DNA of 64,000 nt from a virus. Taxonomy: Duplodnaviria > Heunggongvirae > Uroviricota > Caudoviricetes. Positions 1 to 64,000 of the stretch are shown here, piece after piece. How positions within the stretch are numbered: the first letter of the stretch is position 1; each line of letters begins with the position of its first letter. The stretch lies in the IMG/VR virus record IMGVR_UViG_3300036951_000304; one strand, given 5' to 3'. The position numbers were made by a program, and so were the translations under genes. The notes under the pieces are model-generated. The model saw only the letters and a program-made list of their open reading frames with translations. It was not told the DNA's origin and searched no databases.

Positions 1-111
1 ACCTTTTTATTTGCCACGGCCTGTGTATACACGGTTATGACCACATCAATCAAAACACCCGCAATAAAAACTAATATTAAATAAAAAAACAAACTCATAT
101 CACACATTTTC

Positions 112-185
112 TGGAGCGGGGTAAGGGAATTGAACCCTCGGCATCAGCTTGGAAGGCTGAGGTATTACCACTATACGAACCCCGC
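112..185 (-). tRNA. tRNA-Gly (anticodon UCC)
   Basis: CCA encoded (tgg 112-114), 7-bp acceptor gcggggt/accccgc, T-arm ggg-aattgaa-ccc, anticodon loop CUUCCAA. Confidence 0.75.
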
Positions 186-455
186 TTATTTTTTCTCAAA
201 ATCCGATGTTGGAAATCCCGTCCAAAGAAGAAAATAATTGGCTTCTTTTTCGGCAATCTTTGTGTTCAAACAGAACTTATTTTTCTTCAGATAAGAAACC
301 AACCACTTTCTGAATTGTTCTTCCTGCATCTTTGTCCATCTGTATTTCAGATACCATCTCTCTTTCTTTACTACGGAAGGATCATAAATGGCACCAACCA
401 TTTCAAACATCTTCGACAGGATTTCATCCAGATTTTTTTGTGTCAACTGCTTCAT
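186..455 (-). CDS. hypothetical protein (start trimmed to first Met after tRNA-Ile)
   Basis: ORF 186..554 overlaps tRNA 470-544; N-terminal part translates tRNA sequence, internal Met MKQLTQ at 455. Confidence 0.35.
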   Translation of the reverse strand: MKQLTQKNLDEILSKMFEMVGAIYDPSVVKKERWYLKYRWTKMQEEQFRKWLVSYLKKNKFCLNTKIAEKEANYFLLWTGFPTSDFEKK

Positions 456-469
456 AATAACTCCAATAT

Positions 470-544
470 TGGTAGCCGGGAGAGGAGTTGAACCTACCGT
501 CAAGCGATTATAAGTCGCACGTTCTACCATTGAACTACCCGGCC
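470..544 (-). tRNA. tRNA-Ile-like (anticodon UAU), weak T-stem
   Basis: tgg 470-472, acceptor agccggg/cccggcc, anticodon loop CUUAUAA; T-stem only 3 bp. Confidence 0.5.
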
Positions 545-552
545 ATATTTTC

Positions 553-667
553 AATCGGGGAACGGGGTCACGCCCGTTTCATAGGTTAGGGTCAACCATC
601 CTCTTTTCTGTCAGGTCAAGGCGGTCTATGAAACCCACTTCCATTATCGCTGACACGATACCCCGAT
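553..667 (-). ncRNA. long tRNA-like element (about 115 nt)
   Basis: perfect 7-bp acceptor pairing atcgggg (554-560) with ccccgat (661-667); T-arm-like aacggg-gtcacg-cccgtt; central region too long for canonical tRNA. Confidence 0.3.
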
Positions 668-672
668 ATTTC

Positions 673-758
673 TGGTGAGGAAGGTAGGATTTGCACCTAC
701 ACGCCCTTTCGAGCACAAGCCCCTCAGACTTGCGTGGCTGCTATTACACCACTTCCCC
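673..758 (-). tRNA. tRNA-Leu (anticodon GAG), class II
   Basis: 86 nt, CCA encoded, A73, anticodon loop CUGAGGG, 15-nt variable arm, T-arm gtagg-atttgca-cctac. Confidence 0.7.
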
Positions 759-760
759 AT

Positions 761-839
761 TGGTGCCGGAGGGGAGAGTCGAACTCCCACACTCCTAATT
801 TTAAGTCAGGAAGGTATGCCTAATTCCCTTCACTCCGGC
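761..839 (-). tRNA. tRNA with anticodon UAA (Leu-type) but short variable arm
   Basis: CCA encoded, acceptor gccggag/ctccggc, T-arm gggag-agtcgaa-ctccc, anticodon loop CUUAAAA, 12-nt D-loop, 5-nt variable region. Confidence 0.55.
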
Positions 840-1414
840 TAATCTATAAACTTTGTTTTATTTCCTTTTCTGATAACCGCCTCGATGGAAAACTCCCCGG
901 CCGCTATTACATATCTGTTATCTTTTATGTAATAACTGTAGTTATCGTCACACTTCTTCACATAAATTATATCATAATCCGTAAGATTGTCAATAATAAA
1001 TGGTATCAATCCTATTGTAACTGGCGGCTCATTTTTATCAATCACAAAGAACCATTTGTGATTTGCATTACCAGCAGAAGGTAGTGTCCTTCTCAATTCG
1101 AATAAATCACGATGAGGAACAAAAATAATGAGATATCCATCATCTCTCAATATTCTCCACCAGTTCTTTATTGCCACATCCGGTTTTTCCAAATCCTCAA
1201 GGCAATGTGACGAATATACGAAGTCATAAGTATTGTCCGGAATACCTTTCATATAAGTTGCATCGTGATCTTTACTGATGGATAGATCCCACATATCCAC
1301 ATCCGGAAGAATGGGGTCATTACCACAACCTATATCAATACCTCTTCCATTACAATACTTCTGGAAAAATCCCTCTTCGTGCCTTCTCTTTCTTGCTTTT
1401 CTTGTCTCGGCCAT
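839..1414 (-). CDS. class I SAM-dependent methyltransferase
   Basis: motif I GIDIGCGND, post-I acidic DVDMWD, DFVYSSHCLE, LRDDGYLII; stop overlaps tRNA 5' end by 1 nt. Confidence 0.6.
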   Translation of the reverse strand: MAETRKARKRRHEEGFFQKYCNGRGIDIGCGNDPILPDVDMWDLSISKDHDATYMKGIPDNTYDFVYSSHCLEDLEKPDVAIKNWWRILRDDGYLIIFVPHRDLFELRRTLPSAGNANHKWFFVIDKNEPPVTIGLIPFIIDNLTDYDIIYVKKCDDNYSYYIKDNRYVIAAGEFSIEAVIRKGNKTKFID

Positions 1415-1438
1415 ATCTGTTTTACTTCTATATATTTA

Positions 1439-1516
1439 TGGTGCCGGTGCAGGGAGTTGAACCCCGAAAACCTGCGTTCTAAGCGCAGTATGTATGCCAA
1501 GTTCCATCACACCGGC
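1439..1516 (-). tRNA. tRNA with anticodon UAG (Leu-type) but class I architecture
   Basis: CCA encoded, acceptor gccggtg/caccggc, anticodon stem CUGCG/CGCAG loop CUUAGAA, short variable region, atypical D-arm. Confidence 0.5.
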
Positions 1517-1524
1517 ATAAATTT

Positions 1525-1599
1525 TGGAGCGGATGAACGGATTTGAACCGTCAACCTTCTCGATGGCAACGAGATACTCTACCGTTGAGTTACATCCGC
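1525..1599 (-). tRNA. tRNA-Gly (anticodon GCC)
   Basis: CCA encoded, acceptor gcggatg/catccgc, anticodon stem UCUCG/CGAGA loop UUGCCAU. Confidence 0.7.
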
Positions 1600-1607
1600 A
1601 TATTTTC

Positions 1608-1690
1608 TGGAGCCGATGGAGGGAATCGAACCCCCACAGATTTCTCCGGCTGATTACAAATCAGCTGCCATACCATTAGGCGACATCGGC
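1608..1690 (-). tRNA. tRNA-like, anticodon UGU (Thr-type) with 13-nt variable region
   Basis: CCA encoded, acceptor gccgatg/catcggc, anticodon stem GCUGA/UCAGC loop UUUGUAA; 83 nt. Confidence 0.45.
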
Positions 1691-1697
1691 ATTATTC

Positions 1698-1774
1698 TGG
1701 AATGGGGCGCCCGAATCTAACGGGCTTCGGCATTTGAGCCTTGCTTCTCATAGCCAGTCCATACCAGACCCCAT
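1698..1774 (-). ncRNA. tRNA-like element, anticodon arm not resolvable (possible pseudo-tRNA)
   Basis: good acceptor (atggggt/gccccat) and T-arm gcccg-uuagauu-cgggc but no canonical anticodon stem-loop. Confidence 0.3.
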
Positions 1775-1782
1775 ATATTTAT

Positions 1783-1858
1783 TGGAGCCGGAAATCGGAT
1801 TTGAACCGATAATCTTGTCCTTACGAAAGACCTGCGTTTCCAGTTGCGCTATTCCGGC
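1783..1858 (-). tRNA. tRNA-Thr (anticodon CGU)
   Basis: CCA encoded, acceptor gccggaa/ttccggc, T-arm ucgga-uuugaac-cgau, anticodon loop UUCGUAA with 4-bp stem. Confidence 0.55.
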
Positions 1859-1860
1859 AT

Positions 1861-1937
1861 TGGTGGAGACAGGCGGAATTGAACCGCCGACCTCTTGCTC
1901 TTCAGGCAAGCGCTACTACCTACTGAGCTACATCTCC
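1861..1937 (-). tRNA. tRNA-Phe (anticodon GAA)
   Basis: CCA encoded, T-arm ggcgg-aattgaa-ccgcc, anticodon stem CUUGC/GCAAG loop CUGAAGA, D-arm GCUCAGUAGGUAG. Confidence 0.75.
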
Positions 1938-1940
1938 AAT

Positions 1941-2005
1941 ATTCCCGAGCGGGAATAACCGATAACATTTCTTCCGAAAAGAACCGAATTATTCCCGAGC
2001 GGGAA
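1941..2005. repeat. two copies of hairpin ttattcccgagcgggaa 49 bp apart
   Basis: identical 16-17 nt palindromic units at 1941-1957 and 1990-2006 downstream (minus sense) of the nucleotidyltransferase gene. Confidence 0.5.
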
Positions 2006-2108
2006 CTTTGTTCTATACGGGCTCCCATCCACGGCAGCCATGAGGACTAACCTGATGAGCCTCCCCATTCCTTGTAGGAATGGTCAGCGGGGCATCCCCT
2101 CAAACCCG

Positions 2109-2885
2109 TTATTTCAATAATAGTCTCCTTGCAACATCCATACAGAGTTCGTTTACTCTTACTCTGTCAGGAGAATGAGGAAGTGGAGATAACTCATACC
2201 ACCTTTCAAAGTCCTCATCAAACTTGGAAACATTCTCCATCAACTCATCGTAAGACCAGTATCCGTTTCTCAAAAAAACAAGAAACTCTGCTTCCGGTCT
2301 TGGAAAAGTAAGATTTCCGGTAAGTAACAGTTCCTTACCTTCATACATCAATCTCATCAGATGGGCAGCGTGTTTCGTATCATACCCAAACTTTTCCTCA
2401 AGGGCAAATCTTTCGGGATTTCTGTTTTTCTTCCAGAGTTCCCATGCTTCCCTTTCGGATTTATCGGTAGGAACAAAACCGTCCATCCATCTTTTATGGT
2501 TCTTCAACCTCTTGAGCTGAGAATGAGCATATCCTGAGAAAGTGTGTTTTGCTTTCTTGGAAAGAAAAGCATCTCTCACTTTCAGAACATCAAACCACTC
2601 ATCAGAATGGTTCAACCATTTATCTTCAGGAACAAAAAGCAACTCGACCATATTCGGGTTACAGTCAAGAGTAAGTTTCAGGAACTTTCTGAACTCATAA
2701 AAAACCTTGTCCTGTTTCTTATCCTCAACCTGTTCAACCCTGTCAAGAAAGCCGAGCCAGTATCTTTCCGGTGCAAGGAACACACCCCTTTCATCCACAT
2801 CAGAAGTTTCCGTTGCGGTTCCGTAAAGATGACTTCCGGCTACAGTCCTGAACAATAACTTGTAATCACTTGGTAGTCCTAACAT
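2109..2885 (-). CDS. pol-beta superfamily nucleotidyltransferase (minimal NTase-like)
   Basis: GSHLYGTATETSDVDERGVF = GS..Y..(n)..SD.D nucleotidyltransferase signature near N-terminus. Confidence 0.55.
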   Translation of the reverse strand: MLGLPSDYKLLFRTVAGSHLYGTATETSDVDERGVFLAPERYWLGFLDRVEQVEDKKQDKVFYEFRKFLKLTLDCNPNMVELLFVPEDKWLNHSDEWFDVLKVRDAFLSKKAKHTFSGYAHSQLKRLKNHKRWMDGFVPTDKSEREAWELWKKNRNPERFALEEKFGYDTKHAAHLMRLMYEGKELLLTGNLTFPRPEAEFLVFLRNGYWSYDELMENVSKFDEDFERWYELSPLPHSPDRVRVNELCMDVARRLLLK

Positions 2886-2890
2886 TTTAT

Positions 2891-3472
2891 TTACCTTTCC
2901 TCTTTATAAGGTCTTATCCAATCATTGTAGTTATAATTCAATGTTGGAAAATTTTTCTTGATATGATTTACAAAAGCCATTATCTCCTGTAATTCAACCG
3001 GATAAAATTTCCACCAATCAACACCTACATTGATGAGGATATTTCCTCTTTTTGTATCATTCCAAGTTATCCACTTTGCTCTCCAATTCAAGTGAACGTG
3101 AGCAACAAGGTTGATATTGATATCCCTGTTTATGTGTCTTGGATCGTGGACACAATACAAAAGATTATTTCCGTTTCTCAAAGTGAGATTCTCAATTTTT
3201 GTCTTGAGCCCGTTGTTTTTATCGTGGTTTCCCCTGATAAAAACCTTGTCACCATTCAGCCTCTCAATATAATAATCCACTCTGTTACATTCATTGAAAG
3301 CAAAATCTCCAACAAATATAACGGTGTCCTTTGGTTTCACCCTTTCGTTCCAGTTCCTTATCAAAACCCTATCCATCTTTTCCACGGTCTTGAAAGGCCT
3401 GTTGCAGAAACCAATCATATCTTCGTGACCGAAGTGAGTATCCGCTGTTATAAATGTTCTTCCCATTTTCAA
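2891..3472 (-). CDS. calcineurin-like metallophosphoesterase
   Basis: motifs DTHFGH, GDFAFNE, GNHD (IRGNHDKN), HVHL typical of MPP superfamily. Confidence 0.65.
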   Translation of the reverse strand: MKMGRTFITADTHFGHEDMIGFCNRPFKTVEKMDRVLIRNWNERVKPKDTVIFVGDFAFNECNRVDYYIERLNGDKVFIRGNHDKNNGLKTKIENLTLRNGNNLLYCVHDPRHINRDININLVAHVHLNWRAKWITWNDTKRGNILINVGVDWWKFYPVELQEIMAFVNHIKKNFPTLNYNYNDWIRPYKEER

Positions 3473-3476
3473 TCCT

Positions 3477-3552
3477 TGGTGGAGCGTGAGAGACTTGAAC
3501 TCTCGACCCCAAGACTGCCAGCCTTGTGCTCTCCCAACTGAGCTAACGCCCC
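3477..3552 (-). tRNA. tRNA-Ala (anticodon GGC), G3-U70
   Basis: CCA encoded, acceptor GGGGCGU with G3-U70 wobble, T-arm gagag-acuugaa-cucuc, anticodon loop CUGGCAG. Confidence 0.6.
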
Positions 3553-3555
3553 ATT

Positions 3556-3849
3556 CTATTCAATTACAAATAATTCATCCGGTAAAAATTCCTCAGCAGT
3601 TACTACCTTCCCCGTACTCGCGTACCAGATACTAAAACCCAAATCTTTTAATTGTAATGCCTGTTCCTTCGTCATATTTACCCTGTATGACAAACTATTG
3701 GTTCCCGTGATAGTATCCATAAAGTCAACAATGTCTTTTGCTTCTTTCAGACCAAGAGAAAGCACAGACCTCAACTCCTTGATGACTTGTATTTTCATGA
3801 GGTTACCATTCGGTCTTACATTTTTGTATATGTAAAAATCGTGATACAT
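3556..3849 (-). CDS. ribosomal protein bL12 (L7/L12) C-terminal-domain-like protein lacking the N-terminal L10-binding domain
   Basis: [24 protein letters not shown] matches the L7/L12 CTD core [24 protein letters not shown]; start trimmed to Met after tRNA-Glu overlap. Confidence 0.65.
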   Translation of the reverse strand: [97 protein letters not shown]

Positions 3850-3860
3850 ATTCTTTCCTC

Positions 3861-3935
3861 TGGTACTCCCAAAGAGATTTGAACTCATATTTCCGGCGTG
3901 AGAGGCCAGCGTCCTAACCATTAGACGATGGGAGC
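3861..3935 (-). tRNA. tRNA-Glu (anticodon CUC)
   Basis: CCA encoded, acceptor GCUCCCA/UGGGAGU (G1-U72), anticodon stem CUGGC/GCCGG loop CUCUCAC. Confidence 0.6.
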
Positions 3936-4005
3936 AAAAATTGTATAATTAGGCATAGTATGTCGAAAATCTCTCGACCTTCTGTGCCTCTTTCGACACT
4001 TTTTA

Positions 4006-4081
4006 TGGCGGGCCTTGAAGGATTTCAACCCTCATCTGCTTGTTTTGGAGACAAGTGTGTTTGCGTTTACACCAAAGACCC
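4006..4081 (-). tRNA. tRNA-Trp (anticodon CCA)
   Basis: CCA encoded, acceptor GGGUCUU/AAGGCCC, anticodon stem CUUGU/ACAAG loop CUCCAAA. Confidence 0.7.
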
Positions 4082-4094
4082 GTATTTTATAAAA

Positions 4095-4182
4095 ATTGTA
4101 TCAACGGAATTGAACCGTCCACCACCGCCAAATGACGGAGCTTCAGACCACTAATCGGCACATACGTTTGCCTTTGATACAA
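4095..4182 (-). ncRNA. class-II-length tRNA-like (88 nt), anticodon arm unresolved, CCA not encoded
   Basis: perfect acceptor ttgtatc/gatacaa, T-arm gacgg-uucaauu-ccguu; central 56 nt does not give canonical anticodon arm by eye. Confidence 0.35.
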
Positions 4183-4191
4183 CTTTATTTT

Positions 4192-4267
4192 TGGTGGGTA
4201 TGACAGGATTTGAACCTGCGCTCTATCGGTTAAGAGCCGATTGCATTTGCCACTTTGCTACATACCC
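4192..4267 (-). tRNA. tRNA-Lys (anticodon CUU)
   Basis: CCA encoded, acceptor gggtatg/cataccc, anticodon stem AUCGG/CCGAU loop CUCUUAA. Confidence 0.7.
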
Positions 4268-4276
4268 ACATATTTT

Positions 4277-4351
4277 TGGTGAAGCCGAAGGGAATTGAAC
4301 CCTCAACCTACTGGTTAAAAGCCAGTTGCTCTACCGTTGAGCTACGACCTC
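4277..4351 (-). tRNA. tRNA-Lys (anticodon UUU)
   Basis: CCA encoded, anticodon stem ACUGG/CCAGU loop CUUUUAA, acceptor pairs with two wobbles. Confidence 0.7.
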
Positions 4352-4359
4352 ATATTTCG

Positions 4360-4469
4360 TGGGATGTGGTAGGATTATACCTACTGGCATCACTATTTTA
4401 TAGGGATAAAAAGTTGGCATCCCTATAGAGTGCCCCTTCAGGCCTTACCAACATCGTAGCTCACATCCC
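4360..4469 (-). ncRNA. long tRNA-like element (about 110 nt) with internal 9-bp hairpin
   Basis: terminal pairing gggatgtg (4361-4368) with cacatccc (4462-4469), T-arm-like gtagg-attata-cctac, inner hairpin tatagggat..atccctata. Confidence 0.3.
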
Positions 4470-4474
4470 ATATA

Positions 4475-4552
4475 TGGTAGACCCGACGAGATTTGAACTC
4501 GCAATCTCCACCTTGAAAGGGTGGCGGCATAATCCGTTTCGCCTACGGGTCT
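4475..4552 (-). tRNA. tRNA-Glu (anticodon UUC)
   Basis: CCA encoded, acceptor agacccg/cgggtct, anticodon stem CCACC/GGUGG loop CUUUCAA. Confidence 0.7.
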
Positions 4553-4637
4553 ATATTTTGGAGGGCGGTTTATTCTCATTAACCTACGGATTACCGCGGC
4601 ATCCGGTGGGGCTTTAACCCACATCTCCCATATTTTC

Positions 4638-4713
4638 TGGAGGGCCCGATGGGAATTGCACCCACAATCTACGGTTTTGCAGACCGTCGCCTTAGCTATT
4701 TGGCCACGAGCCC
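4638..4713 (-). tRNA. tRNA-Cys (anticodon GCA)
   Basis: CCA encoded, anticodon stem ACGGU/ACCGU loop CUGCAAA, T-arm with aauugca loop. Confidence 0.7.
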
Positions 4714-4718
4714 ATTAA

Positions 4719-4830
4719 GTGTAGATGCTTGCAAGTCATCTACACAGAACCGATTTTCACGGTTCTCTCTTTCCATAGGTTGATGAACGGTTATGATTTC
4801 CCGTTCCGTTCCCTATGGCGTGATGGAAGA
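4719..4830. other. nested stable hairpins in spacer between tRNA-Cys and tRNA-Asp
   Basis: 9-bp stem gtgtagatg/catctacac, 7-bp agaaccg/cggttct, 7-bp ccatagg/cctatgg enclosing gaacgg/ccgttc. Confidence 0.45.
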
Positions 4831-4844
4831 GTACCACCAAGTTC

Positions 4845-4920
4845 TGGCGACCTTGATGGGAGTTGCACCCACGCCTACTTGATTGACAGTCAAGTGCTCT
4901 GGCTACTAAGCTACAAGGCC
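4845..4920 (-). tRNA. tRNA-Asp (anticodon GUC)
   Basis: CCA encoded, anticodon stem CUUGA/UCAAG loop CUGUCAA. Confidence 0.7.
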
Positions 4921-5044
4921 ATTCTATAGATGGGTAGGTTTCCAACCCTACTGGACGGTGTTTACCCTCTTGTGTGACCAAGCTTTAGTAGAAGCCCACA
5001 ATACTATCAACCGTTACTGATACTACTATATCACCATCTATTTT

Positions 5045-5121
5045 TGGGGTGACAGACGGGAATCGAACCCGCTCCTTACAGGGGCCACAACCCTGTGCCT
5101 CACCATTTGGCTTCTGCCACC
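5045..5121 (-). tRNA. tRNA-His (anticodon GUG) with encoded G-1
   Basis: CCA encoded, anticodon stem CAGGG/CCCUG loop UUGUGGC, extra 5' G (from c5121) opposite C73 discriminator. Confidence 0.75.
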
Positions 5122-5129
5122 ATATATTT

Positions 5130-5219
5130 TGGTGGGAGATGGAGGAGTTGAACCACCCGTCTGCCGCCCCACATAATTATAGACAACGGTTTTACAGACC
5201 GCCGTGGGGAACATCTCCC
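5130..5219 (-). tRNA. tRNA-Tyr-like (anticodon loop CUGUAAA, GUA), 90 nt, atypical D/variable regions
   Basis: CCA encoded, perfect acceptor gggagat/atctccc, T-arm, anticodon loop identical to bacterial tRNA-Tyr; D-arm region shortened and variable region very long. Confidence 0.5.
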
Positions 5220-5226
5220 GTGTTTT

Positions 5227-5299
5227 TGGTAGCGGGTGAGGGAATCGAACCCCCTGAACCTTGGTTATGAGCCATGGCGAGATACCAATCTTACCCGCG
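5227..5299 (-). tRNA. tRNA-Met or Ile2 (anticodon CAU) with C1-U72 mismatch
   Basis: CCA encoded, acceptor CGCGGGU/ACCCGCU, anticodon loop CUCAUAA. Confidence 0.6.
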
Positions 5300-5380
5300 A
5301 AAATCCCGCCCGGGGAATTGAAGGAACCTTATTCTAACGATGTTATACATCGTGCTGGATTCGATACCAGCATCACCGGG
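5300..5380 (-). ncRNA. degenerate tRNA-like spacer element
   Basis: flanked by conserved inter-tRNA motifs, contains ggaattgaagg T-loop-like sequence but stems do not pair; hairpin gctgg-tatcgaat-ccagc. Confidence 0.2.
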
Positions 5381-5386
5381 ATATTT

Positions 5387-5463
5387 TGGTGGAGCGTGAG
5401 AGATTCGAACTCTCTGCCTTCTCGGTGCAAGCGAGATGCTCTCCCATAGTGAGCTAACGCCCC
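5387..5463 (-). tRNA. tRNA-Ala (anticodon UGC), G3-U70
   Basis: CCA encoded, acceptor GGGGCGU G3-U70, perfect T-arm gagag-auucgaa-cucuc, anticodon stem UCUCG/CGAGA loop CUUGCAC. Confidence 0.75.
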
Positions 5464-5561
5464 ATATTTTTTCTGGGCGTGGTGATGGCCGGTATTGGAC
5501 ATAAGTTTTATCCGGCTTCCTCCTCACATTTCTGCAATCACCACGACATTTTTTTACAGAT

Positions 5562-5672
5562 TGACATTATCCCATTCCTAATCACTCTACCGCGCACTCC
5601 CGGTTTCCGGCCGGCGGCTCGTCATAGATTCAATATAGTCACAGAAATAATCTCGAGCGCCAATCTGTATAT
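5562..5672. repeat. structured spacer element copy A (paralog of 6228-6298)
   Basis: terminal 8-bp stem acagattg/caatctgt, contains agaTTGACAttatccc and GC-rich inner hairpins ccgg-ttt-ccgg, ccggccgg. Confidence 0.5.
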
Positions 5673-5686
5673 TCTGTTTTCAAAGA

Positions 5687-5762
5687 TGGTAGAATCGGCG
5701 GGAGTTGAACCCACGACCTTTGCCGTGTCAGGGCAACGCTCTCCCAACTGAGCTACGATTCT
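5687..5762 (-). tRNA. tRNA-Val (anticodon GAC)
   Basis: CCA encoded, canonical D-arm UAGCUCAGUUGGGAGAGC, anticodon stem UUGCC/GGCAA loop CUGACAC. Confidence 0.75.
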
Positions 5763-5858
5763 ATAGTGAGTAAGGTGTTTTCGTTGTGGTTATCCTCACT
5801 CATTACCACACCATTACATATAGGGCTCTTACCGCCTATATGAGTAATTCATAGAGGT

Positions 5859-5960
5859 GTTGTCAGGTGGGAGTTGAACCCACATTTCCTTTATGGAAGT
5901 GTCCGCCGCGCGACGAATTTACTTCCTCAAAGTTGTCCTATCCATTAGACGAACTGACCA
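5859..5960 (-). ncRNA. long tRNA-like element (about 100 nt); anticodon arm replaced by 12-bp hairpin with 20-nt loop
   Basis: acceptor ttgtcag/ctgacca, T-arm gtggg-agttgaa-cccac, D-arm-like GUCU..GGAC, long hairpin CUUUGAGGAAGU...ACUUCCAUAAAG. Confidence 0.3.
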
Positions 5961-5997
5961 AGGCGTTCCGGACTACCTTGTTTACACCTATATTTTC

Positions 5998-6073
5998 TGG
6001 TAGCCGGTGAGGGAATTGAACCCCCGGCCCTCACGGTGTAAACGTGATGCTCTCCCAATTGAGCTAACCGGCT
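5998..6073 (-). tRNA. tRNA-Val (anticodon UAC)
   Basis: CCA encoded, acceptor agccggt/accggct, anticodon stem UCACG/CGUGA loop UUUACAC. Confidence 0.75.
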
Positions 6074-6077
6074 ATAT

Positions 6078-6213
6078 AAAGAGGTTGTAGCATATACATC
6101 GTATACTATGTAATATGTGTCTAACTCTTATCTACTTCGTATCCCTTGCAATCAGGCTACAGGTCAGCCCGGCCTCAGGCTGACATTCGATGAAGTGTTT
6201 CCACTCACAACCT
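6078..6213. other. structured spacer with long-range inverted repeat and inner hairpin
   Basis: aagaggttg (6079-6087) pairs caacctct (6204-6211); inner stem gtcagcc/ggctgac. Confidence 0.35.
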
Positions 6214-6227
6214 CTATATTTTGTGTA

Positions 6228-6298
6228 GATTGACATTACCCTGTTACGAGGTGACGCCCCCATTTGTAACAGTAATAATTCCGGACGCCAATCTACAT
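6228..6298. repeat. structured spacer element copy B (paralog of 5562-5672)
   Basis: terminal stem gtagattgac/gccaatctac, contains TTGACAttaccc, inner 7-bp hairpin ctgttac/gtaacag. Confidence 0.5.
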
Positions 6299-6300
6299 TC

Positions 6301-6376
6301 TGGTCGGAGAGACAGGATTTGAACCTGCGACTTCTTGATCCCAAGTCAAGCACGCTACCATCTGCGCCACTCTCCG
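6301..6376 (-). tRNA. tRNA-Pro (anticodon UGG)
   Basis: CCA encoded, acceptor cggagag/ctctccg, anticodon stem CUUGA/UCAAG loop CUUGGGA. Confidence 0.75.
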
Positions 6377-6379
6377 ATA

Positions 6380-6440
6380 TTTTTCAAAGAACAAAAACAA
6401 AAAAGGGAGATTGAGTCAAAACCCAATCTCCCTTCAATAA
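6380..6440 (-). terminator. rho-independent terminator (minus strand)
   Basis: 9-bp stem gggagattg/caatctccc followed on minus strand by TTTTTTGTTTTTG. Confidence 0.6.
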
Positions 6441-6639
6441 TTCTACTCTATAGGATTTGACTCTTCTATTCTATAGTGCCCCCCTCTGCTGGCTTTGTTT
6501 CAATCGCAAGGCTCGGCACTAAATAAAACCAACAATCTTTATGTAGAAAATATTTCGTCATAGAATCCTCTGAAATTATATGTCAATATTATATATGTAA
6601 ATTATAACACAGTTTACATAGAATGTAAACAATTTTTTC

Positions 6640-6713
6640 TGGCTCCGGTAAATGGAATCGAACCAATAACTAATGGTTAACAGCCATTCGTGATACCGTT
6701 TCACCATACCGGA
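6640..6713 (-). tRNA. tRNA-Asn (anticodon GUU)
   Basis: CCA encoded, acceptor tccggta/taccgga, anticodon stem AAUGG/CCAUU loop CUGUUAA. Confidence 0.7.
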
Positions 6714-6996
6714 ATGTGTTTCCTGCTGGCCACCAGTTATTCCCTCGCTGGGGTGGCTCCACGGCGGCGAGGCCAGATGTTGTCAGGACAGGAAACGGTG
6801 ACAACCCACGGATTATAATAAAGAGGGCGAACAGATGGAATGGCGGTTCCTCTGTTCCTTACGAGTTCGTTCAACTTGCCGCAACAAGTTCATCTCTACT
6901 ACCCTCTAAATTTTCAAAGAATACGACATATCATATCATAATACGGTATCCCTGTCAAGAAAAATGTTTCTCAATAATTTCAATGACTTACGCAAT

Positions 6997-7051
6997 AAAA
7001 AAGGGCAGTATCTCCTTTACTTCGTAGGGGGCTTATACTGCCCTTTGGCAA
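6997..7051. terminator. bidirectional rho-independent terminator downstream of tmRNA
   Basis: 9-bp stem gggcagtat/atactgccc flanked by aaaaaa upstream and ttt downstream on plus strand. Confidence 0.6.
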
Positions 7052-7107
7052 GATTCTATGAAAAGAATCGCTCGCCCTTCATTATATGACCCCCTCATTG
7101 TTATTTA

Positions 7108-7470
7108 TGGTGGAGGTGGCCGGAATCGAACCGGCGTCCAAAAGCCCCGATAAATCAGGTGAATTACACGCTTCTCTGTTTGTTGCGGTCAATTCGATGC
7201 TCCTAACAGAAAACCGATACATCAAATCCAGTTTCTTTATTACCGTGAAATAGGCGAAACAACCTATTTTCCCGGCTCCCCATTGATTTGAACAATTTCC
7301 AACCCCGATGGAGAGGAGAGTATGAAAATTGTGGGCGGTTAACTAAGCCGCCATTGCGTAACTATAACTGTAGTCTGCGCTTATATGATAATCAGTTGAT
7401 AACGGAGCCGATGATTATCTCCGGCGTGCGCCTGAAGTACCAAAACCTCTGTCGAAGCCTGTGCACCCCC
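7108..7470 (-). ncRNA. ssrA: tmRNA (SsrA-like) with tag reading frame ADYSYSYAMAA-UAG
   Basis: 5' GGGGGUGCACAGGCUUCGAC resembles tmRNA 5' GGGGCUG..GGAUUCGAC; 3' tRNA-like end GCCGG-UUCGAUU-CCGGC-CACCUCC-A-CCA; acceptor G3-U70; internal ORF GCA GAC UAC AGU UAU AGU UAC GCA AUG GCG GCU UAG. Confidence 0.75.
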
Positions 7471-7491
7471 AAATTTTCAAGGAACGATTGT

Positions 7492-7520
7492 ATTCTATCA
7501 CATATTTATGGCGATGTAAA
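7492..7520 (-). promoter_or_regulatory. sigma70-like promoter for tmRNA (minus strand)
   Basis: minus-strand TTTACA-17 bp-TAGAAT about 24 nt upstream of tmRNA 5' end. Confidence 0.5.
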
Positions 7521-7537
7521 TAAAAATATCGAAAATG

Positions 7538-7566
7538 TTTACATTTCAATGTTTTTCTGGTATAAT
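7538..7566 (+). promoter_or_regulatory. sigma70-like promoter with extended -10
   Basis: TTTACA (7538-7543) 17-bp spacer ending TGG then TATAAT (7561-7566); 31 nt upstream of HU start. Confidence 0.65.
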
Positions 7567-7597
7567 AAATCAAAAATCTATGAAAGGAGAAAACCGT

Positions 7598-7873
7598 ATG
7601 AACAGGAAAGTTTTGTCAGACTTCGTTTCAAATGATATGAGTATTACCAAGACCGATGCTAAACTTGCCGTTGATTCTGTAGTTTCTGGTATTCTGAACG
7701 GTCTTATGAAAGGCGAAAAGGTTTCCTTGATGGGTCTGGGCACTTTCTATACATTGAATATGCCAGAGAGAAAAATCAGAAACCCGAAAACGGGGGAACA
7801 AATCACCGTTGCGCCCAAGAAAGTCATCAAATTCAAAGCATCAAAACTACTCAAGAAAGAATTGAATAAGTAA
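7598..7873 (+). CDS. HU/IHF-family histone-like DNA-binding protein
   Basis: MNRKVLSDF..GEKVSLMGLGTFYTLNMPERKIRNPKTGEQITVAPKKVIKFKASKLLK matches HU arm region; RBS aaaggag; start set to Met at 7598 inside ORF 7535..7873. Confidence 0.75.
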   Translation: MNRKVLSDFVSNDMSITKTDAKLAVDSVVSGILNGLMKGEKVSLMGLGTFYTLNMPERKIRNPKTGEQITVAPKKVIKFKASKLLKKELNK

Positions 7874-7876
7874 AAT

Positions 7877-8767
7877 ATGGAAACAAAAATCTGGACATTT
7901 GCGTATGAACCTCAAAAATTTGAGGATATAATATTGAATGATGTGGTGAAGCCGAGATTACAGAAGGCCTTGACCGAAATACCCAATCTGATGTTGGTGG
8001 GCCCGCCCGGAGTTGGTAAGGGAACCTATACAAATATCTTTCTGAAGGAAACAAAACTCGATTTTATCAAATTGAATTGTTCCGATGAAACATCAATTGA
8101 TGGTATCAGGACGAAGGTGAAATCATTTGCTACGGCCCTCGGCGTGACCAAGATGAAAATCGTTGTAATGAACGAAAGTGACTATCTCAGCCCAGCGGCC
8201 CAGGCAATGCTAAGGGATTTGATAGAGCAGGTGGAAGGTATTACAAGATTCATCTTCCAATGTAACTACGGTCACAAGATGATAAAAGAAATCCAATCGA
8301 GATGCCAGGTTATCGAGTTGACCAATCCACCCGCCAAAGAAATCTATCAGCATTGTATGGATATACTGAAGAAGGAAGGTGTGAAGGTGGGAGACACAAA
8401 AGCCATTGTGACCATCATCAAGCAATTGTACCCCGATATCAGAAAAATCATTCATACTTTACAAATGAATACTATTGATGGTAAAATAGATGGTATCAAA
8501 GTGGATGAAGTATCAGAGATACATTTCCAGATATTCAAGGCAGCCCAAGAGAAAAATCTGGATGATATCAGAAAACTCTTGAGAGGACATTCAATCAATT
8601 ATCCCGATTTGTATCTTCATTTCTATGAAAGCGCGGGAAAATTGAAAAGTCCTGGCGACGCCATCCTAGCAATAGGAGAATACCTTTATAGAGACAGCCT
8701 TGTGGCAAACAAGGAAATCAATTTTATGACGATGGTTGTTTCCCTTATAAAGAAGGGAGTTCTATGA
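7877..8767 (+). CDS. clamp loader ATPase subunit (T4 gp44-like AAA+)
   Basis: Walker A MLVGPPGVGKGTY, Walker B-like VVMNESD, sensor motifs; adjacent to putative clamp. Confidence 0.7.
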   Translation: METKIWTFAYEPQKFEDIILNDVVKPRLQKALTEIPNLMLVGPPGVGKGTYTNIFLKETKLDFIKLNCSDETSIDGIRTKVKSFATALGVTKMKIVVMNESDYLSPAAQAMLRDLIEQVEGITRFIFQCNYGHKMIKEIQSRCQVIELTNPPAKEIYQHCMDILKKEGVKVGDTKAIVTIIKQLYPDIRKIIHTLQMNTIDGKIDGIKVDEVSEIHFQIFKAAQEKNLDDIRKLLRGHSINYPDLYLHFYESAGKLKSPGDAILAIGEYLYRDSLVANKEINFMTMVVSLIKKGVL

Positions 8768-9120
8768 AAGAAAGAACAATATTCGATGTTCTCAATTCCA
8801 TATATTATAAAACGGGTATGGACTACGAGAAGAAAATCGTGTCTGCTTATGTCTTATCATTGTGGTTGTCTCACGACACCTCTCTTATAGAGATGGTGAA
8901 CGATGTCAATATGATTTTATTCAACCTTGAGGACGAATGGGTATATAAATACTATTATAATAAGATCCCCAAGGGCCGAAGATACATAAAATGGCCCCGA
9001 AAGTCTGAAAAGGACAAAGAGAAGGGAGAAAAAATAAAATCATTGATGCTCGAATTTGGGGTATCAAAGAGAGAGGCGGAGAAATGCATGGTGGAATTTG
9101 CAAAAAGTGCCAGAAAGTGA
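8764..9120 (+). CDS. hypothetical protein (possible small clamp-loader subunit by position)
   Basis: ORF overlapping stop/start with clamp loader gene; no recognisable motif. Confidence 0.35.
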   Translation: MKERTIFDVLNSIYYKTGMDYEKKIVSAYVLSLWLSHDTSLIEMVNDVNMILFNLEDEWVYKYYYNKIPKGRRYIKWPRKSEKDKEKGEKIKSLMLEFGVSKREAEKCMVEFAKSARK

Positions 9121-9434
9121 GAATAAGATTATACGATGGTATATGCTTCAGGTGTAGATTCAATATCAATGTTGAACAATATGAAAAAATAAAGCGGTTG
9201 AGAGATCTTGAAGAATTGAAAAAACAATTAGAGGAACCCGTAGTAGATGTAATAGAAGAACCAACTGAAGAAGAACCCGTAAGTGAGGATGTTATTGTTG
9301 AAGAAAAGGAACTTGACGAAATTACCCAACCTGACCAGCTGGTCAAGCCGGACAATTTAGTCAAGTCAGAAAAGAAGCCAACCAGAAAGAGAACTGGCAC
9401 AAGAAGAATAACAAAAAAGAAAAAAGTGGAGTAA
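9084..9434 (+). CDS. zinc-ribbon protein with acidic/basic tail
   Basis: N-terminal CKKC..(n)..CFRC, then EE-rich and KKK-rich C-terminus. Confidence 0.4.
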   Translation: MHGGICKKCQKVRIRLYDGICFRCRFNINVEQYEKIKRLRDLEELKKQLEEPVVDVIEEPTEEEPVSEDVIVEEKELDEITQPDQLVKPDNLVKSEKKPTRKRTGTRRITKKKKVE

Positions 9435-9438
9435 AAGT

Positions 9439-10194
9439 ATGAAATTAAATGTTGAGAATTTTAAATCTGTGTTACAGAAAGCAACACTCAATTTTTCAAT
9501 AGAGAGTGTTCAGCTGAAATTAACTTCAGATAAAATCCAATCCAGAATGTTGATGCAAAATTCCAAGGATGCCATCGTAATTCTGGATGTCGCAAATGAT
9601 GTACTTGAAATAAAGAGGGGAGCCGAATATACATTGAACTTTTCGGAACCAAGTATATCTGTTATGCCATATCTCGCCCTTATAGAAGGTGATGAAGAGG
9701 CGGATATCAGAATTTTCGATGAAAAAATAGCGATTACATCTGGAAACCAGAAATCAAATATCTTCTTCTGCTCACCAAATGTCGTTACTGTTTTTTCAGC
9801 AACGGCGCCGAGAGAAAGTGTAAAATATTTTGTCTCGTTTGACTTAAATTCTTCATTCATATCCGATTTCAATAAAATCAAGAAAATTGGAATGAGGTTC
9901 GGTAAAATATATTTCACCGTCATAAACAAGATATTCTCGATGGAGACTACAGATAAACAGAATCCATATTCCAACACTCTGAAATTTGATTTATTACAGG
10001 ATATAAAAGAGGACGATTTGAACCTATGTTTTGATTACAGGAACTTTGTGAACCTGATGTCCGTCATCGAAGATGATTTCGACAATTTCAGAACGAATTT
10101 CGCCTTTGTGAGACAGCAGGAACTTGGTATGGTATTTGTCGAGAAGAAAGACGGCACGGAGAAGTATTATCTAATGTCAAGAAAAGAGGTATAA
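9439..10194 (+). CDS. putative sliding clamp (gp45-like) - positional inference
   Basis: 251 aa, MKL start and size similar to T4 gp45, located beside clamp loader; sequence similarity only vague. Confidence 0.4.
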   Translation: MKLNVENFKSVLQKATLNFSIESVQLKLTSDKIQSRMLMQNSKDAIVILDVANDVLEIKRGAEYTLNFSEPSISVMPYLALIEGDEEADIRIFDEKIAITSGNQKSNIFFCSPNVVTVFSATAPRESVKYFVSFDLNSSFISDFNKIKKIGMRFGKIYFTVINKIFSMETTDKQNPYSNTLKFDLLQDIKEDDLNLCFDYRNFVNLMSVIEDDFDNFRTNFAFVRQQELGMVFVEKKDGTEKYYLMSRKEV

Positions 10195-10201
10195 TTTCTT
10201 A

Positions 10202-10230
10202 TTTACACACTATTTGAAATATGATATAAT
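10202..10230 (+). promoter_or_regulatory. sigma70-like promoter
   Basis: TTTACA-17 bp-TATAAT then RBS aggagg and ATG at 10260. Confidence 0.6.
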
Positions 10231-10259
10231 TAGTTGAAATCCTGATAGGAGGTTTTTTT

Positions 10260-10526
10260 ATGGATAGAGATGATGTATGGAATGGCGCAGAAGAGCGTAG
10301 AGCAGAATTTTCTTCAGAGACTTGTGCTCTGGTAAACAATGCTTCTATTCCACTTACCCCCGGCACACCGTTTAAGGATACCGTTATGAATCTCGCGAGA
10401 GATGCCGGTTTCGGAAAATTCAGAATTATCCTCAACGGCAGCGAAATCAAACCCTCACAGGCTCCCGAAGTGCTTAACGAGGGCGACAAGGTTGAAATCA
10501 GACCTTACGATGTCGCTGGTTTCTAA
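10260..10526 (+). CDS. hypothetical protein
   Basis: ORF with strong RBS aggagg 8 nt upstream. Confidence 0.5.
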   Translation: MDRDDVWNGAEERRAEFSSETCALVNNASIPLTPGTPFKDTVMNLARDAGFGKFRIILNGSEIKPSQAPEVLNEGDKVEIRPYDVAGF

Positions 10527-10591
10527 TTGAGAAGGGGGTGGGTGCGTAGCAGCTACCCCCACTCAAAAACAAACAAGAAAGGTATGAAATT

Positions 10592-11458
10592 ATGGCCGCA
10601 CCAAGGGATATCTCCGAAACCCTTTTGAACGAGATGTCAAGTATATTTGCCACGGTTGATACCGTCAATATAAATGATGTTGAACTGAAGGGCTTATCCC
10701 TCCGGGCCGGAGATAAAATTTTAAAACTTAAACTTATCGAAGTCGAAAATCTTGACTCTATAGATGAGATTAAAAGAGAATACAAACATATTCTCAACCA
10801 GAAATTGGCATCCATAAAGGATAACATTCAAAAGAAAGTGGCTGATATGGTGTCATTTGTTCAAACCTATAGAGAAGAATATGAGAGAAAGGAAATAGAG
10901 CTAAAGAGGAAACTCGAAAGTTCACAAATTATGCCTCAGGTTTCCTTTCAGCAGGCGGAGCGCGGGCTTTCAATTTCTCCGGGCAATAAAAAAGGAGAAA
11001 TTTATTGGTACATAAGGAGTATCTACTGGCCAAAATTTGTAGACCAAAAACCGATAGAGACAAAGTTTCAAAAGAAACTTATTACACCGATTGTTATATT
11101 AGTATCGACAGAAGGAGATAATGTAAAGTCTGTTTCAACAAGAACACCAATTGGCTTGAGATTCTTCTCACATTATCACCAGGCACAACCTGATTGCTGG
11201 GGAAAATGGAAGTGGAAACCAAAATGGAATTCGGCTGAAGATATTCTAACTATAGCAAAGGAAGTTGAAGGCGTGCTAGAAAATGTGAATACGGGATCAA
11301 TCGCAAACAGAACACCGATTGGACTCCCCACAATCCACATTTTAAATAAACATCTCATACAGAGAAAGGAATTGAAAAGGGATGTAGATACAACCAATGT
11401 AAGAGCGGGTATCTCCAACACCCAAAGCATTGAACTTGAAGATTCTTGGACAACTTAA
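10592..11458 (+). CDS. hypothetical protein
   Basis: 288-aa ORF, RBS aaaggtATG. Confidence 0.5.
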   Translation: MAAPRDISETLLNEMSSIFATVDTVNINDVELKGLSLRAGDKILKLKLIEVENLDSIDEIKREYKHILNQKLASIKDNIQKKVADMVSFVQTYREEYERKEIELKRKLESSQIMPQVSFQQAERGLSISPGNKKGEIYWYIRSIYWPKFVDQKPIETKFQKKLITPIVILVSTEGDNVKSVSTRTPIGLRFFSHYHQAQPDCWGKWKWKPKWNSAEDILTIAKEVEGVLENVNTGSIANRTPIGLPTIHILNKHLIQRKELKRDVDTTNVRAGISNTQSIELEDSWTT

Positions 11459-11461
11459 TAA

Positions 11462-12556
11462 ATGAATTTGCAGGTTATATCAAAGCCTGCCTCAGTAAAC
11501 ATACTTAGTTATGTAGGAGATACGCAAGGGTGTGGAACGATACGAGTTATCTATCCACACCTATTTCTCCCACACCTACGATATCAAGGTTATAGATTCG
11601 TGGGTTTCTATTCAGCGTATTTCATAAGGCAGACTGATTACTACAAAAATTTTAGTTTTGTTATATTTCAAAGGGCCGCAACCAAATCCCATCTTGCCCT
11701 CATATCTAATTTTATCAATCAGGTAACAAAGACCTATAAAACCCCCATCATCTACGAGATTGATGACCTTCTCATCAATATTCCCGATTGGAATTATGCC
11801 TCTGATTATTATAGGGATAACGAAAAGAACATCGAAGAGATGATGACAAAAGTAAACGGTATTACCGTTTCAACGGAGAAGCTCAAAGAAGTATACTCTA
11901 AATATAATACCAATATAGAAATCATTCCCAACCATCTACCCAAATTTGTGTGGGGAGAAATTATCCCGAAGCACGAAAACAATCCGAGAGAAACAAAACC
12001 ACGAATACTCTGGGCGGGGTCAGAAAATCATTTTGCTGTCAAGCCGGGAAAATCCGGTGGAGACTTTGGCCAAGAGCTCCTCAAATACATCCGTGGCACA
12101 GTTGATAAATATCAATGGGTGATTTGTGGCGGTATTCCAAAAGAACTCATTGACCTCAAGGGAAAAATAGAGCACCACGGGTGGAGAAATATATTTGAGT
12201 ATCCAGCATTCCTGAAGAGGCTCGATGTAGATATGGCTATGGCCCCGCTAATGCCCGGTATATTCAATGAATGTAAAAGCAATATAAAAATGTTGGAGTA
12301 TGTTGCCCTTGGTGTTCCGGCGGTGTATACTAATATAGAGCCATATAAAAATGCCTTTGCCAGGGCAAATAACGATGATGAATTGATTTCCAATCTGGAA
12401 AATCTTGTAAAGGACATTGACTTGAGGGCGAAGAGCTGGAAGAAAGATTACGAAACAGTAAAGGCACAATTGTGGTGGGAAGAAAACAATTATTATAATG
12501 TAAGGCATTATATCAACTCAAATTTAAAATTATTCGGAAAGAAGGTTCCATTTTGA
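11462..12556 (+). CDS. hypothetical protein
   Basis: 364-aa ORF tightly following previous gene. Confidence 0.5.
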   Translation: MNLQVISKPASVNILSYVGDTQGCGTIRVIYPHLFLPHLRYQGYRFVGFYSAYFIRQTDYYKNFSFVIFQRAATKSHLALISNFINQVTKTYKTPIIYEIDDLLINIPDWNYASDYYRDNEKNIEEMMTKVNGITVSTEKLKEVYSKYNTNIEIIPNHLPKFVWGEIIPKHENNPRETKPRILWAGSENHFAVKPGKSGGDFGQELLKYIRGTVDKYQWVICGGIPKELIDLKGKIEHHGWRNIFEYPAFLKRLDVDMAMAPLMPGIFNECKSNIKMLEYVALGVPAVYTNIEPYKNAFARANNDDELISNLENLVKDIDLRAKSWKKDYETVKAQLWWEENNYYNVRHYINSNLKLFGKKVPF

Positions 12557-12557
12557 T

Positions 12558-13259
12558 ATGACAGTTTTCGAAGTTTACAAGGCATTTAGAAGGGCCCAAG
12601 CCCTACATCACGCAAGACCGTATCAGCTACCAAAGGATTTTGAATATTATTTCAATACCAAAATGTCCTCGCAGAACAGGGCATATCTGAACAAGGCCGC
12701 CCTGTATTTCTCTACAAAATGGAAAAATATAAACATCAATAAATTTATGGCCTGTGGATTTGAATTGTTTGGGAAGAATTTTACTTATGTGAGATTTTTC
12801 AATATCAAATTGTTGAAATATTATATCGAGAAGGACAAGAATAAGAAGCGGGAATTGCGCGGCGGGAAAAGGGAAATTGTAACTTCAACAAAATTCATCA
12901 GGAAATATCTTGAGCAGTTCAAGGAAAAATTTGATGATATATTGCCCCTCTCATTCTACTGTAAACAGAAAGAAGGTCATCAGAGTATAATAATAAAACA
13001 TTACATAGAGGGGAAAATTGACAAATATATCCTTGTCTGGTTAATAAACAAGGGATTTGTATCTCTGACGGACGATGACAGGGCACAGATACCTTACATA
13101 GTGGAAAATTACAGAAAGTATGTTGAGGTTGTGGACAATTTTCCGGAGTTTATGGAAAGAGTGTTCGTAACTTTGAACAGGAGATATGAGAATGGTAAAA
13201 AGGATAAACAGGAAGGACTTGCTGATAACACCACCACCGTCGGGCACGATGTTATATGA
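12558..13259 (+). CDS. hypothetical protein (immediately upstream of SSB; helicase-loader-like position)
   Basis: 233-aa ORF; function not recognisable from sequence. Confidence 0.45.
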   Translation: MTVFEVYKAFRRAQALHHARPYQLPKDFEYYFNTKMSSQNRAYLNKAALYFSTKWKNININKFMACGFELFGKNFTYVRFFNIKLLKYYIEKDKNKKRELRGGKREIVTSTKFIRKYLEQFKEKFDDILPLSFYCKQKEGHQSIIIKHYIEGKIDKYILVWLINKGFVSLTDDDRAQIPYIVENYRKYVEVVDNFPEFMERVFVTLNRRYENGKKDKQEGLADNTTTVGHDVI

Positions 13260-13394
13260 TAAGGATTTTCCGGAAGAAATAAAGAAAAAGTATAAGGAAA
13301 ACAACCTAAACGAAAGTAAGGAAAAGCCAAGAAAAAGGAGGCAATCTTTCCATCGGCAGAAAAAAGTGGTAAAATGATAATATGAGGTCAATGA

Positions 13395-13514
13395 ATGGAT
13401 AAAACCTACAGAACAAACAGACAAATACTTGAAGATTTAGAAAGGATGATTAAACAACTAATAGAAAAAATCGAAAAATTAGAAAAGAAAATGGAGGAAG
13501 AAGAAGATGAGTAA
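13395..13514 (+). CDS. small coiled-coil peptide (39 aa)
   Basis: MDKTYRTNRQILEDLERMIKQLIEKIEKLEKKMEEEEDE, overlaps SSB start by ATGA. Confidence 0.25.
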   Translation: MDKTYRTNRQILEDLERMIKQLIEKIEKLEKKMEEEEDE

Positions 13515-14457
13515 ATGGATAAAAAAAGATTTATTTGACCAATTCGTAGAAGAAAAACAACAAGAGGAAACGAAGAAAACAGCTGGCCCTCGCAGGTCTG
13601 AAACAGTATGGCAGACCCCATCAATGGGAACACAGGACAAGCCAAAGGTCTATGAGGTAAGATACCTTCCAGATCCCAAGGGAAGATTTTACAAGAGATT
13701 TTACTATCACGGGTTCAAGTCCGGTGACAGATGGTACTTCCCTCTTTGTGAAAAGACCTATGACTTTTATAATTGGTGTCCTTTCTGTGCGGCAGCCAGT
13801 AAATTATATACAGGAACACAGGCTGATAAGCAACAGGCATCCACGATAAAGAGAAAAGAGAAATTTGTCGGCAATATTTTTGTAGTGGATGACCCGCGGG
13901 ATACAGATAGAGAAGAGAAGTTCACCAACACGGTAAAATTATATGAGTTCCCAGCAGAAGTCGAATCGAAGCTAAAGGGAACAATCACAGATATGAAACA
14001 CGGTCTTGGAAAAGCCGTATTTGATCCGGGCGAAGAAGGTTATAACTTTATCATCAAAGTAAAGGCCACAAAGCCAACGAGAGATGGTAAACAATGGCCT
14101 GTTTACGCAGATTCCGAGTTTGCCAGAAAACCAAATGCCCTGGCAAGAACTGACAAGGAAATCCAGACCATTTTGGGTCAAGCATTCGATGTAGATGAAT
14201 ATATTTCCTCACAGAGAATGTCAGATGAAGATATCATTTCCCTTCTCAAGGGGGAAATGTTGTGGGAAATCGTGAAAGACGAATGGGCAAGATACAGAGG
14301 TAAAGTAGCGAATGGTGATGTGAGAAAAGAAGAGCCTGTAGCCCCACCAAAATCAACAGCAGTAGAACCACCAAAGAAATCGGCAGCTGAAGAGGATGTT
14401 GATGATTATGAGGAGCCGCCCGATCAGGATTTATTAAAAGAACTCGATGAGCTATAA
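13507..14457 (+). CDS. single-stranded DNA-binding protein (T4 gp32-like)
   Basis: FVVDDPRD resembles gp32 LVVKDPAAP; Cys/His cluster CEK..CPFC (zinc site), acidic C-terminal tail EEDVDDYEEPPDQDLLKELDEL. Confidence 0.65.
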   Translation: MSKWIKKDLFDQFVEEKQQEETKKTAGPRRSETVWQTPSMGTQDKPKVYEVRYLPDPKGRFYKRFYYHGFKSGDRWYFPLCEKTYDFYNWCPFCAAASKLYTGTQADKQQASTIKRKEKFVGNIFVVDDPRDTDREEKFTNTVKLYEFPAEVESKLKGTITDMKHGLGKAVFDPGEEGYNFIIKVKATKPTRDGKQWPVYADSEFARKPNALARTDKEIQTILGQAFDVDEYISSQRMSDEDIISLLKGEMLWEIVKDEWARYRGKVANGDVRKEEPVAPPKSTAVEPPKKSAAEEDVDDYEEPPDQDLLKELDEL

Positions 14458-14478
14458 TCCATCATTTCCCATCCGCAA

Positions 14479-14507
14479 GAGGGGGAGCAGAAATGCTCCC
14501 CTTTTTT
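14479..14507 (+). terminator. rho-independent terminator after SSB gene
   Basis: stem gggggagc-agaaa-tgctcccc followed by TTTTTT. Confidence 0.7.
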
Positions 14508-14523
14508 GGGTCTAAATAATTAT

Positions 14524-14892
14524 ATGAAATGGAAAATATATGTGATACTAAATACTGTAAATGAGAAAAAATATGTAGGTATCACTAAAAACGGTATAAA
14601 AAACAGATTTAGAGGCCATTCCATAGCAAAAACGATGCTTGGAGAAGATATAAGGAAATATGGAAAAGACAAATTCATTTCTCAAATAATTGATGAAACG
14701 GATAATAGAAAAGAGGCCGGGAAAAAGGAAAAAAATTGGATCAATGTTTTAAAAACAAAACAATCTCAGGGCGGTTATAATGCCGATGTAATTTTCACAA
14801 ATAATCCCACCAAATCTAAACAGAAACAAAAAAATAGTCTATTAGAGGAATTAGAAAGCAACTTATTCCTCTATAATATGCGCTTATTCTAA
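14524..14892 (+). CDS. GIY-YIG nuclease domain protein (homing-endonuclease-like, short)
   Basis: KIYVILNTVNEKKYVGITKNGIKNRFRGH = GIY..YIG..R..H signature; start moved to Met outside terminator. Confidence 0.6.
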   Translation: MKWKIYVILNTVNEKKYVGITKNGIKNRFRGHSIAKTMLGEDIRKYGKDKFISQIIDETDNRKEAGKKEKNWINVLKTKQSQGGYNADVIFTNNPTKSKQKQKNSLLEELESNLFLYNMRLF

Positions 14893-14906
14893 TAATATTT
14901 CGTTAA

Positions 14907-14932
14907 ACGATTGAACGAAATGATTGAACGAA
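14907..14932. repeat. tandem direct repeat gattgaacgaaa x2 with flanking inverted tttcgtt/aacgaaa
   Basis: cgattgaacgaaatgattgaacgaaa immediately after GIY-YIG stop. Confidence 0.5.
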
Positions 14933-15096
14933 ACATTAAATTACCCATTGATAATGTCAATAGTAATCATAACAAAAATCTATTATATTGAAATTGTTGG
15001 AGAAAATATTTCCCAAAAAATCGAGTTTTGGTATGCTTATTGATGTATAAGGGGTAGAGGGGTCAAGAACCCCCAATAGAAAGTGAGGAAAATGAG

Positions 15097-15375
15097 ATGA
15101 AAAAGAATTTAGCAACCCTGATTACAATGATTTTTGTTATTCTGGTAACCGGAACCTTCACCTATGCAGAATCCGTTATGGTAGCAAATGCAGGTGAGTT
15201 TCCCTACTTCCACCTTGGAACATTGATTGTTGGTGGATTGATTATCACTTCTCTCCAGCAGAAGTATAACAAAATCCGTCTGAGCGAATCCGTAGGTTCT
15301 TTCGCTCTCTACGCTATTCTGATTGCACTTTTCACCAATCCGGTTATTGAGCTCATCAAAAATCTGGTTGGTTAA
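15097..15375 (+). CDS. small membrane protein with signal peptide
   Basis: N-terminal hydrophobic leader and second TM; RBS gaggaaaatgagATG. Confidence 0.5.
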   Translation: MKKNLATLITMIFVILVTGTFTYAESVMVANAGEFPYFHLGTLIVGGLIITSLQQKYNKIRLSESVGSFALYAILIALFTNPVIELIKNLVG

Positions 15376-15423
15376 TCCTTATATATGGGGCGGGATGACC
15401 CCGCCCCACCGAAAGGAGCTATT

Positions 15424-15621
15424 ATGATACATCAGGTCTTGACATTGAGCGCATGGAGTTTCGCCACGGTTATTTCTTCATTCCTCTTCCTGTATGTAGG
15501 AATGTGGATTGACAAGGCTCTACAGATGGAACCCACCTTCACTATCGGTCTGTTTGTCCTCGGCGCCTTCCTCTGTATCGGTAGATTGTACAGGGAAGCG
15601 TGGGAAAAACGCAACAGATAG
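15424..15621 (+). CDS. small membrane protein
   Basis: two predicted TM helices; RBS aaaggagc before Met at 15424. Confidence 0.45.
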   Translation: MIHQVLTLSAWSFATVISSFLFLYVGMWIDKALQMEPTFTIGLFVLGAFLCIGRLYREAWEKRNR

Positions 15622-15625
15622 TTTC

Positions 15626-15654
15626 TTTACAAATTACTGAAAATATGGTATAAT
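15626..15654 (+). promoter_or_regulatory. sigma70-like promoter with extended -10
   Basis: TTTACA-17 bp (ending TGG)-TATAAT. Confidence 0.65.
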
Positions 15655-15700
15655 AATCCTATAAATATGGGTATGAAAGTATCCGTGTTTAGGGATTATT

Positions 15701-16087
15701 TTGCGTATGTCAAAAAGAGATAAGTACCTGGCAAAGGCTATGGGCCTTTGCTGGCACGAACCAGTTACAATGATAATAGACGGTCAGATGTTCTACATCT
15801 GCAAGCATTGTGGTATGATGCCCGTATTCAGACCGGATAAGTTCATTACCCCGAACTTTTCCGAATGGTTATGGTTTGAATATCTCCACGAATGGACAAG
15901 GAAAAACCCCTACTTTATGGAGTTATTTCTGTCAGAATTTAGCCCCTATAATACTGGTCATATTCTTTCCCCCGATTTATATGCCGATCTGGTGTACAAT
16001 TTCCTTGTTCAGAAAGAACAGGAACAGCAACAGACATTTTTCGATAAAATTAAAAATAAAATTGGACTTGGTAATGAAAAAGATTGA
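15701..16087 (+). CDS. hypothetical protein
   Basis: 128-aa ORF downstream of promoter; CKHCG motif. Confidence 0.45.
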   Translation: MRMSKRDKYLAKAMGLCWHEPVTMIIDGQMFYICKHCGMMPVFRPDKFITPNFSEWLWFEYLHEWTRKNPYFMELFLSEFSPYNTGHILSPDLYADLVYNFLVQKEQEQQQTFFDKIKNKIGLGNEKD

Positions 16088-16385
16088 AATTGTTAGCCCG
16101 GAAGAAATACACAGTCTGGCTGTGGAAAAGGGATGGTGGGATCAGGACAGACCGATACCAGAATTATTATGTCTTTTACATAGTGAAATATCTGAGGCAC
16201 TCGAAGCATACAGGAACAAGATACCGGAAGGGGAGAGTGGCTGTTTGAGTGAGGAACTTTCGGATTTGGTTATCCGTATATGGGATATGTGTGGAGCGCT
16301 TGGTATAGATATATCGGAAAGTGTCGAAAAGAAACATAAATATAATATGACACGACCATATCGCCACGGAGGTAAGACTTGCTGA
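16074..16385 (+). CDS. MazG-like nucleotide pyrophosphohydrolase
   Basis: EISEALEAYRN and ELSDLVIRIWDMC helices typical of all-alpha NTP-PPase (MazG/HisE) fold. Confidence 0.5.
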   Translation: MKKIEIVSPEEIHSLAVEKGWWDQDRPIPELLCLLHSEISEALEAYRNKIPEGESGCLSEELSDLVIRIWDMCGALGIDISESVEKKHKYNMTRPYRHGGKTC

Positions 16386-16693
16386 TGAAAAAGATTGATA
16401 AAACAATAGAAAAGTATATTACAGAAGGTTCGTCATATACTGCGGACAAAATTGGTCACGATACATACGAGATTGAAGGAAACAAAGAACTTACAGATGC
16501 GATAATTTCTGCATACGAAGAAAATCCTAAGAGTGACGAGTTCAAATATATCAAGAAATTTGTAAAAGCACAGGGCGGCAAAAGAATAGTTTTGAAATTT
16601 GATACGGAAGAATACGGTAAACTTAAAGGCGGCCCACCAAATCTTACGATGAGCAAAGTTGTAAATAAGATTATAAAGAAATATTACACCTAA
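16379..16693 (+). CDS. hypothetical protein
   Basis: 104-aa ORF. Confidence 0.45.
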   Translation: MLMKKIDKTIEKYITEGSSYTADKIGHDTYEIEGNKELTDAIISAYEENPKSDEFKYIKKFVKAQGGKRIVLKFDTEEYGKLKGGPPNLTMSKVVNKIIKKYYT

Positions 16694-16719
16694 AAAGAAT
16701 AATCCAGATGTGAGGGCTA

Positions 16720-17406
16720 ATGGAAACAATTGTGTTTTGTGTGCCGGGAAAACAGTTCAGCTACCGATTTATGAGAAGCTGGACTAATACGATAATAGAA
16801 TGTCGTAAACAGGAAATGCCCTTTATTGTCAATTGGGCAACCGGAGCAAATGTGTATCAGGTGAGAAATCAATGTTTAGGCGCCAAACCTGAATTGGGGC
16901 CCAATCAGAAGCCTTTTCAGGGTCAATTCAAATACGACTACATAATGTGGTTTGATAGCGATCAGGAATGGAGAGTAAAGGATTTCAATGCCCTGCTACA
17001 AATTATGAGGGAAAGGCCAGAAATAAAGGCATTGACAGCTGTTTATCCAAGAGTGGCGGAAGATAGGTCTGATGTGTCTACAATTTGTAGTATTACAAAA
17101 CATCCAAACGGTATTATAAGCCAGAGGCTCCTCACGGCAGCTGAGGTAGATGAATTACCGGAACTGGGAAAAGTTGATGCCTCCGGCCTCGGTTTCTGTA
17201 TAATGAGATCCGGTGTAATAGAAAGCATAGACTATCCTTGGTTTATGCCGGTATTTTCAATTGATAAAAAGATTAGAAAACCCGTGTTCTTTATGTCGGA
17301 GGATATGGCACTCTTTGTAAGACTGAAAGAAGCTGGAATTGATTTGTGGTGTGCATCGAAAATCAGGATAGGTCACGAAAAGGAAAAAACATATTATTTG
17401 AAATGA
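16720..17406 (+). CDS. putative GT-A fold glycosyltransferase-like protein
   Basis: N-terminal Rossmann-like region and DSD (DxD-like) motif MWFDSDQEW; weak. Confidence 0.35.
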   Translation: METIVFCVPGKQFSYRFMRSWTNTIIECRKQEMPFIVNWATGANVYQVRNQCLGAKPELGPNQKPFQGQFKYDYIMWFDSDQEWRVKDFNALLQIMRERPEIKALTAVYPRVAEDRSDVSTICSITKHPNGIISQRLLTAAEVDELPELGKVDASGLGFCIMRSGVIESIDYPWFMPVFSIDKKIRKPVFFMSEDMALFVRLKEAGIDLWCASKIRIGHEKEKTYYLK

Positions 17407-17687
17407 AAATAAGAGAGTACCTAACAGAGGATAGCCACGGTTTTTGCCGTTCAATGAAAAGCGGTGTATTGGAACGGGTTAAAGAGGTTCTCGGTAAAGA
17501 AGATATAAAGAAAGCCTGGGTTCACGGCACCAAAATGGGTTCCAGAAAGATGTGGCAATTTCATTTCAAGGATTATAATTGGTATGGACAAGCCGATTGC
17601 TCCGCTGACGCTTACTATCAGGGGTGGAAATCTTGGTTAGAATCGGAAGAAACGGGTGGTAGAAAATATAAGGAGAAGAAAAAATGA
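17403..17687 (+). CDS. hypothetical protein
   Basis: ATGA overlap with upstream gene; start set at MKIREYL. Confidence 0.45.
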   Translation: MKIREYLTEDSHGFCRSMKSGVLERVKEVLGKEDIKKAWVHGTKMGSRKMWQFHFKDYNWYGQADCSADAYYQGWKSWLESEETGGRKYKEKKK

Positions 17688-17929
17688 AGTGGAGGAAATA
17701 CATCGGGGATTATTTTTTTGAAAAGTTCTTGACAGAGGCCGAGAAGGAAGGTCTTTCTCCAAAAGACGAGGGATTTTTCGATGCGTGTGTTCGAAGAATG
17801 AAGGGTAAAGTCGATGATCCCGAAGCATACTGTGCATCAATCAAAGATACGGCGTGGAAATCTACTTTTTGGAGAGGAAAAGGTAAAACAAGAAAAGAGG
17901 CAGAAAAGGCGGTAGCTAAAAACGACTAA
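17684..17929 (+). CDS. hypothetical protein
   Basis: 81-aa ORF, ATGA overlap. Confidence 0.45.
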   Translation: MKWRKYIGDYFFEKFLTEAEKEGLSPKDEGFFDACVRRMKGKVDDPEAYCASIKDTAWKSTFWRGKGKTRKEAEKAVAKND

Positions 17930-17935
17930 GGAGAT

Positions 17936-18091
17936 ATGTCTGACACAACGATTGCCGCTATCGTTTGGGTCATAATGATGGTATTTTTTACCTCAACACT
18001 TGTAACGGCAAGGCTTATAATAAAGGGAAAGCCGATACCCAAGATATTAAAAATTGTTTTTGATATAAAAGATGATAAGGAGAATGAATGA
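17936..18091 (+). CDS. small membrane peptide (51 aa)
   Basis: RBS aaggagatATG; single TM helix IVWVIMMVFFTSTLV. Confidence 0.3.
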   Translation: MSDTTIAAIVWVIMMVFFTSTLVTARLIIKGKPIPKILKIVFDIKDDKENE

Positions 18092-18525
18092 ATATGTTAT
18101 TGAAAGATGACGATGAAAGTACCGTCATCAATGGAAAAAGAATTTGTATTGATTTTGACGGTGTTATACACAAATATTCGAGGAAATACCACGACGGCTC
18201 AATATATGATAGACCAACAGAAGGAGTACGGGAATTTCTATTGAAGCTCAAAGATATGGGCTATTGTATATTTGTGCATACATCCAGACCCCTCGCCTCG
18301 GACAATCCGGAAGGCGCCATCAGATTGATGGAGAAATGGCTCAAGAGGTGGAAAATCCCTTATGACTTTATCACAATGATAAAGGTTCCAGCAAACGCCT
18401 ATATCGATGATAGGGCAATCAGGTTCACGGGTGATTGGAATTATGTAATGAAAGAGCTGGATGACATAGAAGATATAAATAAAGATGAAGGGGAATGGGA
18501 ATACTACCATAAGGAAATTGTATGA
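18088..18525 (+). CDS. HAD-like phosphatase (possible nucleotidase)
   Basis: HAD motif I ICIDFDGVI; 145 aa. Confidence 0.5.
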   Translation: MNMLLKDDDESTVINGKRICIDFDGVIHKYSRKYHDGSIYDRPTEGVREFLLKLKDMGYCIFVHTSRPLASDNPEGAIRLMEKWLKRWKIPYDFITMIKVPANAYIDDRAIRFTGDWNYVMKELDDIEDINKDEGEWEYYHKEIV

Positions 18526-19046
18526 AAGGTGGTGCATTTGAACGTGAGATAGCAAAGTTTCTCACGGTCTGGTTAACTGGTAAGGAAAAACCATATGTCT
18601 TTTGGAGAACCCCGTCATCGGGTGGGATGGCAACGATATCGGAGTTGAATAAGGAAATATCCGGAGATATTATAGCCATCAGACCAGAGGGAGCATTTTT
18701 TACTGACAGATTTAGTGTGGAATTGAAAACAGGATATCCAAAAGCCAGTTTTCATCAGCATTTGAAGGATAACAAGAATTTTGATATAGAGAAATTCTGG
18801 CTGCAATGTGTAGAGGCTGCCACCAAGGCCGAGAAGAAACCGATGCTAATATACAGGAAGCTTGGTTTTCCGATTATTGTGGGCATCAACTGTAATACGA
18901 GATTTCAATTGAAGGAAGTTGTGAAGGTGGATTTACCAAAATCTGTCCATCTTCTTTTTGAGAGTGAAACACCCTCGATTGCTTTTTATGATATGAAATC
19001 ATTTTTTGAATTGACTACACCGGATATTATAAGACAGATAATATGA
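18522..19046 (+). CDS. Hjc-like Holliday junction resolvase / PD-(D/E)xK nuclease
   Basis: KGGAFEREIAKFL, SSGG, DIIAIRPEG, VELK match Hjc motifs G..ERE, SAGS, DLVA, IEVK. Confidence 0.55.
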   Translation: MKGGAFEREIAKFLTVWLTGKEKPYVFWRTPSSGGMATISELNKEISGDIIAIRPEGAFFTDRFSVELKTGYPKASFHQHLKDNKNFDIEKFWLQCVEAATKAEKKPMLIYRKLGFPIIVGINCNTRFQLKEVVKVDLPKSVHLLFESETPSIAFYDMKSFFELTTPDIIRQII

Positions 19047-19423
19047 GATTAAAACTTACAAGCTCACAATTCGCAGATTTTGTTTCTACTTTCTTCTATG
19101 ATAGATTAACAAATGAAAATGTTGTTCCTTATCAAGTAAATGAAGAATTTGACGATCTCATAGAGGTTTTGAGGAGAAAAGGATGCAGGCAAGTATTTTT
19201 GGCATACTACCTCCGAATGAACCCACAAATAAGAGTAAAATACAGAATGGGAAGATCCACTTTCGAATTGGGGAAAGGAAGGGGAAGTCTTTTATTAGAA
19301 ATTGTTCCAGATGAAATACCAGTAGAAATGAAACCAGTAGGTATCATAAAAAAAGTTGGAAGGCTATTAAAAAAATTCCTCACAGGAGAATTTACAGAGG
19401 AAGAAACAAAGAAAAGAATGTAG
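19043..19423 (+). CDS. hypothetical protein
   Basis: 126-aa ORF. Confidence 0.45.
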   Translation: MRLKLTSSQFADFVSTFFYDRLTNENVVPYQVNEEFDDLIEVLRRKGCRQVFLAYYLRMNPQIRVKYRMGRSTFELGKGRGSLLLEIVPDEIPVEMKPVGIIKKVGRLLKKFLTGEFTEEETKKRM

Positions 19424-19432
19424 GAGGATTTT

Positions 19433-19744
19433 ATGCCCGGAGAATTTATGGGTCAGGAAACAGTATCCCCTGAACAAACGGCGCAACAGGATACAAAGTT
19501 TGATGGAAAAATGGAGCAAGTTCCAATTCCAGATATTGAGGGATTGTCAGCTGACGGTATCAACCAGAGAGACAATCTACCCATTTTCAATGTTGACAAG
19601 GACGAATTTTACCAGAATATGTCACACGGTAGAAGAAGAATAAGATTTAAGTCTGGCTCGTCCGCTCAGCAATTTATGAAAAAATCAAGATACAATAAGT
19701 CGTTTTATATTAAACACGGGGATTACATTCGTAAAATTAAATGA
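19433..19744 (+). CDS. hypothetical protein
   Basis: RBS aggaggattttATG. Confidence 0.5.
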   Translation: MPGEFMGQETVSPEQTAQQDTKFDGKMEQVPIPDIEGLSADGINQRDNLPIFNVDKDEFYQNMSHGRRRIRFKSGSSAQQFMKKSRYNKSFYIKHGDYIRKIK

Positions 19745-19935
19745 ACGAGATAAATAAAAAGGGATTAGCTAAAGCATTGAAAGGTCTGATGACTGCTATA
19801 ATATGTTTGGCTAAAATATGTGACACCATCGTTCATAACAGAACAAAAAGCAGGGGATCAGATACGGCACACGAAATCGAAAATCACATCAAGAAAATAT
19901 TCGTGGAATACGGGCTGTCCAAAGAGGAAAAATGA
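19741..19935 (+). CDS. hypothetical protein
   Basis: 64-aa ORF, ATGA overlap. Confidence 0.4.
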   Translation: MNEINKKGLAKALKGLMTAIICLAKICDTIVHNRTKSRGSDTAHEIENHIKKIFVEYGLSKEEK

Positions 19936-20213
19936 AATACAGAGCGTTTCTTACGCTCCAAGAAGCAGTATATGCCGGGAACATTGGCTTCTCGGAGATG
20001 GTAAGATTTTATAAAAACGCATCCAATAGTGAAATCGAGGAAATGGAAAAATATGTTTCCAACGGGAACTGGCGTGGCTTCAAGGCTCTCATCAAAAGGG
20101 TCATCGGTATAGAATTGGAAGAAGGACAAAATGTTCAACTGGGTTATGCGGGGGATACAAAAATTTTCTTGGGTGGAAAAGGATGGAAAGACGAGGACGA
20201 TGAGGAGGAATAA
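19932..20213 (+). CDS. hypothetical protein
   Basis: 93-aa ORF, acidic C-terminus. Confidence 0.45.
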   Translation: MKYRAFLTLQEAVYAGNIGFSEMVRFYKNASNSEIEEMEKYVSNGNWRGFKALIKRVIGIELEEGQNVQLGYAGDTKIFLGGKGWKDEDDEEE

Positions 20214-20465
20214 ATGAGTAAAGTAAGACAATACCTGACAGAAAGCAAAGGCCTGGCAAAATACTATACAAATGTTCTTGATGATATTATCGGCTCCTTT
20301 GATGAGATAATTTCCAGTATGAGAGTTGAAACGCCCAAATATCTCGAAGATAAAGACTTGAAAGATGTGGAGAAGAAAATCAAAAATATAGAAAAATATA
20401 TTGATACAATCATCGCCGAAATGAATAATATAACGGATCTCATCGCCAAGGGAGAAAGAAAATGA
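20214..20465 (+). CDS. paralog family member 1 (MSKVRQYLTESKG)
   Basis: N-terminus shared with next two ORFs. Confidence 0.5.
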   Translation: MSKVRQYLTESKGLAKYYTNVLDDIIGSFDEIISSMRVETPKYLEDKDLKDVEKKIKNIEKYIDTIIAEMNNITDLIAKGERK

Positions 20466-20704
20466 CAAAGGTAAGAAAAATTCTTACGGAAGATCGGGGA
20501 ACAGCAAAACATCTCTTCAAAGAATTCGGTGTTATGATAACTCAAATTTATGAGACAATAGAGGACGCTGGAATTTCAATAAACGAAATTCCACCAGCAT
20601 ATAAACATCAGGCAGATGAATATATGAAAGATTTGAGAAGAGCCGCAGGCCAAATAGAAAAGGCCTGTGACAGGATAGTAGAAATAATAGCCAAGGCGGA
20701 ATAA
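20462..20704 (+). CDS. paralog family member 2 (MTKVRKILTEDRG)
   Basis: tandem paralog. Confidence 0.5.
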   Translation: MTKVRKILTEDRGTAKHLFKEFGVMITQIYETIEDAGISINEIPPAYKHQADEYMKDLRRAAGQIEKACDRIVEIIAKAE

Positions 20705-20708
20705 TAAA

Positions 20709-20948
20709 ATGACAAAAATCAGAAAAGTATTGACAGAAGATGTTCCAATTATGGACAAAATAGAATTTTTGGAAGAATTTATGAACGATCTTGAAGATAG
20801 CGTAGATAATATACTCTTCCGCGCCGCAGAATCAAAACAAATGCTTAGGACAGCAGAATGGAAAGAATTTGAGAGGACAATGAATAAAGCCATTGCCGAT
20901 TTCTGGAAGCCTCTTGAAGATCTTGAAAAGAAGTGGAATAAGAAATAG
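20709..20948 (+). CDS. paralog family member 3 (MTKIRKVLTEDVP)
   Basis: tandem paralog. Confidence 0.5.
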   Translation: MTKIRKVLTEDVPIMDKIEFLEEFMNDLEDSVDNILFRAAESKQMLRTAEWKEFERTMNKAIADFWKPLEDLEKKWNKK

Positions 20949-20970
20949 ATAAATAATTATAAAGGAATTT

Positions 20971-21843
20971 GTGATGAAAATAAATGTTTTTGATTTCAAC
21001 AATCTCGCCATCCGTATCTTCTTCTTGAAGATGATCGGAGCACACTCACCACATCCAGATTATCAATTATGGAAATATTTGATATTCGACAATATTGTAA
21101 AATCTCTTGTCAGAAACCTTGATACAAGAGAAGTCATTCTCGCGGTAGATTACAAGAATTCTTGGAGAAAGCAATACTGGTCAGGTTATAAGCGTTCCAG
21201 AAAATCCGTGAGAGATAAAAGTGGTGTTGATTGGGATGGCTTCCATCTCGAATTGGACAGATATATTGGTGAGATAAAAAACCATTTACCATTCAAGGTT
21301 ATCAAGATAAGGTCTGCGGAGGCCGATGATATTATTGGTGTCATCTGCCTAAAACACCCCGAAAACCAGTATGTCATTATATCTACTGATGAGGATTATT
21401 CACAACTCTGTTCAAAAAATGTAAAGATTTACAATCCCCTCAAAAAAGGATTTGTGAAGTGTGATAATATCGAGAATTTCATAGTAGAAAAATGTTTACT
21501 TGGTCAGAGAAAAGATGATATTCCGAACATAAAGACACCTCTGGATTGGCCAGCAAATATCCGCCGGCCGGCCTTTGGAGATACCGCGGTGAAGAAAGTG
21601 ATGGAAGAAGGATACCAAAAATGGTTGAAGAAAAACAAGTTGGAAAAAAGATTTCGGGAAAATAAAATTCTCATTGATTTCAGAGAGATACCAAAAGTAA
21701 TTCAGCAACGAGTTTTGGAAGATTACCATAAATATCTTATGCCACCACCCGAACAATTATATGAATTTCTGGCTAAAAATAAGTTCAAATTATATCAGGA
21801 GAATTTCCACGACCTCGAAAAAAAGTTATTAAAATTATATTAG
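20971..21843 (+). CDS. RNase H / flap endonuclease (5'-3' exonuclease, T4 rnh-like)
   Basis: acidic clusters ILAVDYKNSW, AEADDIIGV, ISTDEDYSQL typical of FEN/53EXO metal sites. Confidence 0.6.
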   Translation: MMKINVFDFNNLAIRIFFLKMIGAHSPHPDYQLWKYLIFDNIVKSLVRNLDTREVILAVDYKNSWRKQYWSGYKRSRKSVRDKSGVDWDGFHLELDRYIGEIKNHLPFKVIKIRSAEADDIIGVICLKHPENQYVIISTDEDYSQLCSKNVKIYNPLKKGFVKCDNIENFIVEKCLLGQRKDDIPNIKTPLDWPANIRRPAFGDTAVKKVMEEGYQKWLKKNKLEKRFRENKILIDFREIPKVIQQRVLEDYHKYLMPPPEQLYEFLAKNKFKLYQENFHDLEKKLLKLY

Positions 21844-21851
21844 GTGTTAAA

Positions 21852-22115
21852 ATGTTTGATGATATTCTGAAAAACAAAGATAAAATGAAGGATAAGAAAA
21901 TCAATCTCCTTAAAAAGGACAAAGATGCTCTTACTGCAGAGGAAGTTATTTTTCTAATGGGTATGTGCTTTGAGGATGTATATGAGGAACACACGATGAA
22001 GGCGACCTCAAAGGATAATTATGCAGGGAAACTTGAGAATTTGATATTGGACGCCCTAATCAGAGCAGATTACACTTTTCAATCCATTCTCGGAGGCCCC
22101 AACAATAGACCGTGA
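21852..22115 (+). CDS. hypothetical protein
   Basis: 87-aa ORF. Confidence 0.4.
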   Translation: MFDDILKNKDKMKDKKINLLKKDKDALTAEEVIFLMGMCFEDVYEEHTMKATSKDNYAGKLENLILDALIRADYTFQSILGGPNNRP

Positions 22116-22366
22116 GGAGGCTAACAATGACGCTGTATGTGGTTATAAACGAAGCGGAAAGGACGAGGTTTGAGAAAGAGACACATCTTCCATATGGATA
22201 TGGAAATTCAGATGTCTACATAACAAATGATTATTTCAACGCACAATCTTATTACAATATAATACCATATCATATAAAACCAGAATATATTATCGAAAAG
22301 ATAGAATACGGTGTGGCGGAAAAAATATTTCCTGTTATACCGTTTACCAATAATGATCTTCATTGA
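22112..22366 (+). CDS. hypothetical protein
   Basis: 84-aa ORF, RBS gaggaggctaacaATG. Confidence 0.45.
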   Translation: MRRLTMTLYVVINEAERTRFEKETHLPYGYGNSDVYITNDYFNAQSYYNIIPYHIKPEYIIEKIEYGVAEKIFPVIPFTNNDLH

Positions 22367-22378
22367 GAGGGTAAATAA

Positions 22379-24598
22379 ATGTTATCGGAAAACGCAAAAA
22401 AGATAATAAAAGACTTATACAGTCTCAACGGAGAAAGCATAGACGATGTATTCAAACGGGTGGCAAAAGAATTCGCTACCAATGACACAGAGCTAAATCA
22501 AGCATATAAACTTCAAAAAGAAAATGTCTGGCGTCCGAATACACCAGTATATTTCAATGCGGGTTCAGACCATCCGATGTTTTCGGCTTGTTGGGTTGTG
22601 GGTCTGGAAGATACGATGAACAGTATCTATGACATTGCAAATGTTGCAAGGAGAATTTTCCAACACGGTGCTGGCATCGGTATTCCAATAGGAAATTTGA
22701 GAGCAAGAGATGCCCACATCTATGAAGGAAAACCGGATGCCCCACCAACAGGTAAATCATCCGGGCCCATCAGCTTTATGAAACTTTATGATGCTGTAGG
22801 TGAAACAACAAAAAGTGGAGGCAGAGCAAGACGAGCAGCTATATTATGTTGTATGCCGGTTTGGCACCCCGACATTATGGAGTTCATTACCTGTAAAGAA
22901 ATTGACGGACGGCTCAGCAATATGAACATCTCTGTTTCTATTACAGACGGTTTTATGAAATCGCTGGAACAGAATACACCGTATCAATTGGTAAGCCCGG
23001 CAGATGGGATAATGACGGGAGAAGTCATTCCATCAGAAGTGTGGGATAAACTGGCAGAAATGGCGTGGAAAAGTGCTGAGCCGGGCGTATTGTTTATTGA
23101 CACTATAAATGAGGACAACCCACTCCGAAAAATTACTCTTGTGGAAAGTACAAATCCCTGTGGTGAACAACCACTTTGGCCCTTCACTTCCTGTAACCTG
23201 AGTTCCATCAATGTAGCAAAATTCTGTAAAGACGGAAAATTTGATTTTGACGCCCTATATAAGGTATCTTATGATGTAATGGGGTTGATGGATAATATCA
23301 TTGATAAAATGTCATTCCCCGATGAAAGATTCAGGGTCAATGTATTGAAATATCGTCCTGTAGGTATAGGTATAATGGGTCTGTCAGATGCAATGTTTGA
23401 ACTCGACATAAAATATGATAGTAACGAAGGAATACAATTTGCTGCCGACATAATGAAAACAATAACAACCGCCTGTGTAGAAAAGAGTGTGGAGCTGGCA
23501 GCCAAAAAGGGCAAGTTCGAAAACTACGACCTCGTAAAAGAGGATGTGGAGAGAATTGTGTCAGACCACATAGGCGGAAATGAAAAGGTAATGGCGAAAG
23601 TGAAAAAACACGGATTGAGAAATGTCCAGTTTACTACTTGCCCCCCAACCGGAACAACCGCACTCACAGCAGATGCTTCCTACGGAATTGAACCATCTTT
23701 TGGACTTGTCTTTCAGAAAACCCTCGTTGAAACCGGAGAAAAAATCAACATCATAAATCCCGTATTCAAAAAAAGGTTTGAAAAAGAAGAATGGTACAAC
23801 GAAACATTGATGGAGAAAATATCCGCAAACGGTGGCTCGTTGAAAGGATTACACGGTATCCCAAAGAAAGTGAGGGATGTATTTGTCACCGCCCACGATA
23901 TAAAGTATAAAGACCGTATAGATATGCAGGCGGGATTACAGAGACATTGCTCATCCGGAATATCCAGCACGGTAAACCTTCCGAATACTACGACCAAAGA
24001 AGAAATATCAGAACTATACAAATACGCGTATAATGAGGGTCTGAAGGGCATTACAATCTACAGGGATGGTTGCAGACAATCCCAACCGATTACCTTCAGT
24101 AAGGGTGGCATAGAAGTTCAATCCAATTTCAAAAGACCGTCCAAATTGCCCGGTCAGGTCTACACCATCGAAACCGGAAACGGAAAACTATATGTGACAA
24201 TTACATCCCACAATAACAGACCCATTGAAATCTTTATGTCAATGGGGAAATCCGGGCAACTGTTCAATGTTTTCGGTGAAGCCCTTGGAAGAGTGATATC
24301 CATTGCTTTACAACACGGGGTTCCATTGGATTCTGTTATAAAGACTATGAAAGGAATTTATTCTGAAAGAGCAACGTGGACAAGATTTGAAGAAACAGAC
24401 AATAAACCCGTCCAGATTTTGAGTATTCCGGATGCGTTAGCGAAATTACTGGAAAGATATTACCTCAACGATGGTAAGGAAGAAAAAGATGCCCATCTGG
24501 ATGATAGGCTATTCTGTACCAAATGTGGTACATATTCCGTTATTTTGGTTGAAGGATGTAAAACCTGCTTGAATTGTAGTGAATCTGCGTGCGCATAA
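22379..24598 (+). CDS. nrdJ: class II (adenosylcobalamin-type) ribonucleotide reductase, NrdJ-like
   Basis: 739 aa; active-site TNPCGEQPLWPFTSCNLSSINV (NPCGE + Cys pair), C-terminal Cys cluster CTKCG..CKTCLNC. Confidence 0.65.
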   Translation: MLSENAKKIIKDLYSLNGESIDDVFKRVAKEFATNDTELNQAYKLQKENVWRPNTPVYFNAGSDHPMFSACWVVGLEDTMNSIYDIANVARRIFQHGAGIGIPIGNLRARDAHIYEGKPDAPPTGKSSGPISFMKLYDAVGETTKSGGRARRAAILCCMPVWHPDIMEFITCKEIDGRLSNMNISVSITDGFMKSLEQNTPYQLVSPADGIMTGEVIPSEVWDKLAEMAWKSAEPGVLFIDTINEDNPLRKITLVESTNPCGEQPLWPFTSCNLSSINVAKFCKDGKFDFDALYKVSYDVMGLMDNIIDKMSFPDERFRVNVLKYRPVGIGIMGLSDAMFELDIKYDSNEGIQFAADIMKTITTACVEKSVELAAKKGKFENYDLVKEDVERIVSDHIGGNEKVMAKVKKHGLRNVQFTTCPPTGTTALTADASYGIEPSFGLVFQKTLVETGEKINIINPVFKKRFEKEEWYNETLMEKISANGGSLKGLHGIPKKVRDVFVTAHDIKYKDRIDMQAGLQRHCSSGISSTVNLPNTTTKEEISELYKYAYNEGLKGITIYRDGCRQSQPITFSKGGIEVQSNFKRPSKLPGQVYTIETGNGKLYVTITSHNNRPIEIFMSMGKSGQLFNVFGEALGRVISIALQHGVPLDSVIKTMKGIYSERATWTRFEETDNKPVQILSIPDALAKLLERYYLNDGKEEKDAHLDDRLFCTKCGTYSVILVEGCKTCLNCSESACA

Positions 24599-24602
24599 AC
24601 TG

Positions 24603-24630
24603 TTTACAAATCTTATAAATAGGCTATAAT
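24603..24630 (+). promoter_or_regulatory. sigma70-like promoter
   Basis: TTTACA-16 bp-TATAAT upstream of 24654. Confidence 0.5.
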
Positions 24631-24653
24631 AATAGGTAAAATAACTTGTGTGG

Positions 24654-25005
24654 AGCTAAATATATGAAGCGGAACCTGACACGGAAAACGGTAAAAGAAG
24701 ATTTTAAACCCGTTTTACCTTATCACGACGAGAAAATTTCAGAGATTGCAAGACAAATGGGAATAACACGGCAAGCCGCTTCTCAAACACTCAAAAGAGC
24801 CCTCAAAAAATTTTATTTTGGGGTTCAAAAACTTGATGAAACTTGGACACCTTTTCAAATCGCCCTTATAATGGCAAAAATGTTGAACCAAGATCATTCA
24901 ATAAAGGAAATGAGAAGCCTCATCCATTTGCTCCCGAAAGATATAAGATATCTCATCTGGAGCGATGCAATGAAAAGAATGCCAAACGCATTGATTGAAG
25001 AATGA
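24654..25005 (+). CDS. sigma-70 region-4-like HTH protein (putative transcription factor/sigma-like)
   Basis: ISEIARQMGITRQAASQTLKRALKKF resembles sigma region 4.2 HTH; paralog of 49318..49605. Confidence 0.5.
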
Positions 25006-25045
25006 ACGAAACAGAACAAAACATTTATCCAGCGTGTATAAACTG

Positions 25046-25125
25046 TTTTTACTGTAAAATCAAGAAGAGTACAGTATATTGTAAAAATGGCCACTTCAAA
25101 GAAACGAATGTGAAAAAGATTTTAC
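25046..25125. promoter_or_regulatory. three TACTGTA-type repeats upstream of primase
   Basis: tttactgtaaaatc, gtacagtatattg (inverted), tttactgtatacac. Confidence 0.35.
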
Positions 25126-25171
25126 TGTATACACCCATCAAATTTGAATGTGAAGATTTTGAAAGTATGGA

Positions 25172-26197
25172 TTGAATATGTTATCACTACAATTTGTGAG
25201 AGAATTTGTATTTCAGCATTTCCCCAAAGTAACCACATCCAAGAACGGAACCCATTTCCACGCGAGATGCGTGCTCTGCGGGGATTCAAAAATAAGCCCG
25301 AGTAAAAAGAGATTTCATCTTGACTATCATAATGGAGAGCCCGGCTACCATTGTTTCAATTGTGGGGCAAAGGGATCATTCGTCAAGTTGTATTCTATTA
25401 TTATGGGTATGTCCATCGCGGAAGCCAAGAAAGAGATATACAAATATGACCCCGAACAAATAAAGAAAGCCCTGACAGAAAAACCAAACGGTAATGGTAA
25501 TGGTAAGAAAGAATACCATATCAGGAGTATGGATAATATTCTGGATGAATGTATAGGTATTGATACAGAGGCGAGAGGAACAATTGAACCCCAATACCAA
25601 AAACTTCTCAAGAAATTCATAGAGGAAAGAAAGATACCGAAAAATTTCAAGATATTTGTGGCAACAAGTGGAAGATATAAGGGGAGAGCAATTATACCGA
25701 TTTACAAGGACGGACATATTGTTTATTTCCAAGGCCGGGCCCTTGTCAATATAGAGCCAAAATATCTCAACCCGATAGTGGAAAAGAGTGGTATCATTAT
25801 GAATGAGGAAAAGTTCCAGAGAGACAAATATGTTATCGTCACGGAAGGTCTGCTAGATGCTATGATGATTGGGGATCAGGGAACATCGGTTCTTGGCGCA
25901 GACATTGACGAATACTTCGTAAAGAAAGTTGGCTCTATGACAGATAAGGGCATCATTGTTGTTCTGGATAATGATGAAACGGGATATGAAAAACTTATGG
26001 GAAAGAAGAAAGGCGAGGGATTACTCAATCAGGATTATTCAAATCCCCTCAAATTTTTCATAATGCCAAAGAAATATTCCCATATAAAAGATTTGAACCA
26101 GCTTGTGTCCAAGACAAATATAAAAAATATATATCAGTTTGTTGTGGATAATAGTTATGATAAGTTTGCTTGTAAAGTAAAACTGGGGTTGAAATGA
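25172..26197 (+). CDS. DNA primase (zinc-finger + TOPRIM, T7/T4 gp61-like)
   Basis: CVLCGDS..(n)..CFNCGAKG zinc ribbon; TOPRIM-like VIVTEGLLDAMM and VVLDNDETG. Confidence 0.6.
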   Translation: MNMLSLQFVREFVFQHFPKVTTSKNGTHFHARCVLCGDSKISPSKKRFHLDYHNGEPGYHCFNCGAKGSFVKLYSIIMGMSIAEAKKEIYKYDPEQIKKALTEKPNGNGNGKKEYHIRSMDNILDECIGIDTEARGTIEPQYQKLLKKFIEERKIPKNFKIFVATSGRYKGRAIIPIYKDGHIVYFQGRALVNIEPKYLNPIVEKSGIIMNEEKFQRDKYVIVTEGLLDAMMIGDQGTSVLGADIDEYFVKKVGSMTDKGIIVVLDNDETGYEKLMGKKKGEGLLNQDYSNPLKFFIMPKKYSHIKDLNQLVSKTNIKNIYQFVVDNSYDKFACKVKLGLK

Positions 26198-27423
26198 GCC
26201 AGATAAAAACGGGGAGAAGTGAAAGCTACAGGGTAGAAATACATCCAGAATATGTAAAAAAGTTTTACAACCAGAAGTGGAAGGATTGGAATAAAAGCCA
26301 CAAGAGGAAAGGAGAATACTATTTCCTGACAAAATATACATCCCCATTGTTTGTAAGCGTGCTGGATTATGACGGTGAAACTATAACATTGGAAAATTGT
26401 GGGGAGCCTCTGGAACCTGAGAACAGAGAAATACCATTTACAGAAAATAAAGATATTGATTTATTTGAACTGGTAAAATGGTTATACGACCTGCGCTCCG
26501 AACTCAAAAGATTTAAAATAATTCACAGAGACATCAATCCGACCAATATCCTCTACAAAAAAGAAACCCAAAAGTTCAAATTAATAGATTTCAACTGGGC
26601 TGAAGAACTTCGAGAGCCTTCTGGCATTGTTCCGCCCCCCCAATTGAATACGGCCTTGGATAAACCCCGTGGCATCGAAGGCCCAAGTTATTATATAGAG
26701 GATGATAAGAGTATAAACAAGATGATGACATTGGCAATCCAAAAGATGATTGGGGATATTGCGTCAGAAGGATATAAGGATGGGAGTAGCGTAAACAGGG
26801 GATGGTTTTATCATCCAAGCCCCTTCGAAGAATTTTCCGAAATACCCGTTCACAAAACAACCGCGATAGATGAATATAAGGAAATAGTGTTCAATTCAAG
26901 CATTATTGACCTGAAAGGAAGTAATATTCTTGATATTGGTTCGTCTCAAGGATATTTTGCATTCAAATTGGCTGAAATTGCGAAGTCAATCATCGGTATC
27001 GAGGGTGATATTTTCACATATAGGGTAACAGAGGCGATAAGACTATTGAAAGATATACGAAATATATCTTTCCTGAATTATTATCTCGATGAGAACACAA
27101 TACCGAATGAAAATTTTGATATCACGATTTTTTTGAACACTCATATGTGGATTTACAAGCAAATCGGCCCAATCAGGACACAACATTTGATGAGGAAACT
27201 ATCAGAGAAAACCAAGAATATGTTCTTTCAGACATCAGGAATTGATGGAAACGCAATGTTCAATATAAGCGAGTTTAAAACATCGGATGATATTGGAAAA
27301 TACCTGCTTGCCTCAGGTTTCAAGAACATAAAACTTATCAGAACATCACATAAACACGGGGGAAACAGACATTTATTTTATGCAGAGGGGTCTAATTATA
27401 TAAATACACTTGGGAAGTTTTAA
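26194..27423 (+). CDS. protein-kinase-like domain fused to class I SAM-methyltransferase domain
   Basis: catalytic loop IIHRDINPTNILY and LIDFNWAEE (HRD..N / DFG-like); C-terminal ILDIGSSQGYFAFKLAE (MTase motif I). Confidence 0.5.
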   Translation: MSQIKTGRSESYRVEIHPEYVKKFYNQKWKDWNKSHKRKGEYYFLTKYTSPLFVSVLDYDGETITLENCGEPLEPENREIPFTENKDIDLFELVKWLYDLRSELKRFKIIHRDINPTNILYKKETQKFKLIDFNWAEELREPSGIVPPPQLNTALDKPRGIEGPSYYIEDDKSINKMMTLAIQKMIGDIASEGYKDGSSVNRGWFYHPSPFEEFSEIPVHKTTAIDEYKEIVFNSSIIDLKGSNILDIGSSQGYFAFKLAEIAKSIIGIEGDIFTYRVTEAIRLLKDIRNISFLNYYLDENTIPNENFDITIFLNTHMWIYKQIGPIRTQHLMRKLSEKTKNMFFQTSGIDGNAMFNISEFKTSDDIGKYLLASGFKNIKLIRTSHKHGGNRHLFYAEGSNYINTLGKF

Positions 27424-27441
27424 TTTTCGGAGGATAACAAT

Positions 27442-27897
27442 ATGAAACTAACAGCTGTGGGAACGGATTACATTACTATCAATGAGGAAAATCTGCGGGA
27501 TGAAAATATGTTGAAAATTCCTCGCGTCCACTTGATTGAACTCTCTTTCCAAGACCCCACAAGAGAAAAGATAGAAGCAGTATTGACGCTATATTCAAAG
27601 ACAAACAGATTTGTCATATCAGACAATATTAGAATATATAATGCCCTTCTCAAGGAAACAGCCAAAAAATATTATGTACAGAATACTGTGGGTCTGGGCC
27701 TTATATCCTTCTTTAGAAAGAACAACAAAGTTCTTCTGGATACTACAGCACTCACGGAACAGGAAAAATCTTTTGTATTTGATGTGATGTTACAGGACAT
27801 TTTGAGAAATATTGAGGTTATCAAACTCTCAAAAGGTGATTTCGAAAAATGTAAATCAAAACTTGAGCCGTGGGAAGGTAATGTTATTGTAATCTGA
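27442..27897 (+). CDS. hypothetical protein
   Basis: RBS ggaggataacaatATG. Confidence 0.5.
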   Translation: MKLTAVGTDYITINEENLRDENMLKIPRVHLIELSFQDPTREKIEAVLTLYSKTNRFVISDNIRIYNALLKETAKKYYVQNTVGLGLISFFRKNNKVLLDTTALTEQEKSFVFDVMLQDILRNIEVIKLSKGDFEKCKSKLEPWEGNVIVI

Positions 27898-28709
27898 TGG
27901 TAGTTTTAGCGTGTGGCCCCTTTATAGGAGATTGGGAACAGGAAATTCTCAACTTTCGTCCATTTGTTCAATGGGTATATAAATCTTTTAATCCCAAAGA
28001 TGTCTACCTTTCAACTCATTTCAATCGATCATTTCTTTATCAATGGATAGACAGCCGAAAAATTTTACCCATATACCAGCATCTGACGAGAAATGAACTA
28101 TCTCAGGAGGGAACATTACACAAAAATTTACCACCAAAGGACTACTCTCTGATAACCAAAATATTCAAGGAAGATGTTATTAGGATGGCAAATTCAAATA
28201 AGAGAGATATCGCCATCGTCAATCTACCATATACCAAAAATTCAGATTATCCCTTCTACAATAAATTTTTTTCGAAAATAGAAACACCGAATATTAAAAT
28301 TAAGCGTACATACCCAATACTTTATATTCCAGATGCCAAAGAAGATGAAGAAAGACTGGCGGGCATATACGGCTATCTGAAGAAAAAATATGACATTGGG
28401 GTAATTGGTGATTTAAAGACATATCTGGAAAGTGAAAATGTAGTTACAAGAAGAGTTGATTATTTTGAAAATGGGTATAAGTATATTCTAAAATATATAA
28501 TGGAGGCCCGAATAGTAATTTGCCCGGCCGGGCATTGGACATTGTTATGTAATCAGCAAAAAGTTCCGGTATTTTCGTGGGGAGAAAGCATCGGGAGATT
28601 TTCGAAATCGGGAATTTATAATCTCGGAAATGAGAAATGTTTTCTTCTCCCCACTACAGATGAAATCACACCAAAAGATATCTTCAATACCATCCAGCAA
28701 TTTGTCTAA
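27897..28709 (+). CDS. hypothetical protein
   Basis: 270-aa ORF ending convergently with minus-strand block. Confidence 0.45.
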   Translation: MVVLACGPFIGDWEQEILNFRPFVQWVYKSFNPKDVYLSTHFNRSFLYQWIDSRKILPIYQHLTRNELSQEGTLHKNLPPKDYSLITKIFKEDVIRMANSNKRDIAIVNLPYTKNSDYPFYNKFFSKIETPNIKIKRTYPILYIPDAKEDEERLAGIYGYLKKKYDIGVIGDLKTYLESENVVTRRVDYFENGYKYILKYIMEARIVICPAGHWTLLCNQQKVPVFSWGESIGRFSKSGIYNLGNEKCFLLPTTDEITPKDIFNTIQQFV

Positions 28710-29149
28710 AAGTTTTTAATTTTATTTTCTACCCACTTTCTTGTATATGGCGCAAGAATAATATCTTCTTTGTGTTCATCATACCAATCTTTTAGTTGGT
28801 GTCTATATCTTCCCTGTGCTTTCCCGGCCGCAACCCAATCACAGACCATTTCTACCATATATTTTCTTGGCATTTCCAGTATAACTTCCTTTGAACCGTT
28901 CTCCGGTATTACCCAATGTTGCCAATGGTGCGGATTGTGGTGTATATGATGAACCCACGCTTTATCAAATTCCACATCCTTTATCGGATCATCGTCCTTC
29001 GAATACCCATTACGGGAAACATATTTATATACATTTCTGTTCTCACCGCAAAAATGGTTCGCGTATGCTTGAAATTCAAGAGGGGAAAATTTAGAGAAAT
29101 CATGCATTATTCCTTCTATTATCATTCCCTCTTTGAAACATTCAATCAT
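28706..29149 (-). CDS. His-rich hypothetical protein
   Basis: HHIHHNPHHWQHW; start trimmed. Confidence 0.4.
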   Translation of the reverse strand: MIECFKEGMIIEGIMHDFSKFSPLEFQAYANHFCGENRNVYKYVSRNGYSKDDDPIKDVEFDKAWVHHIHHNPHHWQHWVIPENGSKEVILEMPRKYMVEMVCDWVAAGKAQGRYRHQLKDWYDEHKEDIILAPYTRKWVENKIKNF

Positions 29150-29462
29150 TACGAAGAATTTGTGTTTCAGAAGATATTTCAAATATCTCAAATATTTCAT
29201 TGTCAGTCCTCTTTTCCAAAAGTTCTACTAAAACATCGCCGTGACAGGATTTGGGCTTACAACAACAACCCAAAACCTTTCCTTCCAGCTCTCGTAAATC
29301 TTCCAATAAAGAAGGCTGAGACATAATCCATACTTTGTATTTTCTTATGCACTCAGCCCGGTTGCCGTCTTTACCGATTATGAACGGGTTGCCCCATTTT
29401 GAGGGCCTCATAATTTTCACATCATATTTCTCTTTCTTATAATGAACAACTTTTGTTTTCAT
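29142..29462 (-). CDS. DUF4326-like small protein
   Basis: SKWGNPF...GKVLGCCCKPKSCHGDVL pattern. Confidence 0.45.
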   Translation of the reverse strand: MKTKVVHYKKEKYDVKIMRPSKWGNPFIIGKDGNRAECIRKYKVWIMSQPSLLEDLRELEGKVLGCCCKPKSCHGDVLVELLEKRTDNEIFEIFEISSETQILRND

Positions 29463-29469
29463 ATACTAT

Positions 29470-29946
29470 TTATCTTTTTCTATAGTTTTTGGAGAGATTT
29501 AAAAACCCCCTTTCATTATAATAGCGATGTGACCGTGGGCATCGCGGGCAACGGCTGCCACGGAGCCAATTGTACATCGAAACCTCGAAAATATGACCAT
29601 TAGGACACATTAGCTTTGCTTTTGCGGTGCTTTTCTCCGGTTCCGCTAGAACCTTATACCCCCTTTTTTCCATATCTTTCCTTGCAATTGACCATTTCGA
29701 GGAGATTTCCCTGTGATTTCCACAAGTTGCACATCTGTGTCCGGCGAGCCAATTGTCAAATCTCATTTCCCTTTTATGTCCTTTCGGACATATTACAGTC
29801 AATTTCGTGCGACTATTGGTGTAACAATCGTCACAAAGAGTATAACCCTCTGTTTCTATTATGTTTTTCACCTCATCGTATGTATATTTCCCTCTTTTTG
29901 TTTTCCATTCACGACCTTTTATGACCTTATCGTATAAGGGATTCAT
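29470..29946 (-). CDS. Cys-rich protein with two internal repeats
   Basis: CPKGHKREMRFDNWLAGHRCATCGN and CPNGHIFEVSMYNWLRGSRCPRCP. Confidence 0.45.
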   Translation of the reverse strand: MNPLYDKVIKGREWKTKRGKYTYDEVKNIIETEGYTLCDDCYTNSRTKLTVICPKGHKREMRFDNWLAGHRCATCGNHREISSKWSIARKDMEKRGYKVLAEPEKSTAKAKLMCPNGHIFEVSMYNWLRGSRCPRCPRSHRYYNERGFLNLSKNYRKR

Positions 29947-30673
29947 AGGGCGGTTTGCTCCTGATATATCTCGATGTATTTCTCTGAATCTCTTTGTTTA
30001 TCTTTTCCACTTGTAACATATTATCGTCATTATAATTATACAACACTTCGTCAATAAAGTGAATTTTATCGGGTGAGGACATTTCCAACATAGGCATCAA
30101 AATCACTTGGTCATACGCATATTTTAAATAATTTCCTTCCCTGTCTTTCAAATCCTCATCTTTGAGATTGAACCAGAGAAAGGCCTTGAATGTTCTCATA
30201 TGACCAAAAGACCAGATATATTTCCTGAACAGTTTCTTTTCAAATACCTCTCTTGTATACTTAGGAATCCATGCAGAAGTTGTACCATTGGAATATCTGA
30301 ATAAACTGTAGGCCATCCAACAATTATGTTTACGATAAGCCTTTTCTACTTTATTGAGTACGGTATTATGGGCAAGAGAATCATCCAAATCAACAATAAC
30401 AATTACATCTTCTTCAGACTTTATATTTTCGGGGAGATATTGGAGGGCGTTCCTAATCCATTTTTGGTTTTCCTTGTTTCTGTAAACTACGGTTCTTGAA
30501 TCTTTATATTTCTCTATTTCATTATATGTTCCGTCTGTGGAAGCATCATCCACAATAATATGAACATAGTTCTTATAGAGCTGGCTCTGGATACTTTTCA
30601 TATGGCCAGAAACATATTTCTCCGCATTGTAACCACAGCTGATAATCACAAATCTCATATCAATCCCAATCAA
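29927..30673 (-). CDS. family 2 glycosyltransferase
   Basis: IISCGYNAEKYV..IIVDDASTDGT GT2 signature and DLDD. Confidence 0.6.
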   Translation of the reverse strand: MIGIDMRFVIISCGYNAEKYVSGHMKSIQSQLYKNYVHIIVDDASTDGTYNEIEKYKDSRTVVYRNKENQKWIRNALQYLPENIKSEEDVIVIVDLDDSLAHNTVLNKVEKAYRKHNCWMAYSLFRYSNGTTSAWIPKYTREVFEKKLFRKYIWSFGHMRTFKAFLWFNLKDEDLKDREGNYLKYAYDQVILMPMLEMSSPDKIHFIDEVLYNYNDDNMLQVEKINKEIQRNTSRYIRSKPPYESLIR

Positions 30674-31751
30674 TCTTTTTGATCTTCGTTATTTTTTCTG
30701 TGGTGGATGGCTCTTTCGACAAGACCAGCCGCCTTGTATCCTTGTCCTCTTCCATCCATTGCTTTCTAACCCTCTTCTTTTCTTTCTGGTGAGAAATCCT
30801 TTTTTTGAGGGAGATTTTTCTGAGATTATCTTTTATATTTTCAGGTGGTGAGACAGGGGTATTTATGAGCTCCTGCTCCCTTTTCTTATATTCTTCTATT
30901 TCGTTGGAAATTTTTTCTATATATGCCTTGCTGCTTTCTGTATCTTGAATCCTCTTCAGAAAGATTTCTTTATCGGCAATTCTGAGCCGGACACTTTTCA
31001 ATTCATTTTCTTTTTTCTGAATCTCGGTGATGTATATGTTTTCAGAATTCAGGAACTCCGCTTCCTGTCTGGATAATTCTTCTTCCTGTCTGGATAATTC
31101 CTCTTCAAGCCTCGAAATTTCCTCTCGGAGTTTCTCCAAATCAAGTATCCTGTTATTCCTTTCCTGTTCTCTCTGTTTTCTTCGCTCTTTTATCGTTGTC
31201 AATTTTTGCATAAGAGCATCTTTTTTCTTTTCCTCATCTCTTCTTCTATCTTCCTCTTCCAATTTGAAAAGCTCCACTAACTTTTTTTGATCTCTCAGGG
31301 GAGTGTAAAAACTTCCACGACCAATACTTCTGACCATTTCTTTCAAGATAGCCATATAATCTGAGTGTGGGGATATATCGCCAAATTGCCTCTTATATAA
31401 ACTTTTCTGAATAAGAAAACAGTCCGTAGGCCTCAATAAATTAATGTCACTTGTAAAATAAAAATCATCGAATTCTTCAAGGGGGGAGCGTATCAGAATA
31501 TTTTCTGTTTCACCGGCGAAGGATTTAAAAACCTCTATAAAATCATCCGTTATATCCGATACACTTGGGCTGATAAAAAGAATACAGCAATCAGGAGTAT
31601 TAATGTCTTTCCAGATAATTTCATCCAATTTTCTTGTGAAAAGCTTTGGAAAATCAACGGCAACAAGTCTATCTTTTTCACCAAGTTTCTTCTGTATCTT
31701 TTCTATAAGTGATTTATTTTGTCTGGTCGGTAAAATCACAACAAGGTTCAT
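30660..31751 (-). CDS. coiled-coil protein with tandem EEELSRQ repeats
   Basis: C-terminal half EK-rich with repeated EEELSRQEEELSRQEAE; DNA-level direct repeat at 31060-31110. Confidence 0.5.
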   Translation of the reverse strand: MNLVVILPTRQNKSLIEKIQKKLGEKDRLVAVDFPKLFTRKLDEIIWKDINTPDCCILFISPSVSDITDDFIEVFKSFAGETENILIRSPLEEFDDFYFTSDINLLRPTDCFLIQKSLYKRQFGDISPHSDYMAILKEMVRSIGRGSFYTPLRDQKKLVELFKLEEEDRRRDEEKKKDALMQKLTTIKERRKQREQERNNRILDLEKLREEISRLEEELSRQEEELSRQEAEFLNSENIYITEIQKKENELKSVRLRIADKEIFLKRIQDTESSKAYIEKISNEIEEYKKREQELINTPVSPPENIKDNLRKISLKKRISHQKEKKRVRKQWMEEDKDTRRLVLSKEPSTTEKITKIKKIDWD

Positions 31752-32062
31752 TTTTTACTCCCCGAAACAGGGAATATATTTCTCTTGGCCTGTTTGTCAT
31801 ATTCCCTGTACCTTTGTGTTCTAGCATATCCCTCATTACCCCACGATACAAGGTCTTTTTTGGGATCGTACAATAATTCAAATGTCATTTTGGTTGGCAT
31901 TACTTTTATCATAATACCACCACAATTACATTTGTGCTCCTCTTCGGATTTGGCTACACTCTCGTAGATCTCCACCCGTTTATTACATTTTTTACACTCA
32001 AAATCATATATCGGCATATAATTATTTATCTCCAAGTAAGCAATAAGCAACCTGATAATCAA
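31748..32062 (-). CDS. FmdB-family zinc-ribbon protein
   Basis: YDFECKKCNKRVEIYESV..HKCNCGG. Confidence 0.5.
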   Translation of the reverse strand: MIIRLLIAYLEINNYMPIYDFECKKCNKRVEIYESVAKSEEEHKCNCGGIMIKVMPTKMTFELLYDPKKDLVSWGNEGYARTQRYREYDKQAKRNIFPVSGSKK

Positions 32063-32492
32063 TTAATTTTTCAAGTTTATATTTGTAAGCAAGCAAAAAG
32101 GCCGCCTCTCTTCTCGCCGCCTCCCTGTTAGGTTCATATTTTAATTGTTCCCTGAATGCTTCAAGCTCAAATAATAGACGGAACCTATCAGAATTAAGAT
32201 ATAGGATTGGCATCAATCCAAGAGTAGACCAAAATTGTCTGATATGGACAAATTCGTGCTTGAGACTTGGAACATCGTATCTATCAGCGGGCCTGATATA
32301 AACCAGCATTCCCTTTGAATAGGAAAGGATATCCTTTGGTATGTTTTCCTTATAGACAATGACACAGGGCGGGTCAAAGTTTAATGTCATCTCTTTGTCG
32401 TAATCAAATAGAAGTGTAAGAGGATTAGTCAAAAAATAGCCTATGATCACACTCAATAATACAACACGAATTCGAATTTGATACCACTTCAT
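32022..32492 (-). CDS. membrane-anchored putative zinc metallopeptidase (HExxH)
   Basis: N-terminal TM helix, HEFVH motif. Confidence 0.4.
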   Translation of the reverse strand: MKWYQIRIRVVLLSVIIGYFLTNPLTLLFDYDKEMTLNFDPPCVIVYKENIPKDILSYSKGMLVYIRPADRYDVPSLKHEFVHIRQFWSTLGLMPILYLNSDRFRLLFELEAFREQLKYEPNREAARREAAFLLAYKYKLEKLIDYQVAYCLLGDK

Positions 32493-32508
32493 TAAATATC
32501 TCTCACTA

Positions 32509-32775
32509 TTATTCTGCGTCGCTCTGAAAAAATCTTCTCATTCTGAGGCGCCCTCGGCCACCACGACCAAGGCCTCTACCAGAAGTTCTAAACCTTCCGG
32601 GCCCAAGACCGAGGCCTCTGCGTAACCCTCTTCCACAAGGGCCAAGGCCAAGGCCAGGAGCATCATAATAAGCAAACCCCTCGCCGTTTTCTTCCTCTTC
32701 TTTTTTCTTCTCGGATTTTTCAAGTTTTCCTAATATTTTTTCCAAGAGCATCTCGATTTTTTCTAAATTAGCCAT
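32509..32775 (-). CDS. small protein with coiled-coil N-term and Gly/Arg-rich (RGG-like) tail
   Basis: GLGLGPCGRGLRRGLGLGPGRFRTSGRGLGRGGRGRLRMRRFF. Confidence 0.4.
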   Translation of the reverse strand: MANLEKIEMLLEKILGKLEKSEKKKEEEENGEGFAYYDAPGLGLGPCGRGLRRGLGLGPGRFRTSGRGLGRGGRGRLRMRRFFQSDAE

Positions 32776-32785
32776 TATACACCTC

Positions 32786-33463
32786 CTAATGTTCTACAAA
32801 TAATACTTGTGGTTGTGTCCAGCACAGCGTACAATCTATACCACATCTCACTTTATTTCCGGGCCTACAGGGGCAAATTGGAACACCGAGCTCCTGTGCC
32901 CTGATTTTTATTTCTTTTTCCGGCCCAAAATTAACTTTGCCGGCGATAATCGAACTTACAAGATTGAAATTTGGAAGTCTTTTTATTTCAGACCAATCCC
33001 AAAGATGTTCTGTTTTGGAGTATGTATAAAACATTACATCCGGTCTTTCTTTCGCAATTTCACACCACATATCCAGATATTCCTGACTGAAAAAGTCACC
33101 GCTTTCGTGGATCCTGACAACATCTCCCCTTTCAAGATGTTGAAGTATTCTCTTCTTCAGCAGCCCGGTATTCTCTTTAGCAAGCCTGAAGTTTCTCTCT
33201 CTGGATATACGAACCGTTGGGCGCCTCTGCGCCTTTTTAGCATAACATTTTTTATAACATTCTGCCATATTCGGGCAGGAACCACCGGCGGGAAGGTTGA
33301 AAGTTTTGATATTGTCAGCCAATTTCAAATTTCCTCTTTGCATAGCAATCCATAAATCCTCAATGGGTATTTCTTCCATAGGAACACCCCTGTACTTTTT
33401 GGCCATTTCTTTCGAGTATTTTTCCCCAGCGCTGACTTCTCTTATGTATTGTTGTAGTTTCAT
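32786..33463 (-). CDS. Cys-rich hypothetical protein
   Basis: GGSCPNMAECYKKCYAKK and C-terminal CPCRPGNKVRCGIDCTLC. Confidence 0.45.
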   Translation of the reverse strand: MKLQQYIREVSAGEKYSKEMAKKYRGVPMEEIPIEDLWIAMQRGNLKLADNIKTFNLPAGGSCPNMAECYKKCYAKKAQRRPTVRISRERNFRLAKENTGLLKKRILQHLERGDVVRIHESGDFFSQEYLDMWCEIAKERPDVMFYTYSKTEHLWDWSEIKRLPNFNLVSSIIAGKVNFGPEKEIKIRAQELGVPICPCRPGNKVRCGIDCTLCWTQPQVLFVEH

Positions 33464-33486
33464 ATCAACCTTCCCAAATATATTTA

Positions 33487-34398
33487 TTACTTTATTTTTG
33501 TTCTATATGCCTCTTCCCAATAATCTTCCAGCTCACCAACGTGTCTTGGCGAGAGATATTGATTGGAAATCAACCACAGCGCGAAATCAAGATACGATTT
33601 GTTTTTAAATCCCTTGGGGTGAGGTAAAGTTTTCAAAAATGATCTAAATTTTATATCCTGTAATACAGCCTCGATTGCATTTCTTTTTTGTCTCTCATAC
33701 ATTCCCATTATCAATTCTTTTGGAATGTTCTTATCATCATAATGGCCGGGGATACCCTTGTAGGGTTTTTGATCAACCGTGCCGGCCCATTTGGATCTTG
33801 GTTCCGGTTTGGAAACCAAAGGCCTTTTCGGTAGATGTTTCCATCCTTTTTTCTGTAGACCTTCGATGTATTTTGTGATCTTCATATTACCGGCAAGACC
33901 CGAATTTCGCCTCATCCATTCAATATAATCGAACATTGATTGTTCTCCCTTCCATCCGGGCCTTGGGATGGCATTGAGAACTTCCCGAAAATCTTCATTG
34001 TTGTCCAGAAATTCAAGGGCCAGCCTGACCCTCTCCTTCTGGGCATCCTTGACAACATTCCTCTTGTAATCTGTGACGGCTTTTTTGAGAATGTATTCTG
34101 ATTTTCGCTCTTCCGGTGTGGCACCCGTGCGGCTCTTTCGGTTGGCCTTCATTATACATTCGGAACCGACCTTGAATTTTTTTCCGTCAGCACTTTCAAG
34201 CCAGAATTGATAATAGATACCCGTGGAGCAATAGTCACAACTACCGCCGGGCTGAACAGGGGCGCCAGGACAAGCCACATAAACCTCTCTTTTCGCGTAG
34301 AGATATTTGTATGGATACTTCCCAAGTCCGGCCTGTTCAAAGGGATGGACTTCCAATTTTTCTTCATTCAGATAATGTTCAAATTTCATAGAATACAC
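33487..34398 (-). CDS. hypothetical protein
   Basis: 303-aa ORF. Confidence 0.5.
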   Translation of the reverse strand: MYSMKFEHYLNEEKLEVHPFEQAGLGKYPYKYLYAKREVYVACPGAPVQPGGSCDYCSTGIYYQFWLESADGKKFKVGSECIMKANRKSRTGATPEERKSEYILKKAVTDYKRNVVKDAQKERVRLALEFLDNNEDFREVLNAIPRPGWKGEQSMFDYIEWMRRNSGLAGNMKITKYIEGLQKKGWKHLPKRPLVSKPEPRSKWAGTVDQKPYKGIPGHYDDKNIPKELIMGMYERQKRNAIEAVLQDIKFRSFLKTLPHPKGFKNKSYLDFALWLISNQYLSPRHVGELEDYWEEAYRTKIK

Positions 34399-34421
34399 CC
34401 ATCTGATATATTTATGAAAAA

Positions 34422-34501
34422 TGGTGCCCCCGTGAGGATTCGAACCCCAACATTATCCTTGGTTCGTGGCCAAGTGCTCTATCCAGTTGAGCTACGGAGG
34501 C
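34422..34501 (-). tRNA. tRNA-Arg (anticodon ACG), 8-nt variable region
   Basis: tgg then acceptor, T-arm tgagg-attcgaa-cccca, D-arm UAGCUCAACUGGAUAGAGC, anticodon stem CUUGG/CCAAG loop CCACGAA. Confidence 0.55.
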
Positions 34502-35386
34502 TTATTCTACTTCAAAGAAGGCGGAAACAGGCTCTTCCTCTTCCTCGATTTCAATTTCTCCGTCCACAAATTTACCCGGCCTTCTACAGACGATGATATA
34601 TTCGTGGATTTTCGATGTGTATCTGTTTGCAGCCACCTTCCCCGCCTGTAGTGCTCCAAAGGGGCTGATATTCTTCACTACAATGATATCCCAAACAATA
34701 AATCCGATTTCCTTGAAAATTCGGAGTGAATCGGCGTGGAATATTCTGAAATCCTTTGCATCCCGCCAATCGGCACAGACCCAAACAAAAAATCTCCCCT
34801 CTTTCAAGACCCTCATTACATTCGAGCCACAATCATATATGGACATAAGAAAATCCGCATATGATTTGATGTCAGATAATTGACCCGGCACACTCTCGTA
34901 TCTTTCCAATGCGTGATAAGGTGGGCAAGTAAAAACCAAATCCGCGGATTTATCCGGTGTTTTTTTCAATCTGACCCCATCCTCATTATAGATGGTGGCT
35001 TTCGAATTGTGTTTTTCCAGATGGTCAACAACCTTTCTGTATGTCTCCGGTGATATTTCATATCCAAAATAATTCCGGCCCAGTTTACTTGAGACAAAAG
35101 CCCTTGTCGCCCTTCCACAAAATGGATCAACGATTGTATCACCTTTCAATGACCAATATTTTACAATCCACTCCGCCAATTCGGCGTGAAACTCCGAAAA
35201 TCCCAAATTGGGAAGATATTTACAGTCATCCGACCTTCTGAACTCCACATTTTCAAGGTAGGCGTGCTTCCATTTCATCTTACCTTTCTTTGTGGGTTCA
35301 AGCACAGACATAGGTGAGAAACCGAATTGGTCAGACACCTTCATATTCACATTGAACGGTAATACTTGTTTATATTTCTTCTTCAT
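34502..35386 (-). CDS. DNA amino-methyltransferase (N6-adenine or N4-cytosine)
   Basis: motif I DPFCGRATRAF and motif IV TCPPY. Confidence 0.6.
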   Translation of the reverse strand: MKKKYKQVLPFNVNMKVSDQFGFSPMSVLEPTKKGKMKWKHAYLENVEFRRSDDCKYLPNLGFSEFHAELAEWIVKYWSLKGDTIVDPFCGRATRAFVSSKLGRNYFGYEISPETYRKVVDHLEKHNSKATIYNEDGVRLKKTPDKSADLVFTCPPYHALERYESVPGQLSDIKSYADFLMSIYDCGSNVMRVLKEGRFFVWVCADWRDAKDFRIFHADSLRIFKEIGFIVWDIIVVKNISPFGALQAGKVAANRYTSKIHEYIIVCRRPGKFVDGEIEIEEEEEPVSAFFEVE

Positions 35387-35396
35387 AATCTTATAT

Positions 35397-35472
35397 TGGA
35401 GCCCCTGACAGGATTCGAACCCGCATAAGAGAGTTTAGGAAACTCTTGCCTCATCCATTAGGCTACAGGGGC
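35397..35472 (-). tRNA. tRNA-Arg (anticodon CCU)
   Basis: CCA encoded, acceptor gcccctg/caggggc, T-arm acagg-attcgaa-cccgc, anticodon stem AGAGU/ACUCU loop UUCCUAA. Confidence 0.7.
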
Positions 35473-35480
35473 ATATTTTC

Positions 35481-35556
35481 TGGCACCCCCAAGAGGATTC
35501 GAACCTCTATAAGACTGCTTAGAAGGCAGTTGCCTGATCCATTAGGCTATGGGGGT
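35481..35556 (-). tRNA. tRNA-Arg (anticodon UCU)
   Basis: CCA encoded, acceptor accccca/tgggggt, anticodon stem ACUGC/GCAGU loop CUUCUAA. Confidence 0.7.
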
Positions 35557-35614
35557 AAAATAAAAAAAGGGGAACCTCACGGCTCCCCTCTTTTCGGTTT
35601 TTTGCCGTGTTCAA

Positions 35615-36100
35615 TTACTTGATAACTACAATGTCAACTCTTCGGTCTTTGGCGTGATTACCAGTAGCTTTCGACTCACCGAATGATTTCGTTGTAAGCC
35701 TCTTGCTGTCAATACCCTTCTTCACAAGGATATCTTTTACGGTATTCGCTCTCCGCTGACCAAGCTTCATATTGTAAGCCTCTGAACCCCGATTGTCACA
35801 ATTACCCTGAAGCTCCACGGTTTTTGCCGGGTCATCTTTCAGGTATTCGATGGCTCTACCGATTGCTTCCTGCTGGTTCTCCAATGTTGCCTTGTCAAAG
35901 GCAAAATAGAAAGGAAGAACATCAATCTTCTTCTTCACCACGGGTGGCGGCGGTGGTGGGGGTGGCGGTGGAGTAACTTTGACCACCGGCACCGGCTCGG
36001 CTTTACAGGCCGGACAGGGGCCTACAGGAACCTTTGTTACTTTGGGTGCATAACACGCCACAAGTGTCAGGCACATCACAATGATAAGGAAATTCCTCAT
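35615..36100 (-). CDS. OmpA-family peptidoglycan-binding lipoprotein with poly-Pro linker
   Basis: lipobox LVAC, PPPPPPPPPP linker, OmpA C-domain NCDNRGSEAYNMKLGQRRANTVKDILV. Confidence 0.6.
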   Translation of the reverse strand: MRNFLIIVMCLTLVACYAPKVTKVPVGPCPACKAEPVPVVKVTPPPPPPPPPPVVKKKIDVLPFYFAFDKATLENQQEAIGRAIEYLKDDPAKTVELQGNCDNRGSEAYNMKLGQRRANTVKDILVKKGIDSKRLTTKSFGESKATGNHAKDRRVDIVVIK

Positions 36101-36130
36101 ACAATTTGACCCTCCAATATTGGATTTCTC

Positions 36131-36472
36131 TCATTTCATAAATGAGAAATTTTTAATGTCGTTATATTTTTCCGGTTTCTTTATCGGAACATAGGAAAAC
36201 TCTTCCGGATACCATTTATACCATCTGGCTTCAGATACAGGGGTATTTATCCCCTCTGGAACCATCTCGATAATGAAATACGGCCACATTTCCAAGTCCT
36301 CATCAAAAATGTGTTTTACGAAATTCACTATTCCACTTGAGGCATCAGGAAATGTGGAGAACCATCCCAAGGGAACGGTCAACAACCCTTCCTCATTTTC
36401 CTTCGCGACTATTACCGTAAATATAACTGCCATATTTTCTATTCGGGGGCGGTTCAGGATTATCGGTTCCAT
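36131..36472 (-). CDS. hypothetical protein
   Basis: 113-aa ORF. Confidence 0.45.
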   Translation of the reverse strand: MEPIILNRPRIENMAVIFTVIVAKENEEGLLTVPLGWFSTFPDASSGIVNFVKHIFDEDLEMWPYFIIEMVPEGINTPVSEARWYKWYPEEFSYVPIKKPEKYNDIKNFSFMK

Positions 36473-36567
36473 ATGATTTATACCTGATTATGCGTCAGTA
36501 AAAGAAACAGAAAAGTCGCGTCCAACCTACCATTCCTCACTCAAGAACCTACCGCCACATTTTTATT

Positions 36568-36645
36568 TGGTAGCGGGTCAGGGTAACGCTCCCTGCTGTC
36601 CACCGTTATGAGCGGTAGTTGCGACCTTGCGCCCCCGCCATTGTA
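36568..36645 (-). tRNA. tRNA-Met-like (anticodon CAU) with non-canonical T-loop; possible pseudo-tRNA
   Basis: tgg, acceptor agcgggt identical to tRNA-Met at 5231, T-arm caggg-taacgct-ccctg, anticodon stem UACCG/CGGUG loop CUCAUAA. Confidence 0.4.
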
Positions 36646-37207
36646 TTCAGAACTGGAAACGTAAAGACGGCATTTTGACTTCTATCGGGTTCTATCCATA
36701 CCCTTCCACATCAGTATGGAATGTCCGGCCTTGACCGGCGCGCTCGGGAGAAGCCTCAGATGTGGCTCTATTGCTGTCTCCTCTCGCTTTCCACCAGTAA
36801 TAGGTATTGATGCGCCTCAGAAGATATCTGATATTGTCCGCTTTGATCGGGCGCTAAGTTCACCATCTGGCTGATAGCTGTATCCGTCGAGCCCTTACTC
36901 CGTTTCCAGTTGTAATTGATAATCCCCGTACCCCGGCTTCTGTTTTATGGCTACATTTGTCTTAGCCCCTACCCGACCATCATCATACCGCTCACCTACT
37001 CCGGTCTGTTTGGGTTGCTCCCTCTGTAGTCCGAGCGATTTTCATCTCCTACATTCGAGCGGTGGAGGCCGAAGTTCCTCTGTTTCCAGCGTAGCCTCAG
37101 GATTATCTTTTCTGTAATCTATTGAACATCCTATCCCATCAAACAAATTTGCTATTTCATCCAAAACATTGTCTGGTATTGAGGCCCCTCTTTTTTCTTT
37201 TCCCCGC

Positions 37208-37402
37208 TTATTCATTTCTGGCTCTTTCATAAAGCCAATAAGCTCCATATCCCACAAGGGCAAAAAATAGAAGAGCTAAAAAGACCTTCATCGAAGTCCA
37301 TATCATACTGATCAATAGAAGAACGACCAGAGCGATAAGAACCTTGGCCTTGGTGTCCAGAGCCATTATTTTCTCTTTTATCAGGTTCCAATAAGTCTCA
37401 AT
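37208..37402 (-). CDS. small membrane protein
   Basis: RBS gggggaatattcgATG; two TM helices. Confidence 0.4.
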   Translation of the reverse strand: METYWNLIKEKIMALDTKAKVLIALVVLLLISMIWTSMKVFLALLFFALVGYGAYWLYERARNE

Positions 37403-37527
37403 CATCGAATATTCCCCCATCTTGTATATTATACCATATTTATAGGAGAATGTCAATAAAAAGCCGTGGCGATGTTCTCACCACGGCTTTCAAAAGAATC
37501 ACATCACCACTTGGATTTATGGATTAA

Positions 37528-37848
37528 TTATGGACGGCCACCACAATAATGATTTTCACGCACCGGAATAATCACGACGCCCTGTGCCTGAAGCTGTCCA
37601 GAAGCGGCAAATGAACTTGAATAACTGCACCAGCTGCCTCTCTCCGTGGCATACAGACCGCCCTGAGCCTGAAGTGCACCAGCGGCAATAATGGAACCAC
37701 CAGTTGTGAAAACTGATGTGTTCTGATGCTGTCCACCCCAAATGCTCATCTGGCATTGTGACATATTCACAGATGTGAAATCACCAAATGCGAAGGCGGG
37801 AACTGTGAAACAAAGAACCATAATAACTGCTAACAAAATTTTCTTCAT
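37528..37848 (-). CDS. secreted Gly/Ala/Gln-rich small protein
   Basis: signal peptide MKKILLAVIMVLCFTVPAFA. Confidence 0.5.
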   Translation of the reverse strand: MKKILLAVIMVLCFTVPAFAFGDFTSVNMSQCQMSIWGGQHQNTSVFTTGGSIIAAGALQAQGGLYATERGSWCSYSSSFAASGQLQAQGVVIIPVRENHYCGGRP

Positions 37849-37917
37849 ACTACATTTCTCCTTATAAGGTTTTGTGGGGGCAAGTCGCTAAGCGCCCGGC
37901 CCCCGTTATTTGTCATA

Positions 37918-39084
37918 TTACTTCATCAACTCGTTGAATGTTGCCTCGTCCGTAAGAACGACACCGTGAATAAACGGATTGGCCTGACGGCCGGCATTAC
38001 CGGATGAATAACCAACACCAGCTGTACCCGTTCCGGCCCATTGACCGTTATCGGAAATACCAGCGTGTGTATATCCAAGAGCAACACCCCATCCAGAAGT
38101 CTTTGTATACTTCTGAATACCTTCACCGGAAACCAACACATACTTAGCACCCTTGATTGTAAGGGCTTCAAGACCCATATCACCAAGAACCTGCTCTGTA
38201 GTGGTGTCACCAGTTCTCGCCTTGGACACAACCGAACCGATTTTCTTCAACTTGAGATCCTTCGGAATTTCCGTAAGGAATGTAATTGTGGCGGTATCTT
38301 CAGGGAAAGAAACCTTATTACCATAAAGATTGGTAAGCTGAAGCGTCTTTACCCAACCGTCACCCTTCATATTCTCAAGATGAACCTTGTTGTAAACACA
38401 GCCGAACTGAAGGATAAACTTCACAGGCTGAGCGTTTGCGAACTGAGTATCATTCAAGAACTCTGAAGGCATACCGGGATAATACACGGTGCCCGGAATA
38501 GCGAAGTTACGGGGAATCTCGGCACCATTCTGTGTAATGGACACGTTAGCCACGGATTGATTTCCAGAAAGCTCCTGAGCCTGACCCTGTTGCTGACCTT
38601 GAGCCTGACCCTGTTGCTGTTTCTGATCCACATCAATGTTATTCACATTGGTGTTCCGATTGGAATTCCTATTATAGGAATTACCGGAATTGTTCAAGTT
38701 ACCATTGAGGTTACCATTGAGGTTACCATTCATTTCCTGTTTATTGGAATTGAGTGAATTACCCGAATTGGAAACACTTGCTTCCGGTGATAGTGTCTTA
38801 CTGAACATACCACCACCAACAGTAACATTTCCACCGGCTCCACCAGCACCACCAGTAGCAGTATTGGTATTGGTGTTTGTTGCCGTTGCTGTGGCACTAC
38901 CACCAGTAACATTACCACCAACCGTAGGCCCCATCACACCCGTATTGATTGTACCGTGATTGTTATCGGAATACACGGCGCCGGGCGAGCCCCAAGTGGT
39001 ATTATCATAAACACCACTATCAGCAAATGCCATCGTTGACAACGCCAATACAAAAATTAAACTTAATAGAACTCTTTTTACCAT
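37918..39084 (-). CDS. secreted protein with Gly/Thr/Asn-rich low-complexity region
   Basis: signal peptide, TNTNT/GNLNGNLNGNLN repeats, structured C-terminal domain. Confidence 0.55.
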   Translation of the reverse strand: MVKRVLLSLIFVLALSTMAFADSGVYDNTTWGSPGAVYSDNNHGTINTGVMGPTVGGNVTGGSATATATNTNTNTATGGAGGAGGNVTVGGGMFSKTLSPEASVSNSGNSLNSNKQEMNGNLNGNLNGNLNNSGNSYNRNSNRNTNVNNIDVDQKQQQGQAQGQQQGQAQELSGNQSVANVSITQNGAEIPRNFAIPGTVYYPGMPSEFLNDTQFANAQPVKFILQFGCVYNKVHLENMKGDGWVKTLQLTNLYGNKVSFPEDTATITFLTEIPKDLKLKKIGSVVSKARTGDTTTEQVLGDMGLEALTIKGAKYVLVSGEGIQKYTKTSGWGVALGYTHAGISDNGQWAGTGTAGVGYSSGNAGRQANPFIHGVVLTDEATFNELMK

Positions 39085-39100
39085 TTATGCCTCCTATACA

Positions 39101-39382
39101 TTATTTTGTGTTATTGATTTTGATTTGAATGTTCTGGCTTTCAGCCGGTAAATACGGCTGAACTACAGAATTGTTGATTGTTGATTGCTTCTCTTCTTCC
39201 ATCGCCCGGTTGTAGACGATTTTCTTCTTCCGGGCATCCGCTTTGATAGCCTTGTCCTGTTCCTTAGCTTTTTCCTTCACGACATACTCTTTCTCAGGGA
39301 GTGACATTTGTGCGCTCGCCGTGAAAGGAAAGAGATTGGGGAGCAGAAAAACAATAACTACCAGTAAAACAAGTTTCTTCAT
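39101..39382 (-). CDS. secreted small protein
   Basis: signal peptide MKKLVLLVVIVFLLPNLFPFTASA. Confidence 0.5.
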   Translation of the reverse strand: MKKLVLLVVIVFLLPNLFPFTASAQMSLPEKEYVVKEKAKEQDKAIKADARKKKIVYNRAMEEEKQSTINNSVVQPYLPAESQNIQIKINNTK

Positions 39383-39393
39383 TCAATACCCCC

Positions 39394-39891
39394 TTACTTT
39401 ATTATATAAGTAAACAAACCGTGAGTGGCTATCAGGTTTCCATCGTAATCAGCAACATCAATGGAAACTCTGTATGTTCCGTAATCCAATGGACAGCTAA
39501 TAGCCCACGTTTTGTCCTTATCATTTCCGGTATAAAGTTTGACTGTTTCCTTCATAAAGTCGAAATCATTATTTGTCTTGTGTTCGATTGTTTTCAATAA
39601 GATATATTTGTGACCCTTCGGATTGACTACCCTGAAGGAAATAAAAATACCTCTTGTCTTGTCCTTTGGAACTCTGTATTTTTTGAAAAGGTCAAGATAC
39701 TCCGGTTCATAACTCTCCGGTGATATTTCCACCGACCTTATGATACTCTGGAATGTCTGAATATCATAAGAAGGTTGAGATAAAACCGTTTCATAGTTTG
39801 GAGCCGGCATTCCCCGTTCATCCACGACTTTGACGGTAGCACATCCGGTGAGTACCATCAAAAACACAAGTAAAAACACAGTTTTTTTCAT
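39394..39891 (-). CDS. lipoprotein
   Basis: MKKTVFLLVFLMVLTGC lipobox. Confidence 0.55.
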   Translation of the reverse strand: MKKTVFLLVFLMVLTGCATVKVVDERGMPAPNYETVLSQPSYDIQTFQSIIRSVEISPESYEPEYLDLFKKYRVPKDKTRGIFISFRVVNPKGHKYILLKTIEHKTNNDFDFMKETVKLYTGNDKDKTWAISCPLDYGTYRVSIDVADYDGNLIATHGLFTYIIK

Positions 39892-39942
39892 ATTCAACCT
39901 TTCTATGTTATTATAACACAATACCCTATCAATGTAAATATC

Positions 39943-40245
39943 CTATTTTTTGTTCCCCAGCACCCATTTTACATGCTTTTTGTACTCTGGATGAAAGAAT
40001 GTCTCTATATGCTGTTCCTGTTTTATCCTTTCTTTTCTGGAAAGTTTCAAGAGGGATTTTCTGACTTTCTTTTCGTATTGTAATATCTCATTGAAAGCCT
40101 CTTTTCTCTTATCGAAGAGAACAGCTCCGGTAGAATACAATTGAACCATGCGCCTCAGGTGTCGAATACCGTCATCAATAGACTTGGCCTTGTAACCACC
40201 GGATATCGTTTGTGTATAAGTATTTGATTTCACTATCCTTTTCAT
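39943..40245 (-). CDS. hypothetical protein
   Basis: 100-aa ORF. Confidence 0.45.
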   Translation of the reverse strand: MKRIVKSNTYTQTISGGYKAKSIDDGIRHLRRMVQLYSTGAVLFDKRKEAFNEILQYEKKVRKSLLKLSRKERIKQEQHIETFFHPEYKKHVKWVLGNKK

Positions 40246-40375
40246 ATTTTATCCTATCCTCTTGAAATCATTGAACAATATGACCGTTTTATTTGACCTA
40301 TAAAGGGTGACCCCATCCATCGGTATAAAACCCCCTGCATCCCCGAATATCCCTTTATAAGCCAAATATGACGGT

Positions 40376-40768
40376 TTATTCATCATCCATATTCAATTGT
40401 CTGATCCGCTCGTTTAACCAGTTGCGGATTTGAGTATCGGTAATCTGGAACCCCTCTCTTTCCGCGGGGGCAATAAACTTCCACTTGAAGTCCATATAGA
40501 AACCGTCAGCCATTTTGGTTGCCGCCTTTTTGTTTGATCTCAATCCAGACCTTCTGATGAAATCCGTGAGAATAGAAAGGGCGGTATCAGCCGGGCCACT
40601 ACCACCGTAACCCCACTCCATACCAGTAGGACTGTGGCGGACAATCTGCTTCAGGGGCAAACCCAAATCAGTTCCGTCCGGTTGTCTCTCTTCCACAAGG
40701 ATATCAATACCAAAATCATCCTTGGGATCTCTCCACGCGATATATCTGAACTTTTCCATCTTACTCAT
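40376..40768 (-). CDS. hypothetical protein
   Basis: ORF; start trimmed. Confidence 0.45.
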   Translation of the reverse strand: MSKMEKFRYIAWRDPKDDFGIDILVEERQPDGTDLGLPLKQIVRHSPTGMEWGYGGSGPADTALSILTDFIRRSGLRSNKKAATKMADGFYMDFKWKFIAPAEREGFQITDTQIRNWLNERIRQLNMDDE

Positions 40769-40964
40769 TGTCCTCACCATTTTTTATAAATTCGAGATGT
40801 TCTTCCGGCTCCCCACAGGGCCACCCGATACGGAGATAATCAGAACCACCGTCAACAAAAATCTTCCCGCACTTACATTCGACAAAATCCCAACGATGTT
40901 TCGATTGTATGATATCTCCGCAATGTTTACACCTTACTTTTTTTCCGGCTTTTCTCATTTCCAC
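40761..40964 (-). CDS. zinc-ribbon small protein
   Basis: CKHCGD..(n)..CKCGK. Confidence 0.45.
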   Translation of the reverse strand: MEMRKAGKKVRCKHCGDIIQSKHRWDFVECKCGKIFVDGGSDYLRIGWPCGEPEEHLEFIKNGEDNE

Positions 40965-41193
40965 TTTTCCTTTTCTTGTTCTCGTATTCAGGCCTGTAGG
41001 GTTTTATTACAAGAAACATCTCTCCAAGTTCCAGTTCCAAATACTTGAAACCCGGCTTCGAAATGGCTGGAACATATTGTTCAAATCTTCGCCACAATTC
41101 CGGCTTGTCCAGTACCATTTCTTCAACCTGCTTTGGCTCCTCATTGAGCATTATTACCACTTTCCACTTATTATCTGCTTTACTTTCCACCAT
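40927..41193 (-). CDS. hypothetical protein
   Basis: 88-aa ORF. Confidence 0.4.
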   Translation of the reverse strand: MVESKADNKWKVVIMLNEEPKQVEEMVLDKPELWRRFEQYVPAISKPGFKYLELELGEMFLVIKPYRPEYENKKRKSGNEKSRKKSKV

Positions 41194-41455
41194 TCTGTTC
41201 TCTCCTCTCCCATAGTAAACCGATTGATACGCCCCTCAATATGGCCTTCTGTAAGATACCACGAAGCTTCAGGTGTATTTTCGGATCAAAGTTTTCTTTC
41301 AAAATTGATTGGGTATGTTGCTCAACCAACTCGAGCATTTCTTTTTCCAGTTTATCCATAATCAATTCCTCATAACGAAAAGAAGAAAGACAATAATTAT
41401 TATCGCCCAGAGAACAATGGATGGTAATAGAGCATTCATTGTGCCACGGGGGCAT
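41180..41455 (-). CDS. hypothetical protein
   Basis: 91-aa ORF. Confidence 0.4.
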   Translation of the reverse strand: MPPWHNECSITIHCSLGDNNYCLSSFRYEELIMDKLEKEMLELVEQHTQSILKENFDPKIHLKLRGILQKAILRGVSIGLLWERREQNGGK

Positions 41456-41464
41456 CCAAGTCCA

Positions 41465-41725
41465 TCATCTTTTTCCATTTTTCTTCTCCTTCAATCTTTT
41501 TTGGATTGCTTTCATTGTTTTCCAAGAAGGTGTATAAACCTCATCCATTCTCTCCAAGGCCGCTTTTGCCTCGTACTCAATTCCAAGCATAGCACCAATC
41601 AACATTGCGGAATGAACAATATATCCCTCTCTCTCCGAGAGTTTGTTATCCACACAGAGAAGATTTGTTTGTCTATCTATAGCTTCCATCAATGCACTCG
41701 TTTCTTCGGCTAATGATTTTTTCAT
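41465..41725 (-). CDS. hypothetical protein
   Basis: 86-aa ORF. Confidence 0.4.
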   Translation of the reverse strand: MKKSLAEETSALMEAIDRQTNLLCVDNKLSEREGYIVHSAMLIGAMLGIEYEAKAALERMDEVYTPSWKTMKAIQKRLKEKKNGKR

Positions 41726-41728
41726 TGA

Positions 41729-41965
41729 CTACTCCTTTACATATCTTGCTCTGATCCTATCAATCCTATCAATCAATTCCGAAAGGTCAGTATCAAGTAC
41801 ATCCTCAAATTCAAGGATGTAACTTTCAAATGCCTCCTCAACTGAAATCAGATTTCTGAAAGAATCGAACAAGTCCTCTTTGAGCTGATCCAGTTTACTA
41901 CGGTCAAGATCATCAGTCAGGATACCAATGACAAAACCGACCAATTTTACTTTGTCTTTATCCAT
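41729..41965 (-). CDS. acidic small protein
   Basis: 78-aa ORF, D/E-rich. Confidence 0.4.
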   Translation of the reverse strand: MDKDKVKLVGFVIGILTDDLDRSKLDQLKEDLFDSFRNLISVEEAFESYILEFEDVLDTDLSELIDRIDRIRARYVKE

Positions 41966-41966
41966 T

Positions 41967-42215
41967 TTACTTCACCCTGTAAGCGTAGGTGATGACATCC
42001 TTCACATAGGTGTCACCGTATTCGTAGGAACCATAAGTAAACGGAGACTTCACAGCACAGAACCAGCGAGCATAGGGGTTCTGTTTTTCCCTTTCAGGCG
42101 TCTGATACTTCTTGAGAACTCTCCACTCCCATCCCTGATTGTTCATCCAGATTTCATAGGGATCCTTGACATCTCTCGTCTTGCCACATTCGTTCTTCAT
42201 AATTTTACTCCTCAT
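41967..42215 (-). CDS. hypothetical protein
   Basis: 82-aa ORF. Confidence 0.4.
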   Translation of the reverse strand: MRSKIMKNECGKTRDVKDPYEIWMNNQGWEWRVLKKYQTPEREKQNPYARWFCAVKSPFTYGSYEYGDTYVKDVITYAYRVK

Positions 42216-42438
42216 TGTTCATCCATTTCAAATGGGTATGTTTTCTTTTCTTGATTGCTACCAATTCGTCAGAATGGAAATTCAAGAAATCCAAAATCAA
42301 CTTCTTGTCCATCCTGTACTCATTGCCCCTATGGTCATAAAGGACAATATACCTTGCATAGACAAAATCGTTTGTCAACTCCGATCTGATATGCACACTA
42401 TCTGTAAATCCGAGAAAAGGTGATAATTTGTTTGCCAT
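42205..42438 (-). CDS. hypothetical protein
   Basis: 77-aa ORF. Confidence 0.4.
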   Translation of the reverse strand: MANKLSPFLGFTDSVHIRSELTNDFVYARYIVLYDHRGNEYRMDKKLILDFLNFHSDELVAIKKRKHTHLKWMNNEE

Positions 42439-42441
42439 ATT

Positions 42442-42657
42442 CTACTCCTCTCTATGATCCTCACCTGTATCTGCAACAAGCATAAATCCATCATCCTGAG
42501 CGATTGAGATATCAGGATTTCTCATCTTGTTTCCGGCAACCATAACCCTTGCATCTTTGAGAATGTCCAGAGCCTCATTACGGGAATAGGCATAAACAAG
42601 GGCAATTCCGGTCACGGTCACATCAAAATAAAACGCCTTCAGTTTTGGCGGTTTCAT
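42442..42657 (-). CDS. hypothetical protein
   Basis: ORF; start trimmed. Confidence 0.35.
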   Translation of the reverse strand: MKPPKLKAFYFDVTVTGIALVYAYSRNEALDILKDARVMVAGNKMRNPDISIAQDDGFMLVADTGEDHREE

Positions 42658-42658
42658 A

Positions 42659-42856
42659 TTATTTCTCCTTTGCCGTTTTTGTCGTATAATAATACTGATC
42701 CGTATAGGGAACATCCTTCAAGGGGCAGATAGGTGGAACTCGTTCATATCCCTTATAGATGACCTTACCTTCAAGCAACTCACAAAAGTCACTCATAATG
42801 TCCTCTACAAAATAAGGACATTCGATGCACCGATTTATGTAAATAGCCTTTGTCAT
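42659..42856 (-). CDS. CxxCPYF-family small Cys protein
   Basis: CIECPYF; paralogs at 49094 and 58994. Confidence 0.45.
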   Translation of the reverse strand: MTKAIYINRCIECPYFVEDIMSDFCELLEGKVIYKGYERVPPICPLKDVPYTDQYYYTTKTAKEK

Positions 42857-42871
42857 ATTTTATTCCTTTCC

Positions 42872-43243
42872 TTATTTTGTTATGTTCTTCATTGGTTGTT
42901 CTGCTCTTTCCAACCCACCAGTATAACCAGTACCAATACCGCCACCCATTGCGGATTTGACTGTTATCCAGAAACAATGACATTCTACATTATATCCCTG
43001 TTTCAGATAGCCATACATATATTCCTCTGACCATTTTTCAGCCATTTTTATTCTCTCATCTTTCGGAATACGATGAGATAGTTTATACTCTGTAGAGATG
43101 GTGCCCATATTCTGACCATCCTTTGACAAGAGATAGGAACAACTGTATATGTCAAACCCATAAGATATTCCCCATTGTTGGGCATCTACGGGAAAAGTCC
43201 ACATACCCTGTAACAGTAATATGATGATGAGCAGTCTCTTCAT
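42872..43243 (-). CDS. secreted small protein
   Basis: signal peptide MKRLLIIILLLQGMWTFPVDA. Confidence 0.45.
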   Translation of the reverse strand: MKRLLIIILLLQGMWTFPVDAQQWGISYGFDIYSCSYLLSKDGQNMGTISTEYKLSHRIPKDERIKMAEKWSEEYMYGYLKQGYNVECHCFWITVKSAMGGGIGTGYTGGLERAEQPMKNITK

Positions 43244-43246
43244 ATT

Positions 43247-43786
43247 TTATTCCTTCCAGTTATTTCTCTGTTTACCCCAATAGGTTTGAGGATTGGGCTT
43301 CTTCCTACCATCCTTCAGATAAGGAATATAAACAATGTCATCATCCTCACCATAAGGTTTGCTTTCAAGAAGTATCACATCGGGAAGAAGCTCACCGATA
43401 TATTCATCTACCAGTTTCTTCGTGACATGCGCCGCATAGAAAGTATAACCTTTCTTCCACACTTCAGGATCATCGGTGATGATCACATCGAGGCAAGGCA
43501 CAAAACCCGCCCGGTTCATCGCACCGGCCCTGCTTGACCACGGGCCTTTCAAATCCATCTTGGTGCCGTCCGTAAGGACAATGGGGAATACCCGTCCACC
43601 GTACCCGTCACCCGGCTGACTGTAGGCGAAGAAGGACACATATCCATCTTTCTCCGCAAAATACAGGGGGCCTTTCTTCTCATACCTGAGATCATCGTGG
43701 TCAGGTAACTTGTCCACCAAGAGCATAAGCTCCGGCTCGTTGTCAAAGTTCTCATACCAATGAACTTTCATATCCAAAATCTTCAT
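43247..43786 (-). CDS. hypothetical protein
   Basis: 179-aa ORF. Confidence 0.5.
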   Translation of the reverse strand: MKILDMKVHWYENFDNEPELMLLVDKLPDHDDLRYEKKGPLYFAEKDGYVSFFAYSQPGDGYGGRVFPIVLTDGTKMDLKGPWSSRAGAMNRAGFVPCLDVIITDDPEVWKKGYTFYAAHVTKKLVDEYIGELLPDVILLESKPYGEDDDIVYIPYLKDGRKKPNPQTYWGKQRNNWKE

Positions 43787-43787
43787 A

Positions 43788-43958
43788 TTACTTCTCCTTT
43801 CCGATTGCTAACCGGATACCGAATGTAATCGCGAATCCGATGAAGGCCAGAAGGCCACCAACTATTACAAGAAACCCCATCACGACAAAGGTAAAGAACA
43901 ATACCTTACCAATGAAAAACAACACGGCCAATATACAGTTCCACAAAAACAAATCCAT
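43788..43958 (-). CDS. small membrane protein
   Basis: two TM helices; start trimmed. Confidence 0.35.
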   Translation of the reverse strand: MDLFLWNCILAVLFFIGKVLFFTFVVMGFLVIVGGLLAFIGFAITFGIRLAIGKEK

Positions 43959-43959
43959 A

Positions 43960-44187
43960 TTACTCTTTCCTTTCCGATTTGTAGATGAACTCACAAACTG
44001 GTTCATTATTGTCCAAAGACTTGAGAAGTCTTTCTATGATGGCCAATGTAAGATCAGGCCCGGACATTTGGCACAACCACTTTACCTGTAGTGCCGTTCT
44101 CAAATCACGATATACTTCATCTGATATGACCAGTTTTATTTCTTTCATTTTTTCCTTTTCAAATTTATCTCCGCTTGTTTCCGGCAA
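43960..44187 (-). CDS. hypothetical protein
   Basis: 75-aa ORF. Confidence 0.4.
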   Translation of the reverse strand: MPETSGDKFEKEKMKEIKLVISDEVYRDLRTALQVKWLCQMSGPDLTLAIIERLLKSLDNNEPVCEFIYKSERKE

Positions 44188-44447
44188 GCGGTATCAAATT
44201 TCTCTATTTCCTCTCTCAAAGACCACAACTCCTCACAAATAGCGACTGCTCTTTTGGCGGCTTTTACATCAATACCATTTTCTTCGCCAAATATTACAGA
44301 ATTTGCGAGTGGTTTCAGTTTACTCTTGAAGTCTAGCGGATAAGAAACTATTTGGCAGTCAGAGTATAACTTGATACCCATTGGAACATACCAGTTTCTA
44401 TTCTTTACTCTTTCCCGTAATTTTTTTATCTTGTCGTTGAAAACCAT
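44145..44447 (-). CDS. hypothetical protein
   Basis: 100-aa ORF. Confidence 0.4.
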   Translation of the reverse strand: MVFNDKIKKLRERVKNRNWYVPMGIKLYSDCQIVSYPLDFKSKLKPLANSVIFGEENGIDVKAAKRAVAICEELWSLREEIEKFDTACRKQAEINLKRKK

Positions 44448-44460
44448 ACTCCTTTCCTAT

Positions 44461-44619
44461 TTGTGTTTGTTTACCCTATACCTTCTCAAATATTCCTGAT
44501 ACGACTTGCAATGTTTACCATTATGGAAACCGTGGCAGTTATACCAGCACTCATAAGTGTCCAATGTCTTTCTTGTCTTAGGACAAGGCGGTTTTATCGG
44601 TTTGTCTATCCTCATATTA
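44461..44619 (-). CDS. small Cys-rich protein (52 aa)
   Basis: MRIDKPIKPPCPKTRKTLDTYECWYNCHGFHNGKHC. Confidence 0.3.
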
Positions 44620-44832
44620 CTCGTCCTTCAAAAAGAAGAGTGACCTGATGGTTTTCAACTCATCCGTAATGAGTTCCAAATCCTTTATGGATGAGGAAAT
44701 GTAACCATACTCACGGGCATCCTTGATGTCCTGATTTGTTTCAGAGACATTGAATGAGTTCCTGATTTTTTTCTGAACATCGCCGAGCTTCTCGATAGCC
44801 TCGACCAATCCCTTATAGGTTGTTTCCTTCAT
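44617..44832 (-). CDS. hypothetical protein
   Basis: 71-aa ORF. Confidence 0.4.
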   Translation of the reverse strand: MKETTYKGLVEAIEKLGDVQKKIRNSFNVSETNQDIKDAREYGYISSSIKDLELITDELKTIRSLFFLKDE

Positions 44833-44842
44833 ATATCAGCTC

Positions 44843-45214
44843 CTAACTCTTGTAGATGTAATAGGTGACATTATCCCATCCCATCGTGATTTCGTGCTCT
44901 TCACCATCCCAGGCGGCAAGAGACTGACCACGGCCGGCGTACCTGGCCTCATCTTTCCACTTCTCCCTATCGAAATAGGGATGAACACTTGCCGGAAGTG
45001 TGGGGAAGATCACATCGTCAATGTAATTCTCAAGAGAGAGATTTTCCATCTCGTCTGCTTCCTCATTGGTCAGAACGAGATAGTTATGACCCCCAAATTC
45101 GAATGTCCGATCATTGATATCACGGATGCGACCATCCGAAATATCTAAAAACATTGCCAACGCCCGAGCTCTCTGCTCAGGATAGAAATTTCTCTCTGGA
45201 AAATGTTTGTACAT
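44843..45214 (-). CDS. hypothetical protein
   Basis: 123-aa ORF. Confidence 0.45.
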   Translation of the reverse strand: MYKHFPERNFYPEQRARALAMFLDISDGRIRDINDRTFEFGGHNYLVLTNEEADEMENLSLENYIDDVIFPTLPASVHPYFDREKWKDEARYAGRGQSLAAWDGEEHEITMGWDNVTYYIYKS

Positions 45215-45215
45215 A

Positions 45216-45410
45216 TTACTTCTCCTCTCTTACTTTGACAGACATAGGGCCAATAATCGACCAATCCAATTCCCAATCCCTGTAACCACCACCCGCCCCG
45301 GTATCAAAGTGAATACCGAGCTTGGCAAGTCTCCGCTCAATATCAAAGATGTCATTCAATTCCACCTTTGACAAATCAAACTGAACTGTTACACTATACT
45401 TCTTTTCCAT
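45216..45410 (-). CDS. hypothetical protein
   Basis: 64-aa ORF. Confidence 0.4.
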   Translation of the reverse strand: MEKKYSVTVQFDLSKVELNDIFDIERRLAKLGIHFDTGAGGGYRDWELDWSIIGPMSVKVREEK

Positions 45411-45431
45411 TTTATTTTCCTTTCCTTGTTT

Positions 45432-45680
45432 TTAGTAATCCAATCCTTTTTCAATTGCGTCTGCACAGGAATTACAGATGGCGTAATCCCTGCGAATTTT
45501 CACTCTACGACCACAGCGTTCACAGGTTTTCCAGACGGAGTTTCTCTGTGTCTCAAAGTAGAAGTCTATGTCATCCTGATCCCGAATGTCATAGACACCA
45601 TAATTGTCATCGTAAAATATTCTACTCATTTTCTTTCCTTTCAGTAGAGAAGGGATAACAGATGAAGATATCGGGCTCAC
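45432..45680 (-). CDS. zinc-ribbon small protein
   Basis: CERCGRRV..(n)..CNSC. Confidence 0.45.
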   Translation of the reverse strand: MSPISSSVIPSLLKGKKMSRIFYDDNYGVYDIRDQDDIDFYFETQRNSVWKTCERCGRRVKIRRDYAICNSCADAIEKGLDY

Positions 45681-45825
45681 CTTTCATTTTATCCATTTCA
45701 GCCCTACACTTTTTACAAGTGTAATAATGTCCAATGACCTTATCATCCCTCACTACATCGTGAACCGCAAGATATTCGATACTGAGGCATCTGATACAGG
45801 CCGCATTTGGTGAAACAATTATCAT
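45622..45825 (-). CDS. Cys-containing small protein
   Basis: CIRC..(n)..CKKC; start trimmed to avoid frame clash with 45836..46039. Confidence 0.35.
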   Translation of the reverse strand: MIIVSPNAACIRCLSIEYLAVHDVVRDDKVIGHYYTCKKCRAEMDKMKGEPDIFICYPFSTERKENE

Positions 45826-45835
45826 CTTTCCACTC

Positions 45836-46039
45836 CTAAAACCATTTACCTTCATCGGTAACTCTTTCGATGAAGATTTTATCACTCTTATCCTTTTCCT
45901 CAAGGTCTTTGATGAGCTGTCTGACAAATCTTTCGGTCTGGCCGTCCAGACGGCCATCCTTTCTTGTCTTGACAGGAAAGCTCTCCCTGATTTCAAGAAT
46001 AACATCGTTTTGATCCAGTTTGATTGTCCTGATTTTCAT
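45836..46039 (-). CDS. hypothetical protein
   Basis: 67-aa ORF. Confidence 0.4.
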   Translation of the reverse strand: MKIRTIKLDQNDVILEIRESFPVKTRKDGRLDGQTERFVRQLIKDLEEKDKSDKIFIERVTDEGKWF

Positions 46040-46048
46040 TTTCCAATC

Positions 46049-46258
46049 CTATCTGGTTGTATCTTCAGTATACTCCGCGAACCTTTTACAAAAGGCACAT
46101 TTCATTCTTTTTCTTCCGGTGCTTCTTCCATATCCTTTTCTACCACAATAGGGGCAGACAGGATAGGAACCCCACCAAGGCATACAGACCATACAATGAT
46201 CGATGTATGGGTTTCCGTGGGCTTCACCGTTACAAACTTTCCAGATCATCTTTTTCAT
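46049..46258 (-). CDS. Cys-rich small protein
   Basis: C..HCMVCMPWW..CPYCGRKG..CAFCKRF. Confidence 0.45.
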   Translation of the reverse strand: MKKMIWKVCNGEAHGNPYIDHCMVCMPWWGSYPVCPYCGRKGYGRSTGRKRMKCAFCKRFAEYTEDTTR

Positions 46259-46262
46259 TTTC

Positions 46263-46637
46263 TTATCCTAACTCACATCTGTTATTGGGAAAAGATATTT
46301 CATCGCTCTGACCCTCGGCATCGTCAGTACCTTTAAATCTGAGCTTCACATAGTCTATTCCCATCGGGGCGACAACACCGTAGTAATAATTACCGAGCTT
46401 GGCACAAATGTAAACCCTGATTTCCTTGGCATACTTCAGAGGAGTTGAAACCCGAAAATAGTTTACATTGGTAGGAATACCGTCCTTCTTGGCTTTTTCC
46501 CAATCAGGATTGGTGCCACGCAACCTCAGGCGATAGCTGTCCTTGTTGAGATGTTTCTTCATTTCCTCAATAAGAGACAATCCGAAATGGTTATTGGGAA
46601 CCTTCATAAGGAAGTTGTACTGTTTTTTCTCTTTCAT
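46263..46637 (-). CDS. hypothetical protein
   Basis: 124-aa ORF. Confidence 0.45.
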   Translation of the reverse strand: MKEKKQYNFLMKVPNNHFGLSLIEEMKKHLNKDSYRLRLRGTNPDWEKAKKDGIPTNVNYFRVSTPLKYAKEIRVYICAKLGNYYYGVVAPMGIDYVKLRFKGTDDAEGQSDEISFPNNRCELG

Positions 46638-46641
46638 TGTA

Positions 46642-47040
46642 TTATCCTTTCAGGGAATATTTGATGAAGTCAACCGAAGCCTTGAAACCTTTACCGTCCG
46701 ACACCCTCTGTAACTTGACAGGAGACTTGCGGGCTCTGTTATTCCAACCCACAATCTTGTACTGTGTAGTACCGAGAGTGATAACCTTACCGAGAAGGTT
46801 GGGGTCAAGACCGGAATACTTGGCGAAAACCTTGAAGGAATGCTCATCGGTTTCCTTCTTCTTTTGAACGACCGCTTTCCTATCGGAAGTGCCAGTCAAC
46901 TTCCCCCGAAACTGATTTTCGGTGAAATAGATGTTACCGAGATTGAACTCGATCTTGTATTTCTTTCCGAGAGGGGAAAGAGCCTTGTCGATCTCTGACC
47001 GGAGTTTCTTGATTGTGTCTTTTGTGAATGTCGTACTCAT
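46642..47040 (-). CDS. hypothetical protein
   Basis: 132-aa ORF. Confidence 0.45.
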   Translation of the reverse strand: MSTTFTKDTIKKLRSEIDKALSPLGKKYKIEFNLGNIYFTENQFRGKLTGTSDRKAVVQKKKETDEHSFKVFAKYSGLDPNLLGKVITLGTTQYKIVGWNNRARKSPVKLQRVSDGKGFKASVDFIKYSLKG

Positions 47041-47243
47041 TATTTTCCTTTCCTACAGTCTTTGTGATAATAAAACCACTTGTTAAATCTCATTATACCC
47101 TTTACAGGATAAAACTTCTCTTGTTTCACAAGTTGGAATGTGGTCATTTCACCGTCAGAAATCAACTTACCACAAATCCGGCATTTGTGACGGTGTTTTC
47201 CAACCATCTTGTATGGTTTGTCAAATGTCCTGACAACTTCCAC
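47040..47243 (-). CDS. zinc-ribbon small protein
   Basis: HKCRICGK..(n)..HKDCRKG. Confidence 0.4.
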   Translation of the reverse strand: MEVVRTFDKPYKMVGKHRHKCRICGKLISDGEMTTFQLVKQEKFYPVKGIMRFNKWFYYHKDCRKGK

Positions 47244-47462
47244 TTACTTTACCGTGATACCTTTCTTTCTGAATGTTTTCTGAACTTTCAAAATGTTCTC
47301 TCTGTTACATAACCCTTCTTCAAGAAGAGTTTTTCCGATGACCGCCGTTTTCAAAGTATTGTTGAAAATTTCACCTTCGAGAATTTCGACTACATACTTG
47401 AACTTTTCTCTTTTGGTCATTCTGATTTTCCTTTCATCAGGAAATGTAAGCGACGGTTTCAT
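47244..47462 (-). CDS. hypothetical protein
   Basis: 72-aa ORF. Confidence 0.4.
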   Translation of the reverse strand: MKPSLTFPDERKIRMTKREKFKYVVEILEGEIFNNTLKTAVIGKTLLEEGLCNRENILKVQKTFRKKGITVK

Positions 47463-47733
47463 ACCGTCCGGTGTTGGAGTAACGATACCACGAAATGGCT
47501 AAGACGGAATTGGTGACTTTCCCGAACTCGTTTCCAATCTCGATTGTCGTATGGCTGTTTTCACCGAGAAGGAAACCTGACCACGGAGTACCATCCTCTT
47601 GAATGAGGAAAAGACCGTGTTCACGGAGAATGAAATCAATTTCGGATAGAACGATATGGTTATGAAGTGTTTTGGTGAGGGCGTAAATCTTGTTGTTGAT
47701 TTTCTTTCGAAGATTGGTGGGGATTTTCGTCAT
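47437..47733 (-). CDS. hypothetical protein
   Basis: ORF; start trimmed. Confidence 0.4.
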   Translation of the reverse strand: MTKIPTNLRKKINNKIYALTKTLHNHIVLSEIDFILREHGLFLIQEDGTPWSGFLLGENSHTTIEIGNEFGKVTNSVLAISWYRYSNTGRYETVAYIS

Positions 47734-47894
47734 TTCCTGTCCTGTCCTTTCCGATTTTTCTATGATAATTCTACCACAATTTGAATATAATGTCAATAGA
47801 AATGTTTCTCAATGATTTCAATAAGATAGACCATTTTTGAGGGTAAAAAAGGTCAAAAAACCCAAAAATTACGGTATTTTACACCATTTTTACC

Positions 47895-48119
47895 CTATTT
47901 TTTGATAACCACAATACCACTATTCCCCGCCCTGAAGATGAGATATCTATCACCGTCTATCGTGGTTTCATAGATTGCCATCCCGTGAATTTTGGAATAG
48001 GCCACCATTTCTATAGTGTATTTGTCATAACTATGTTTGGATGTGCCCATCTCTTCTTGTCGTACACAACCAATGAACAACAACGAAAACAGAACAATTG
48101 CCAATAACAGTTTTTTCAT
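47895..48119 (-). CDS. small lipoprotein
   Basis: MKKLLLAIVLFSLLFIGC lipobox. Confidence 0.45.
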   Translation of the reverse strand: MKKLLLAIVLFSLLFIGCVRQEEMGTSKHSYDKYTIEMVAYSKIHGMAIYETTIDGDRYLIFRAGNSGIVVIKK

Positions 48120-48760
48120 TTTACAGCCTCCACAATACAATTTGTCATCCCGTCAATTACGGAACTTTTTCTCAATTTCATTTCCTCTTCGGAATTTGTA
48201 ATGACTCCGACTTCCAGAAGTACAATCGGTTTTCGAGTATATTTCAGGATATAAAAATTCGCTTGATATACACCGTATTCTTCTGAAAGAAGTGTCTTTC
48301 GTTCACCATCTATATCTTCCGCATGATGAAGTGAGGGAGAATAACCACAACTCACAAGTTCCTTACCTATCCTCTCCGCGAGATGGATATTCTTCCGGTC
48401 ATAGATAAACAGGGAAAATCCTTTATACTTGTTTGTACCAAGATATTGTGGTTGTGTACTATCGTGGTGAATTGATATCACCAAATCAACATCGGAATTG
48501 TTGAAATACTTTACCCTGTCTTTCAGAGAAAGATTTGAGACAATTTCAGAAAACACACCAACCTTGTTCAATTTCCACATAAGAACAGTACCGAACCACA
48601 AATTATATTTCAACTCCGGTTCCCCTGTAGTGGAGATGACGCCCGGCTCCATATATGTATGACCCGCATCAATGATGACATTTCTCGCCTCCGCAACCGG
48701 AAGGAAAAAGAACAGGCTAATTATCATCCAGATGATACTTTGTTTTATATTCCTTGTCAT
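48116..48760 (-). CDS. N-acetylmuramoyl-L-alanine amidase (Amidase_3 family)
   Basis: signal peptide; IIDAGHTYMEPG, VISIHHDS, E..D metal-site pattern. Confidence 0.6.
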   Translation of the reverse strand: MTRNIKQSIIWMIISLFFFLPVAEARNVIIDAGHTYMEPGVISTTGEPELKYNLWFGTVLMWKLNKVGVFSEIVSNLSLKDRVKYFNNSDVDLVISIHHDSTQPQYLGTNKYKGFSLFIYDRKNIHLAERIGKELVSCGYSPSLHHAEDIDGERKTLLSEEYGVYQANFYILKYTRKPIVLLEVGVITNSEEEMKLRKSSVIDGMTNCIVEAVK

Positions 48761-49082
48761 AGACTTTACCGCCGTCTATCTTGCCCTTGTAGTTCCAATC
48801 TTTGTCGTAAATCTTGTTGTCCTTGATGTTATATTGTCTCTTGTAATTCTTGTCATAGACCGCACCATCCTTTATATAACCCGTCCGGTTACCGTACTTG
48901 TCGTAGATGGCACCATCCTTGACATATCCTCTTGTCCTGTAATTCTCGTCATAGATTTTCGTGTCTGCAAAAACCCAGCTCAGACCAACAATAGTAAAAT
49001 ACAGGAAGGCCCCCAATATGAGCATCATAATAATAAATCGGAGCCTGATTTCTTTTTCCCGTTCCCTTGTCAATAGTGGCAT
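48717..49082 (-). CDS. membrane-anchored protein with four YDK repeats
   Basis: TM helix then repeats DGAIYDKYGNRTGYIK / DGAVYDKNYKRQYNIK / DNKIYDKDWNYKGKI / DGGKVYDKEYKTKYHL. Confidence 0.45.
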   Translation of the reverse strand: MPLLTREREKEIRLRFIIMMLILGAFLYFTIVGLSWVFADTKIYDENYRTRGYVKDGAIYDKYGNRTGYIKDGAVYDKNYKRQYNIKDNKIYDKDWNYKGKIDGGKVYDKEYKTKYHLDDN

Positions 49083-49093
49083 ATTATTTCTCC

Positions 49094-49318
49094 TTATAGT
49101 GGACACCAATCAGGTATATTATTCTCCCAATCTTCCCGCCACAATGCTTTATAAAACGAGGCCGCCCTGACATTTGGTATTGCCGGTTTCACATCCGGTG
49201 TTGCAATACAACACGGAAATCTGTCATCAAACGGGCCATCGTGTGCCGCACTATCACTCCAAAACCTGATATTCGGGCACTCTTTACAATTGTGTATGTC
49301 CTTGGTGTAGGTTTTCAT
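49094..49318 (-). CDS. CxxCP-family small Cys protein
   Basis: CKECPNIRFW...CCIATP. Confidence 0.4.
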   Translation of the reverse strand: MKTYTKDIHNCKECPNIRFWSDSAAHDGPFDDRFPCCIATPDVKPAIPNVRAASFYKALWREDWENNIPDWCPL

Positions 49319-49605
49319 TACTTCCCCCTTCTCGCAACGCCCGGAAATCTCTTGGTCGCATCCTTCTTGATTTTCTCCCTGTACTTTGGTGGGAAGAGAT
49401 TGAAGAAGGCCGGAGCATCGTGGGTGCTCACATCGAACATCAATAACATTTCAAGTGCAATCTCGTAAGGTGTATAATGTGGTTTTGTTCTTGCAATACC
49501 ACAATACACTTTCTTCATACCGGACTTGAGGGTTTGAGAAACATACTGCCTTGTGGTTTTCATTTCCCTTGCGATTTCCTCGCCCGTCATTGGTCTATTG
49601 TCCAT
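49318..49605 (-). CDS. sigma-70 region-4-like HTH protein (paralog of 24654..25005)
   Basis: TGEEIAREMKTTRQYVSQTLKSGMKKVY aligns with ISEIARQMGITRQAASQTLKRALKKFY. Confidence 0.5.
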   Translation of the reverse strand: MDNRPMTGEEIAREMKTTRQYVSQTLKSGMKKVYCGIARTKPHYTPYEIALEMLLMFDVSTHDAPAFFNLFPPKYREKIKKDATKRFPGVARRGK

Positions 49606-49708
49606 AACTATTTCCCCTTTCTGTTATCTCTTACAATTGTATAAAGGTAGTAAAGAAATACTACTATCAAAACACCCAATAATGTATCAAAATCTATTAT
49701 GTTCATAA

Positions 49709-50857
49709 TTATTTTTTTACCAATCTGTAGTTTTTAATAGAAGAAAAGTTATTTACATGATGCCAAAACTCATCTTCTGTCTCACCTATCCATCTGAATA
49801 AATTTTTTGATTTTGTAAGTGGGAGAAATCCATGCATAAAAGTATACAATTTTACTATACCAACCACTTTTTCTTTTGTCCAATGTTTTCCAATAAACTT
49901 ATTTCGTTCCAATGCATATAATGGCTCAAATCTTTGAGGAAAGAGAAAAATCGTCCTTCCGATATCATCAACCATATTTTGGGCAAGCATAATTCTCTTC
50001 CAAAAATCATGGGGGGTGTCTCTCCAATTGAAAAGCATATAACAGAAAAATCCTGCCTTAATTTTATATTTCTCAACCCATTCAAGGGCCCGCCTTATAT
50101 CCCTTTCATATTTGACAAAATCAAAACTGAATCTCAAATATGCCGTTCCACTTTCATGCTGAGCCCCCCATTTCAACTCAGAAAATCTCTTCGCGTGGTG
50201 TTCTGTGAAACAGGAAACATGAAGCCCATGAATATCCACCGGCAAATCAAATTCTTTCAATTCATCTACAATATTATCAAAATATTCGTGGGCTGTAAAA
50301 TTGTTATCATATAACACTACACCCGTTGCATCAGGAATTTCCCCTTTTCCGTGAAGGAGAATATGTTTTATAGATTTGAAGGATTTCATTTCTCCTTCCA
50401 GCTTTGGAACCATACAATAACCGCATTTATTTGGACATCCTCTTGAGGCATATAGAACAATCTTTTTATTTTCCGGCACAAGAGAATATTTAGGTGGAAG
50501 CTTTTCTATTTTTTCACTCATACCTCTATGAATTTCAACTTTTCCAAAATTAAAGAATGGATTTGAAGGAAAGTTTGTTTCAAACCATTCAGGCATCACG
50601 GAAGGAAATGTTCCCCCAACAATAATATTTGCCTTCGGAAAAAGAGATTGATAATATCGAATTGTTTCTTTGTATCTTTGTGAATAATATGTGAAGATAC
50701 ATGATATAAGTATCCTATCAGGAGTGATTTTAGGTCTAACTGTACCAACCACATATTCGTACTTATGTTTATTTCTCTCACACCATGTTGCCCATTTCAT
50801 CAAGGCAATATTCGGTGCAATTGATTTTACTTTTGGCTCTACTAATAAATATTTCAT
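49709..50857 (-). CDS. radical SAM enzyme
   Basis: YASRGCPNKCGYCMVP = CxxxCxxC cluster; 382 aa. Confidence 0.6.
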   Translation of the reverse strand: MKYLLVEPKVKSIAPNIALMKWATWCERNKHKYEYVVGTVRPKITPDRILISCIFTYYSQRYKETIRYYQSLFPKANIIVGGTFPSVMPEWFETNFPSNPFFNFGKVEIHRGMSEKIEKLPPKYSLVPENKKIVLYASRGCPNKCGYCMVPKLEGEMKSFKSIKHILLHGKGEIPDATGVVLYDNNFTAHEYFDNIVDELKEFDLPVDIHGLHVSCFTEHHAKRFSELKWGAQHESGTAYLRFSFDFVKYERDIRRALEWVEKYKIKAGFFCYMLFNWRDTPHDFWKRIMLAQNMVDDIGRTIFLFPQRFEPLYALERNKFIGKHWTKEKVVGIVKLYTFMHGFLPLTKSKNLFRWIGETEDEFWHHVNNFSSIKNYRLVKK

Positions 50858-51384
50858 CTGATTTTATTTATAGCCTCGACAAATGAACCAGTTCCCGTTT
50901 TTGAGAGGAAGAGCATATTCTTTTTAGTATTTGACATTGTGTATGTCTTACCACCAGAATGTTGCCTACTGAGAGTCAAGAATTTTAATTCAGATTTTTT
51001 AATTGTATAAAATTTCGAATTTTCTGGTGAAAGAAAAAAGAAAATAATGAATTGATACTTATTCTCTTCGGGTCGAATTTGATTAAATGTATAATTCCCG
51101 TTATTTGCCTCAGCAGCATACTTTATTTCAACCCGAATTTTATTTTTACCAATAAAAGCGTCGAAGCCACTTCTATTATCAGATTGTAATTCACAATCAA
51201 TCTTTAATTTTTTACACATAGATTTGATCAATTTTTCCGCGATAACCCCCCGATTTTTAGGAACCATCTTCATAAAGACTTCTCTATTTGTTCCTTCCCA
51301 TTTATTTACTTCCAGTAAATGATTGATATAAATATTCAGATCCTTAAATGCAAAATCCAATAGTGATTTATTAGTTTCTCCCAT
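50854..51384 (-). CDS. hypothetical protein
   Basis: 176-aa ORF overlapping stop/start with radical SAM gene. Confidence 0.45.
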   Translation of the reverse strand: MGETNKSLLDFAFKDLNIYINHLLEVNKWEGTNREVFMKMVPKNRGVIAEKLIKSMCKKLKIDCELQSDNRSGFDAFIGKNKIRVEIKYAAEANNGNYTFNQIRPEENKYQFIIFFFLSPENSKFYTIKKSELKFLTLSRQHSGGKTYTMSNTKKNMLFLSKTGTGSFVEAINKIR

Positions 51385-51601
51385 TTCTCGTCCTTTCCAA
51401 ATATTCTTTATCTTCTCTACACAAACACTTGTGATCCGGTTTTCTCAGGTGAAGATAACTGTCAATTTCAATGACAAAATATAGACTGATAACAATGTAC
51501 AGAAAGATTAATTCCCCCATACCAGTTCCAGAACAAACAGGGCCAGAAAGACCAAACAGATAAGACCAAACACCTTTTCTTTCCAGCTCATCGCTCTCCA
51601 A
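51371..51601 (-). CDS. small membrane protein
   Basis: 76-aa ORF with TM helix. Confidence 0.35.
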   Translation of the reverse strand: MESDELERKGVWSYLFGLSGPVCSGTGMGELIFLYIVISLYFVIEIDSYLHLRKPDHKCLCREDKEYLERTRNGRN

Positions 51602-51616
51602 TAAAACATAACTGTA

Positions 51617-51814
51617 TCAACGAAGTTTCTCAGTATCATCTTTTGACCTCTCCAATATCATTTTCTTTACTTCCGCTAATTTGGGAGTAGGAACAAGACC
51701 ACAAGGCTCCGGATTTTCCGTCCTCTTCAAGAAGGCTTCCACATCTTTACCACGAAGGACAGGACATTCCGGGCAGAGCCATCTGAGTATTCTTTCTTTT
51801 ATCCAATGTATCAT
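51617..51814 (-). CDS. small Cys protein
   Basis: CPECPV..(n)..CG. Confidence 0.35.
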   Translation of the reverse strand: MIHWIKERILRWLCPECPVLRGKDVEAFLKRTENPEPCGLVPTPKLAEVKKMILERSKDDTEKLR

Positions 51815-52044
51815 AATCCCACACCCTTCCTTTTCCAGTTTCTTATCGCAAAGATATTCAATCCCATCAACACGACATTCTGCATCAAAAGAAATGGTGC
51901 ACCTTTCATTATAGCAAATATCGTCCAGAACGTCTGGGCGACTATCATCACATAGATACCCCTGATATTCGGTAACGAAACAAGGTAAACACCTATGAAC
52001 ACGAACATCATTGCGGTAAACTCTATTACTGTAGACAGTTCCAT
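51811..52044 (-). CDS. small membrane protein
   Basis: three hydrophobic segments. Confidence 0.4.
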   Translation of the reverse strand: MELSTVIEFTAMMFVFIGVYLVSLPNIRGIYVMIVAQTFWTIFAIMKGAPFLLMQNVVLMGLNIFAIRNWKRKGVGL

Positions 52045-52045
52045 A

Positions 52046-52597
52046 TCACACCATCACTATCTTGAATGGAGGCCTGACTACCGAACAGTACATTGATGAG
52101 ACTGTAAGTGCCATTGTAACTTTCTCTTCCGGTTTATATCTATCATCTTTTGATAGGATATATAAAGCACCAAGAGCATACGGGCCACCTTCACCACAGG
52201 CCTCAAAATGTTCCATAGATTCCGTGGGTGAAAAATCCTCTTCTATAAGAAACAATCTTCCACGAAACCCCACAAGGATTTCTGAACCCGTGAGTTTTAT
52301 CTTGTTCCTGACCATTTGATCTTCAAGGTCTGGAAGAAATGACCGATAGACATAACTCTGTGGCTCTTGTCTCAATCCCGCCGCCGGAAGCTCGAAGCAA
52401 TGTTTCAAAAAATAACCTATACGATAGGAACCGCAAAACCCCACTACAATTTCCGTGTCGTTTTGCCCTGTCAGTCGAAAAACTTTCTCCGATTTTCTCA
52501 ATCTCTGGTCACTTGATCCATCACCCGTAGCCGCACTATCTCCACCCATATAAATCACATCGTTATCAACATATCCCACTACACAGCTCATAATCAA
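52046..52597 (-). CDS. Ntn-hydrolase / proteasome-beta (HslV)-like protein
   Basis: N-terminal SCVVGYVDNDVIYMGGDSAATGDG resembles proteasome/HslV N-terminal nucleophile region. Confidence 0.45.
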   Translation of the reverse strand: MIMSCVVGYVDNDVIYMGGDSAATGDGSSDQRLRKSEKVFRLTGQNDTEIVVGFCGSYRIGYFLKHCFELPAAGLRQEPQSYVYRSFLPDLEDQMVRNKIKLTGSEILVGFRGRLFLIEEDFSPTESMEHFEACGEGGPYALGALYILSKDDRYKPEEKVTMALTVSSMYCSVVRPPFKIVMV

Positions 52598-53004
52598 TCC
52601 TCAATCGTAAATAATTTTTCATCCAGACCTACTTTTGGTGTTTCCTTGAGATTTGTGATTCCCCCCTTCTCATTATAAGAGAAGATTATTGTCTCGATGA
52701 GAGAAAAAAGTTTTTCGGGTACAAAGGAACCGATAGATCCCTCTTTTTTCGTAAGGGTATTTCTGATATAAAGAGTGTTCTGCCCCGTGGAAAATCCCGT
52801 GAAGGATGCGGTGACAACCATATAATCCCTTCCATCGGGGGTTTTGACAGATGTATAGATTTTATCTTTTGCATAGGCGAAAAAACCTACATACTTTTTA
52901 CCGTCTGGTGACATAACATTGACATCCACCCGATAGAAGTGAATGGGCGCACCACTATTTTCCCTGTCAACAACCCATTGTCTATCATAATTATTCCAAG
53001 CCAT
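52594..53004 (-). CDS. hypothetical protein
   Basis: 136-aa ORF. Confidence 0.45.
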   Translation of the reverse strand: MAWNNYDRQWVVDRENSGAPIHFYRVDVNVMSPDGKKYVGFFAYAKDKIYTSVKTPDGRDYMVVTASFTGFSTGQNTLYIRNTLTKKEGSIGSFVPEKLFSLIETIIFSYNEKGGITNLKETPKVGLDEKLFTIED

Positions 53005-53163
53005 TACTTCACCGCCTCACTTCTCGACAAATCTTCCGTAAAGATCACGGGATCACTCTCGCCGTTTTGTATTTTTTCCTGTTCTGTCAACTGACGATAA
53101 TACGGGCAGTTATCACAATCCAATTCTTGACACCAGATACAGGGATCATCGAAATCTATCATA
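53005..53163 (-). CDS. small Cys-rich protein (52 aa)
   Basis: MIDFDDPCIWCQELDCDNCPYY. Confidence 0.3.
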
Positions 53164-53305
53164 GCTGTTCCTTATAATGAAAGTTGTTATCTTATAGAAG
53201 ATAAATGATACAATGAAGAGCACTATGGCATCGGGAACCCAACCCCATAGTGCGTTATACATTTCATTGTAGTTTTGAGGAAGAGGAACAATAATCGAAT
53301 ACATA

Positions 53306-53509
53306 TTACGGCCTCAACTTCACATCGAAAACTTCCTTATCATAGACAAAGCCCTTCAATATGATAGCCTGCTTCATTCGCCACTCATAAAGAAGTTTAC
53401 CACCGAATACACCGGCACACATTCCAAAGATGAAGGTCAACATAAGGACAAAAAGTATTTGTCTATGTAACCACTCCACATAGAACTTTTTCACAGTTTC
53501 GAAACTCAT
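53306..53509 (-). CDS. small membrane protein
   Basis: TM helix ILFVLMLTFIFGMCAGVFGG. Confidence 0.4.
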   Translation of the reverse strand: MSFETVKKFYVEWLHRQILFVLMLTFIFGMCAGVFGGKLLYEWRMKQAIILKGFVYDKEVFDVKLRP

Positions 53510-53521
53510 AAAAATCTCCTT

Positions 53522-54052
53522 TTACAGTTTTGCTAAATGCCTATAGAGATTGAATGTCTCTTTGGCCTGTCTTTTTGCCATCGGATTGTTTCCACCTTTA
53601 TACAGGGCCAAAGCCAGAAGAAGGTCACCGTTGGCATATCCCATCTTCTCTTCCAAGATTTTGGCACCGTACAATATATTCACTTCGCTAAATCTTGTTG
53701 CGGAAGGTGTTTGCATTTCTCCTTTATATCCTTTCGGAGAAATGGCCTCTCTCTTGAATGTTGACTCTGTTTTAATCAGGGCCACCAGTAGGGCCGGATT
53801 GAACCCCGTGGAACTGGAAGCCGTTGCTATCGCATCCACCAGTACGGGAATACGATTTTCAGGTGCACCGGCTGCCACCAATAATTTTTCTATTCTTTCT
53901 GTCTGCCCGCCTCCTTTTATCTCAACTGGAACAGGTAGTGAAATATAAAAATCGTGAACAAAATAAAAAAGAAGGAAGAAGCTCAGAAATAACACAACAT
54001 AATGTCGAACCAATCCAACATAATGTTTATGTAAATATTTTGATATGTGCAT
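53522..54052 (-). CDS. lytic transglycosylase (SLT domain), membrane-anchored
   Basis: N-terminal TM, ALIKTESTF (catalytic ES), GEMQ, ILYGAKIL. Confidence 0.55.
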   Translation of the reverse strand: MHISKYLHKHYVGLVRHYVVLFLSFFLLFYFVHDFYISLPVPVEIKGGGQTERIEKLLVAAGAPENRIPVLVDAIATASSSTGFNPALLVALIKTESTFKREAISPKGYKGEMQTPSATRFSEVNILYGAKILEEKMGYANGDLLLALALYKGGNNPMAKRQAKETFNLYRHLAKL

Positions 54053-54276
54053 TATTTCATTCTCTCCCTGTAGTTTGTCACCCTCACCCTCAAGGCATCG
54101 TCATATAGGGCAAGACCCTGAAGATACAGGCGCATCAAATCATTTGTTTTGATTTGTGGATCCACCGTAAAGCCGAAATCCCTCAAAGCCATTCTCATCG
54201 CTTTCAGAAATTTCTCATCACAGATGAAATCCTTTGGTTTCGTTGTTCTCATATTATATTTGTTGAAAGAGAACAT
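54052..54276 (-). CDS. hypothetical protein
   Basis: 74-aa ORF. Confidence 0.4.
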   Translation of the reverse strand: MFSFNKYNMRTTKPKDFICDEKFLKAMRMALRDFGFTVDPQIKTNDLMRLYLQGLALYDDALRVRVTNYRERMK

Positions 54277-54435
54277 AGACTTACACTCCTTTCCTGTATT
54301 TATCCTTTTTAATCCCTTTTATTATTTTACCATATTTCAAGTAACTTGTCAAGAGACTGAAAACAAACAATATCAAGTATATAGACAGAAACGGGGGCAG
54401 ATATATCCCACAAAACCCCCGTTTCTGTTATATTA

Positions 54436-55332
54436 TTATTTCTTGACATCAATGAATGGAACAACTCCACCACCAGTATAGTAAGGAAGTTTACCATCCC
54501 ATTTGTCAATAGCTTTACTCTGGACTTCAATTTTCCTCAACTCAACCAGTTTGTCCGTGACTTGTTCCTTCTGTAATCTCAAACTCTCAGCCTCGGCTTT
54601 TGCACTTGCTACCTTCTGGTCTGCCTCAATCTTGATTCTTTCAAGGTCATTCTTTGCCTTGAGGGCTAACTGTTCCGCGGTCTGTTTGGCTTCGATAGCC
54701 TTTGTGAACTCACCGGAGAACTTGAAATTGACGATTGAAATATCATCCACAATCAAACCATATTCAAGAAATCTCGTCTTGAGAAGATTCTTTGTCTCGT
54801 TACGAACCTTTTCACGAAGGGTAATCAATTCAACTGCCGTGAACTTTGCAGTAACCGCCTTGAAGATTTCCTGTACCTGTGGGTCAATAATCCTTTCTTT
54901 ATATTCCTTCCCGATGTTCTGGTATACCCACCACGCTCTATCGGGGTCAATATGATAGTTGACGGCGATAGTTGAATGTGCATCCTGTAAATCCTTGGAT
55001 GACGCATCAGCCGGTGTCTCTGCTTTCTGAACCCTCACATCGGCCTTATAAACCGATTGATATATTGGTGCGATAAAATGAAGTCCTTCACCAAGTACCC
55101 TTGACTGAACGGCTCCCCAATTCATCACGACACCCCTTTGACCTGCTCTCACAATCACAATAGGATTGAAAATCAGTAATATCAAAAGAAGAATAATAAG
55201 GGTTGCCGTAGAAACCCCAACCAATACTATTTTATTCTGTTTCAATAAATACCACAACCTTCCAAAGAAGGACTTTGGAATTTCCTCTCTCTGACTTTTT
55301 GCTGACCAATTATCTGACATATTTGCCTCCAT
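54436..55332 (-). CDS. SPFH/band-7 (prohibitin/HflK-like) membrane protein
   Basis: TM anchor then SPFH domain and C-terminal coiled coil AEQLALKAKNDLERIKIEADQKVASAKAEAE. Confidence 0.6.
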   Translation of the reverse strand: MEANMSDNWSAKSQREEIPKSFFGRLWYLLKQNKIVLVGVSTATLIILLLILLIFNPIVIVRAGQRGVVMNWGAVQSRVLGEGLHFIAPIYQSVYKADVRVQKAETPADASSKDLQDAHSTIAVNYHIDPDRAWWVYQNIGKEYKERIIDPQVQEIFKAVTAKFTAVELITLREKVRNETKNLLKTRFLEYGLIVDDISIVNFKFSGEFTKAIEAKQTAEQLALKAKNDLERIKIEADQKVASAKAEAESLRLQKEQVTDKLVELRKIEVQSKAIDKWDGKLPYYTGGGVVPFIDVKK

Positions 55333-55724
55333 TACTTTCTTTCTTTTATAGTGTAAAGAATAATCAACGACTTAAATATTTCTTCCCCGATAGTATCTTT
55401 CTGGACAATCAAACACGGTTTATCCAAAGGTAATAACACCTTATTCCCTATTATGACCTGATCATAACAAACGGCCTTCGTTTCGAAAGTGGAATAAAAT
55501 CGAATTAAAACATCACCGTTTTCTCCCGCGAATTTAAACCAGGCACAGGAATATTTCGGTTCTTTTTGAGTTACCGCGGATTTTATATCCACATATACCA
55601 ATTCACCCTTATCACTTTTACCGATTAACTCCCATTGTGGGATATGTTCCTGTGCATTTGCATAAGCGTGAAAGACCAAGAACATCACCAAAACCGTAAC
55701 CATTGTCCAGATAATTTTTCTCAT
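55332..55724 (-). CDS. secreted protein
   Basis: signal peptide MRKIIWTMVTVLVMFLVFHAYANA. Confidence 0.45.
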   Translation of the reverse strand: MRKIIWTMVTVLVMFLVFHAYANAQEHIPQWELIGKSDKGELVYVDIKSAVTQKEPKYSCAWFKFAGENGDVLIRFYSTFETKAVCYDQVIIGNKVLLPLDKPCLIVQKDTIGEEIFKSLIILYTIKERK

Positions 55725-55727
55725 AGT

Positions 55728-56267
55728 TTAGCTCCATAGTGACATAAAGTATTTTTGGAAGAGAGCAAACCCTTCCTTGTATTTCTGTATTTCTTCTTCT
55801 GTGGCTACACGACCACGGCAAGATGAATTAACCGCCTCTTTTGCTTTCTCGTATCTTTCCTCGGATTCGAAGCCGTCTGCTTCGAAATAGTAGATATCAA
55901 GATCTATAATCTTGATAATAAGATCAAATGTCCACGCGATCTTGCCAAGGATTTCTTTCCATTCGTCCATAGATTGAAGGTCTGATGGATAACCACAAGT
56001 TGTGTCCTTCAGATACAAGACACTATCCCTGATGGTTTTTGCAAGATAGAAATCGAGGCTCCAAGTGTCCATTGGCGCCCATCCTCTCTTGCCACGAATG
56101 AAATAAGATTTGATACATCTGAAAAAATGGCGGGTATTCTGTGGGAGCCTATGGATAATACCATAGGTTCTGTAGTATAACTTCTCATACCACTTGCGGT
56201 TTTCCAGGCGGGCAATCAAATCCTGAAGTGTATAATTTGGTTTGAATTGGTTCATTTTATTCCTCAC
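55728..56267 (-). CDS. hypothetical protein
   Basis: 179-aa ORF. Confidence 0.45.
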   Translation of the reverse strand: MRNKMNQFKPNYTLQDLIARLENRKWYEKLYYRTYGIIHRLPQNTRHFFRCIKSYFIRGKRGWAPMDTWSLDFYLAKTIRDSVLYLKDTTCGYPSDLQSMDEWKEILGKIAWTFDLIIKIIDLDIYYFEADGFESEERYEKAKEAVNSSCRGRVATEEEIQKYKEGFALFQKYFMSLWS

Positions 56268-56457
56268 AAAGTAAGTTTATCAAATCTCCTTTTGAGAGAT
56301 GCTTGAAATTGTTGTAATAAAGAGGGAGATGTTTGTCGAGCAGAGACAAGAGTTCTTCCTTTTCCAGATTTCTCATCCTGTTTCGCATCCCCCTCTTCCG
56401 GTCAATCTTCATATCACAATGATTTTGAAAATTTCTCCAGCTATTTTTGCTTTTCAT
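56257..56457 (-). CDS. hypothetical protein
   Basis: 66-aa ORF. Confidence 0.35.
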   Translation of the reverse strand: MKSKNSWRNFQNHCDMKIDRKRGMRNRMRNLEKEELLSLLDKHLPLYYNNFKHLSKGDLINLLCEE

Positions 56458-56684
56458 CAGTTCAATTTCCTCTTATCCACTTTCTGCTCTACACTCTCGA
56501 TTTTTCTTTTGAGCCAAAGCATATACACACTTGTGATATCGTGAAAATTCGTCAAATCACCAATATTGTAGGATGCGAGAGCCGTGAAGATTATACTTTT
56601 GAGATATCTCTCTTCAGGATATTCTTCGCTAATCTTATTGAGGGCCTCGATAATCCGTTCAGAATTTTCTCTGATCTTATCCAT
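56457..56684 (-). CDS. hypothetical protein
   Basis: 75-aa ORF. Confidence 0.4.
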   Translation of the reverse strand: MDKIRENSERIIEALNKISEEYPEERYLKSIIFTALASYNIGDLTNFHDITSVYMLWLKRKIESVEQKVDKRKLN

Positions 56685-56698
56685 TTATTGTTTCCTTT

Positions 56699-57223
56699 CT
56701 ATTGAGTTGTTTTCCAGGCATCTTCATCCGGCTGTTTATCATCTTCCTCAGTATCTTCCATCTCCTGTAAGAAATCCATAACAGCGTCCGCAAATTTATC
56801 AGGAACCATCAAATCAACTGGTAAGTAGTGTTCCGGTTGAGCATTTTCATCCTTGCAAATGACCACACCATACTCCCCGATAAACTCTTCCCACCAATCT
56901 TCGTCTTTTGCCCAATTGAGAAGATGACCAAAACCATCCCAAGTGTCAAAGTCCTGCTCATAAAGCGTGGCAACAATTTCCACGATGGACTTACCATCCC
57001 TGTCAATATACTCCTCGTCCATTGCTTCCACAAGAAACTTATCTCTATCATCATCGTTATAATAATTCGTCATACATCTTTCTCCTACTGGAATACATTT
57101 TGAATTTTTGAGATGTGGGCACTTTTTACCACAAAGAATACTATCCCAAAGATGTGGCTTACTGTGATAACAGTTTATTCCACATTTCCGGGCATTTTCA
57201 CATATAAACCAGGCTTCTGGCAT
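56699..57223 (-). CDS. Cys-rich N-term / acidic C-term protein
   Basis: CGINCYHSKPH..CGKKCPH..C; DE-rich tail. Confidence 0.45.
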   Translation of the reverse strand: MPEAWFICENARKCGINCYHSKPHLWDSILCGKKCPHLKNSKCIPVGERCMTNYYNDDDRDKFLVEAMDEEYIDRDGKSIVEIVATLYEQDFDTWDGFGHLLNWAKDEDWWEEFIGEYGVVICKDENAQPEHYLPVDLMVPDKFADAVMDFLQEMEDTEEDDKQPDEDAWKTTQ

Positions 57224-57423
57224 TATTCAACACCGAGCCTCTCAAGATAATTTTTGGTTGCATCGGGTTCCCTGTATATTACACAGACACCGCAACTTGT
57301 CAAATCACATTTGTTTGATCTATCGTGGGGATAGATATGATAACAATTTCTCCTATCACAAATTTCGTGATATTTACAAATGACTTTTCTTGCCAATCTT
57401 CTTTTCCTGTTTATTCTTACCAC
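57223..57423 (-). CDS. Cys-rich small protein, KNYLERLG family
   Basis: C-terminal KNYLERLGVE shared with next gene. Confidence 0.45.
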   Translation of the reverse strand: MVRINRKRRLARKVICKYHEICDRRNCYHIYPHDRSNKCDLTSCGVCVIYREPDATKNYLERLGVE

Positions 57424-57692
57424 GGTCTACCACCACCTCTGCCGCGACCAGAAGTTGATATACCAAGTCGCTCCAAATAATTTTTCTCATCGGTTTTTAC
57501 CAGATTACACTTGGTAAATCTCCCCACTATATAACACCAATATTTTTTCCTACTGCAATATTGCCCCTCGACAAGCTCTCCGTTTCGCCCCTCTATATAC
57601 ATTCTTCCGTGCTCATTGTAATGAGGGCAATTGGTGTGTATACATATTCCTTCAGATGATAATTTACAAACGAAAGCCATATTCAACTCCAA
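57417..57692 (-). CDS. Cys-rich small protein, KNYLERLG family with RGG tail
   Basis: KNYLERLGISTSGRGRGGGRPW. Confidence 0.45.
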   Translation of the reverse strand: MELNMAFVCKLSSEGICIHTNCPHYNEHGRMYIEGRNGELVEGQYCSRKKYWCYIVGRFTKCNLVKTDEKNYLERLGISTSGRGRGGGRPW

Positions 57693-57729
57693 GCAATATT
57701 ATATCATAAAACAAAGTTTCGGTCAATAA

Positions 57730-58116
57730 TTATTCGATGAAAAACAACCTATCCCATTCTGGAATAAAATCAGGGATTTCGATTTTATCACCGAACATCA
57801 TATTATATTCTTTGATGGCAAAAAGTATCTGTTTCAAATCGTCGCGAGATACTTCAACACCTATGGTATCGTAATCTTGCCGTGAACCTCTGACAAAAAG
57901 AGTTTTACTTTCCTCTCTCCATTCAGGGCATCCAGCAGATTTCAATTTCACCCCGTTACTTGATAAAAAGGAGCTGCCGGGGCGTAAGCCTGTACCAGAT
58001 TTCATCGGAACAAATCTTTCATTTCTATGAGACTGCTCGATAATACGCACAATGTTACGATTATTATCAAGTGTCCAGGCTTCCACTTCTATCAAGAGTT
58101 TCCTTTTCTCTTTCAT
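57730..58116 (-). CDS. hypothetical protein
   Basis: 128-aa ORF. Confidence 0.45.
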   Translation of the reverse strand: MKEKRKLLIEVEAWTLDNNRNIVRIIEQSHRNERFVPMKSGTGLRPGSSFLSSNGVKLKSAGCPEWREESKTLFVRGSRQDYDTIGVEVSRDDLKQILFAIKEYNMMFGDKIEIPDFIPEWDRLFFIE

Positions 58117-58553
58117 ACAAATTTCCTGTCAAGTATTTCCATCATATTGTTATCGGGGTCACTATATCTATCATATAATATTCTGGAAATGAGATTGTCG
58201 AGCATCTTCTGTTCCGTAATTGAAAGCCTCTTCCTCAATTCCCCACACATAAATGTAAGGCAAATATCGGCACGATATATACGGGGAAGTTTACATCCCC
58301 TGTTCAAATCGAGAAAACCATATCTCTCATTCCAATTATATCTTTCTTTCAATTTCAAAAAAAGATTATCGGATAACCATTTTCCTGAAAGCTCACGATA
58401 GGCATCCATTTGCCCACAATATCCACAACACCCCATAGCATCGGCATCGTGGAATAAAACATCACAGGATGGGCACAAATCTGCGGTAACATCTTTCAGA
58501 ATGTTTTCCATCCTTCGACATTCACTTATGTATCTTTGATAAAAATTATTCAT
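58113..58553 (-). CDS. Cys-rich protein
   Basis: CPSCD..(n)..CCGYCGQ. Confidence 0.45.
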   Translation of the reverse strand: MNNFYQRYISECRRMENILKDVTADLCPSCDVLFHDADAMGCCGYCGQMDAYRELSGKWLSDNLFLKLKERYNWNERYGFLDLNRGCKLPRIYRADICLTFMCGELRKRLSITEQKMLDNLISRILYDRYSDPDNNMMEILDRKFV

Positions 58554-58635
58554 TACAAAATCTTGTAAAGAAAAAGAGCGACGGTTATTCCGACGGCTAT
58601 TCCCATTGTAATCAATGCTCCAATGTCTCTATTGT

Positions 58636-58992
58636 CTATTTCCATAAATAAAGTACCAGTAACAACAAAACCATATAGTGGAGAAACTGGTCAAATCCTA
58701 TCATCACGAAAAATTCGTGTCGTTTATTGTTCAACCAGAACTTCTTGTTCAATCTTGCCGTCACATAGTCAATTGCGAAGTGTGAAATAAAAAGAGCACC
58801 AAAGGCAATGCCGGCCGTTTCCAAACCCCAAAACAAAAACAGTAAAGAAAGAGGAAAACTATATATAAGACAATGTTTTCCAAGAACTTTGTTATTCTCC
58901 GATTTCTGTAGAGCCATTGCATCGGATTGAAGAAAAAAATCCGTCACCCAATGAAGAAACAACAACAACAAAATAAACCGTATCATCATCAT
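58636..58992 (-). CDS. multi-pass membrane protein
   Basis: four hydrophobic helices. Confidence 0.45.
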   Translation of the reverse strand: MMMIRFILLLLFLHWVTDFFLQSDAMALQKSENNKVLGKHCLIYSFPLSLLFLFWGLETAGIAFGALFISHFAIDYVTARLNKKFWLNNKRHEFFVMIGFDQFLHYMVLLLLVLYLWK

Positions 58993-58993
58993 C

Positions 58994-59179
58994 TTACTTT
59001 CCTTTCTTATAATCTTTCAGCGGACACCAAGATGGAATTGTCCTTTTCTTTTTACCCTTCTCAATAGGTTTCATTTCCAGTTTATAACCACAAAAATCTG
59101 TCAAGTAATGAGAAACACCACTATTATTGATAAAGTACGGACAATCATTACAATATCTGATGATAATCTGTTTTACCAT
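58994..59179 (-). CDS. CxxCPYF-family small Cys protein
   Basis: RYCNDCPYFINN. Confidence 0.4.
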   Translation of the reverse strand: MVKQIIIRYCNDCPYFINNSGVSHYLTDFCGYKLEMKPIEKGKKKRTIPSWCPLKDYKKGK

Positions 59180-59359
59180 ATTTTATCTCCTACTGGTAAG
59201 GTGAAGAAATAAATAGATCAAAATGACAATAAATGACCACAAAGCGCGGGCCACCAAATCATAACAGATTGCCCATAAGAAGGAAAATCCCGGCGTAAAA
59301 ATTGTTGCTAATATATAATGTTTGTCAAACCACCATTGTAAAAAGTCCATATCGTTCTC

Positions 59360-59620
59360 CTATTTCTTTTTGATTTCTTTCAGGGCACGGACGATCCGGT
59401 CAACCTCTTCCGGTAAGACAGAAATGCGGGTTGTCTGATATCCGTTATGAGTAATGTAAAGGCCGTACTCGTCCTTATAGCGGAAATATGGCTCCTGTTT
59501 TGTCCAGACCTTGAAGTTCTTCTTGCGGAAATGCCTCATCCTCTCGATTTCCCTCACCCTATCCTCTTTCATCTTTTTAATCTCTTTCTTTGAAGGCTTC
59601 ATCGGGCACTCTCCACACAT
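59360..59620 (-). CDS. hypothetical protein
   Basis: 86-aa ORF. Confidence 0.4.
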   Translation of the reverse strand: MCGECPMKPSKKEIKKMKEDRVREIERMRHFRKKNFKVWTKQEPYFRYKDEYGLYITHNGYQTTRISVLPEEVDRIVRALKEIKKK

Positions 59621-59807
59621 CTTTGTCTCTGATTATGTCGGCGACCTTCTCTGAACGCCAAGACACCGTTCCACATATCTCACAGATTTCCACTATGATA
59701 TCAATTACAGGGTAACCCACATCCTCGTCACCGTTGAATGTGAGAACTCCCTGCATCCATTTCTTATTCTTCCCGTGAAAGAGAATACACCAGATTTTCT
59801 TTATCAT
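59577..59807 (-). CDS. hypothetical protein
   Basis: 76-aa ORF. Confidence 0.4.
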   Translation of the reverse strand: MIKKIWCILFHGKNKKWMQGVLTFNGDEDVGYPVIDIIVEICEICGTVSWRSEKVADIIRDKDVWRVPDEAFKERD

Positions 59808-59934
59808 TTTATTTGACCTCTCTTTATTTCAGATTTTATCAAGTCTCTTATCTTCTTGTCGAGAAGTTCCTCGGTTTTCTGTCTCGCGAGAGACTTACAG
59901 AGAACTTCCAATCTTTCCTTCGTTTCATCGTCCA

Positions 59935-60303
59935 TTATCTCAACTCCATCGGCTGTAATTCGTAGAACTCAACCCAATCCTGCTGTAACCAGACTTCGAT
60001 AGGGGAATGGGAGTAATCAGCATTTCGGAAACAGTAGATATATCCTACCTTCGAGCACCAATTCGGTTTTTCTTTCGTGGGTTTTGCGCCAGTAATATCC
60101 CTGTACATCGGAACTCTCTTGACATTACCATACTTCGCCTTGAGGAAATCTTTTGCATCCCTCAAAGAAAGGAAATTAATTGTCTCCGTCGCGAAAGTCT
60201 CGTACTTATCGTTCTTCTTGAAGGATTTGCCCGTAAGGGTAATTTTCAGTTGTATCATTTTATCACTCCTGTAAATCAAGTTCCAATATTTCAAAGGAAA
60301 CAT
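59935..60303 (-). CDS. hypothetical protein
   Basis: 122-aa ORF. Confidence 0.45.
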   Translation of the reverse strand: MFPLKYWNLIYRSDKMIQLKITLTGKSFKKNDKYETFATETINFLSLRDAKDFLKAKYGNVKRVPMYRDITGAKPTKEKPNWCSKVGYIYCFRNADYSHSPIEVWLQQDWVEFYELQPMELR

Positions 60304-60514
60304 TGTATATCAATGGTCTGACAGTTGTCACCCTCATTATATGATCCCTCAATTTCCCGGCTTCTTCCGTCGCCGTGGTTTCATTGAGATATACGGGGCT
60401 TTCCAGTTTGAAGGTGATAATATCTCCCGTTTCCGGATGGATCAATTTCCTGACAATGATGTAGACTTTTTTCATCTCAAATGCTCCAAGATATAGATAA
60501 TTCCAAGGTAGCAC
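60263..60514 (-). CDS. hypothetical protein
   Basis: 83-aa ORF. Confidence 0.4.
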   Translation of the reverse strand: MLPWNYLYLGAFEMKKVYIIVRKLIHPETGDIITFKLESPVYLNETTATEEAGKLRDHIMRVTTVRPLIYNVSFEILELDLQE

Positions 60515-60571
60515 AACACAACAATAACGGAAATACCAATGACTTCAAATAACAACATAATTTTTCTCCTT

Positions 60572-60802
60572 TTATATCAATTTCTCTTCTCTGTGTGGCG
60601 GTAGATAAAGTTCGTAAATATCTTCCTCAAATTCCCTGACAATTACGGGCAGCCACCTATGGCACTTCGGGCATTTGACTGTTCCCCGTCTTGTAACGGG
60701 AGAGAAAATAAGGTCATCCGTTGCGACAATCATATCATTCCGAACTTTACCCAAGAATAATCTTTCATCTGTACAGATTTTATTTTTTGTCCGCATATTC
60801 AC
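60572..60802 (-). CDS. zinc-ribbon small protein
   Basis: C..(n)..CPKCHRW. Confidence 0.4.
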   Translation of the reverse strand: MNMRTKNKICTDERLFLGKVRNDMIVATDDLIFSPVTRRGTVKCPKCHRWLPVIVREFEEDIYELYLPPHREEKLI

Positions 60803-60992
60803 CTATCCCGAAATGTCTCTTGTACATTTCACATTCCTTGAAGTGTTTGTGAAGCTCATCGGAAGTTCTCGCCCAGGCCGTCCACTTACCCCTCAAGAGG
60901 TCTTTCCTTGAAGGAAAAGGGAATACCATTGTCTTGACCGCTCCACAATAAGGGCAAGTCACCGTTGTCTCGTATGTGTTTGATTTTCTCAT
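60780..60992 (-). CDS. zinc-ribbon small protein
   Basis: CPYCGAV..(n)..HKHFKEC. Confidence 0.4.
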   Translation of the reverse strand: MRKSNTYETTVTCPYCGAVKTMVFPFPSRKDLLRGKWTAWARTSDELHKHFKECEMYKRHFGIGEYADKK

Positions 60993-61279
60993 TTTGCACC
61001 TATCCTTTTCAGATAATCGTCATCAAATGTGTCCAATTTTGTCTCCCGAGCCAGCCGTGCTGGTGGGGGATCTGCCCCATAAAGTTTCTGGTACGCTTCG
61101 ATACCCAAATCCCTGTATTCCTGCGCCCTGTGTGTCCTTCCCATATTTTCCATCCCCGTCGCAAATTCCTCTGCCATACGAATGAACCTTCTCAATTTCT
61201 CGCGGTCTGTAATCCTGTTCAACCGTGTTCTCAATTGAGGGATTGTCAATGTCTCAAATCTCATTCTTTCGTGTTCCAT
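60989..61279 (-). CDS. hypothetical protein
   Basis: 96-aa ORF. Confidence 0.45.
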   Translation of the reverse strand: MEHERMRFETLTIPQLRTRLNRITDREKLRRFIRMAEEFATGMENMGRTHRAQEYRDLGIEAYQKLYGADPPPARLARETKLDTFDDDYLKRIGAK

Positions 61280-61403
61280 ATTTTATCCTCTGTGTAAAAT
61301 GATGTAAAGACCAATCAGGGCTAATGCCAACCCGATTGCCGGGTGAGCACCGATTGTCACACCACCGATGAAGGTAACCAAAAGACCAGTAAGTGTTTTC
61401 ATT

Positions 61404-61559
61404 TTACTTTTCCTCTTCAATTCGATTCAACCAGACAAGGGCAAGCTCAATTTTCTGTTTATTGGTGAAATTATACTTCTCATCCTCAAGGATCATCCTT
61501 GCAGAGATTGCGTAAAGGCGGAGCTTGTCCAGCTTCCATTCAAGTTTTTCACTCATCTA
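61404..61559 (-). CDS. small protein (51 aa)
   Basis: MSEKLEWKLDKLRLYAISARMILEDEKYNFTNKQ. Confidence 0.25.
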
Positions 61560-61748
61560 CTTCCCCTCATCTTCATCCGGCCTGTCAAAGTCGAACAACA
61601 CCTGACCGCAGGTTTCACACTCGACCGACACATTTACCGGCTTAGTCGGGTCACCGTATACAACCACCTCAATCTTGTGACCGAAGTGTTCCAACAAATC
61701 ATAATAGTTCATATATCTTCCTTTCAGACCCACCGCCACCCATATCAT
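61557..61748 (-). CDS. small Cys protein
   Basis: CETCGQVLFDFDRPDEDEGK. Confidence 0.4.
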   Translation of the reverse strand: MIWVAVGLKGRYMNYYDLLEHFGHKIEVVVYGDPTKPVNVSVECETCGQVLFDFDRPDEDEGK

Positions 61749-61932
61749 TATTCTACTATTGTGCCCTTCGTTTTACGACACACTCTGTATATTCAGGATA
61801 AGCCATATAATGTAGATACCCAGCATAAAACCTATCGCCAGAACAGACAGACCCGCGAGGAAACCGATAAACTCAAAATTGACAACATTTGTAAATCCGT
61901 TCTTGAAGTCTTTCCACATAGTATTATCTCCC

Positions 61933-62160
61933 CTACACCGTAAACTTCCACTCTCTCGAGCGCTTGTTCCAAAGGTTGCAGAGCTCCAGCAGACCAGACT
62001 TCGCTCTGGAAATACTGTCAGCCAGAATATAGATAGGCATTTCTTCCGTTACCCTGTGGGAACGGCCCTCAAAGTGGCGGGTATAGAACAGTCCATACAT
62101 ATTATACTGCTCGGCCACTTCCTCATTGAAAGTGTAGGTCACATTCGCTTCTGTCAACAT
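61933..62160 (-). CDS. hypothetical protein
   Basis: start trimmed to follow 62165..62356. Confidence 0.4.
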   Translation of the reverse strand: MLTEANVTYTFNEEVAEQYNMYGLFYTRHFEGRSHRVTEEMPIYILADSISRAKSGLLELCNLWNKRSREWKFTV

Positions 62161-62164
62161 ATTT

Positions 62165-62356
62165 CTACTCCACTTCTTCCAGTACACGGTCAAGTTTATA
62201 GATATCGAACCATTTCCTTCCACACTTGTCACATCTGCAGATACGCCTGATTTCCGTTTCAGCGATATCATTATAAGGATAAGATGGTACGGTCTGTTCG
62301 ACATACCAGTTACCGCAGAACGGACAGAAAGACGGTTCTGCTAAGTAGTTTTTCAC
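62165..62356 (-). CDS. zinc-ribbon small protein
   Basis: CPFCGN..(n)..CRCDKCGRKW. Confidence 0.45.
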   Translation of the reverse strand: MKNYLAEPSFCPFCGNWYVEQTVPSYPYNDIAETEIRRICRCDKCGRKWFDIYKLDRVLEEVE

Positions 62357-62358
62357 GG

Positions 62359-62571
62359 TTATCTCCTGTACTTTACAATCCTGACTTCAACATCCCGCCT
62401 GTTCTGCAGAAGGTCGTTGACCTCATCAAGGGTCAATCCCTGACCAATCTCAAACTCCACGGTGTTGACAAGCTCTTTCACTTCGAATCGCGTCTGTGGC
62501 AGACGCAACTCCCTCAAGTCCGCCAATGTAATCTTTACTTTTTTCATTCTGTTTTCCTTTCCAAAAGGCAT
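62359..62571 (-). CDS. hypothetical protein
   Basis: 70-aa ORF downstream of minus-strand promoter. Confidence 0.45.
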   Translation of the reverse strand: MPFGKENRMKKVKITLADLRELRLPQTRFEVKELVNTVEFEIGQGLTLDEVNDLLQNRRDVEVRIVKYRR

Positions 62572-62671
62572 TATCTACCCTTTATTTTTGGCCCAGCGCC
62601 AAAATTTTTTATTGCGTAAACTACCCTTGTCAAAAAGCTTGTGCATTTCTAAACACAGATCCTCATTTTAC

Positions 62672-62710
62672 CCCTTTTTTGGAGTAAGGGGTAATTATTT
62701 TTTCGACAAT
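62672..62710 (+). terminator. terminator-like hairpin with T-run (plus orientation)
   Basis: stem ttacccctt/aaggggtaa followed by ttattttttcg. Confidence 0.35.
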
Positions 62711-62789
62711 TTGTGTATGTGTGTGAAAATAACACAAAAATGACAAAAAATTGACAAAATGTACCATTTTTCCATCATTTTGTATATTT

Positions 62790-62818
62790 TATCACATTTT
62801 TGTGTTTGTGTCAATACC
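62790..62818 (-). promoter_or_regulatory. sigma70-like promoter (minus strand)
   Basis: minus-strand TTGACA-17 bp-TAAAAT; flanked by 12-bp inverted repeat aacacaaaaatg/catttttgtgtt. Confidence 0.55.
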
Positions 62819-62838
62819 TCTGAAACCCTTGTGTGTCA

Positions 62839-62882
62839 AGGATTTGACATAGGTGGGGGGTACTGTGTAGTATATCCCCCAC
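62839..62882 (-). terminator. strong 12-bp hairpin downstream of 62905..63135
   Basis: cataggtggggg...cccccacctatg; no clear T-tract. Confidence 0.4.
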
Positions 62883-62904
62883 CTATGGGGTGCTAAGTCC
62901 TCTC

Positions 62905-63135
62905 TTAGCTCTTCTTTTCGAACTTGAGAGTAATGGTATCAGGAACATCCTCACCCCTTGGGGTATAGATGACACCCGTAATACCGTGACTACCACTCAC
63001 ATTGTAGGCGTGGAACCTCTTGGTGTCCTTGTAGAACTTGAATAACCCTGTAGCGCTAGTGCTAGGGGGGGTTTTCTTGGCCTTCGCCACCTGCTTCTGG
63101 ATTTCCTTACCCGTCATTTTGGTCTTTTTTGACAT
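62905..63135 (-). CDS. hypothetical basic protein
   Basis: 76-aa ORF, RBS aaggag. Confidence 0.5.
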   Translation of the reverse strand: MSKKTKMTGKEIQKQVAKAKKTPPSTSATGLFKFYKDTKRFHAYNVSGSHGITGVIYTPRGEDVPDTITLKFEKKS

Positions 63136-63164
63136 TTTTTAAATCTCCTTGTAAAGTGTTGTTA

Positions 63165-63512
63165 TTATTGGGTTCTATATACTTCTTTCCATCCGATATT
63201 GTCACATTGGTACATCCTGTTTGTGTAAACGTCCAGTATTACATCCCCTGTAGACATTGATGTATGGTCAAGGTCAAGGGATTGGATATAGTCTCTGGCC
63301 TCGCCATTGGGGCTCCACCTCTCACCTTGCATTTGAGTAAAGACCTCTTCAAGGCTCTTCGCCAATTGGGTCATTACAAACACATATTTTCCCCCTTTTG
63401 TGACCTTCTCGAAAGTCAGGTCGTGGTCAGGGGAAAAATCGGTGTCCTTCTTGTAGTACACCATATAAAGATGAATATAATCGTCCATTATTTTTTCCTC
63501 AAAATGTACCAA
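63165..63512 (-). CDS. hypothetical protein
   Basis: 115-aa ORF. Confidence 0.5.
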   Translation of the reverse strand: MVHFEEKIMDDYIHLYMVYYKKDTDFSPDHDLTFEKVTKGGKYVFVMTQLAKSLEEVFTQMQGERWSPNGEARDYIQSLDLDHTSMSTGDVILDVYTNRMYQCDNIGWKEVYRTQ

Positions 63513-63718
63513 ACGTCGTTCTTTACCGATTTGACTTCCTCAAGACCGAAAAGCCACAGATGGACATAGTGACCGTTTTTCAGTTTCCACGTTCCCGGCC
63601 CCACTATAGTGGCACCCTTGGAATAGTGTTTTCTGAAATAATTTTTCGTGGCCTTGGGCGTACCAAAGTTCTGGGCGAAAACAACATTTTTTGATGTTAT
63701 CTTTCTTATCCTTGGCAT
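63488..63718 (-). CDS. hypothetical protein
   Basis: RBS aaggaggtaatATG. Confidence 0.5.
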   Translation of the reverse strand: MPRIRKITSKNVVFAQNFGTPKATKNYFRKHYSKGATIVGPGTWKLKNGHYVHLWLFGLEEVKSVKNDVWYILRKK

Positions 63719-64000
63719 ATTACCTCCTTTGCATTTTCCTTGCTATGCTCGTTGATAAGCATTTCCAATTCTTTTTCAAATTCCATTTGTTCCTCCGATT
63801 TAGTTCGTGTCAGGATAACTTGCTAAAGAATCCATCTAACCAGCGGGTCAAGCGGACGCGAAACAGCCGCGCCGCTTACCCTTGTCGTTATTTTCCAGCC
63901 GTTGAACATTTTTCTAACTCAATGCGAGCGATTGCCATGCAAAGTGCAAGCACTTCGCCTTTGTCAGTGTTTTCAGTAATTTGCATATTGGCGATTGCCC

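What the first reader, a model, noticed from the sequence alone, without database searches (positions are those of the whole stretch)
100..7520. Translation-takeover island: about 30 minus-strand tRNA genes plus tmRNA, a bL12-CTD protein and RNA-processing enzymes
Hand-folding gives roughly 25 canonical tRNAs and several atypical ones, all on the minus strand.

Identified anticodons: Gly UCC/GCC, Leu GAG, Phe, Trp, Lys CUU/UUU, Glu CUC/UUC, Cys, Asp, His with G-1, Met CAU, Ala GGC/UGC with G3-U70, Val GAC/UAC, Pro, Asn, Thr, Tyr-like.

Most encode CCA. They are separated by a conserved spacer: sense CCA-(G)AAAAUAU, plus-strand atatttt(c)tgg.

The same block encodes a tmRNA, a ribosomal bL12 C-terminal-domain protein, a nucleotidyltransferase, a metallophosphoesterase and a SAM methyltransferase.

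The density and composition suggest a dedicated module for reprogramming or repairing host translation.
Basis: partly seen in the sequence, partly recalled or inferred. Interest (0 to 1): 0.75.

Follow-up and report, generated by a model that had tools for sequence, protein, structure and literature searches.

The report
Phage tRNA array with tmRNA
This is the main tRNA gene cluster of a large, uncultured T4-like phage: 25 tRNAs, a tmRNA, RNA-repair-type enzymes and several conserved tRNA-shaped RNAs of unknown role. It is a known kind of phage equipment for keeping its own protein synthesis going, not a new system.

Summary
ARAGORN and Rfam canonical minus-strand tRNAs in 112-6713. They also call a strong tmRNA at 7108-7470 (153.9 bits). 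Two more tRNAs are found only at relaxed thresholds: Met-CAU and a Tyr-GUA with an aberrant D region. Every one encodes CCA and is preceded by an A/U-rich AAAAUAU-type leader.

Pfam confirms an RlaP RNA-repair nucleotidyltransferase, a metallophosphoesterase, a class-I SAM methyltransferase and a 97-aa protein made only of a bL12 C-terminal-like domain.

The flanking genes are T4-type replication genes (gp32, gp44/62, RNase H), so this is a phage. Contigs identical to the window add eight tRNAs beyond its left edge. With three Arg tRNAs at 34-36 kb, that gives 36 tRNAs for all 20 amino acids.

The likely host is a Smithellaceae/Syntrophaceae bacterium with GC-richer codon usage.

Large phages with tRNA sets, tmRNA, L7/L12 and RlaP are already described. 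This is a new member of a known kind.

The less ordinary part is about a dozen structured cassettes between the tRNAs. At least four are conserved tRNA-shaped RNAs without an anticodon loop and show compensatory changes. They resemble T4 species 1 RNA in architecture only.

The parts
7492..7520 (-). sigma-70-like promoter upstream of the tmRNA (TTTACA-17-TAGAAT)
7108..7470 (-). tmRNA, tag ADYSYSYAMAA, G3-U70 acceptor, encoded CCA
   Evidence: 153.9 bits against 47; sequence
6997..7043 (-). terminator-like hairpin plus U-run after the tmRNA
   Evidence: read from the sequence; not listed by the scan tool (loop longer than 8)
6930..6958 (-). sigma-70-like promoter (TTGACA-17-TATGAT)
6714..6905 (-). 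190-nt structured leader in front of tRNA-Asn; lineage-specific, absent in L018 and L002
6640..6713 (-). tRNA-Asn GUU
6601..6629 (-). sigma-70-like promoter (TTTACA-17-TATAAT)
6466..6561 (-). 31-aa ORF (MTKYFLHKDCWFYLVPSLAIETKPAEGGTIE); the peptide is conserved in L018
6402..6435 (-). intrinsic terminator (15-bp stem plus U-run)
6301..6376 (-). tRNA-Pro UGG
6226..6297 (-). family-B hairpin RNA, copy 2 (GUAGAUUGGCG...GGUAAUGUCAAUCUAC), z = -3.4
6080..6222 (-). structured cassette closed by AGAGGUUGU/ACAACCUCU, z = -3.6
5998..6073 (-). tRNA-Val UAC
5855..5990 (-). element X: conserved tRNA-shaped RNA with outer helix, 5' hairpin, acceptor-like helix, D arm, T arm, and a long GCGC-capped hairpin in place of the anticodon arm
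   Evidence: 99% paired, 8 pairs changed on both sides in 3 sequences; z = -3.3
5765..5850 (-). structured spacer
   Evidence: z = -2.1
5687..5762 (-). tRNA-Val GAC
5555..5670 (-). family-B hairpin RNA, copy 1; a homologue lies in L002 at about 8772-8878 with a covarying closing helix
5470..5548 (-). cassette closed by CGUGGUGAU/AUCACCACG, ending ...GCCCA
5387..5463 (-). tRNA-Ala UGC (G3-U70)
5305..5380 (-). cassette with the order T-like hairpin, capped helix, D-like hairpin (permuted, YrlA-like topology)
   Evidence: not a YrlA match
5227..5299 (-). tRNA-Met CAU with a 4-nt D loop and C1-U72 mismatch
   Evidence: homologue L002 9713-9785
5130..5219 (-). tRNA-Tyr-like GUA: good acceptor and anticodon arm, long variable arm, aberrant D region
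   Evidence: L002 has a canonical Tyr at the same relative place
5045..5121 (-). tRNA-His GUG with encoded G-1
4925..5041 (-). tRNA-like cassette: 8-bp closing helix with a T-like hairpin next to its 3' strand
   Evidence: z = -2.7
4845..4920 (-). tRNA-Asp GUC
4716..4840 (-). four consecutive hairpins, z = -6.2
4638..4713 (-). tRNA-Cys GCA
4556..4629 (-). element Z: conserved RNA ordered T-like arm, capped helix, D-like arm; a 9-nt loop carries a 6-nt palindrome (CCGCGG here, CUGCAG in L018)
4475..4552 (-). tRNA-Glu UUC
4360..4470 (-). element E4474: conserved tRNA-like RNA with 8-bp closing helix, covarying T-like arm and conserved loop UGCCAACUUUU
   Evidence: (z = -3.4)
4277..4351 (-). tRNA-Lys UUU
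4192..4267 (-). tRNA-Lys CUU
4094..4183 (-). element Y: conserved tRNA-shaped RNA with 7-bp acceptor, canonical T arm, long covarying variable arm, a 4-bp/4-nt 'anticodon' hairpin and no CCA
4006..4081 (-). tRNA-Trp CCA
3936..4005 (-). 70-nt hairpin/promoter-like element; it recurs just upstream of a tRNA in L002 and L016
   Evidence: z = -4.4
3861..3935 (-). tRNA-Glu CUC, 64/75 identical to Smithellaceae tRNA-Glu
3556..3849 (-). 97-aa protein made only of a bL12 C-terminal-like domain
3477..3552 (-). tRNA-Ala GGC (G3-U70)
2891..3466 (-). calcineurin-like metallophosphoesterase, 191 aa
2109..2885 (-). RlaP (PF10127) Pol-beta-type RNA nucleotidyltransferase, 258 aa
   Evidence: function from PMC12776372
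1990..2108 (-). structured spacer after RlaP
   Evidence: z = -1.9
1861..1937 (-). tRNA-Phe GAA
1783..1858 (-). tRNA-Thr CGU
1694..1773 (-). tRNA-like cassette with a T-like hairpin (CCCG-UUAGAUU-CGGG), ending ...CCAUUCCA; absent in L018
1608..1690 (-). tRNA-Thr UGU with an unusually long variable region (83 nt)
1525..1599 (-). tRNA-Gly GCC
1439..1516 (-). tRNA-Leu UAG with a short variable arm
839..1414 (-). class-I SAM methyltransferase, 191 aa; contains a 12/12 sigma-70 consensus at 966-993
761..839 (-). tRNA-Leu UAA with a short variable arm (35.5 bits)
673..758 (-). tRNA-Leu GAG
553..666 (-). tRNA-like cassette closed by UCGGGG/CCCCGA; absent in L018
   Evidence: z = -2.2
470..544 (-). 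tRNA-Ile UAU (reads AUA)
186..455 (-). 89-aa ORF, no Pfam family, conserved in L018
112..185 (-). tRNA-Gly UCC

Best explanation
What it is. The interval is the largest part of the tRNA super-cluster of a large (more than 116 kb), uncultured, T4-like lytic phage from anaerobic-digester and wetland metagenomes. Its host is probably a Smithellaceae/Syntrophaceae bacterium.

How it most likely works.
1. Several sigma-70-type promoters drive polycistronic precursors.
2. Host RNase P and 3'-end nucleases release the units at the conserved A/U-rich AAAAUAU leaders. Because CCA is encoded in every gene, no CCA-adding step is needed.
3. The product is a nearly complete decoding set of 36 tRNAs genome-wide. 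By standard wobble rules it covers 60 of 61 sense codons. It matches the phage's A/U-ending codon preference.
4. Phage translation becomes largely independent of the host tRNA pool, whether that pool is merely mismatched to phage codons or is depleted or cleaved by host tRNA-targeting defences.

Accessory genes.
- RlaP would add back one or two nucleotides lost from damaged RNA 3' ends.
- The neighbouring metallophosphoesterase would remove the 2',3'-cyclic or 3'-phosphate ends left by ribotoxins.
- The tmRNA, working with host SmpB, would free ribosomes stalled on broken mRNAs.
- The bL12-CTD-only protein cannot join the ribosomal stalk. At most it binds translational GTPases in trans.
- The interspersed tRNA-shaped RNAs (X, Y, Z, E4474) keep the acceptor/T-arm 'top half', so they are processed like tRNAs. 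They act as stable small RNAs of unknown target.

Shown: the gene content, structures, conservation and codon match.
Inferred: expression, processing, all enzymatic roles and any counter-defence role.
For: - tRNA and tmRNA calls.
- Universal encoded CCA and the leader motif.
- Promoters and terminators.
- Phage identity: gp32, gp44, gp62-like, T4 RNase H and class II RNR are adjacent. An IMG/VR viral contig is identical.
- Eight further tRNAs lie on 100%-identical contigs.
- Syntenic arrays exist in relatives L002 (32 tRNAs plus tmRNA plus RlaP plus Metallophos) and L018/L020.
- Codon usage: phage GC3 is 0.40 against 0.53 in the host sample. AGA+AGG make up 79% of Arg codons against 21%. AUA is 34% against 16%. 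GCA, CCA, UCA, ACA, GGA and CUA are all enriched, and each has a cognate phage tRNA.
- Host clue.
- RlaP biochemistry: it adds 1-2 NMPs to the 3'-OH of damaged RNA and restores aminoacylation of over-damaged tRNA; T4 NrdC.11 is a family member (PMC12776372).
- Large phages combine tRNAs, RlaP, ligases and phosphoesterases against anticodon nucleases (PMC7824862).
- Phage tRNAs as counter-defence: PMC10264068, PMC11464382, PMC11555353.
- tRNAs, tmRNA and L7/L12 in huge phages: PMC7162821.
Against: - No RNA ligase, polynucleotide kinase, SmpB or CCA-adding enzyme was found in about 48 window ORFs. A complete repair pathway is therefore not demonstrated, although the genome is incomplete here.
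- The sister lineage L018/L020 has only a tmRNA remnant and a truncated RlaP. These are not essential.
- The one phage tRNA that could be compared with its host counterpart in the same anticodon arm, Glu-CUC, is identical there. That is the opposite of the 'escape mutation' pattern.
- The host assignment rests on one chimeric or recombinant contig type and on tRNA similarity.
- The metallophosphoesterase and methyltransferase hits are generic.
- There are no expression data.
Confidence: 0.62

Rival explanations
1. Pure codon-usage compensation. An AT-rich phage (GC3 0.40) infects a GC-richer host. It carries tRNAs only to speed translation of its own A/U-ending codons. The tmRNA, RlaP, phosphoesterase, methyltransferase and bL12-like genes are unrelated passengers that happen to be inserted between tRNA genes.
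For: - There is a strong codon-preference shift, with a cognate phage tRNA for every phage-preferred codon.
- tmRNA and RlaP are lost or truncated in a sister lineage while the tRNA order is kept.
- The Glu-CUC anticodon arm is identical to the host's.
Against: - The set is nearly complete. It includes tRNAs for codons the phage uses less than the host does, such as GGC, GAC, UGC, AGC and CGU. Compensation alone does not require these.
- RlaP is a characterised RNA-repair enzyme that co-occurs with tRNAs in large phages (PMC12776372, PMC7824862).
- The host codon sample is only 11 genes from a contig of uncertain integrity.
Confidence: 0.22
2. An array in flux. Much of the interval is evolutionary debris: decaying tRNA pseudogenes, tRNA fragments fused by recombination, and small selfish insertions. 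On this view the 'atypical' elements have no function, and only the canonical tRNAs matter.
For: - Most cassettes are lineage-specific. Elements at 553-666, 1694-1773, 4716-4840, 4925-5041, 5305-5380, 6080-6222 and 6714-6905 have no counterpart in L018 or L002, where the tRNAs abut with spacers of 2-9 nt.
- Fragment-level similarity exists between Z and the 3' part of X (repeat family D20).
- Homing-endonuclease genes lie in or near these arrays: GIY-YIG at 14506-14892, HNH genes in L003/L004, and segB inside the T4 cluster.
Against: - X, Y, Z and E4474 are conserved at 83-90% identity, as well as the tRNAs are. Their substitutions are concentrated in helices and are compensatory.
- G-U pairs fit only the tRNA sense strand.
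- Most cassettes fold better than shuffles, with z from -2 to -6.
- Most cassettes sit behind the same leader motif as the tRNAs.
Confidence: 0.12
3. The region is not phage translation equipment but an integration or recombination module, or a bacterial 'tRNA array unit' on a mobile island. On this view the tRNA genes serve as attachment sites.
For: - Contig L010, and three similar places not shown, joins a Smithellaceae-like chromosome (gltX-tRNA-Glu) to the phage exactly inside tRNA-Glu-CUC. The crossover falls in a 31-nt stretch identical in host and phage. This is the layout expected at an attL junction.
- tRNA array units on plasmids and chromosomes are known in mycobacteria (PMC5966550, PMC12803027).
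Against: - No integrase lies next to tRNA-Glu.
- The flanking genes are T4-type lytic replication genes.
- Other contigs break at the same tRNA (L014 and L015 start at window 3919/3920), as expected for an assembly repeat.
- Relatives keep the same phage synteny.
- One possible att site does not explain 36 tRNAs.
Confidence: 0.04

Closest known systems
tRNA gene clusters of large and jumbo phages (T4 with 8 tRNAs; huge phages with up to 67 tRNAs plus tmRNA, L7/L12 and tRNA-repair genes; Al-Shayeb et al. 2020, PMC7162821; Iyer et al. 2021, PMC7824862)
   Same: - Dense same-strand tRNA genes sit next to T4-type replication genes.
- The tRNA set is near complete.
- A tmRNA, an L7/L12-like protein, an RlaP nucleotidyltransferase and a phosphoesterase are present.
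- Homing endonucleases lie nearby.
   Different: - There is no sequence relative among 50,697 deposited phage records.
- No RNA ligase or polynucleotide kinase was seen in the 64 kb.
- The bL12-like protein has the C-terminal domain only.
- The array is interleaved with about a dozen structured non-tRNA cassettes.
T4 small stable RNAs rnaC (species 1, 139 nt) and rnaD (species 2, 119 nt) in the T4 tRNA cluster
   Same: Like X, Y and E4474, rnaC lies directly after a tRNA in the cluster and is 120-140 nt long. It folds into a closing helix, long internal hairpins and a canonical T arm next to the 3' strand. Its function is unknown.
   Different: The covariance model of X scores only 8 bits on rnaC, over the T arm alone. 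There is no sequence homology. The relation is analogy of architecture and position, not family membership.
YrlA-type bacterial and phage Y RNAs (tRNA mimics bound by Ro60/Rsr, encoded in RNA-repair operons with RtcB and RlaP; Chen et al. 2014, PMC4201824)
   Same: - Z and the 5305-5380 cassette have the YrlA order: T-like arm, capped acceptor-like helix, D-like arm, with the ends leaving through a fourth helix.
- They lie in a block that contains RlaP.
- A more distant RlaP homologue (67% identity) lies 4 kb from a Ro60 gene in another phage.
   Different: - Rfam YrlA gives no match even at E <= 10.
- There is no Ro-binding helix or GNCGAA motif.
- No TROVE-sized ORF is present in the window.
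- The T and D loops are not canonical.
Bacterial tmRNA (RF00023)
   Same: Full-length match of 153.9 bits. The tRNA-like domain has G3-U70, A73 and CCA. The tag reading frame ends ...AA-stop.
   Different: It is phage-encoded. The tag ends AMAA rather than the common ALAA. No smpB is nearby. It is diverged in L002 (84.6 bits) and reduced to a 5' remnant in L018.
Pnkp/Hen1 and T4 Pnkp/Rnl1 tRNA repair systems
   Same: A phosphoesterase, a nucleotidyltransferase-fold enzyme and a SAM methyltransferase are encoded among tRNAs.
   Different: - No kinase or ligase domain was found.
- The methyltransferase shows no specific similarity to Hen1; its only PDB hit is a generic type-11 methyltransferase at E = 0.003.
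- The nucleotidyltransferase is RlaP, not a ligase.

Membership tests
Phage tRNA gene cluster | Many tRNA genes at high density, recognised by independent tRNA detectors | tested here: met
   23 genes are called by both ARAGORN and the Rfam tRNA model within 6.6 kb, all on one strand. Two more are called at relaxed settings.
Phage tRNA gene cluster | Located in a phage genome | tested here: met
   gp32, gp44 clamp loader, clamp-loader A subunit, T4 RNase H, endolysin-type amidase and SLT are present. An IMG/VR viral contig is identical. No capsid or tail gene was examined.
tmRNA (RF00023) | Covariance-model score above the curated threshold over the full model | tested here: met
   153.9 bits against 47, model positions 1-374.
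tmRNA (RF00023) | Alanine-accepting tRNA-like domain (G3-U70, CCA) and a tag ORF ending in a stop | tested here: met
   The acceptor GGGGGUG/CACCUCC gives G3-U70, followed by A73 and CCA. The tag is ADYSYSYAMAA*.
tmRNA (RF00023) | SmpB partner available | not testable with these tools
   No SmpB was found among the scanned window ORFs. A host SmpB is presumed. The genome is incomplete.
Ribosomal protein bL12 | C-terminal alpha/beta domain (PF00542) | tested here: met
   Pfam gives 35.1 bits against 25.9, but over only 28 of 67 profile positions. PDB L7/L12 chains match at E = 6e-4. A full-library search aligns residues 4-74 to the C-terminal parts of proteins of bL12 length. The AF2 secondary structure is beta-alpha-alpha-beta-alpha-beta, at low confidence.
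Ribosomal protein bL12 | N-terminal dimerisation and bL10-binding domain plus flexible hinge | tested here: not met
   The protein is 97 aa and the C-terminal-domain-like region begins at about residue 4-16. There is no room for an N-terminal domain and none matches. It is therefore a bL12-CTD-like protein, not a ribosomal bL12.
RlaP (PF10127) | Match to the family profile above threshold | tested here: met
   82.8 bits against 23, E = 4e-23. There are 1000 homologues, all carrying PF10127.
RlaP (PF10127) | Genomic association with an RNA ligase (RtcB or ATP-dependent) | tested here: inconclusive
   No ligase was found in about 48 scanned window ORFs or in the called genes of L002 and L010. 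The phage genome is longer than 116 kb and most of it was not seen.
RlaP (PF10127) | 3'-terminal NMP addition to damaged RNA | not testable with these tools
   This is a biochemical property shown for Pseudomonas RlaP (PMC12776372).
YrlA / Y RNA (RF02553) | Covariance-model match | tested here: not met
   There is no hit on Z or on 5305-5380 at E <= 10. The only weak hit (22.8 bits against 69) lies over two ordinary tRNAs.
YrlA / Y RNA (RF02553) | Adjacent Ro60 (TROVE) gene and Ro-binding helix | tested here: not met
   No TROVE hit was found. Only two window ORFs exceed 400 aa (an RNR and a kinase/methyltransferase). No GNCGAA motif occurs in the closing helices.
T4 species 1 RNA (rnaC) | Sequence or structure homology to T4 rnaC | tested here: not met
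   Model R1, built from X, scores 8.1 bits over the T arm only. The architecture and position are similar.
Pnkp/Hen1 RNA repair | Kinase plus phosphoesterase plus ligase polypeptide, and a Hen1 2'-O-methyltransferase | tested here: not met
   Only a generic Metallophos (closest PDB entry 1xm7, a hypothetical protein) and a generic Methyltransf_11 were found. There is no kinase or ligase.

The most novel reading that the evidence does not exclude
The phage array encodes a set of conserved, tRNA-processed but non-decoding tRNA mimics.
- X has a GCGC-capped rod in place of the anticodon arm.
- Y has a 4-nt 'anticodon' loop.
- Z has a permuted, YrlA-like order and a palindromic kissing-type loop.
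- E4474 has a conserved UGCCAACUUUU loop.

On this reading they form a new class of phage small RNAs. They might work as decoys or adaptors for enzymes that recognise the tRNA top half: host tRNA-targeting nucleases, or the phage's own RlaP and phosphoesterase. They would be the counterparts of the T4 species 1 and 2 RNAs, whose function is unknown.
Probability: 0.2. Interest if true: 0.7.

Novelty: new member of a known kind. Interest (0 to 1): 0.38.

Why it matters
As a tRNA/tmRNA/RlaP cluster, it adds one more example, from a poorly sampled group, to a well-documented theme: a T4-like phage of syntrophic Smithellaceae in anaerobic digesters.

It gives a usable host clue and a clean case of a near-complete, CCA-encoding tRNA set matched to phage codon usage.

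The part worth a specialist's attention is the family of conserved tRNA-shaped RNAs between the tRNAs. Such RNAs have been annotated in T4 as small stable RNAs (species 1 and 2) without a function. Here several carry compensatory substitutions and sit beside an RNA-repair nucleotidyltransferase. That offers concrete, testable candidates for what such RNAs do.

Tried and rejected
- Megablast of 1-8000 against 50,697 phage records gave no match. Blastn of X and Y gave none. The tmRNA matched only over 35-40 nt of its tRNA-like 3' end.
- Rfam at E <= 1 over 1-8000, and at E <= 10 over 4540-5400, assigned none of the spacer elements to any family. Weak tRNA-Sec, Tymo-tRNA-like, mascRNA and YrlA hits lie on tRNAs or fall below threshold.
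- ARAGORN with introns allowed and a score threshold of 80% produced implausible giant-intron calls, which I discarded.
- I considered X as an intron-containing or aberrant tRNA-Gln, because its next-best model hits are tRNA-Gln genes and it contains CUUUGAG. I rejected this. The arm is a continuous covarying helix capped by GCGC, and the relatives have normal Gln tRNAs.
- I considered Y as tRNA-Thr/Ser/Phe. No 5-bp stem with a 7-nt anticodon loop is conserved between the window and L018.
- The metagenome pattern scan for X returned 7 loci, none matching the model. X is known only from three phage lineages.
- A single-sequence AlphaFold model of the bL12-like protein had pLDDT 54. Foldseek on it gave only noise.
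- A search for window targets complementary to the conserved loops of X, Y, Z and E4474 found only the genes' own opposite strands or chance 1-mismatch hits.
- I considered the Pnkp/Hen1 idea for the phosphoesterase, nucleotidyltransferase and methyltransferase. It is not supported.
- I considered an integration (att) reading of contig L010. It remains unresolved, and an assembly chimera is more likely.

Full report

Yes. ARAGORN finds 23 tRNA genes between 112 and 6713, all on the minus strand. It also finds a tmRNA at 7108-7470 with tag ADYSYSYAMAA. Rfam's tRNA model calls the same 23 genes at 35-74 bits against a threshold of 29, and calls the tmRNA at 153.9 bits against 47 over the full model.

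The tools add Ile-UAU, Leu-UAA, Leu-UAG and a second Thr.

Two further tRNAs are missed at default settings:
- Met-CAU (5227-5299) is found by relaxed ARAGORN.
- A Tyr-GUA-like gene (5130-5219) reaches only 26.8 bits, and only on the tRNA-Sec model. It has a good acceptor stem, anticodon arm and long variable arm, but an aberrant D region.

Both have adjacent, ARAGORN-called homologues in the same order in a related phage (L002 9713-9785 and 9792-9879).

All 25 tRNAs and the tmRNA encode CCA. His has an encoded G-1 opposite C73, and both Ala tRNAs have G3-U70.

The spacer motif is real:
- Over the window's 29 tRNA/tmRNA genes, position -1 is U in 23 and -2 is A in 21, with consensus AAAAUAU.
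- AAATAT occurs 20 times on the sense strand and 3 times on the antisense strand in 1-7600.
- CCARAAAATAT with one mismatch or fewer occurs 22 times in the window against 7.45 +/- 2.6 in shuffles.

Pfam confirms the four proteins:

| ORF (minus strand) | Pfam family | E-value | Note |
|---|---|---|---|
| 2109-2885 | RlaP PF10127 | 4e-23 | |
| 2891-3466 | Metallophos | 2.6e-5 | |
| 839-1414 | Methyltransf_11/23 | 7e-9 | |
| 3556-3849 | Ribosomal_L12 C-terminal domain | 1.6e-8 | 35.1 bits against 25.9; only 28 residues aligned |

**2. What genome is this?**

Directly next to the block, on the other strand, lie HU, a gp44-type clamp-loader ATPase, the clamp-loader A subunit, gp32 and T4-type RNase H. 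A class II ribonucleotide reductase follows. Further on are an amidase, an SLT lysozyme and a GIY-YIG endonuclease.

An IMG/VR viral contig is 100% identical. The RlaP protein occurs on contigs up to 116 kb. Nothing similar exists among 50,697 deposited phage genomes at the DNA level. This is an uncultured, large, T4-like phage.

**3. The block is only part of the tRNA region.**

Contigs identical to the window (L010-L015) continue past the window's left edge. They add Thr-GGU, Ile-GAU, Leu-CAA, Gln-UUG, Gln-CUG, Ser-UGA, Ser-GCU and Ser-GGA. Three Arg tRNAs lie at 34.4-35.6 kb.

The phage therefore has 36 tRNAs for all 20 amino acids. By standard wobble rules (my inference) they read every sense codon except CGG.

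Related phages have syntenic arrays:
- L002/L003/L004 (RlaP 82% identical) have 32 tRNAs, a tmRNA, RlaP and Metallophos next to HU and the clamp loader.
- L018/L020 (75-89% DNA identity) keep the window's tRNA order. They retain only a 5' remnant of the tmRNA and lack the 5' half of RlaP.

The accessory genes are therefore dispensable and the set is not a fixed module.

**4. Host and codon usage.**

Contig L010, and three similar places not shown, joins a bacterial segment to the phage. The bacterial segment runs nusB, rib operon, nrdR, glyA, fabF, acpP, rpmF, yceD, gltX.

The gltX product is 70-85% identical to Smithellaceae/Syntrophaceae MAG proteins. In 17 of 17 such loci examined, gltX is followed by tRNA-Glu-CUC.

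The junction lies inside that tRNA, within a 31-nt stretch identical in host and phage. Phage Glu-CUC is 64/75 identical to the host gene, and 44/46 over the first 46 nt. Phage Gln-CUG is not host-like.

Other contigs break at the same tRNA and no integrase is nearby. I therefore read L010 as an assembly chimera, or an occasional recombinant, that points to the host. I do not read it as proof of integration.

Using the 11 bacterial genes of L010 as a host sample gives the following:

| Measure | Phage | Host sample |
|---|---|---|
| GC3 | 0.40 | 0.53 |
| AGA+AGG as share of Arg codons | 79% | 21% |
| AUA as share of Ile codons | 34% | 16% |

GCA, CCA, UCA, ACA, GGA and CUA are also enriched 1.5-2.9-fold in the phage. 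Every one of these codons has a cognate phage tRNA. The phage also carries tRNAs for codons it uses less than the host does.

**5. Anatomy of expression (inferred).**

Promoter-like sites lie at 7520-7492, 6958-6930 and 6629-6601. A 12/12 consensus site lies inside the methyltransferase ORF at 993-966. An intrinsic terminator lies at 6435-6402. A second terminator-like hairpin follows the tmRNA.

A 70-nt hairpin/promoter-like element (3936-4005) recurs immediately upstream of tRNAs in L002 and L016. A 31-aa ORF (6561-6466), between a promoter and a terminator, is conserved at the peptide level in L018.

The array is therefore several transcription units, not one operon.

**6. The 'atypical tRNAs'.**

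The gaps between tRNAs are not plain spacers. About a dozen cassettes of 70-145 nt begin right after the same AAUAU leader and are closed by a 5-9-bp helix. Most have a T-arm-like hairpin abutting the 3' strand of that helix. Most fold better than shuffled controls, with z from -2 to -6.

Most are lineage-specific: in L018 or L002 the corresponding tRNAs abut with 2-9 nt between them. Four are conserved.

- **X (5855-5990).** It is present in the window, in L002/L022 and in L018/L020 at 83-86% identity. Its parts are:
  - an outer helix;
  - an invariant 5' hairpin, CAAGGU-AGUCCGGAAC-GCCUUG;
  - a 5-bp acceptor-like helix;
  - a D arm and a canonical T arm;
  - a 16-bp interrupted helix capped by GCGC in place of the anticodon arm.

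  On three sequences, 99.2% of cells pair and 8 pairs change on both sides. In the slid controls 42-50% of cells pair, with 0-3 such pairs. Several of its G-U pairs fit only the tRNA sense strand.

  The covariance model finds it nowhere else in the loci held. Its next-best hits are tRNA-Gln genes, which suggests X derives from a tRNA.
- **Y (4094-4183).** It has a perfect 7-bp acceptor, a canonical T arm, a long variable arm and a GGCA/UGCC D stem. Its 'anticodon' hairpin has only a 4-bp stem and a 4-nt loop. No CCA is encoded. Compared with L018, the acceptor and variable arm carry compensatory changes while the core is invariant.
- **Z (4556-4629).** The first 65 nt are identical in L018 except in one 9-nt loop, where the palindrome CCGCGG becomes CUGCAG. 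That pattern is expected for a self-complementary kissing loop. The order of elements is T-like arm, capped helix, D-like arm. This is the YrlA order (PMC4201824). The 5305-5380 cassette shares it.
- **E4474 (4360-4470).** It has conserved termini, a conserved loop UGCCAACUUUU and a covarying T-like arm: GUAGG/CCUAC in the window becomes GUGGG/CCCAC in L018.

A fifth family, B, has copies at 5555-5670 and 6226-6297 and at about L002 8772-8878. It has a covarying closing helix around conserved GGCGCUCGAGAUUAU... and ...GGARUAAUGUC.

None of these matches any Rfam family or any deposited phage.

**7. How it most likely works.**

Established: the gene content, folds, conservation and codon match.

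Inferred mechanism:
1. Host RNA polymerase transcribes the units.
2. RNase P and 3' nucleases release tRNAs, tmRNA and the tRNA-like RNAs at the A/U-rich leaders.
3. Encoded CCA removes any dependence on CCA addition.
4. The near-complete, phage-codon-matched set decouples phage translation from the host tRNA pool.

That decoupling pays off in two situations: when the pool is merely mismatched, and when it is cleaved or depleted by tRNA-targeting defences. Such counter-defence has been shown experimentally for other phages (PMC10264068, PMC11464382, PMC11555353).

Roles of the accessory genes:
- RlaP adds one or two nucleotides to damaged RNA 3' ends. It is needed to restore aminoacylation of over-trimmed tRNA, and T4 NrdC.11 belongs to the family (PMC12776372). 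In jumbo phages its distribution follows that of RNA ligases (PMC7824862).
- The adjacent metallophosphoesterase is a plausible 3'-end healing enzyme, but its hit is generic.
- No ligase or kinase was seen in the window, so a full repair pathway is not shown.
- The tmRNA has all the identity elements and presumably uses host SmpB.

**8. The bL12-like protein.**

It has the C-terminal domain only. It therefore cannot bind bL10 or join the ribosomal stalk.

A full-library search shows that the best non-self relatives are not ribosomal proteins. They are 200-1000-aa proteins with 3-7 tandem complete L12 C-terminal domains, and one is fused to a TIR domain. The domain is therefore used outside the ribosome, possibly in conflict systems.

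The phage protein may bind translational GTPases or such a sensor in trans. This is speculation.

**9. Comparison with what is known, and verdict.**

Large phages with big tRNA sets, tmRNA, L7/L12, RlaP and phosphoesterases are described (PMC7162821, PMC7824862). T4 itself has small stable RNAs, rnaC and rnaD, inside its tRNA cluster, and a homing endonuclease there.

T4 rnaC shares the architecture of X, Y and E4474: a closing helix, long hairpins and a terminal T arm. It has no detectable homology to X.

The finding is therefore a new member of a known kind. The 'takeover island' reading is only partly supported.

The conserved tRNA-shaped RNAs are the one feature that goes beyond routine annotation. 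Their function is unknown.

Noticed in passing
L010 8878-9030 (= window 3861-3935); L026-L105: A contig type joins a Smithellaceae/Syntrophaceae-like chromosome (gltX-tRNA-Glu-CUC) to the phage. The crossover lies inside tRNA-Glu, within a 31-nt stretch identical in host and phage. It is a host clue. It is either an assembly chimera or a real recombination or integration event.
   Followed up: partly
proteins P0123-P0130 (relatives of window 3556-3849): Many non-ribosomal proteins of 200-1000 aa carry 3-7 tandem complete bL12 C-terminal domains. One (P0123, 686 aa) has an N-terminal TIR domain and another has LRV/HEAT repeats. The bL12 C-terminal domain seems to be reused outside the ribosome, possibly in defence systems.
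   Followed up: partly
window 34422-35556: Three more tRNAs lie 27 kb from the main array, flanking a DNA N6/N4 methyltransferase gene (34502-35386). They are Arg ACG, CCU and UCU. The CCU-UCU pair is separated by the same CCAGAAAATAT spacer.
   Followed up: partly
window 761-839, 1439-1516, 1608-1690: tRNA-Leu UAA and UAG are only 78-79 nt, with short variable arms; the L002 homologues are 85 nt. tRNA-Thr UGU is 83 nt with an unusually long variable region, a trait shared with L002 (85 nt).
   Followed up: no
window 966-993: A perfect 12/12 sigma-70 consensus (TTGACA-16-TATAAT with an upstream TG) lies inside the methyltransferase ORF. It is oriented to drive the downstream Leu, Leu and Ile tRNAs.
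   Followed up: no
window 7470-7490, 6906-6920, 6377-6392, 5672-5686: A second leader motif, (U)UCUUUGAAAA(U)UU, recurs between a promoter or terminator and the first mature RNA of a unit: the tmRNA, the Asn leader, Pro and family-B copy 1. It is also seen in L002 and L018.
   Followed up: no
L005 13457-13680, L007 5408-5631: In a different phage group, whose RlaP is 67% identical, a HEARO RNA (161 and 124 bits) precedes an RRXRR/HNH protein gene. A Ro60 (TROVE) gene lies 4 kb upstream of RlaP. There are no tRNAs in these loci.
   Followed up: no
L018 8240-8651; L003 15683-16219; window 14506-14892: Homing-endonuclease-type genes sit inside or near the tRNA arrays of this phage group, as segB does in the T4 tRNA cluster. 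They include an HNH-like ORF between Leu-UAA and Leu-GAG in L018, HNH_3 genes in L003/L004 and a GIY-YIG gene in the window.
   Followed up: no
window 26194-27423: A 409-aa ORF combines weak protein-kinase (Pkinase/OspG) and Methyltransf_9 matches. This is an unusual fusion in a phage replication region.
   Followed up: no

Follow-up and report, generated by a model that had tools for sequence, protein, structure and literature searches.

Putative non-decoding tRNA-like small RNAs in a phage tRNA array

The tRNA cluster of phage T4 contains two small stable RNAs, rnaC (species 1, 139 nt) and rnaD (species 2, 119 nt), whose function is not known (PMC3014915; PMC12685909). RNase P cleaves some of the YrlA-type Y RNAs, which mimic the D-arm, T-arm, and acceptor arm of tRNA, and the cleaved RNAs also acquire CCA (PMC4201824). 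In OLE RNA, P6 holds a copy of the 16S 3' tail paired to an SD-like strand and acts as a bS21-bound SD/anti-SD mimic (PMC12054373).

As in T4, the 64,000-nt stretch of phage DNA analyzed here (the window) appears to carry small-RNA units inside a tRNA array, which is probably a single long transcript. Three over-long elements had been described there as one tRNA-like family: E1 (553-667), E2 (4360-4469), and E3 (5859-5960). All three are present, on the minus strand shared with the 27 genes called by ARAGORN, and the non-tRNA units have the same orientation as 24 tRNAs and a tmRNA. An (A)AAUAU leader precedes nearly all units of the array, tRNA or not. No sigma-70-like promoter was found adjoining E1, E2, or E3, and only one minus-strand terminator is convincing, upstream of tRNA-Pro. 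Proteins encoded in the array include RlaP, a metallophosphoesterase, and a methyltransferase (Pfam scans of ORFs); RlaP puts one or two nucleotides onto damaged RNA 3' ends and restores repaired tRNA (PMC12776372).

Architecture of the tRNA-like units

E1, 553-667, minus strand: acceptor-like helix of 7 bp (661-667 with 554-560), hairpin at 645-660, T-like hairpin at 561-578
E1, 626-634 with 576-584, minus strand: possible 9-bp helix
E2, 4360-4469, minus strand: acceptor-like helix of 8 bp (4462-4469 with 4361-4368), T-like hairpin at 4369-4384
E2, 4399-4427, minus strand: hairpin B, with loop GCCAACUUUUU at 4408-4418

The elements are not class II tRNAs misread by eye. ARAGORN at default settings calls none of the three (0/3). 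In an 8-kb Rfam scan no family, tRNA and tRNA-Sec included, matches them at E<=1, and in short stretches around E3 and 4095-4182 these two models give no match at E<=10 either. Partial, sub-threshold Rfam matches comprise 17 nt of the tmRNA T-arm and a Tymo_tRNA-like match scoring 16 bits (threshold 40).

E1, E2, and E3 have in common a terminal acceptor-like helix beside a T-arm-like hairpin on the 3' side, an oversized interior, and the absence of a 7-nt anticodon loop. The predicted 7-bp acceptor pairing is perfect in E1 (ATCGGGG/CCCCGAT) and extends to 8 bp without mismatch in E2 (GGGATGTG/CACATCCC), but in E3 it carries a G.A mismatch. Of the predicted T-arms that of E3 is canonical (GTGGG-TTCAACT-CCCAC), while the hairpins of E1 (AACGGG-CGTGAC-CCCGTT) and E2 (GTAGG-TATAAT-CCTAC, adjoining the terminal pairing) are present with non-canonical T-loops. 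Because of these loops and the missing RCCA, E1 and E2 may be weaker RNase P substrates.

The proposal of a single family did not hold up: no similarity was detected among the elements, and a covariance model of E3 (R1), which recovers just three copies, matches neither E1 nor E2. Only E3 (z 4.7) and 4095-4182 (z 5.0) significantly resemble tRNAs of this phage in sequence. E1, E2, and E3 are alike in build but not in sequence, and do not form a single homologous family.

E2 folds better than all 200 of its shuffles (z-score -3.4; 0/200 fold as well), and GUUGG (within 4443-4455) may pair with CCAAC in a possible pseudoknot. In the related phage L011, a homolog at 7575-7698 has retained its ends, GUUGG, GCCAACUUUU, and the T-like hairpin, in which a compensatory change turns A-U into G-C, within an otherwise diverged sequence; this comparison covers two sequences, as an IMG/VR search returned no E2 copy beyond the window and L011. 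E1 has a marginal fold z-score (-2.0; 6/200 shuffles as good), no homolog found, and no significant similarity to the phage's tRNAs. As such a singleton, E1 may be junk.

Four further units of the array have unusual or tRNA-sized structures:

4096-4182, minus strand: class-II-shaped tRNA-like RNA with 7-bp acceptor, long variable arm, and canonical T-arm, without CCA
5130-5219, minus strand: tRNA-Tyr(GUA) with encoded CCA; about 8 nt replace the D-arm, variable region of 25 nt
1698-1774, minus strand: tRNA-sized unit with 7-bp acceptor, T-arm GCCCG-UUAGAUU-CGGGC, and discriminator U followed by CCA
4559-4629, minus strand: three-hairpin unit of about 70 nt, 96% conserved in L011

Unusual cores had been predicted for the first two, correctly in both cases. 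In 4096-4182, the D-arm is without GG, and 16 nt stand where a tRNA has 20, best folded as a 4-bp/4-nt mini-hairpin that replaces the anticodon arm. The L011 homolog is 84% identical; its substitutions all fall in loops or preserve pairing, and three pairs are changed on both sides. The 5130-5219 unit, which lacks a D-arm and has a U.U mismatch in its T-stem, is nonetheless a tRNA-Tyr, as ARAGORN calls its homolog in L014. The 1698-1774 unit, not flagged previously, has no recognizable D or anticodon arm and is missed by ARAGORN and Rfam. In 4559-4629, the loop CCGCGG is replaced by CUGCAG, and the palindrome is kept.

A strict scan for minihelices (a mismatch-free 7-bp acceptor set directly against a GC-rich 5-bp stem whose loop has 6-7 nt) returned 18 tRNAs, E2, 4096-4182, and 1702-1774 on the minus strand of 1-7107, with one artifact, an alternative 5' pairing onto tRNA-Leu(taa); E1 and E3 do not pass. 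The plus strand of the same region gave no match, and the background elsewhere in the window is 0.05-0.12 per kb. The three matches in the non-tRNA part of the array thus compare with about 0.3-0.6 predicted.

Structure and conservation of E3

E3 is the firmest case, with a predicted L-shaped tRNA-like core, a long rod, and flanks resembling 16S rRNA. The conserved unit exceeds the 5859-5960 interval originally predicted, adding a GGTGT/ACACC helix and a 5' hairpin:

5855-5989, minus strand: full conserved unit, 135 nt; tRNA-like core, extended rod for the anticodon arm, invariant flanks
5984-5988 with 5856-5860, minus strand: closing helix P0, GGUGU/ACACC, invariant in three lineages
5959-5980, minus strand: 5' hairpin Px, CAAGGUAGUCCGGAACGCCUUG, within a 33-nt, 100% invariant, 16S-like block
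5954-5958 with 5862-5866, minus strand: acceptor-like helix P1, with two double-sided changes and one wobble change
5935-5950, minus strand: D-arm GUCU-AAUGGAUA-GGAC with G18G19, read from sequence; invariant
5889-5932, minus strand: long arm replacing the anticodon arm; 11 bp, internal loop, 5 bp, GCGC tetraloop
5867-5883, minus strand: canonical T-arm GUGGG-UUCAACU-CCCAC, seen by Rfam only as the 17-nt tmRNA T-arm fragment

Homologs with 83-89% identity occur in L002/L011 and in L004/L014, giving three lineages in all. Across these, 98.4% of cells in the 43 pairs are paired, compared with about 47% in slid controls, and 7 of the 43 pairs show double-sided (compensatory) changes, five of them in the long arm (helices 5 and 6). 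Both the D and T loops are canonical. The 12-bp hairpin predicted in place of the anticodon arm is essentially right (11 pairs and one A.A), but the supposed 20-nt loop folds into 5 further pairs topped by an invariant GCGC tetraloop (5908-5911), yielding a rod of about 17 bp. The acceptor-like helix is only 5 bp long and a hairpin splits it; the RNase P cleavage site is not predictable.

The invariant flanks are collinear with roughly the final 50 nt of 16S rRNA from Bacteroidota (post hoc test, family-wise p ~0.005), and they look like the 3' end of the host's 16S rRNA. AACACCU is conserved in E3, but the CCUCC core is not. By analogy, the closing helix AGGUGU:ACACCU together with these flanks could be read as mimicking an SD/anti-SD duplex; a search of the window turned up no bS21 gene.

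Candidate roles of the units

The acceptor/T-arm "top half" of tRNA is what end-processing enzymes recognize, RNase P for the 5' end and either RNase Z or exonucleases for the 3' end. On balance, we favor the reading that each flagged locus is a gene of its own for a structured, non-decoding small RNA, which tRNA-processing enzymes would excise and which would serve as a stable decoy or mimic of RNAs used in translation. Each unit would retain the tRNA top half, with the D and anticodon half swapped for something else. The units would be co-transcribed with the tRNAs, as suggested by the common strand, the AAAUAU-type leader, and the lack of their own promoters and terminators, and, by analogy with T4 species 1 RNA, they may be cut out via their minihelix ends as tRNAs are and accumulate as stable RNAs. 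Because the anticodon loop and an encoded CCA are both absent (E1, E2, E3, and 4096-4182 have no CCA, which is encoded by 25/25 canonical tRNAs of the array), such RNAs cannot decode. They might instead act in trans, binding proteins that recognize RNAs of the translation machinery, which would complement the supply of tRNAs and the tRNA-repair genes (RlaP, phosphoesterase, methyltransferase). A reading as tRNA-derived non-decoding RNAs fits E3 and 4095-4182, with their compensatory changes, these two alone being similar to tRNAs; the earlier suggestion of decoys for anticodon nucleases does not fit, since a 7-nt anticodon loop closed by a 5-bp stem is present in none of the elements.

The units could alternatively be decaying tRNA pseudogenes or recombination scars, that is, duplicated tRNA genes with insertions that drift without function. 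Array order does vary among lineages, as does the presence of individual units: E1 is missing in L011, with 9 nt separating tRNA-Ile(tat) from tRNA-Leu(gag), and the equivalent gaps in L014 and L048 hold different units. The marginal fold of the homolog-less E1 and the degenerate look of the D-arm-less tRNA-Tyr would also suit decay. Such drift is nevertheless an unlikely explanation, given that the helices of E3 and 4096-4182 are all kept by compensatory changes, that both are conserved at 84-89% versus 75-83% for nearby coding DNA, that the 33-nt E3 block is 100% invariant while clamp loaders of the same lineages are 68-84% identical, and that E2 keeps its motifs within a diverged body. We give similarly little weight to a purely cis-acting role with no function in trans, as processing punctuation or insulators of the polycistronic array or as small mobile palindromic elements. 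Leaders or spacers of identical type flank every cassette, E3 and 4559-4629 have palindromic loops (GCGC and CCGG in the former), and a long palindromic hairpin (3936-4005) recurs at another array position in L048, so mobile hairpins do exist in these arrays. However, E2 and E3 each lie between two tRNAs with their own processing signals, making extra punctuation unneeded, and the invariant single-stranded and loop sequence of E3 is more than a cleavage signal requires. The many G.U pairs in the helices (A.C mismatches on the other strand) and the one-stranded minihelix signal argue for structure at the RNA rather than the DNA level.

That the units are functional decoding tRNAs of non-canonical build, for instance with a short intron that RNA cleavage and repair enzymes of phage or host take out, or with post-transcriptional CCA addition, is very improbable. 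The array does encode RNA repair enzymes, tRNA-Ser is missing in ~72 kb that cover the other 19 amino acids, and an intron-aware ARAGORN run at relaxed threshold fits E3 to a tRNA-Gly(UCC) carrying an insert of 29 nt and 4094-4183 to a tRNA-Thr(GGU). Yet that run returned many spurious calls and, among the three elements, called E3 alone, which speaks against the short introns once proposed; the implied anticodon is UCC in the window and UCA in L014, a shift explained by a compensatory G-C to U-A pair in an E3 helix, and the window already has a tRNA-Gly(UCC). The 4096-4182 unit, besides its shortened anticodon region, has a discriminator base that varies between lineages, and the window yielded neither a CCA-adding enzyme (by tblastn) nor a ligase (in Pfam scans of 19 ORFs). 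Least credible of all is a YrlA-type mimic partnering a phage Ro60/Rsr in an RNA-repair or decay module. Related phages L042-L046 carry Ro60/TROVE next to RlaP, the relative L006 also encodes it, and YrlA RNAs are tRNA mimics and possible RNase P substrates, but the 64-kb window has no TROVE gene, the Rfam YrlA model matches only below threshold, across two ordinary tRNAs, and the Ro-binding motif GNCGAAN0-1G is unconserved in E3 (present-like in L011 only, absent in the window and L014).

Comparison with known systems

Like the tRNA-like domain of tmRNA, viral TLSs (TYMV 3' TLS), and mascRNA, the units would reuse the acceptor/T-arm half in a non-decoding RNA, be it for processing or to be recognized by tRNA enzymes; tmRNA and the TYMV TLS are, in contrast, aminoacylated and CCA-ended, and the window's elements match them in Rfam only partially and below threshold. 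YrlA-type Y RNAs (RF02553) are similarly non-decoding, ~100 nt long, built on a tRNA-like D/T/acceptor module, and tied to RNA-repair loci, but they differ in their Ro60 association, Ro motif, and Rfam assignment, and in topology, with termini exiting via the "anticodon" side rather than, as here, the acceptor side. OLE is a 600-nt Bacillota RNA that matches the CCUCC core, whereas E3 keeps AACACCU only and its putative mimicry is read from sequence.

The closest known analog is T4 rnaC. No sequence similarity was found between rnaC or rnaD and the window's elements, and T4 carries two of them, placed where its 8-tRNA cluster ends, compared with at least six units interspersed here among more than 25 tRNAs; the intact D/T elbow, rod-like arm, and 16S-like flanks of E3 are not described for the T4 RNAs. 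Both T4 RNAs nevertheless lie on the tRNA strand and directly abut tRNA genes, and rnaC is itself an over-long tRNA-like unit: its canonical T-arm (CCGGG-UUCGAAU-CCCGG) precedes 7 nt that pair 91 nt upstream, and it passes the strict minihelix scan as do E2 and 4096-4182.

The tRNA array and its gene context

The first 7500 nt of the window (1-7500) form a dense array of RNA genes on the minus strand, with 23 tRNAs called by ARAGORN and a tmRNA at 7108-7470; two more tRNAs, a tRNA-Tyr and a tRNA-Met (5227-5299), were overlooked by the program. An NCCA terminus is encoded in all 25 canonical tRNAs of the array, and an (A)AAUAU leader precedes almost every unit, whether tRNA or non-tRNA. The sole convincing minus-strand terminator lies upstream of tRNA-Pro. 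Four ORFs are also found inside the array, and the genes downstream of it include a clamp loader of T4 type and a ribonucleotide reductase. The features considered here are as follows.

553-667, minus strand: E1, an elongated tRNA-like element
839-1414, minus strand: methyltransferase ORF
1698-1774, minus strand: tRNA-sized unit with a perfect 7-bp acceptor, the T-arm GCCCG-UUAGAUU-CGGGC, discriminator U and an encoded CCA
2109-2885, minus strand: RlaP nucleotidyltransferase ORF
2891-3472, minus strand: metallophosphoesterase ORF
3556-3921: L7/L12-like ORF
4096-4182, minus strand: class-II-shaped tRNA-like RNA
4360-4469, minus strand: E2, an elongated tRNA-like element
4559-4629, minus strand: unit of about 70 nt with three hairpins
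5130-5219, minus strand: the sole tRNA-Tyr(GUA) seen in this phage
5855-5989, minus strand: E3, an elongated tRNA-like element

The methyltransferase, RlaP and metallophosphoesterase genes (839-3472, minus strand) make up a tRNA-repair-like set within the array. RlaP adds 1 or 2 nt to damaged RNA 3' ends, restoring repaired tRNA (PMC12776372). The related contigs L011, L014, L048 and L114 all keep the phosphoesterase-RlaP cluster together with the L12-like gene upstream of it. No RNA ligase domain was detected among the 19 ORFs of the 64-kb window scanned against Pfam, and tblastn found neither a CCA-adding enzyme nor bS21 in the window.

Together with those on L039, a contig extending past the window start, the tRNAs of window 1-7500 cover 19 amino acids. 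In ~72 kb from this phage, and likewise in the L011 and L014 arrays, tRNA-Ser was not found, and besides the Leu and Tyr tRNAs a long variable arm (Ser-, Leu- or Tyr-type) occurs only in the anticodon-less unit 4096-4182. The tRNA-Tyr(GUA) has no D-arm, though its L011 homologue has one; about 8 nt join its acceptor and anticodon stems, its T-stem contains a U.U mismatch, and its variable region of 25 nt could pair with the linker (CCCC/GGGG).

Several gaps between tRNAs hold features of their own. An ORF-free gap of 394 nt from tmRNA to tRNA-Asn (6714-7107, minus strand) is predicted to be strongly structured, contains a sigma-70-like promoter close to consensus (6958-6930), shows partial conservation in L011 and L013, and gave no Rfam match. 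From tRNA-Asn to tRNA-Pro, the block at 6402-6629 (minus strand; 80% conserved in L011) combines a 31-codon ORF (MTKYFLHKDCWFYLVPSLAIETKPAEGGTIE) with a promoter close to consensus (6629-6601) and a strong intrinsic terminator (6435-6402). The tRNA-Glu/tRNA-Trp gap contains, at 3936-4005, a long hairpin that is a near-perfect palindrome (UUGUAUAAUUAGGCAUAGUAUGUCG...). A copy in L048 (3251-3312) follows tRNA-Thr(tgt), and the hairpin is apparently a mobile element within arrays. In a second family of repeat elements, the conserved ends (A)GAUUGGCG...UAAUGUCAAUCU pair in a closing helix around an interior of varying length (74 vs about 120 nt); two members are in the window, at 6229-6297 and about 5560-5670 (minus strand), and one is in L014 (about 7406-7441).

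None of the deposited phages is close to that of the window. Relatives were collected by protein-anchored searches (clamp loader, RlaP), contig look-ups and pattern scans, which yielded only three array-bearing lineages: the window's own genome, all of whose contigs are identical; L002/L003/L011, with 84% clamp loader identity to the window; and L004/L014, with 68%. L048 is a fragment of a fourth. The arrays are syntenic yet reshuffled across lineages. A Bacteroidales MAG bin includes a contig of one relative. The phage of the window is distantly T4-like, and its host probably belongs to Bacteroidales. Scans of IMG/VR with patterns for the E1 helix and the E2 ends gave chance matches only, while a motif from the unit at 4095 and an E3 20-mer returned known contigs and nothing further. 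A single genome_contigs match (Shiella), sitting within an apparent protein-coding region, was dismissed as chance.

Other contigs show departures from this arrangement. In L115-L119, whose clamp loaders are about 62% identical, the region upstream of the clamp loader has no tRNA array and holds a CCA-adding-enzyme-like gene (PolyA_pol plus HD) instead. In L036 (1-8950), the junction between the phage array and bacterial genes (gltX, rpmF, acpP, fabF, glyA, riboflavin genes and nusB) falls precisely on the tRNA-Glu(ctc) 5' end; the contig is either an assembly chimera via a tRNA-Glu that both share, or a hint at the host or at an integration site. In the related lineage L042 (5277-5801, 13457-13680), a Ro60/TROVE gene adjoins RlaP, and upstream a GGUGGCG(N)AG(N3)GAGGAUACUUCAUAC motif occurs three times, likely representing Y-RNA genes overlooked by Rfam; a HEARO RNA (161 bits) adjoins an HNH/RRXRR gene in the same lineage.

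Architecture and identity of the non-canonical units

E1, E2 and E3 lie on the tRNA strand at the positions where the original prediction had placed them. A strict minihelix scan required a 7-bp acceptor and, directly after it, a GC-rich stem of 5 bp closing a loop of 6-7 nt; a first, over-permissive version, with 969 matches, was discarded. On the minus strand of the array the strict scan returned 18 tRNAs, E2, 4096-4182, a new unit at 1702-1774 and one artefact overlapping tRNA-Leu(taa), compared with 0 matches on the plus strand and 0.05-0.12 per kb in the remainder of the window. By these counts the minihelix architecture is enriched on the array strand. E1 and E3 match it loosely, under relaxed criteria only.

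The terminal pairing claimed for E1 and E2 is indeed perfect (7 bp and 8 bp, respectively). The T-arm-like hairpins also attributed to the elements exist in part: in E1 and E2 a hairpin abuts the 3' strand, giving helix-plus-hairpin geometry only, and the loops are non-canonical and not T-loops, whereas in E3 both the D-arm and the T-arm are canonical, with the acceptor helix on the T-arm and the D/T elbow nucleotides present (D-loop GG, T-loop UUCRA). The unit 4096-4182 has the acceptor/T-arm stack and the elbow features, the D-loop GG excepted. The 5-bp/7-nt anticodon arm (U33, purine 37) is absent from both, with a 4-bp stem and 4-nt loop in 4096-4182 and, in E3, a continuous rod in which an internal loop separates 11 pairs from 5 further pairs capped by a GCGC tetraloop. 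This rod is what had been described for E3 as a 12-bp hairpin with a 20-nt loop. Minimum free energy folds of E1 and E2 likewise contain no 5-bp/7-nt anticodon arm. The 3' tails are without CCA (E1, ...GAU-UGA; E2, ...CCC-ACGA; E3, ...CAA-CACC; 4096-4182, ...CAA-UUUU).

Similarity to the phage's own tRNAs is confined to E3 (z 4.7) and 4096-4182 (z 5.0); E1, E2, 1702-1774 and 4559-4629 have no sequence resemblance to them. An all-against-all BLAST of the inter-tRNA gaps and a covariance model of E3 found E1, E2 and E3 mutually unrelated. Because the units share no sequence, and the E3 model, apart from weak matches to ordinary tRNAs, recovers only the three copies of E3, we regard them as an architectural class and not as a homologous family. 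Overall, the original observation is partly confirmed, and its interpretation partly supported.

Several known identities were compared with these elements. Ordinary class II tRNAs misfolded by eye were the original prediction's own counter-explanation, and this reading fails because ARAGORN in default mode makes no call for E1, E2, E3 or 4096-4182 and the Rfam tRNA and tRNA-Sec models detect none: Rfam 15 gave no match on these four over 1-8000 at E<=1, and RF00005 and RF01852, run on 100-160-nt stretches around E3 and 4096-4182 only, gave nothing at E<=10. Intron-containing tRNAs had also been proposed, and E3 alone is called by ARAGORN -i, at a relaxed threshold with many false positives. 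The implied anticodon varies, being UCC in the window and UCA in the same register of L014, where the stem is broken; a compensatory pair explains the base that varies. Decoys for anticodon nucleases, at least in any simple sense, are argued against by the units themselves, which display no anticodon loop.

Two further RNA classes were considered and rejected. For Y RNA (YrlA), no Ro60 was matched in the window by tblastn with a relative's TROVE protein, RF02553 gave no match, and the GNCGAAN0-1G strand that defines the Y RNA motif (PMC4201824) is not conserved. Self-cleaving ribozymes (hammerhead, HDV-like, twister, pistol, hatchet) have no Rfam match at E<=1 over 1-8000, and a hammerhead-like CUGAUGAG at about 2051 is on the opposite strand with no matching core.

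The individual units differ in their conservation. E2 is about 70% identical overall in L011, where its terminal helix, T-like hairpin, GUUGG and GCCAACUUUU loop are all kept; the equivalent gap of L014 holds a different RNA with the same build. E2 adjoins tRNA-Lys(UUU) and has CUUUU in its conserved loop, features that would fit a descendant or decoy of that tRNA, yet it is not significantly similar to any of the phage tRNAs, and we rejected this origin as well as an anticodon-stem-loop mimic for the loop. E1 is missing from L011, where a plain 9-nt spacer separates tRNA-Ile(tat) from tRNA-Leu(gag); neither BLAST of the inter-tRNA gaps nor the IMG/VR pattern scans found a homologue, and E1 may well be a decaying remnant. 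The unit 4096-4182 is 84% conserved in L011, with each difference either in a loop or pair-preserving and 3 pairs altered on both sides.

The unit 4559-4629 is 96% conserved in L011 (about 7865-7936), with all three substitutions in one 9-nt loop, where CCGCGG becomes CUGCAG and the 6-nt palindrome is retained. The loops of E3 also include palindromes (GCGC, CCGG), and together these may indicate kissing-loop dimerisation or binding of a dimeric protein. An 11-mer that 4559-4629 shares with the 16S 530 loop, GCCGCGGUAAU, is not conserved in L011; we therefore consider the match to be chance and rejected mimicry of that loop. Finally, 1698-1774, which was overlooked by ARAGORN, Rfam and the original prediction, has no recognisable D arm or anticodon arm and is not conserved at the equivalent position of L011 or L048.

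E3 and the 3' end of 16S rRNA

E3 is present in three lineages at 83-89% identity, and its conserved unit exceeds the span first reported (5859-5960), adding a closing helix and a 5' hairpin. With 43 base pairs specified in 7 helices across the three sequences, 98.4% of cells are paired, against about 47% with partners slid, and 7 pairs are altered on both sides, every one of them within the long arm or the acceptor-like helix. No variation is seen in the D-arm, the T-arm, the GCGC loop or the 33 nt that include and surround the 5' hairpin. E3 is well supported as a new RNA family, and structure is clearly under selection in at least two of the set, E3 and 4096-4182.

The invariant flanks of E3, 32 nt on the 5' side (AGGUGUAAACAAGGUAGUCCGGAACGCCUUGG, 5958-5989) and the 3' tail (CAACACCUCUAUG, 5849-5861), are collinear with the 3'-terminal ~50 nt of Bacteroidota 16S rRNA, comprising the post-h44 linker, the h45 region and the AACACCU tail. 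The Bacteroidota form of this 3' end, AAGUCGUAACAAGGUAGCCGUACCGGAAGGUGCGGCUGGAACACCUCCUUUCU, is 100% identical in Prevotella, Segatella, Bacteroides, Parabacteroides and Phocaeicola records. The likeness was tested post hoc, after the tRNA-like core of E3 had been excised. Slid over both strands of a real Prevotella rRNA operon (4298 windows), the flanks scored best, at 35, at the 16S 3' end, compared with a background mean of 7.5 (sd 3.3, maximum 21), and 1/200 family-wise shuffles reached this score. Dinucleotide shuffles reached the score at the true 16S site in 0/3000 cases; with the real 3' end of E. coli 16S as the target, 3/2000 shuffles did so. E3 sides with Bacteroidota at all three aligned positions where Bacteroidota and E. 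coli differ.

Other observations bear on the same comparison. An unbiased local alignment at full length is not significant, the predicted 5' hairpin pairs CAAGGU with GCCUUG in a register other than that of h45, and the anti-SD core CCUCC is not conserved in the tail, where AACACCU alone is kept. The other array units, compared with the full rRNA operon, gave short chance-level matches only. We treat the likeness as a statistically supported lead and not as a finding.

A speculative and, in our estimation, rather unlikely reading of this lead is that E3 is a chimeric mimic, in which an anticodon-less, L-shaped tRNA body is combined with a copy of the 3'-terminal domain of host (Bacteroidota) 16S rRNA and titrates a host factor for the 30S 3' minor domain. 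The copy would run from the h44-h45 linker through a shortened form of the h45 region to the AACACCU tail, itself engaged in an SD/anti-SD-like helix, and the RNA would be made alongside the phage's own tRNAs, tmRNA and tRNA-repair enzymes. Candidate targets are bS21, KsgA, Era, RbfA or a ribotoxin cutting 16S near its 3' end. Under the chimeric-mimic reading, E2, 4096-4182, 1698-1774 and 4559-4629 would be further decoys in a repertoire of phage-encoded translation-RNA decoys. A non-coding RNA that imitates the 16S tail in an SD/anti-SD-like helix has been described in OLE RNA, whose P6 binds bS21 (PMC12054373).

Proposed mechanism and comparison with the T4 small RNAs

For the units as a whole, we narrowly favor a mechanism in which they would be transcribed together with the tRNAs, cut out by the tRNA-processing machinery via their tRNA-like ends, and would persist as stable RNAs unable to decode. 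They would then act in trans, mimicking translation RNAs and binding host or phage proteins. E3 provides a concrete handle on function: its tRNA elbow is intact, a rod stands where the anticodon arm would be, its invariant flanks are 16S-like, and tRNA-repair genes lie nearby. If the units are decoys or sponges for tRNA or 30S 3' domain factors, they would constitute an RNA-based layer in the phage-host conflict over translation, and would suggest a possible role for the T4 RNAs rnaC and rnaD. The array also illustrates that tRNA finders leave genuine structured RNA genes of phage arrays unannotated.

Small stable RNAs in the T4 tRNA cluster have been known since the 1970s. No role has been assigned to rnaC or rnaD (PMC3014915; PMC12685909). 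A distant-mode BLAST of 400-7600 against 50,697 phage records gave tRNA matches only, with none to rnaC or rnaD. Like the units described here, these two RNAs are encoded within a phage tRNA cluster, share the strand of the tRNA genes and abut them. rnaC ends in a canonical T-arm; the 7-nt strand after it finds its pairing partner 91 nt upstream, and in the T4 sequence (L087, 1411-1501) it passes the same strict scan as E2 and 4096-4182, being likewise over-long with an acceptor-like helix beside a T-arm. The phage of the window bears a whole set of such T4-type tRNA-cluster small RNAs, none of them in Rfam. They belong to the same kind as rnaC and rnaD, a known kind of phage RNA, but are more numerous and have no sequence relationship to those two.
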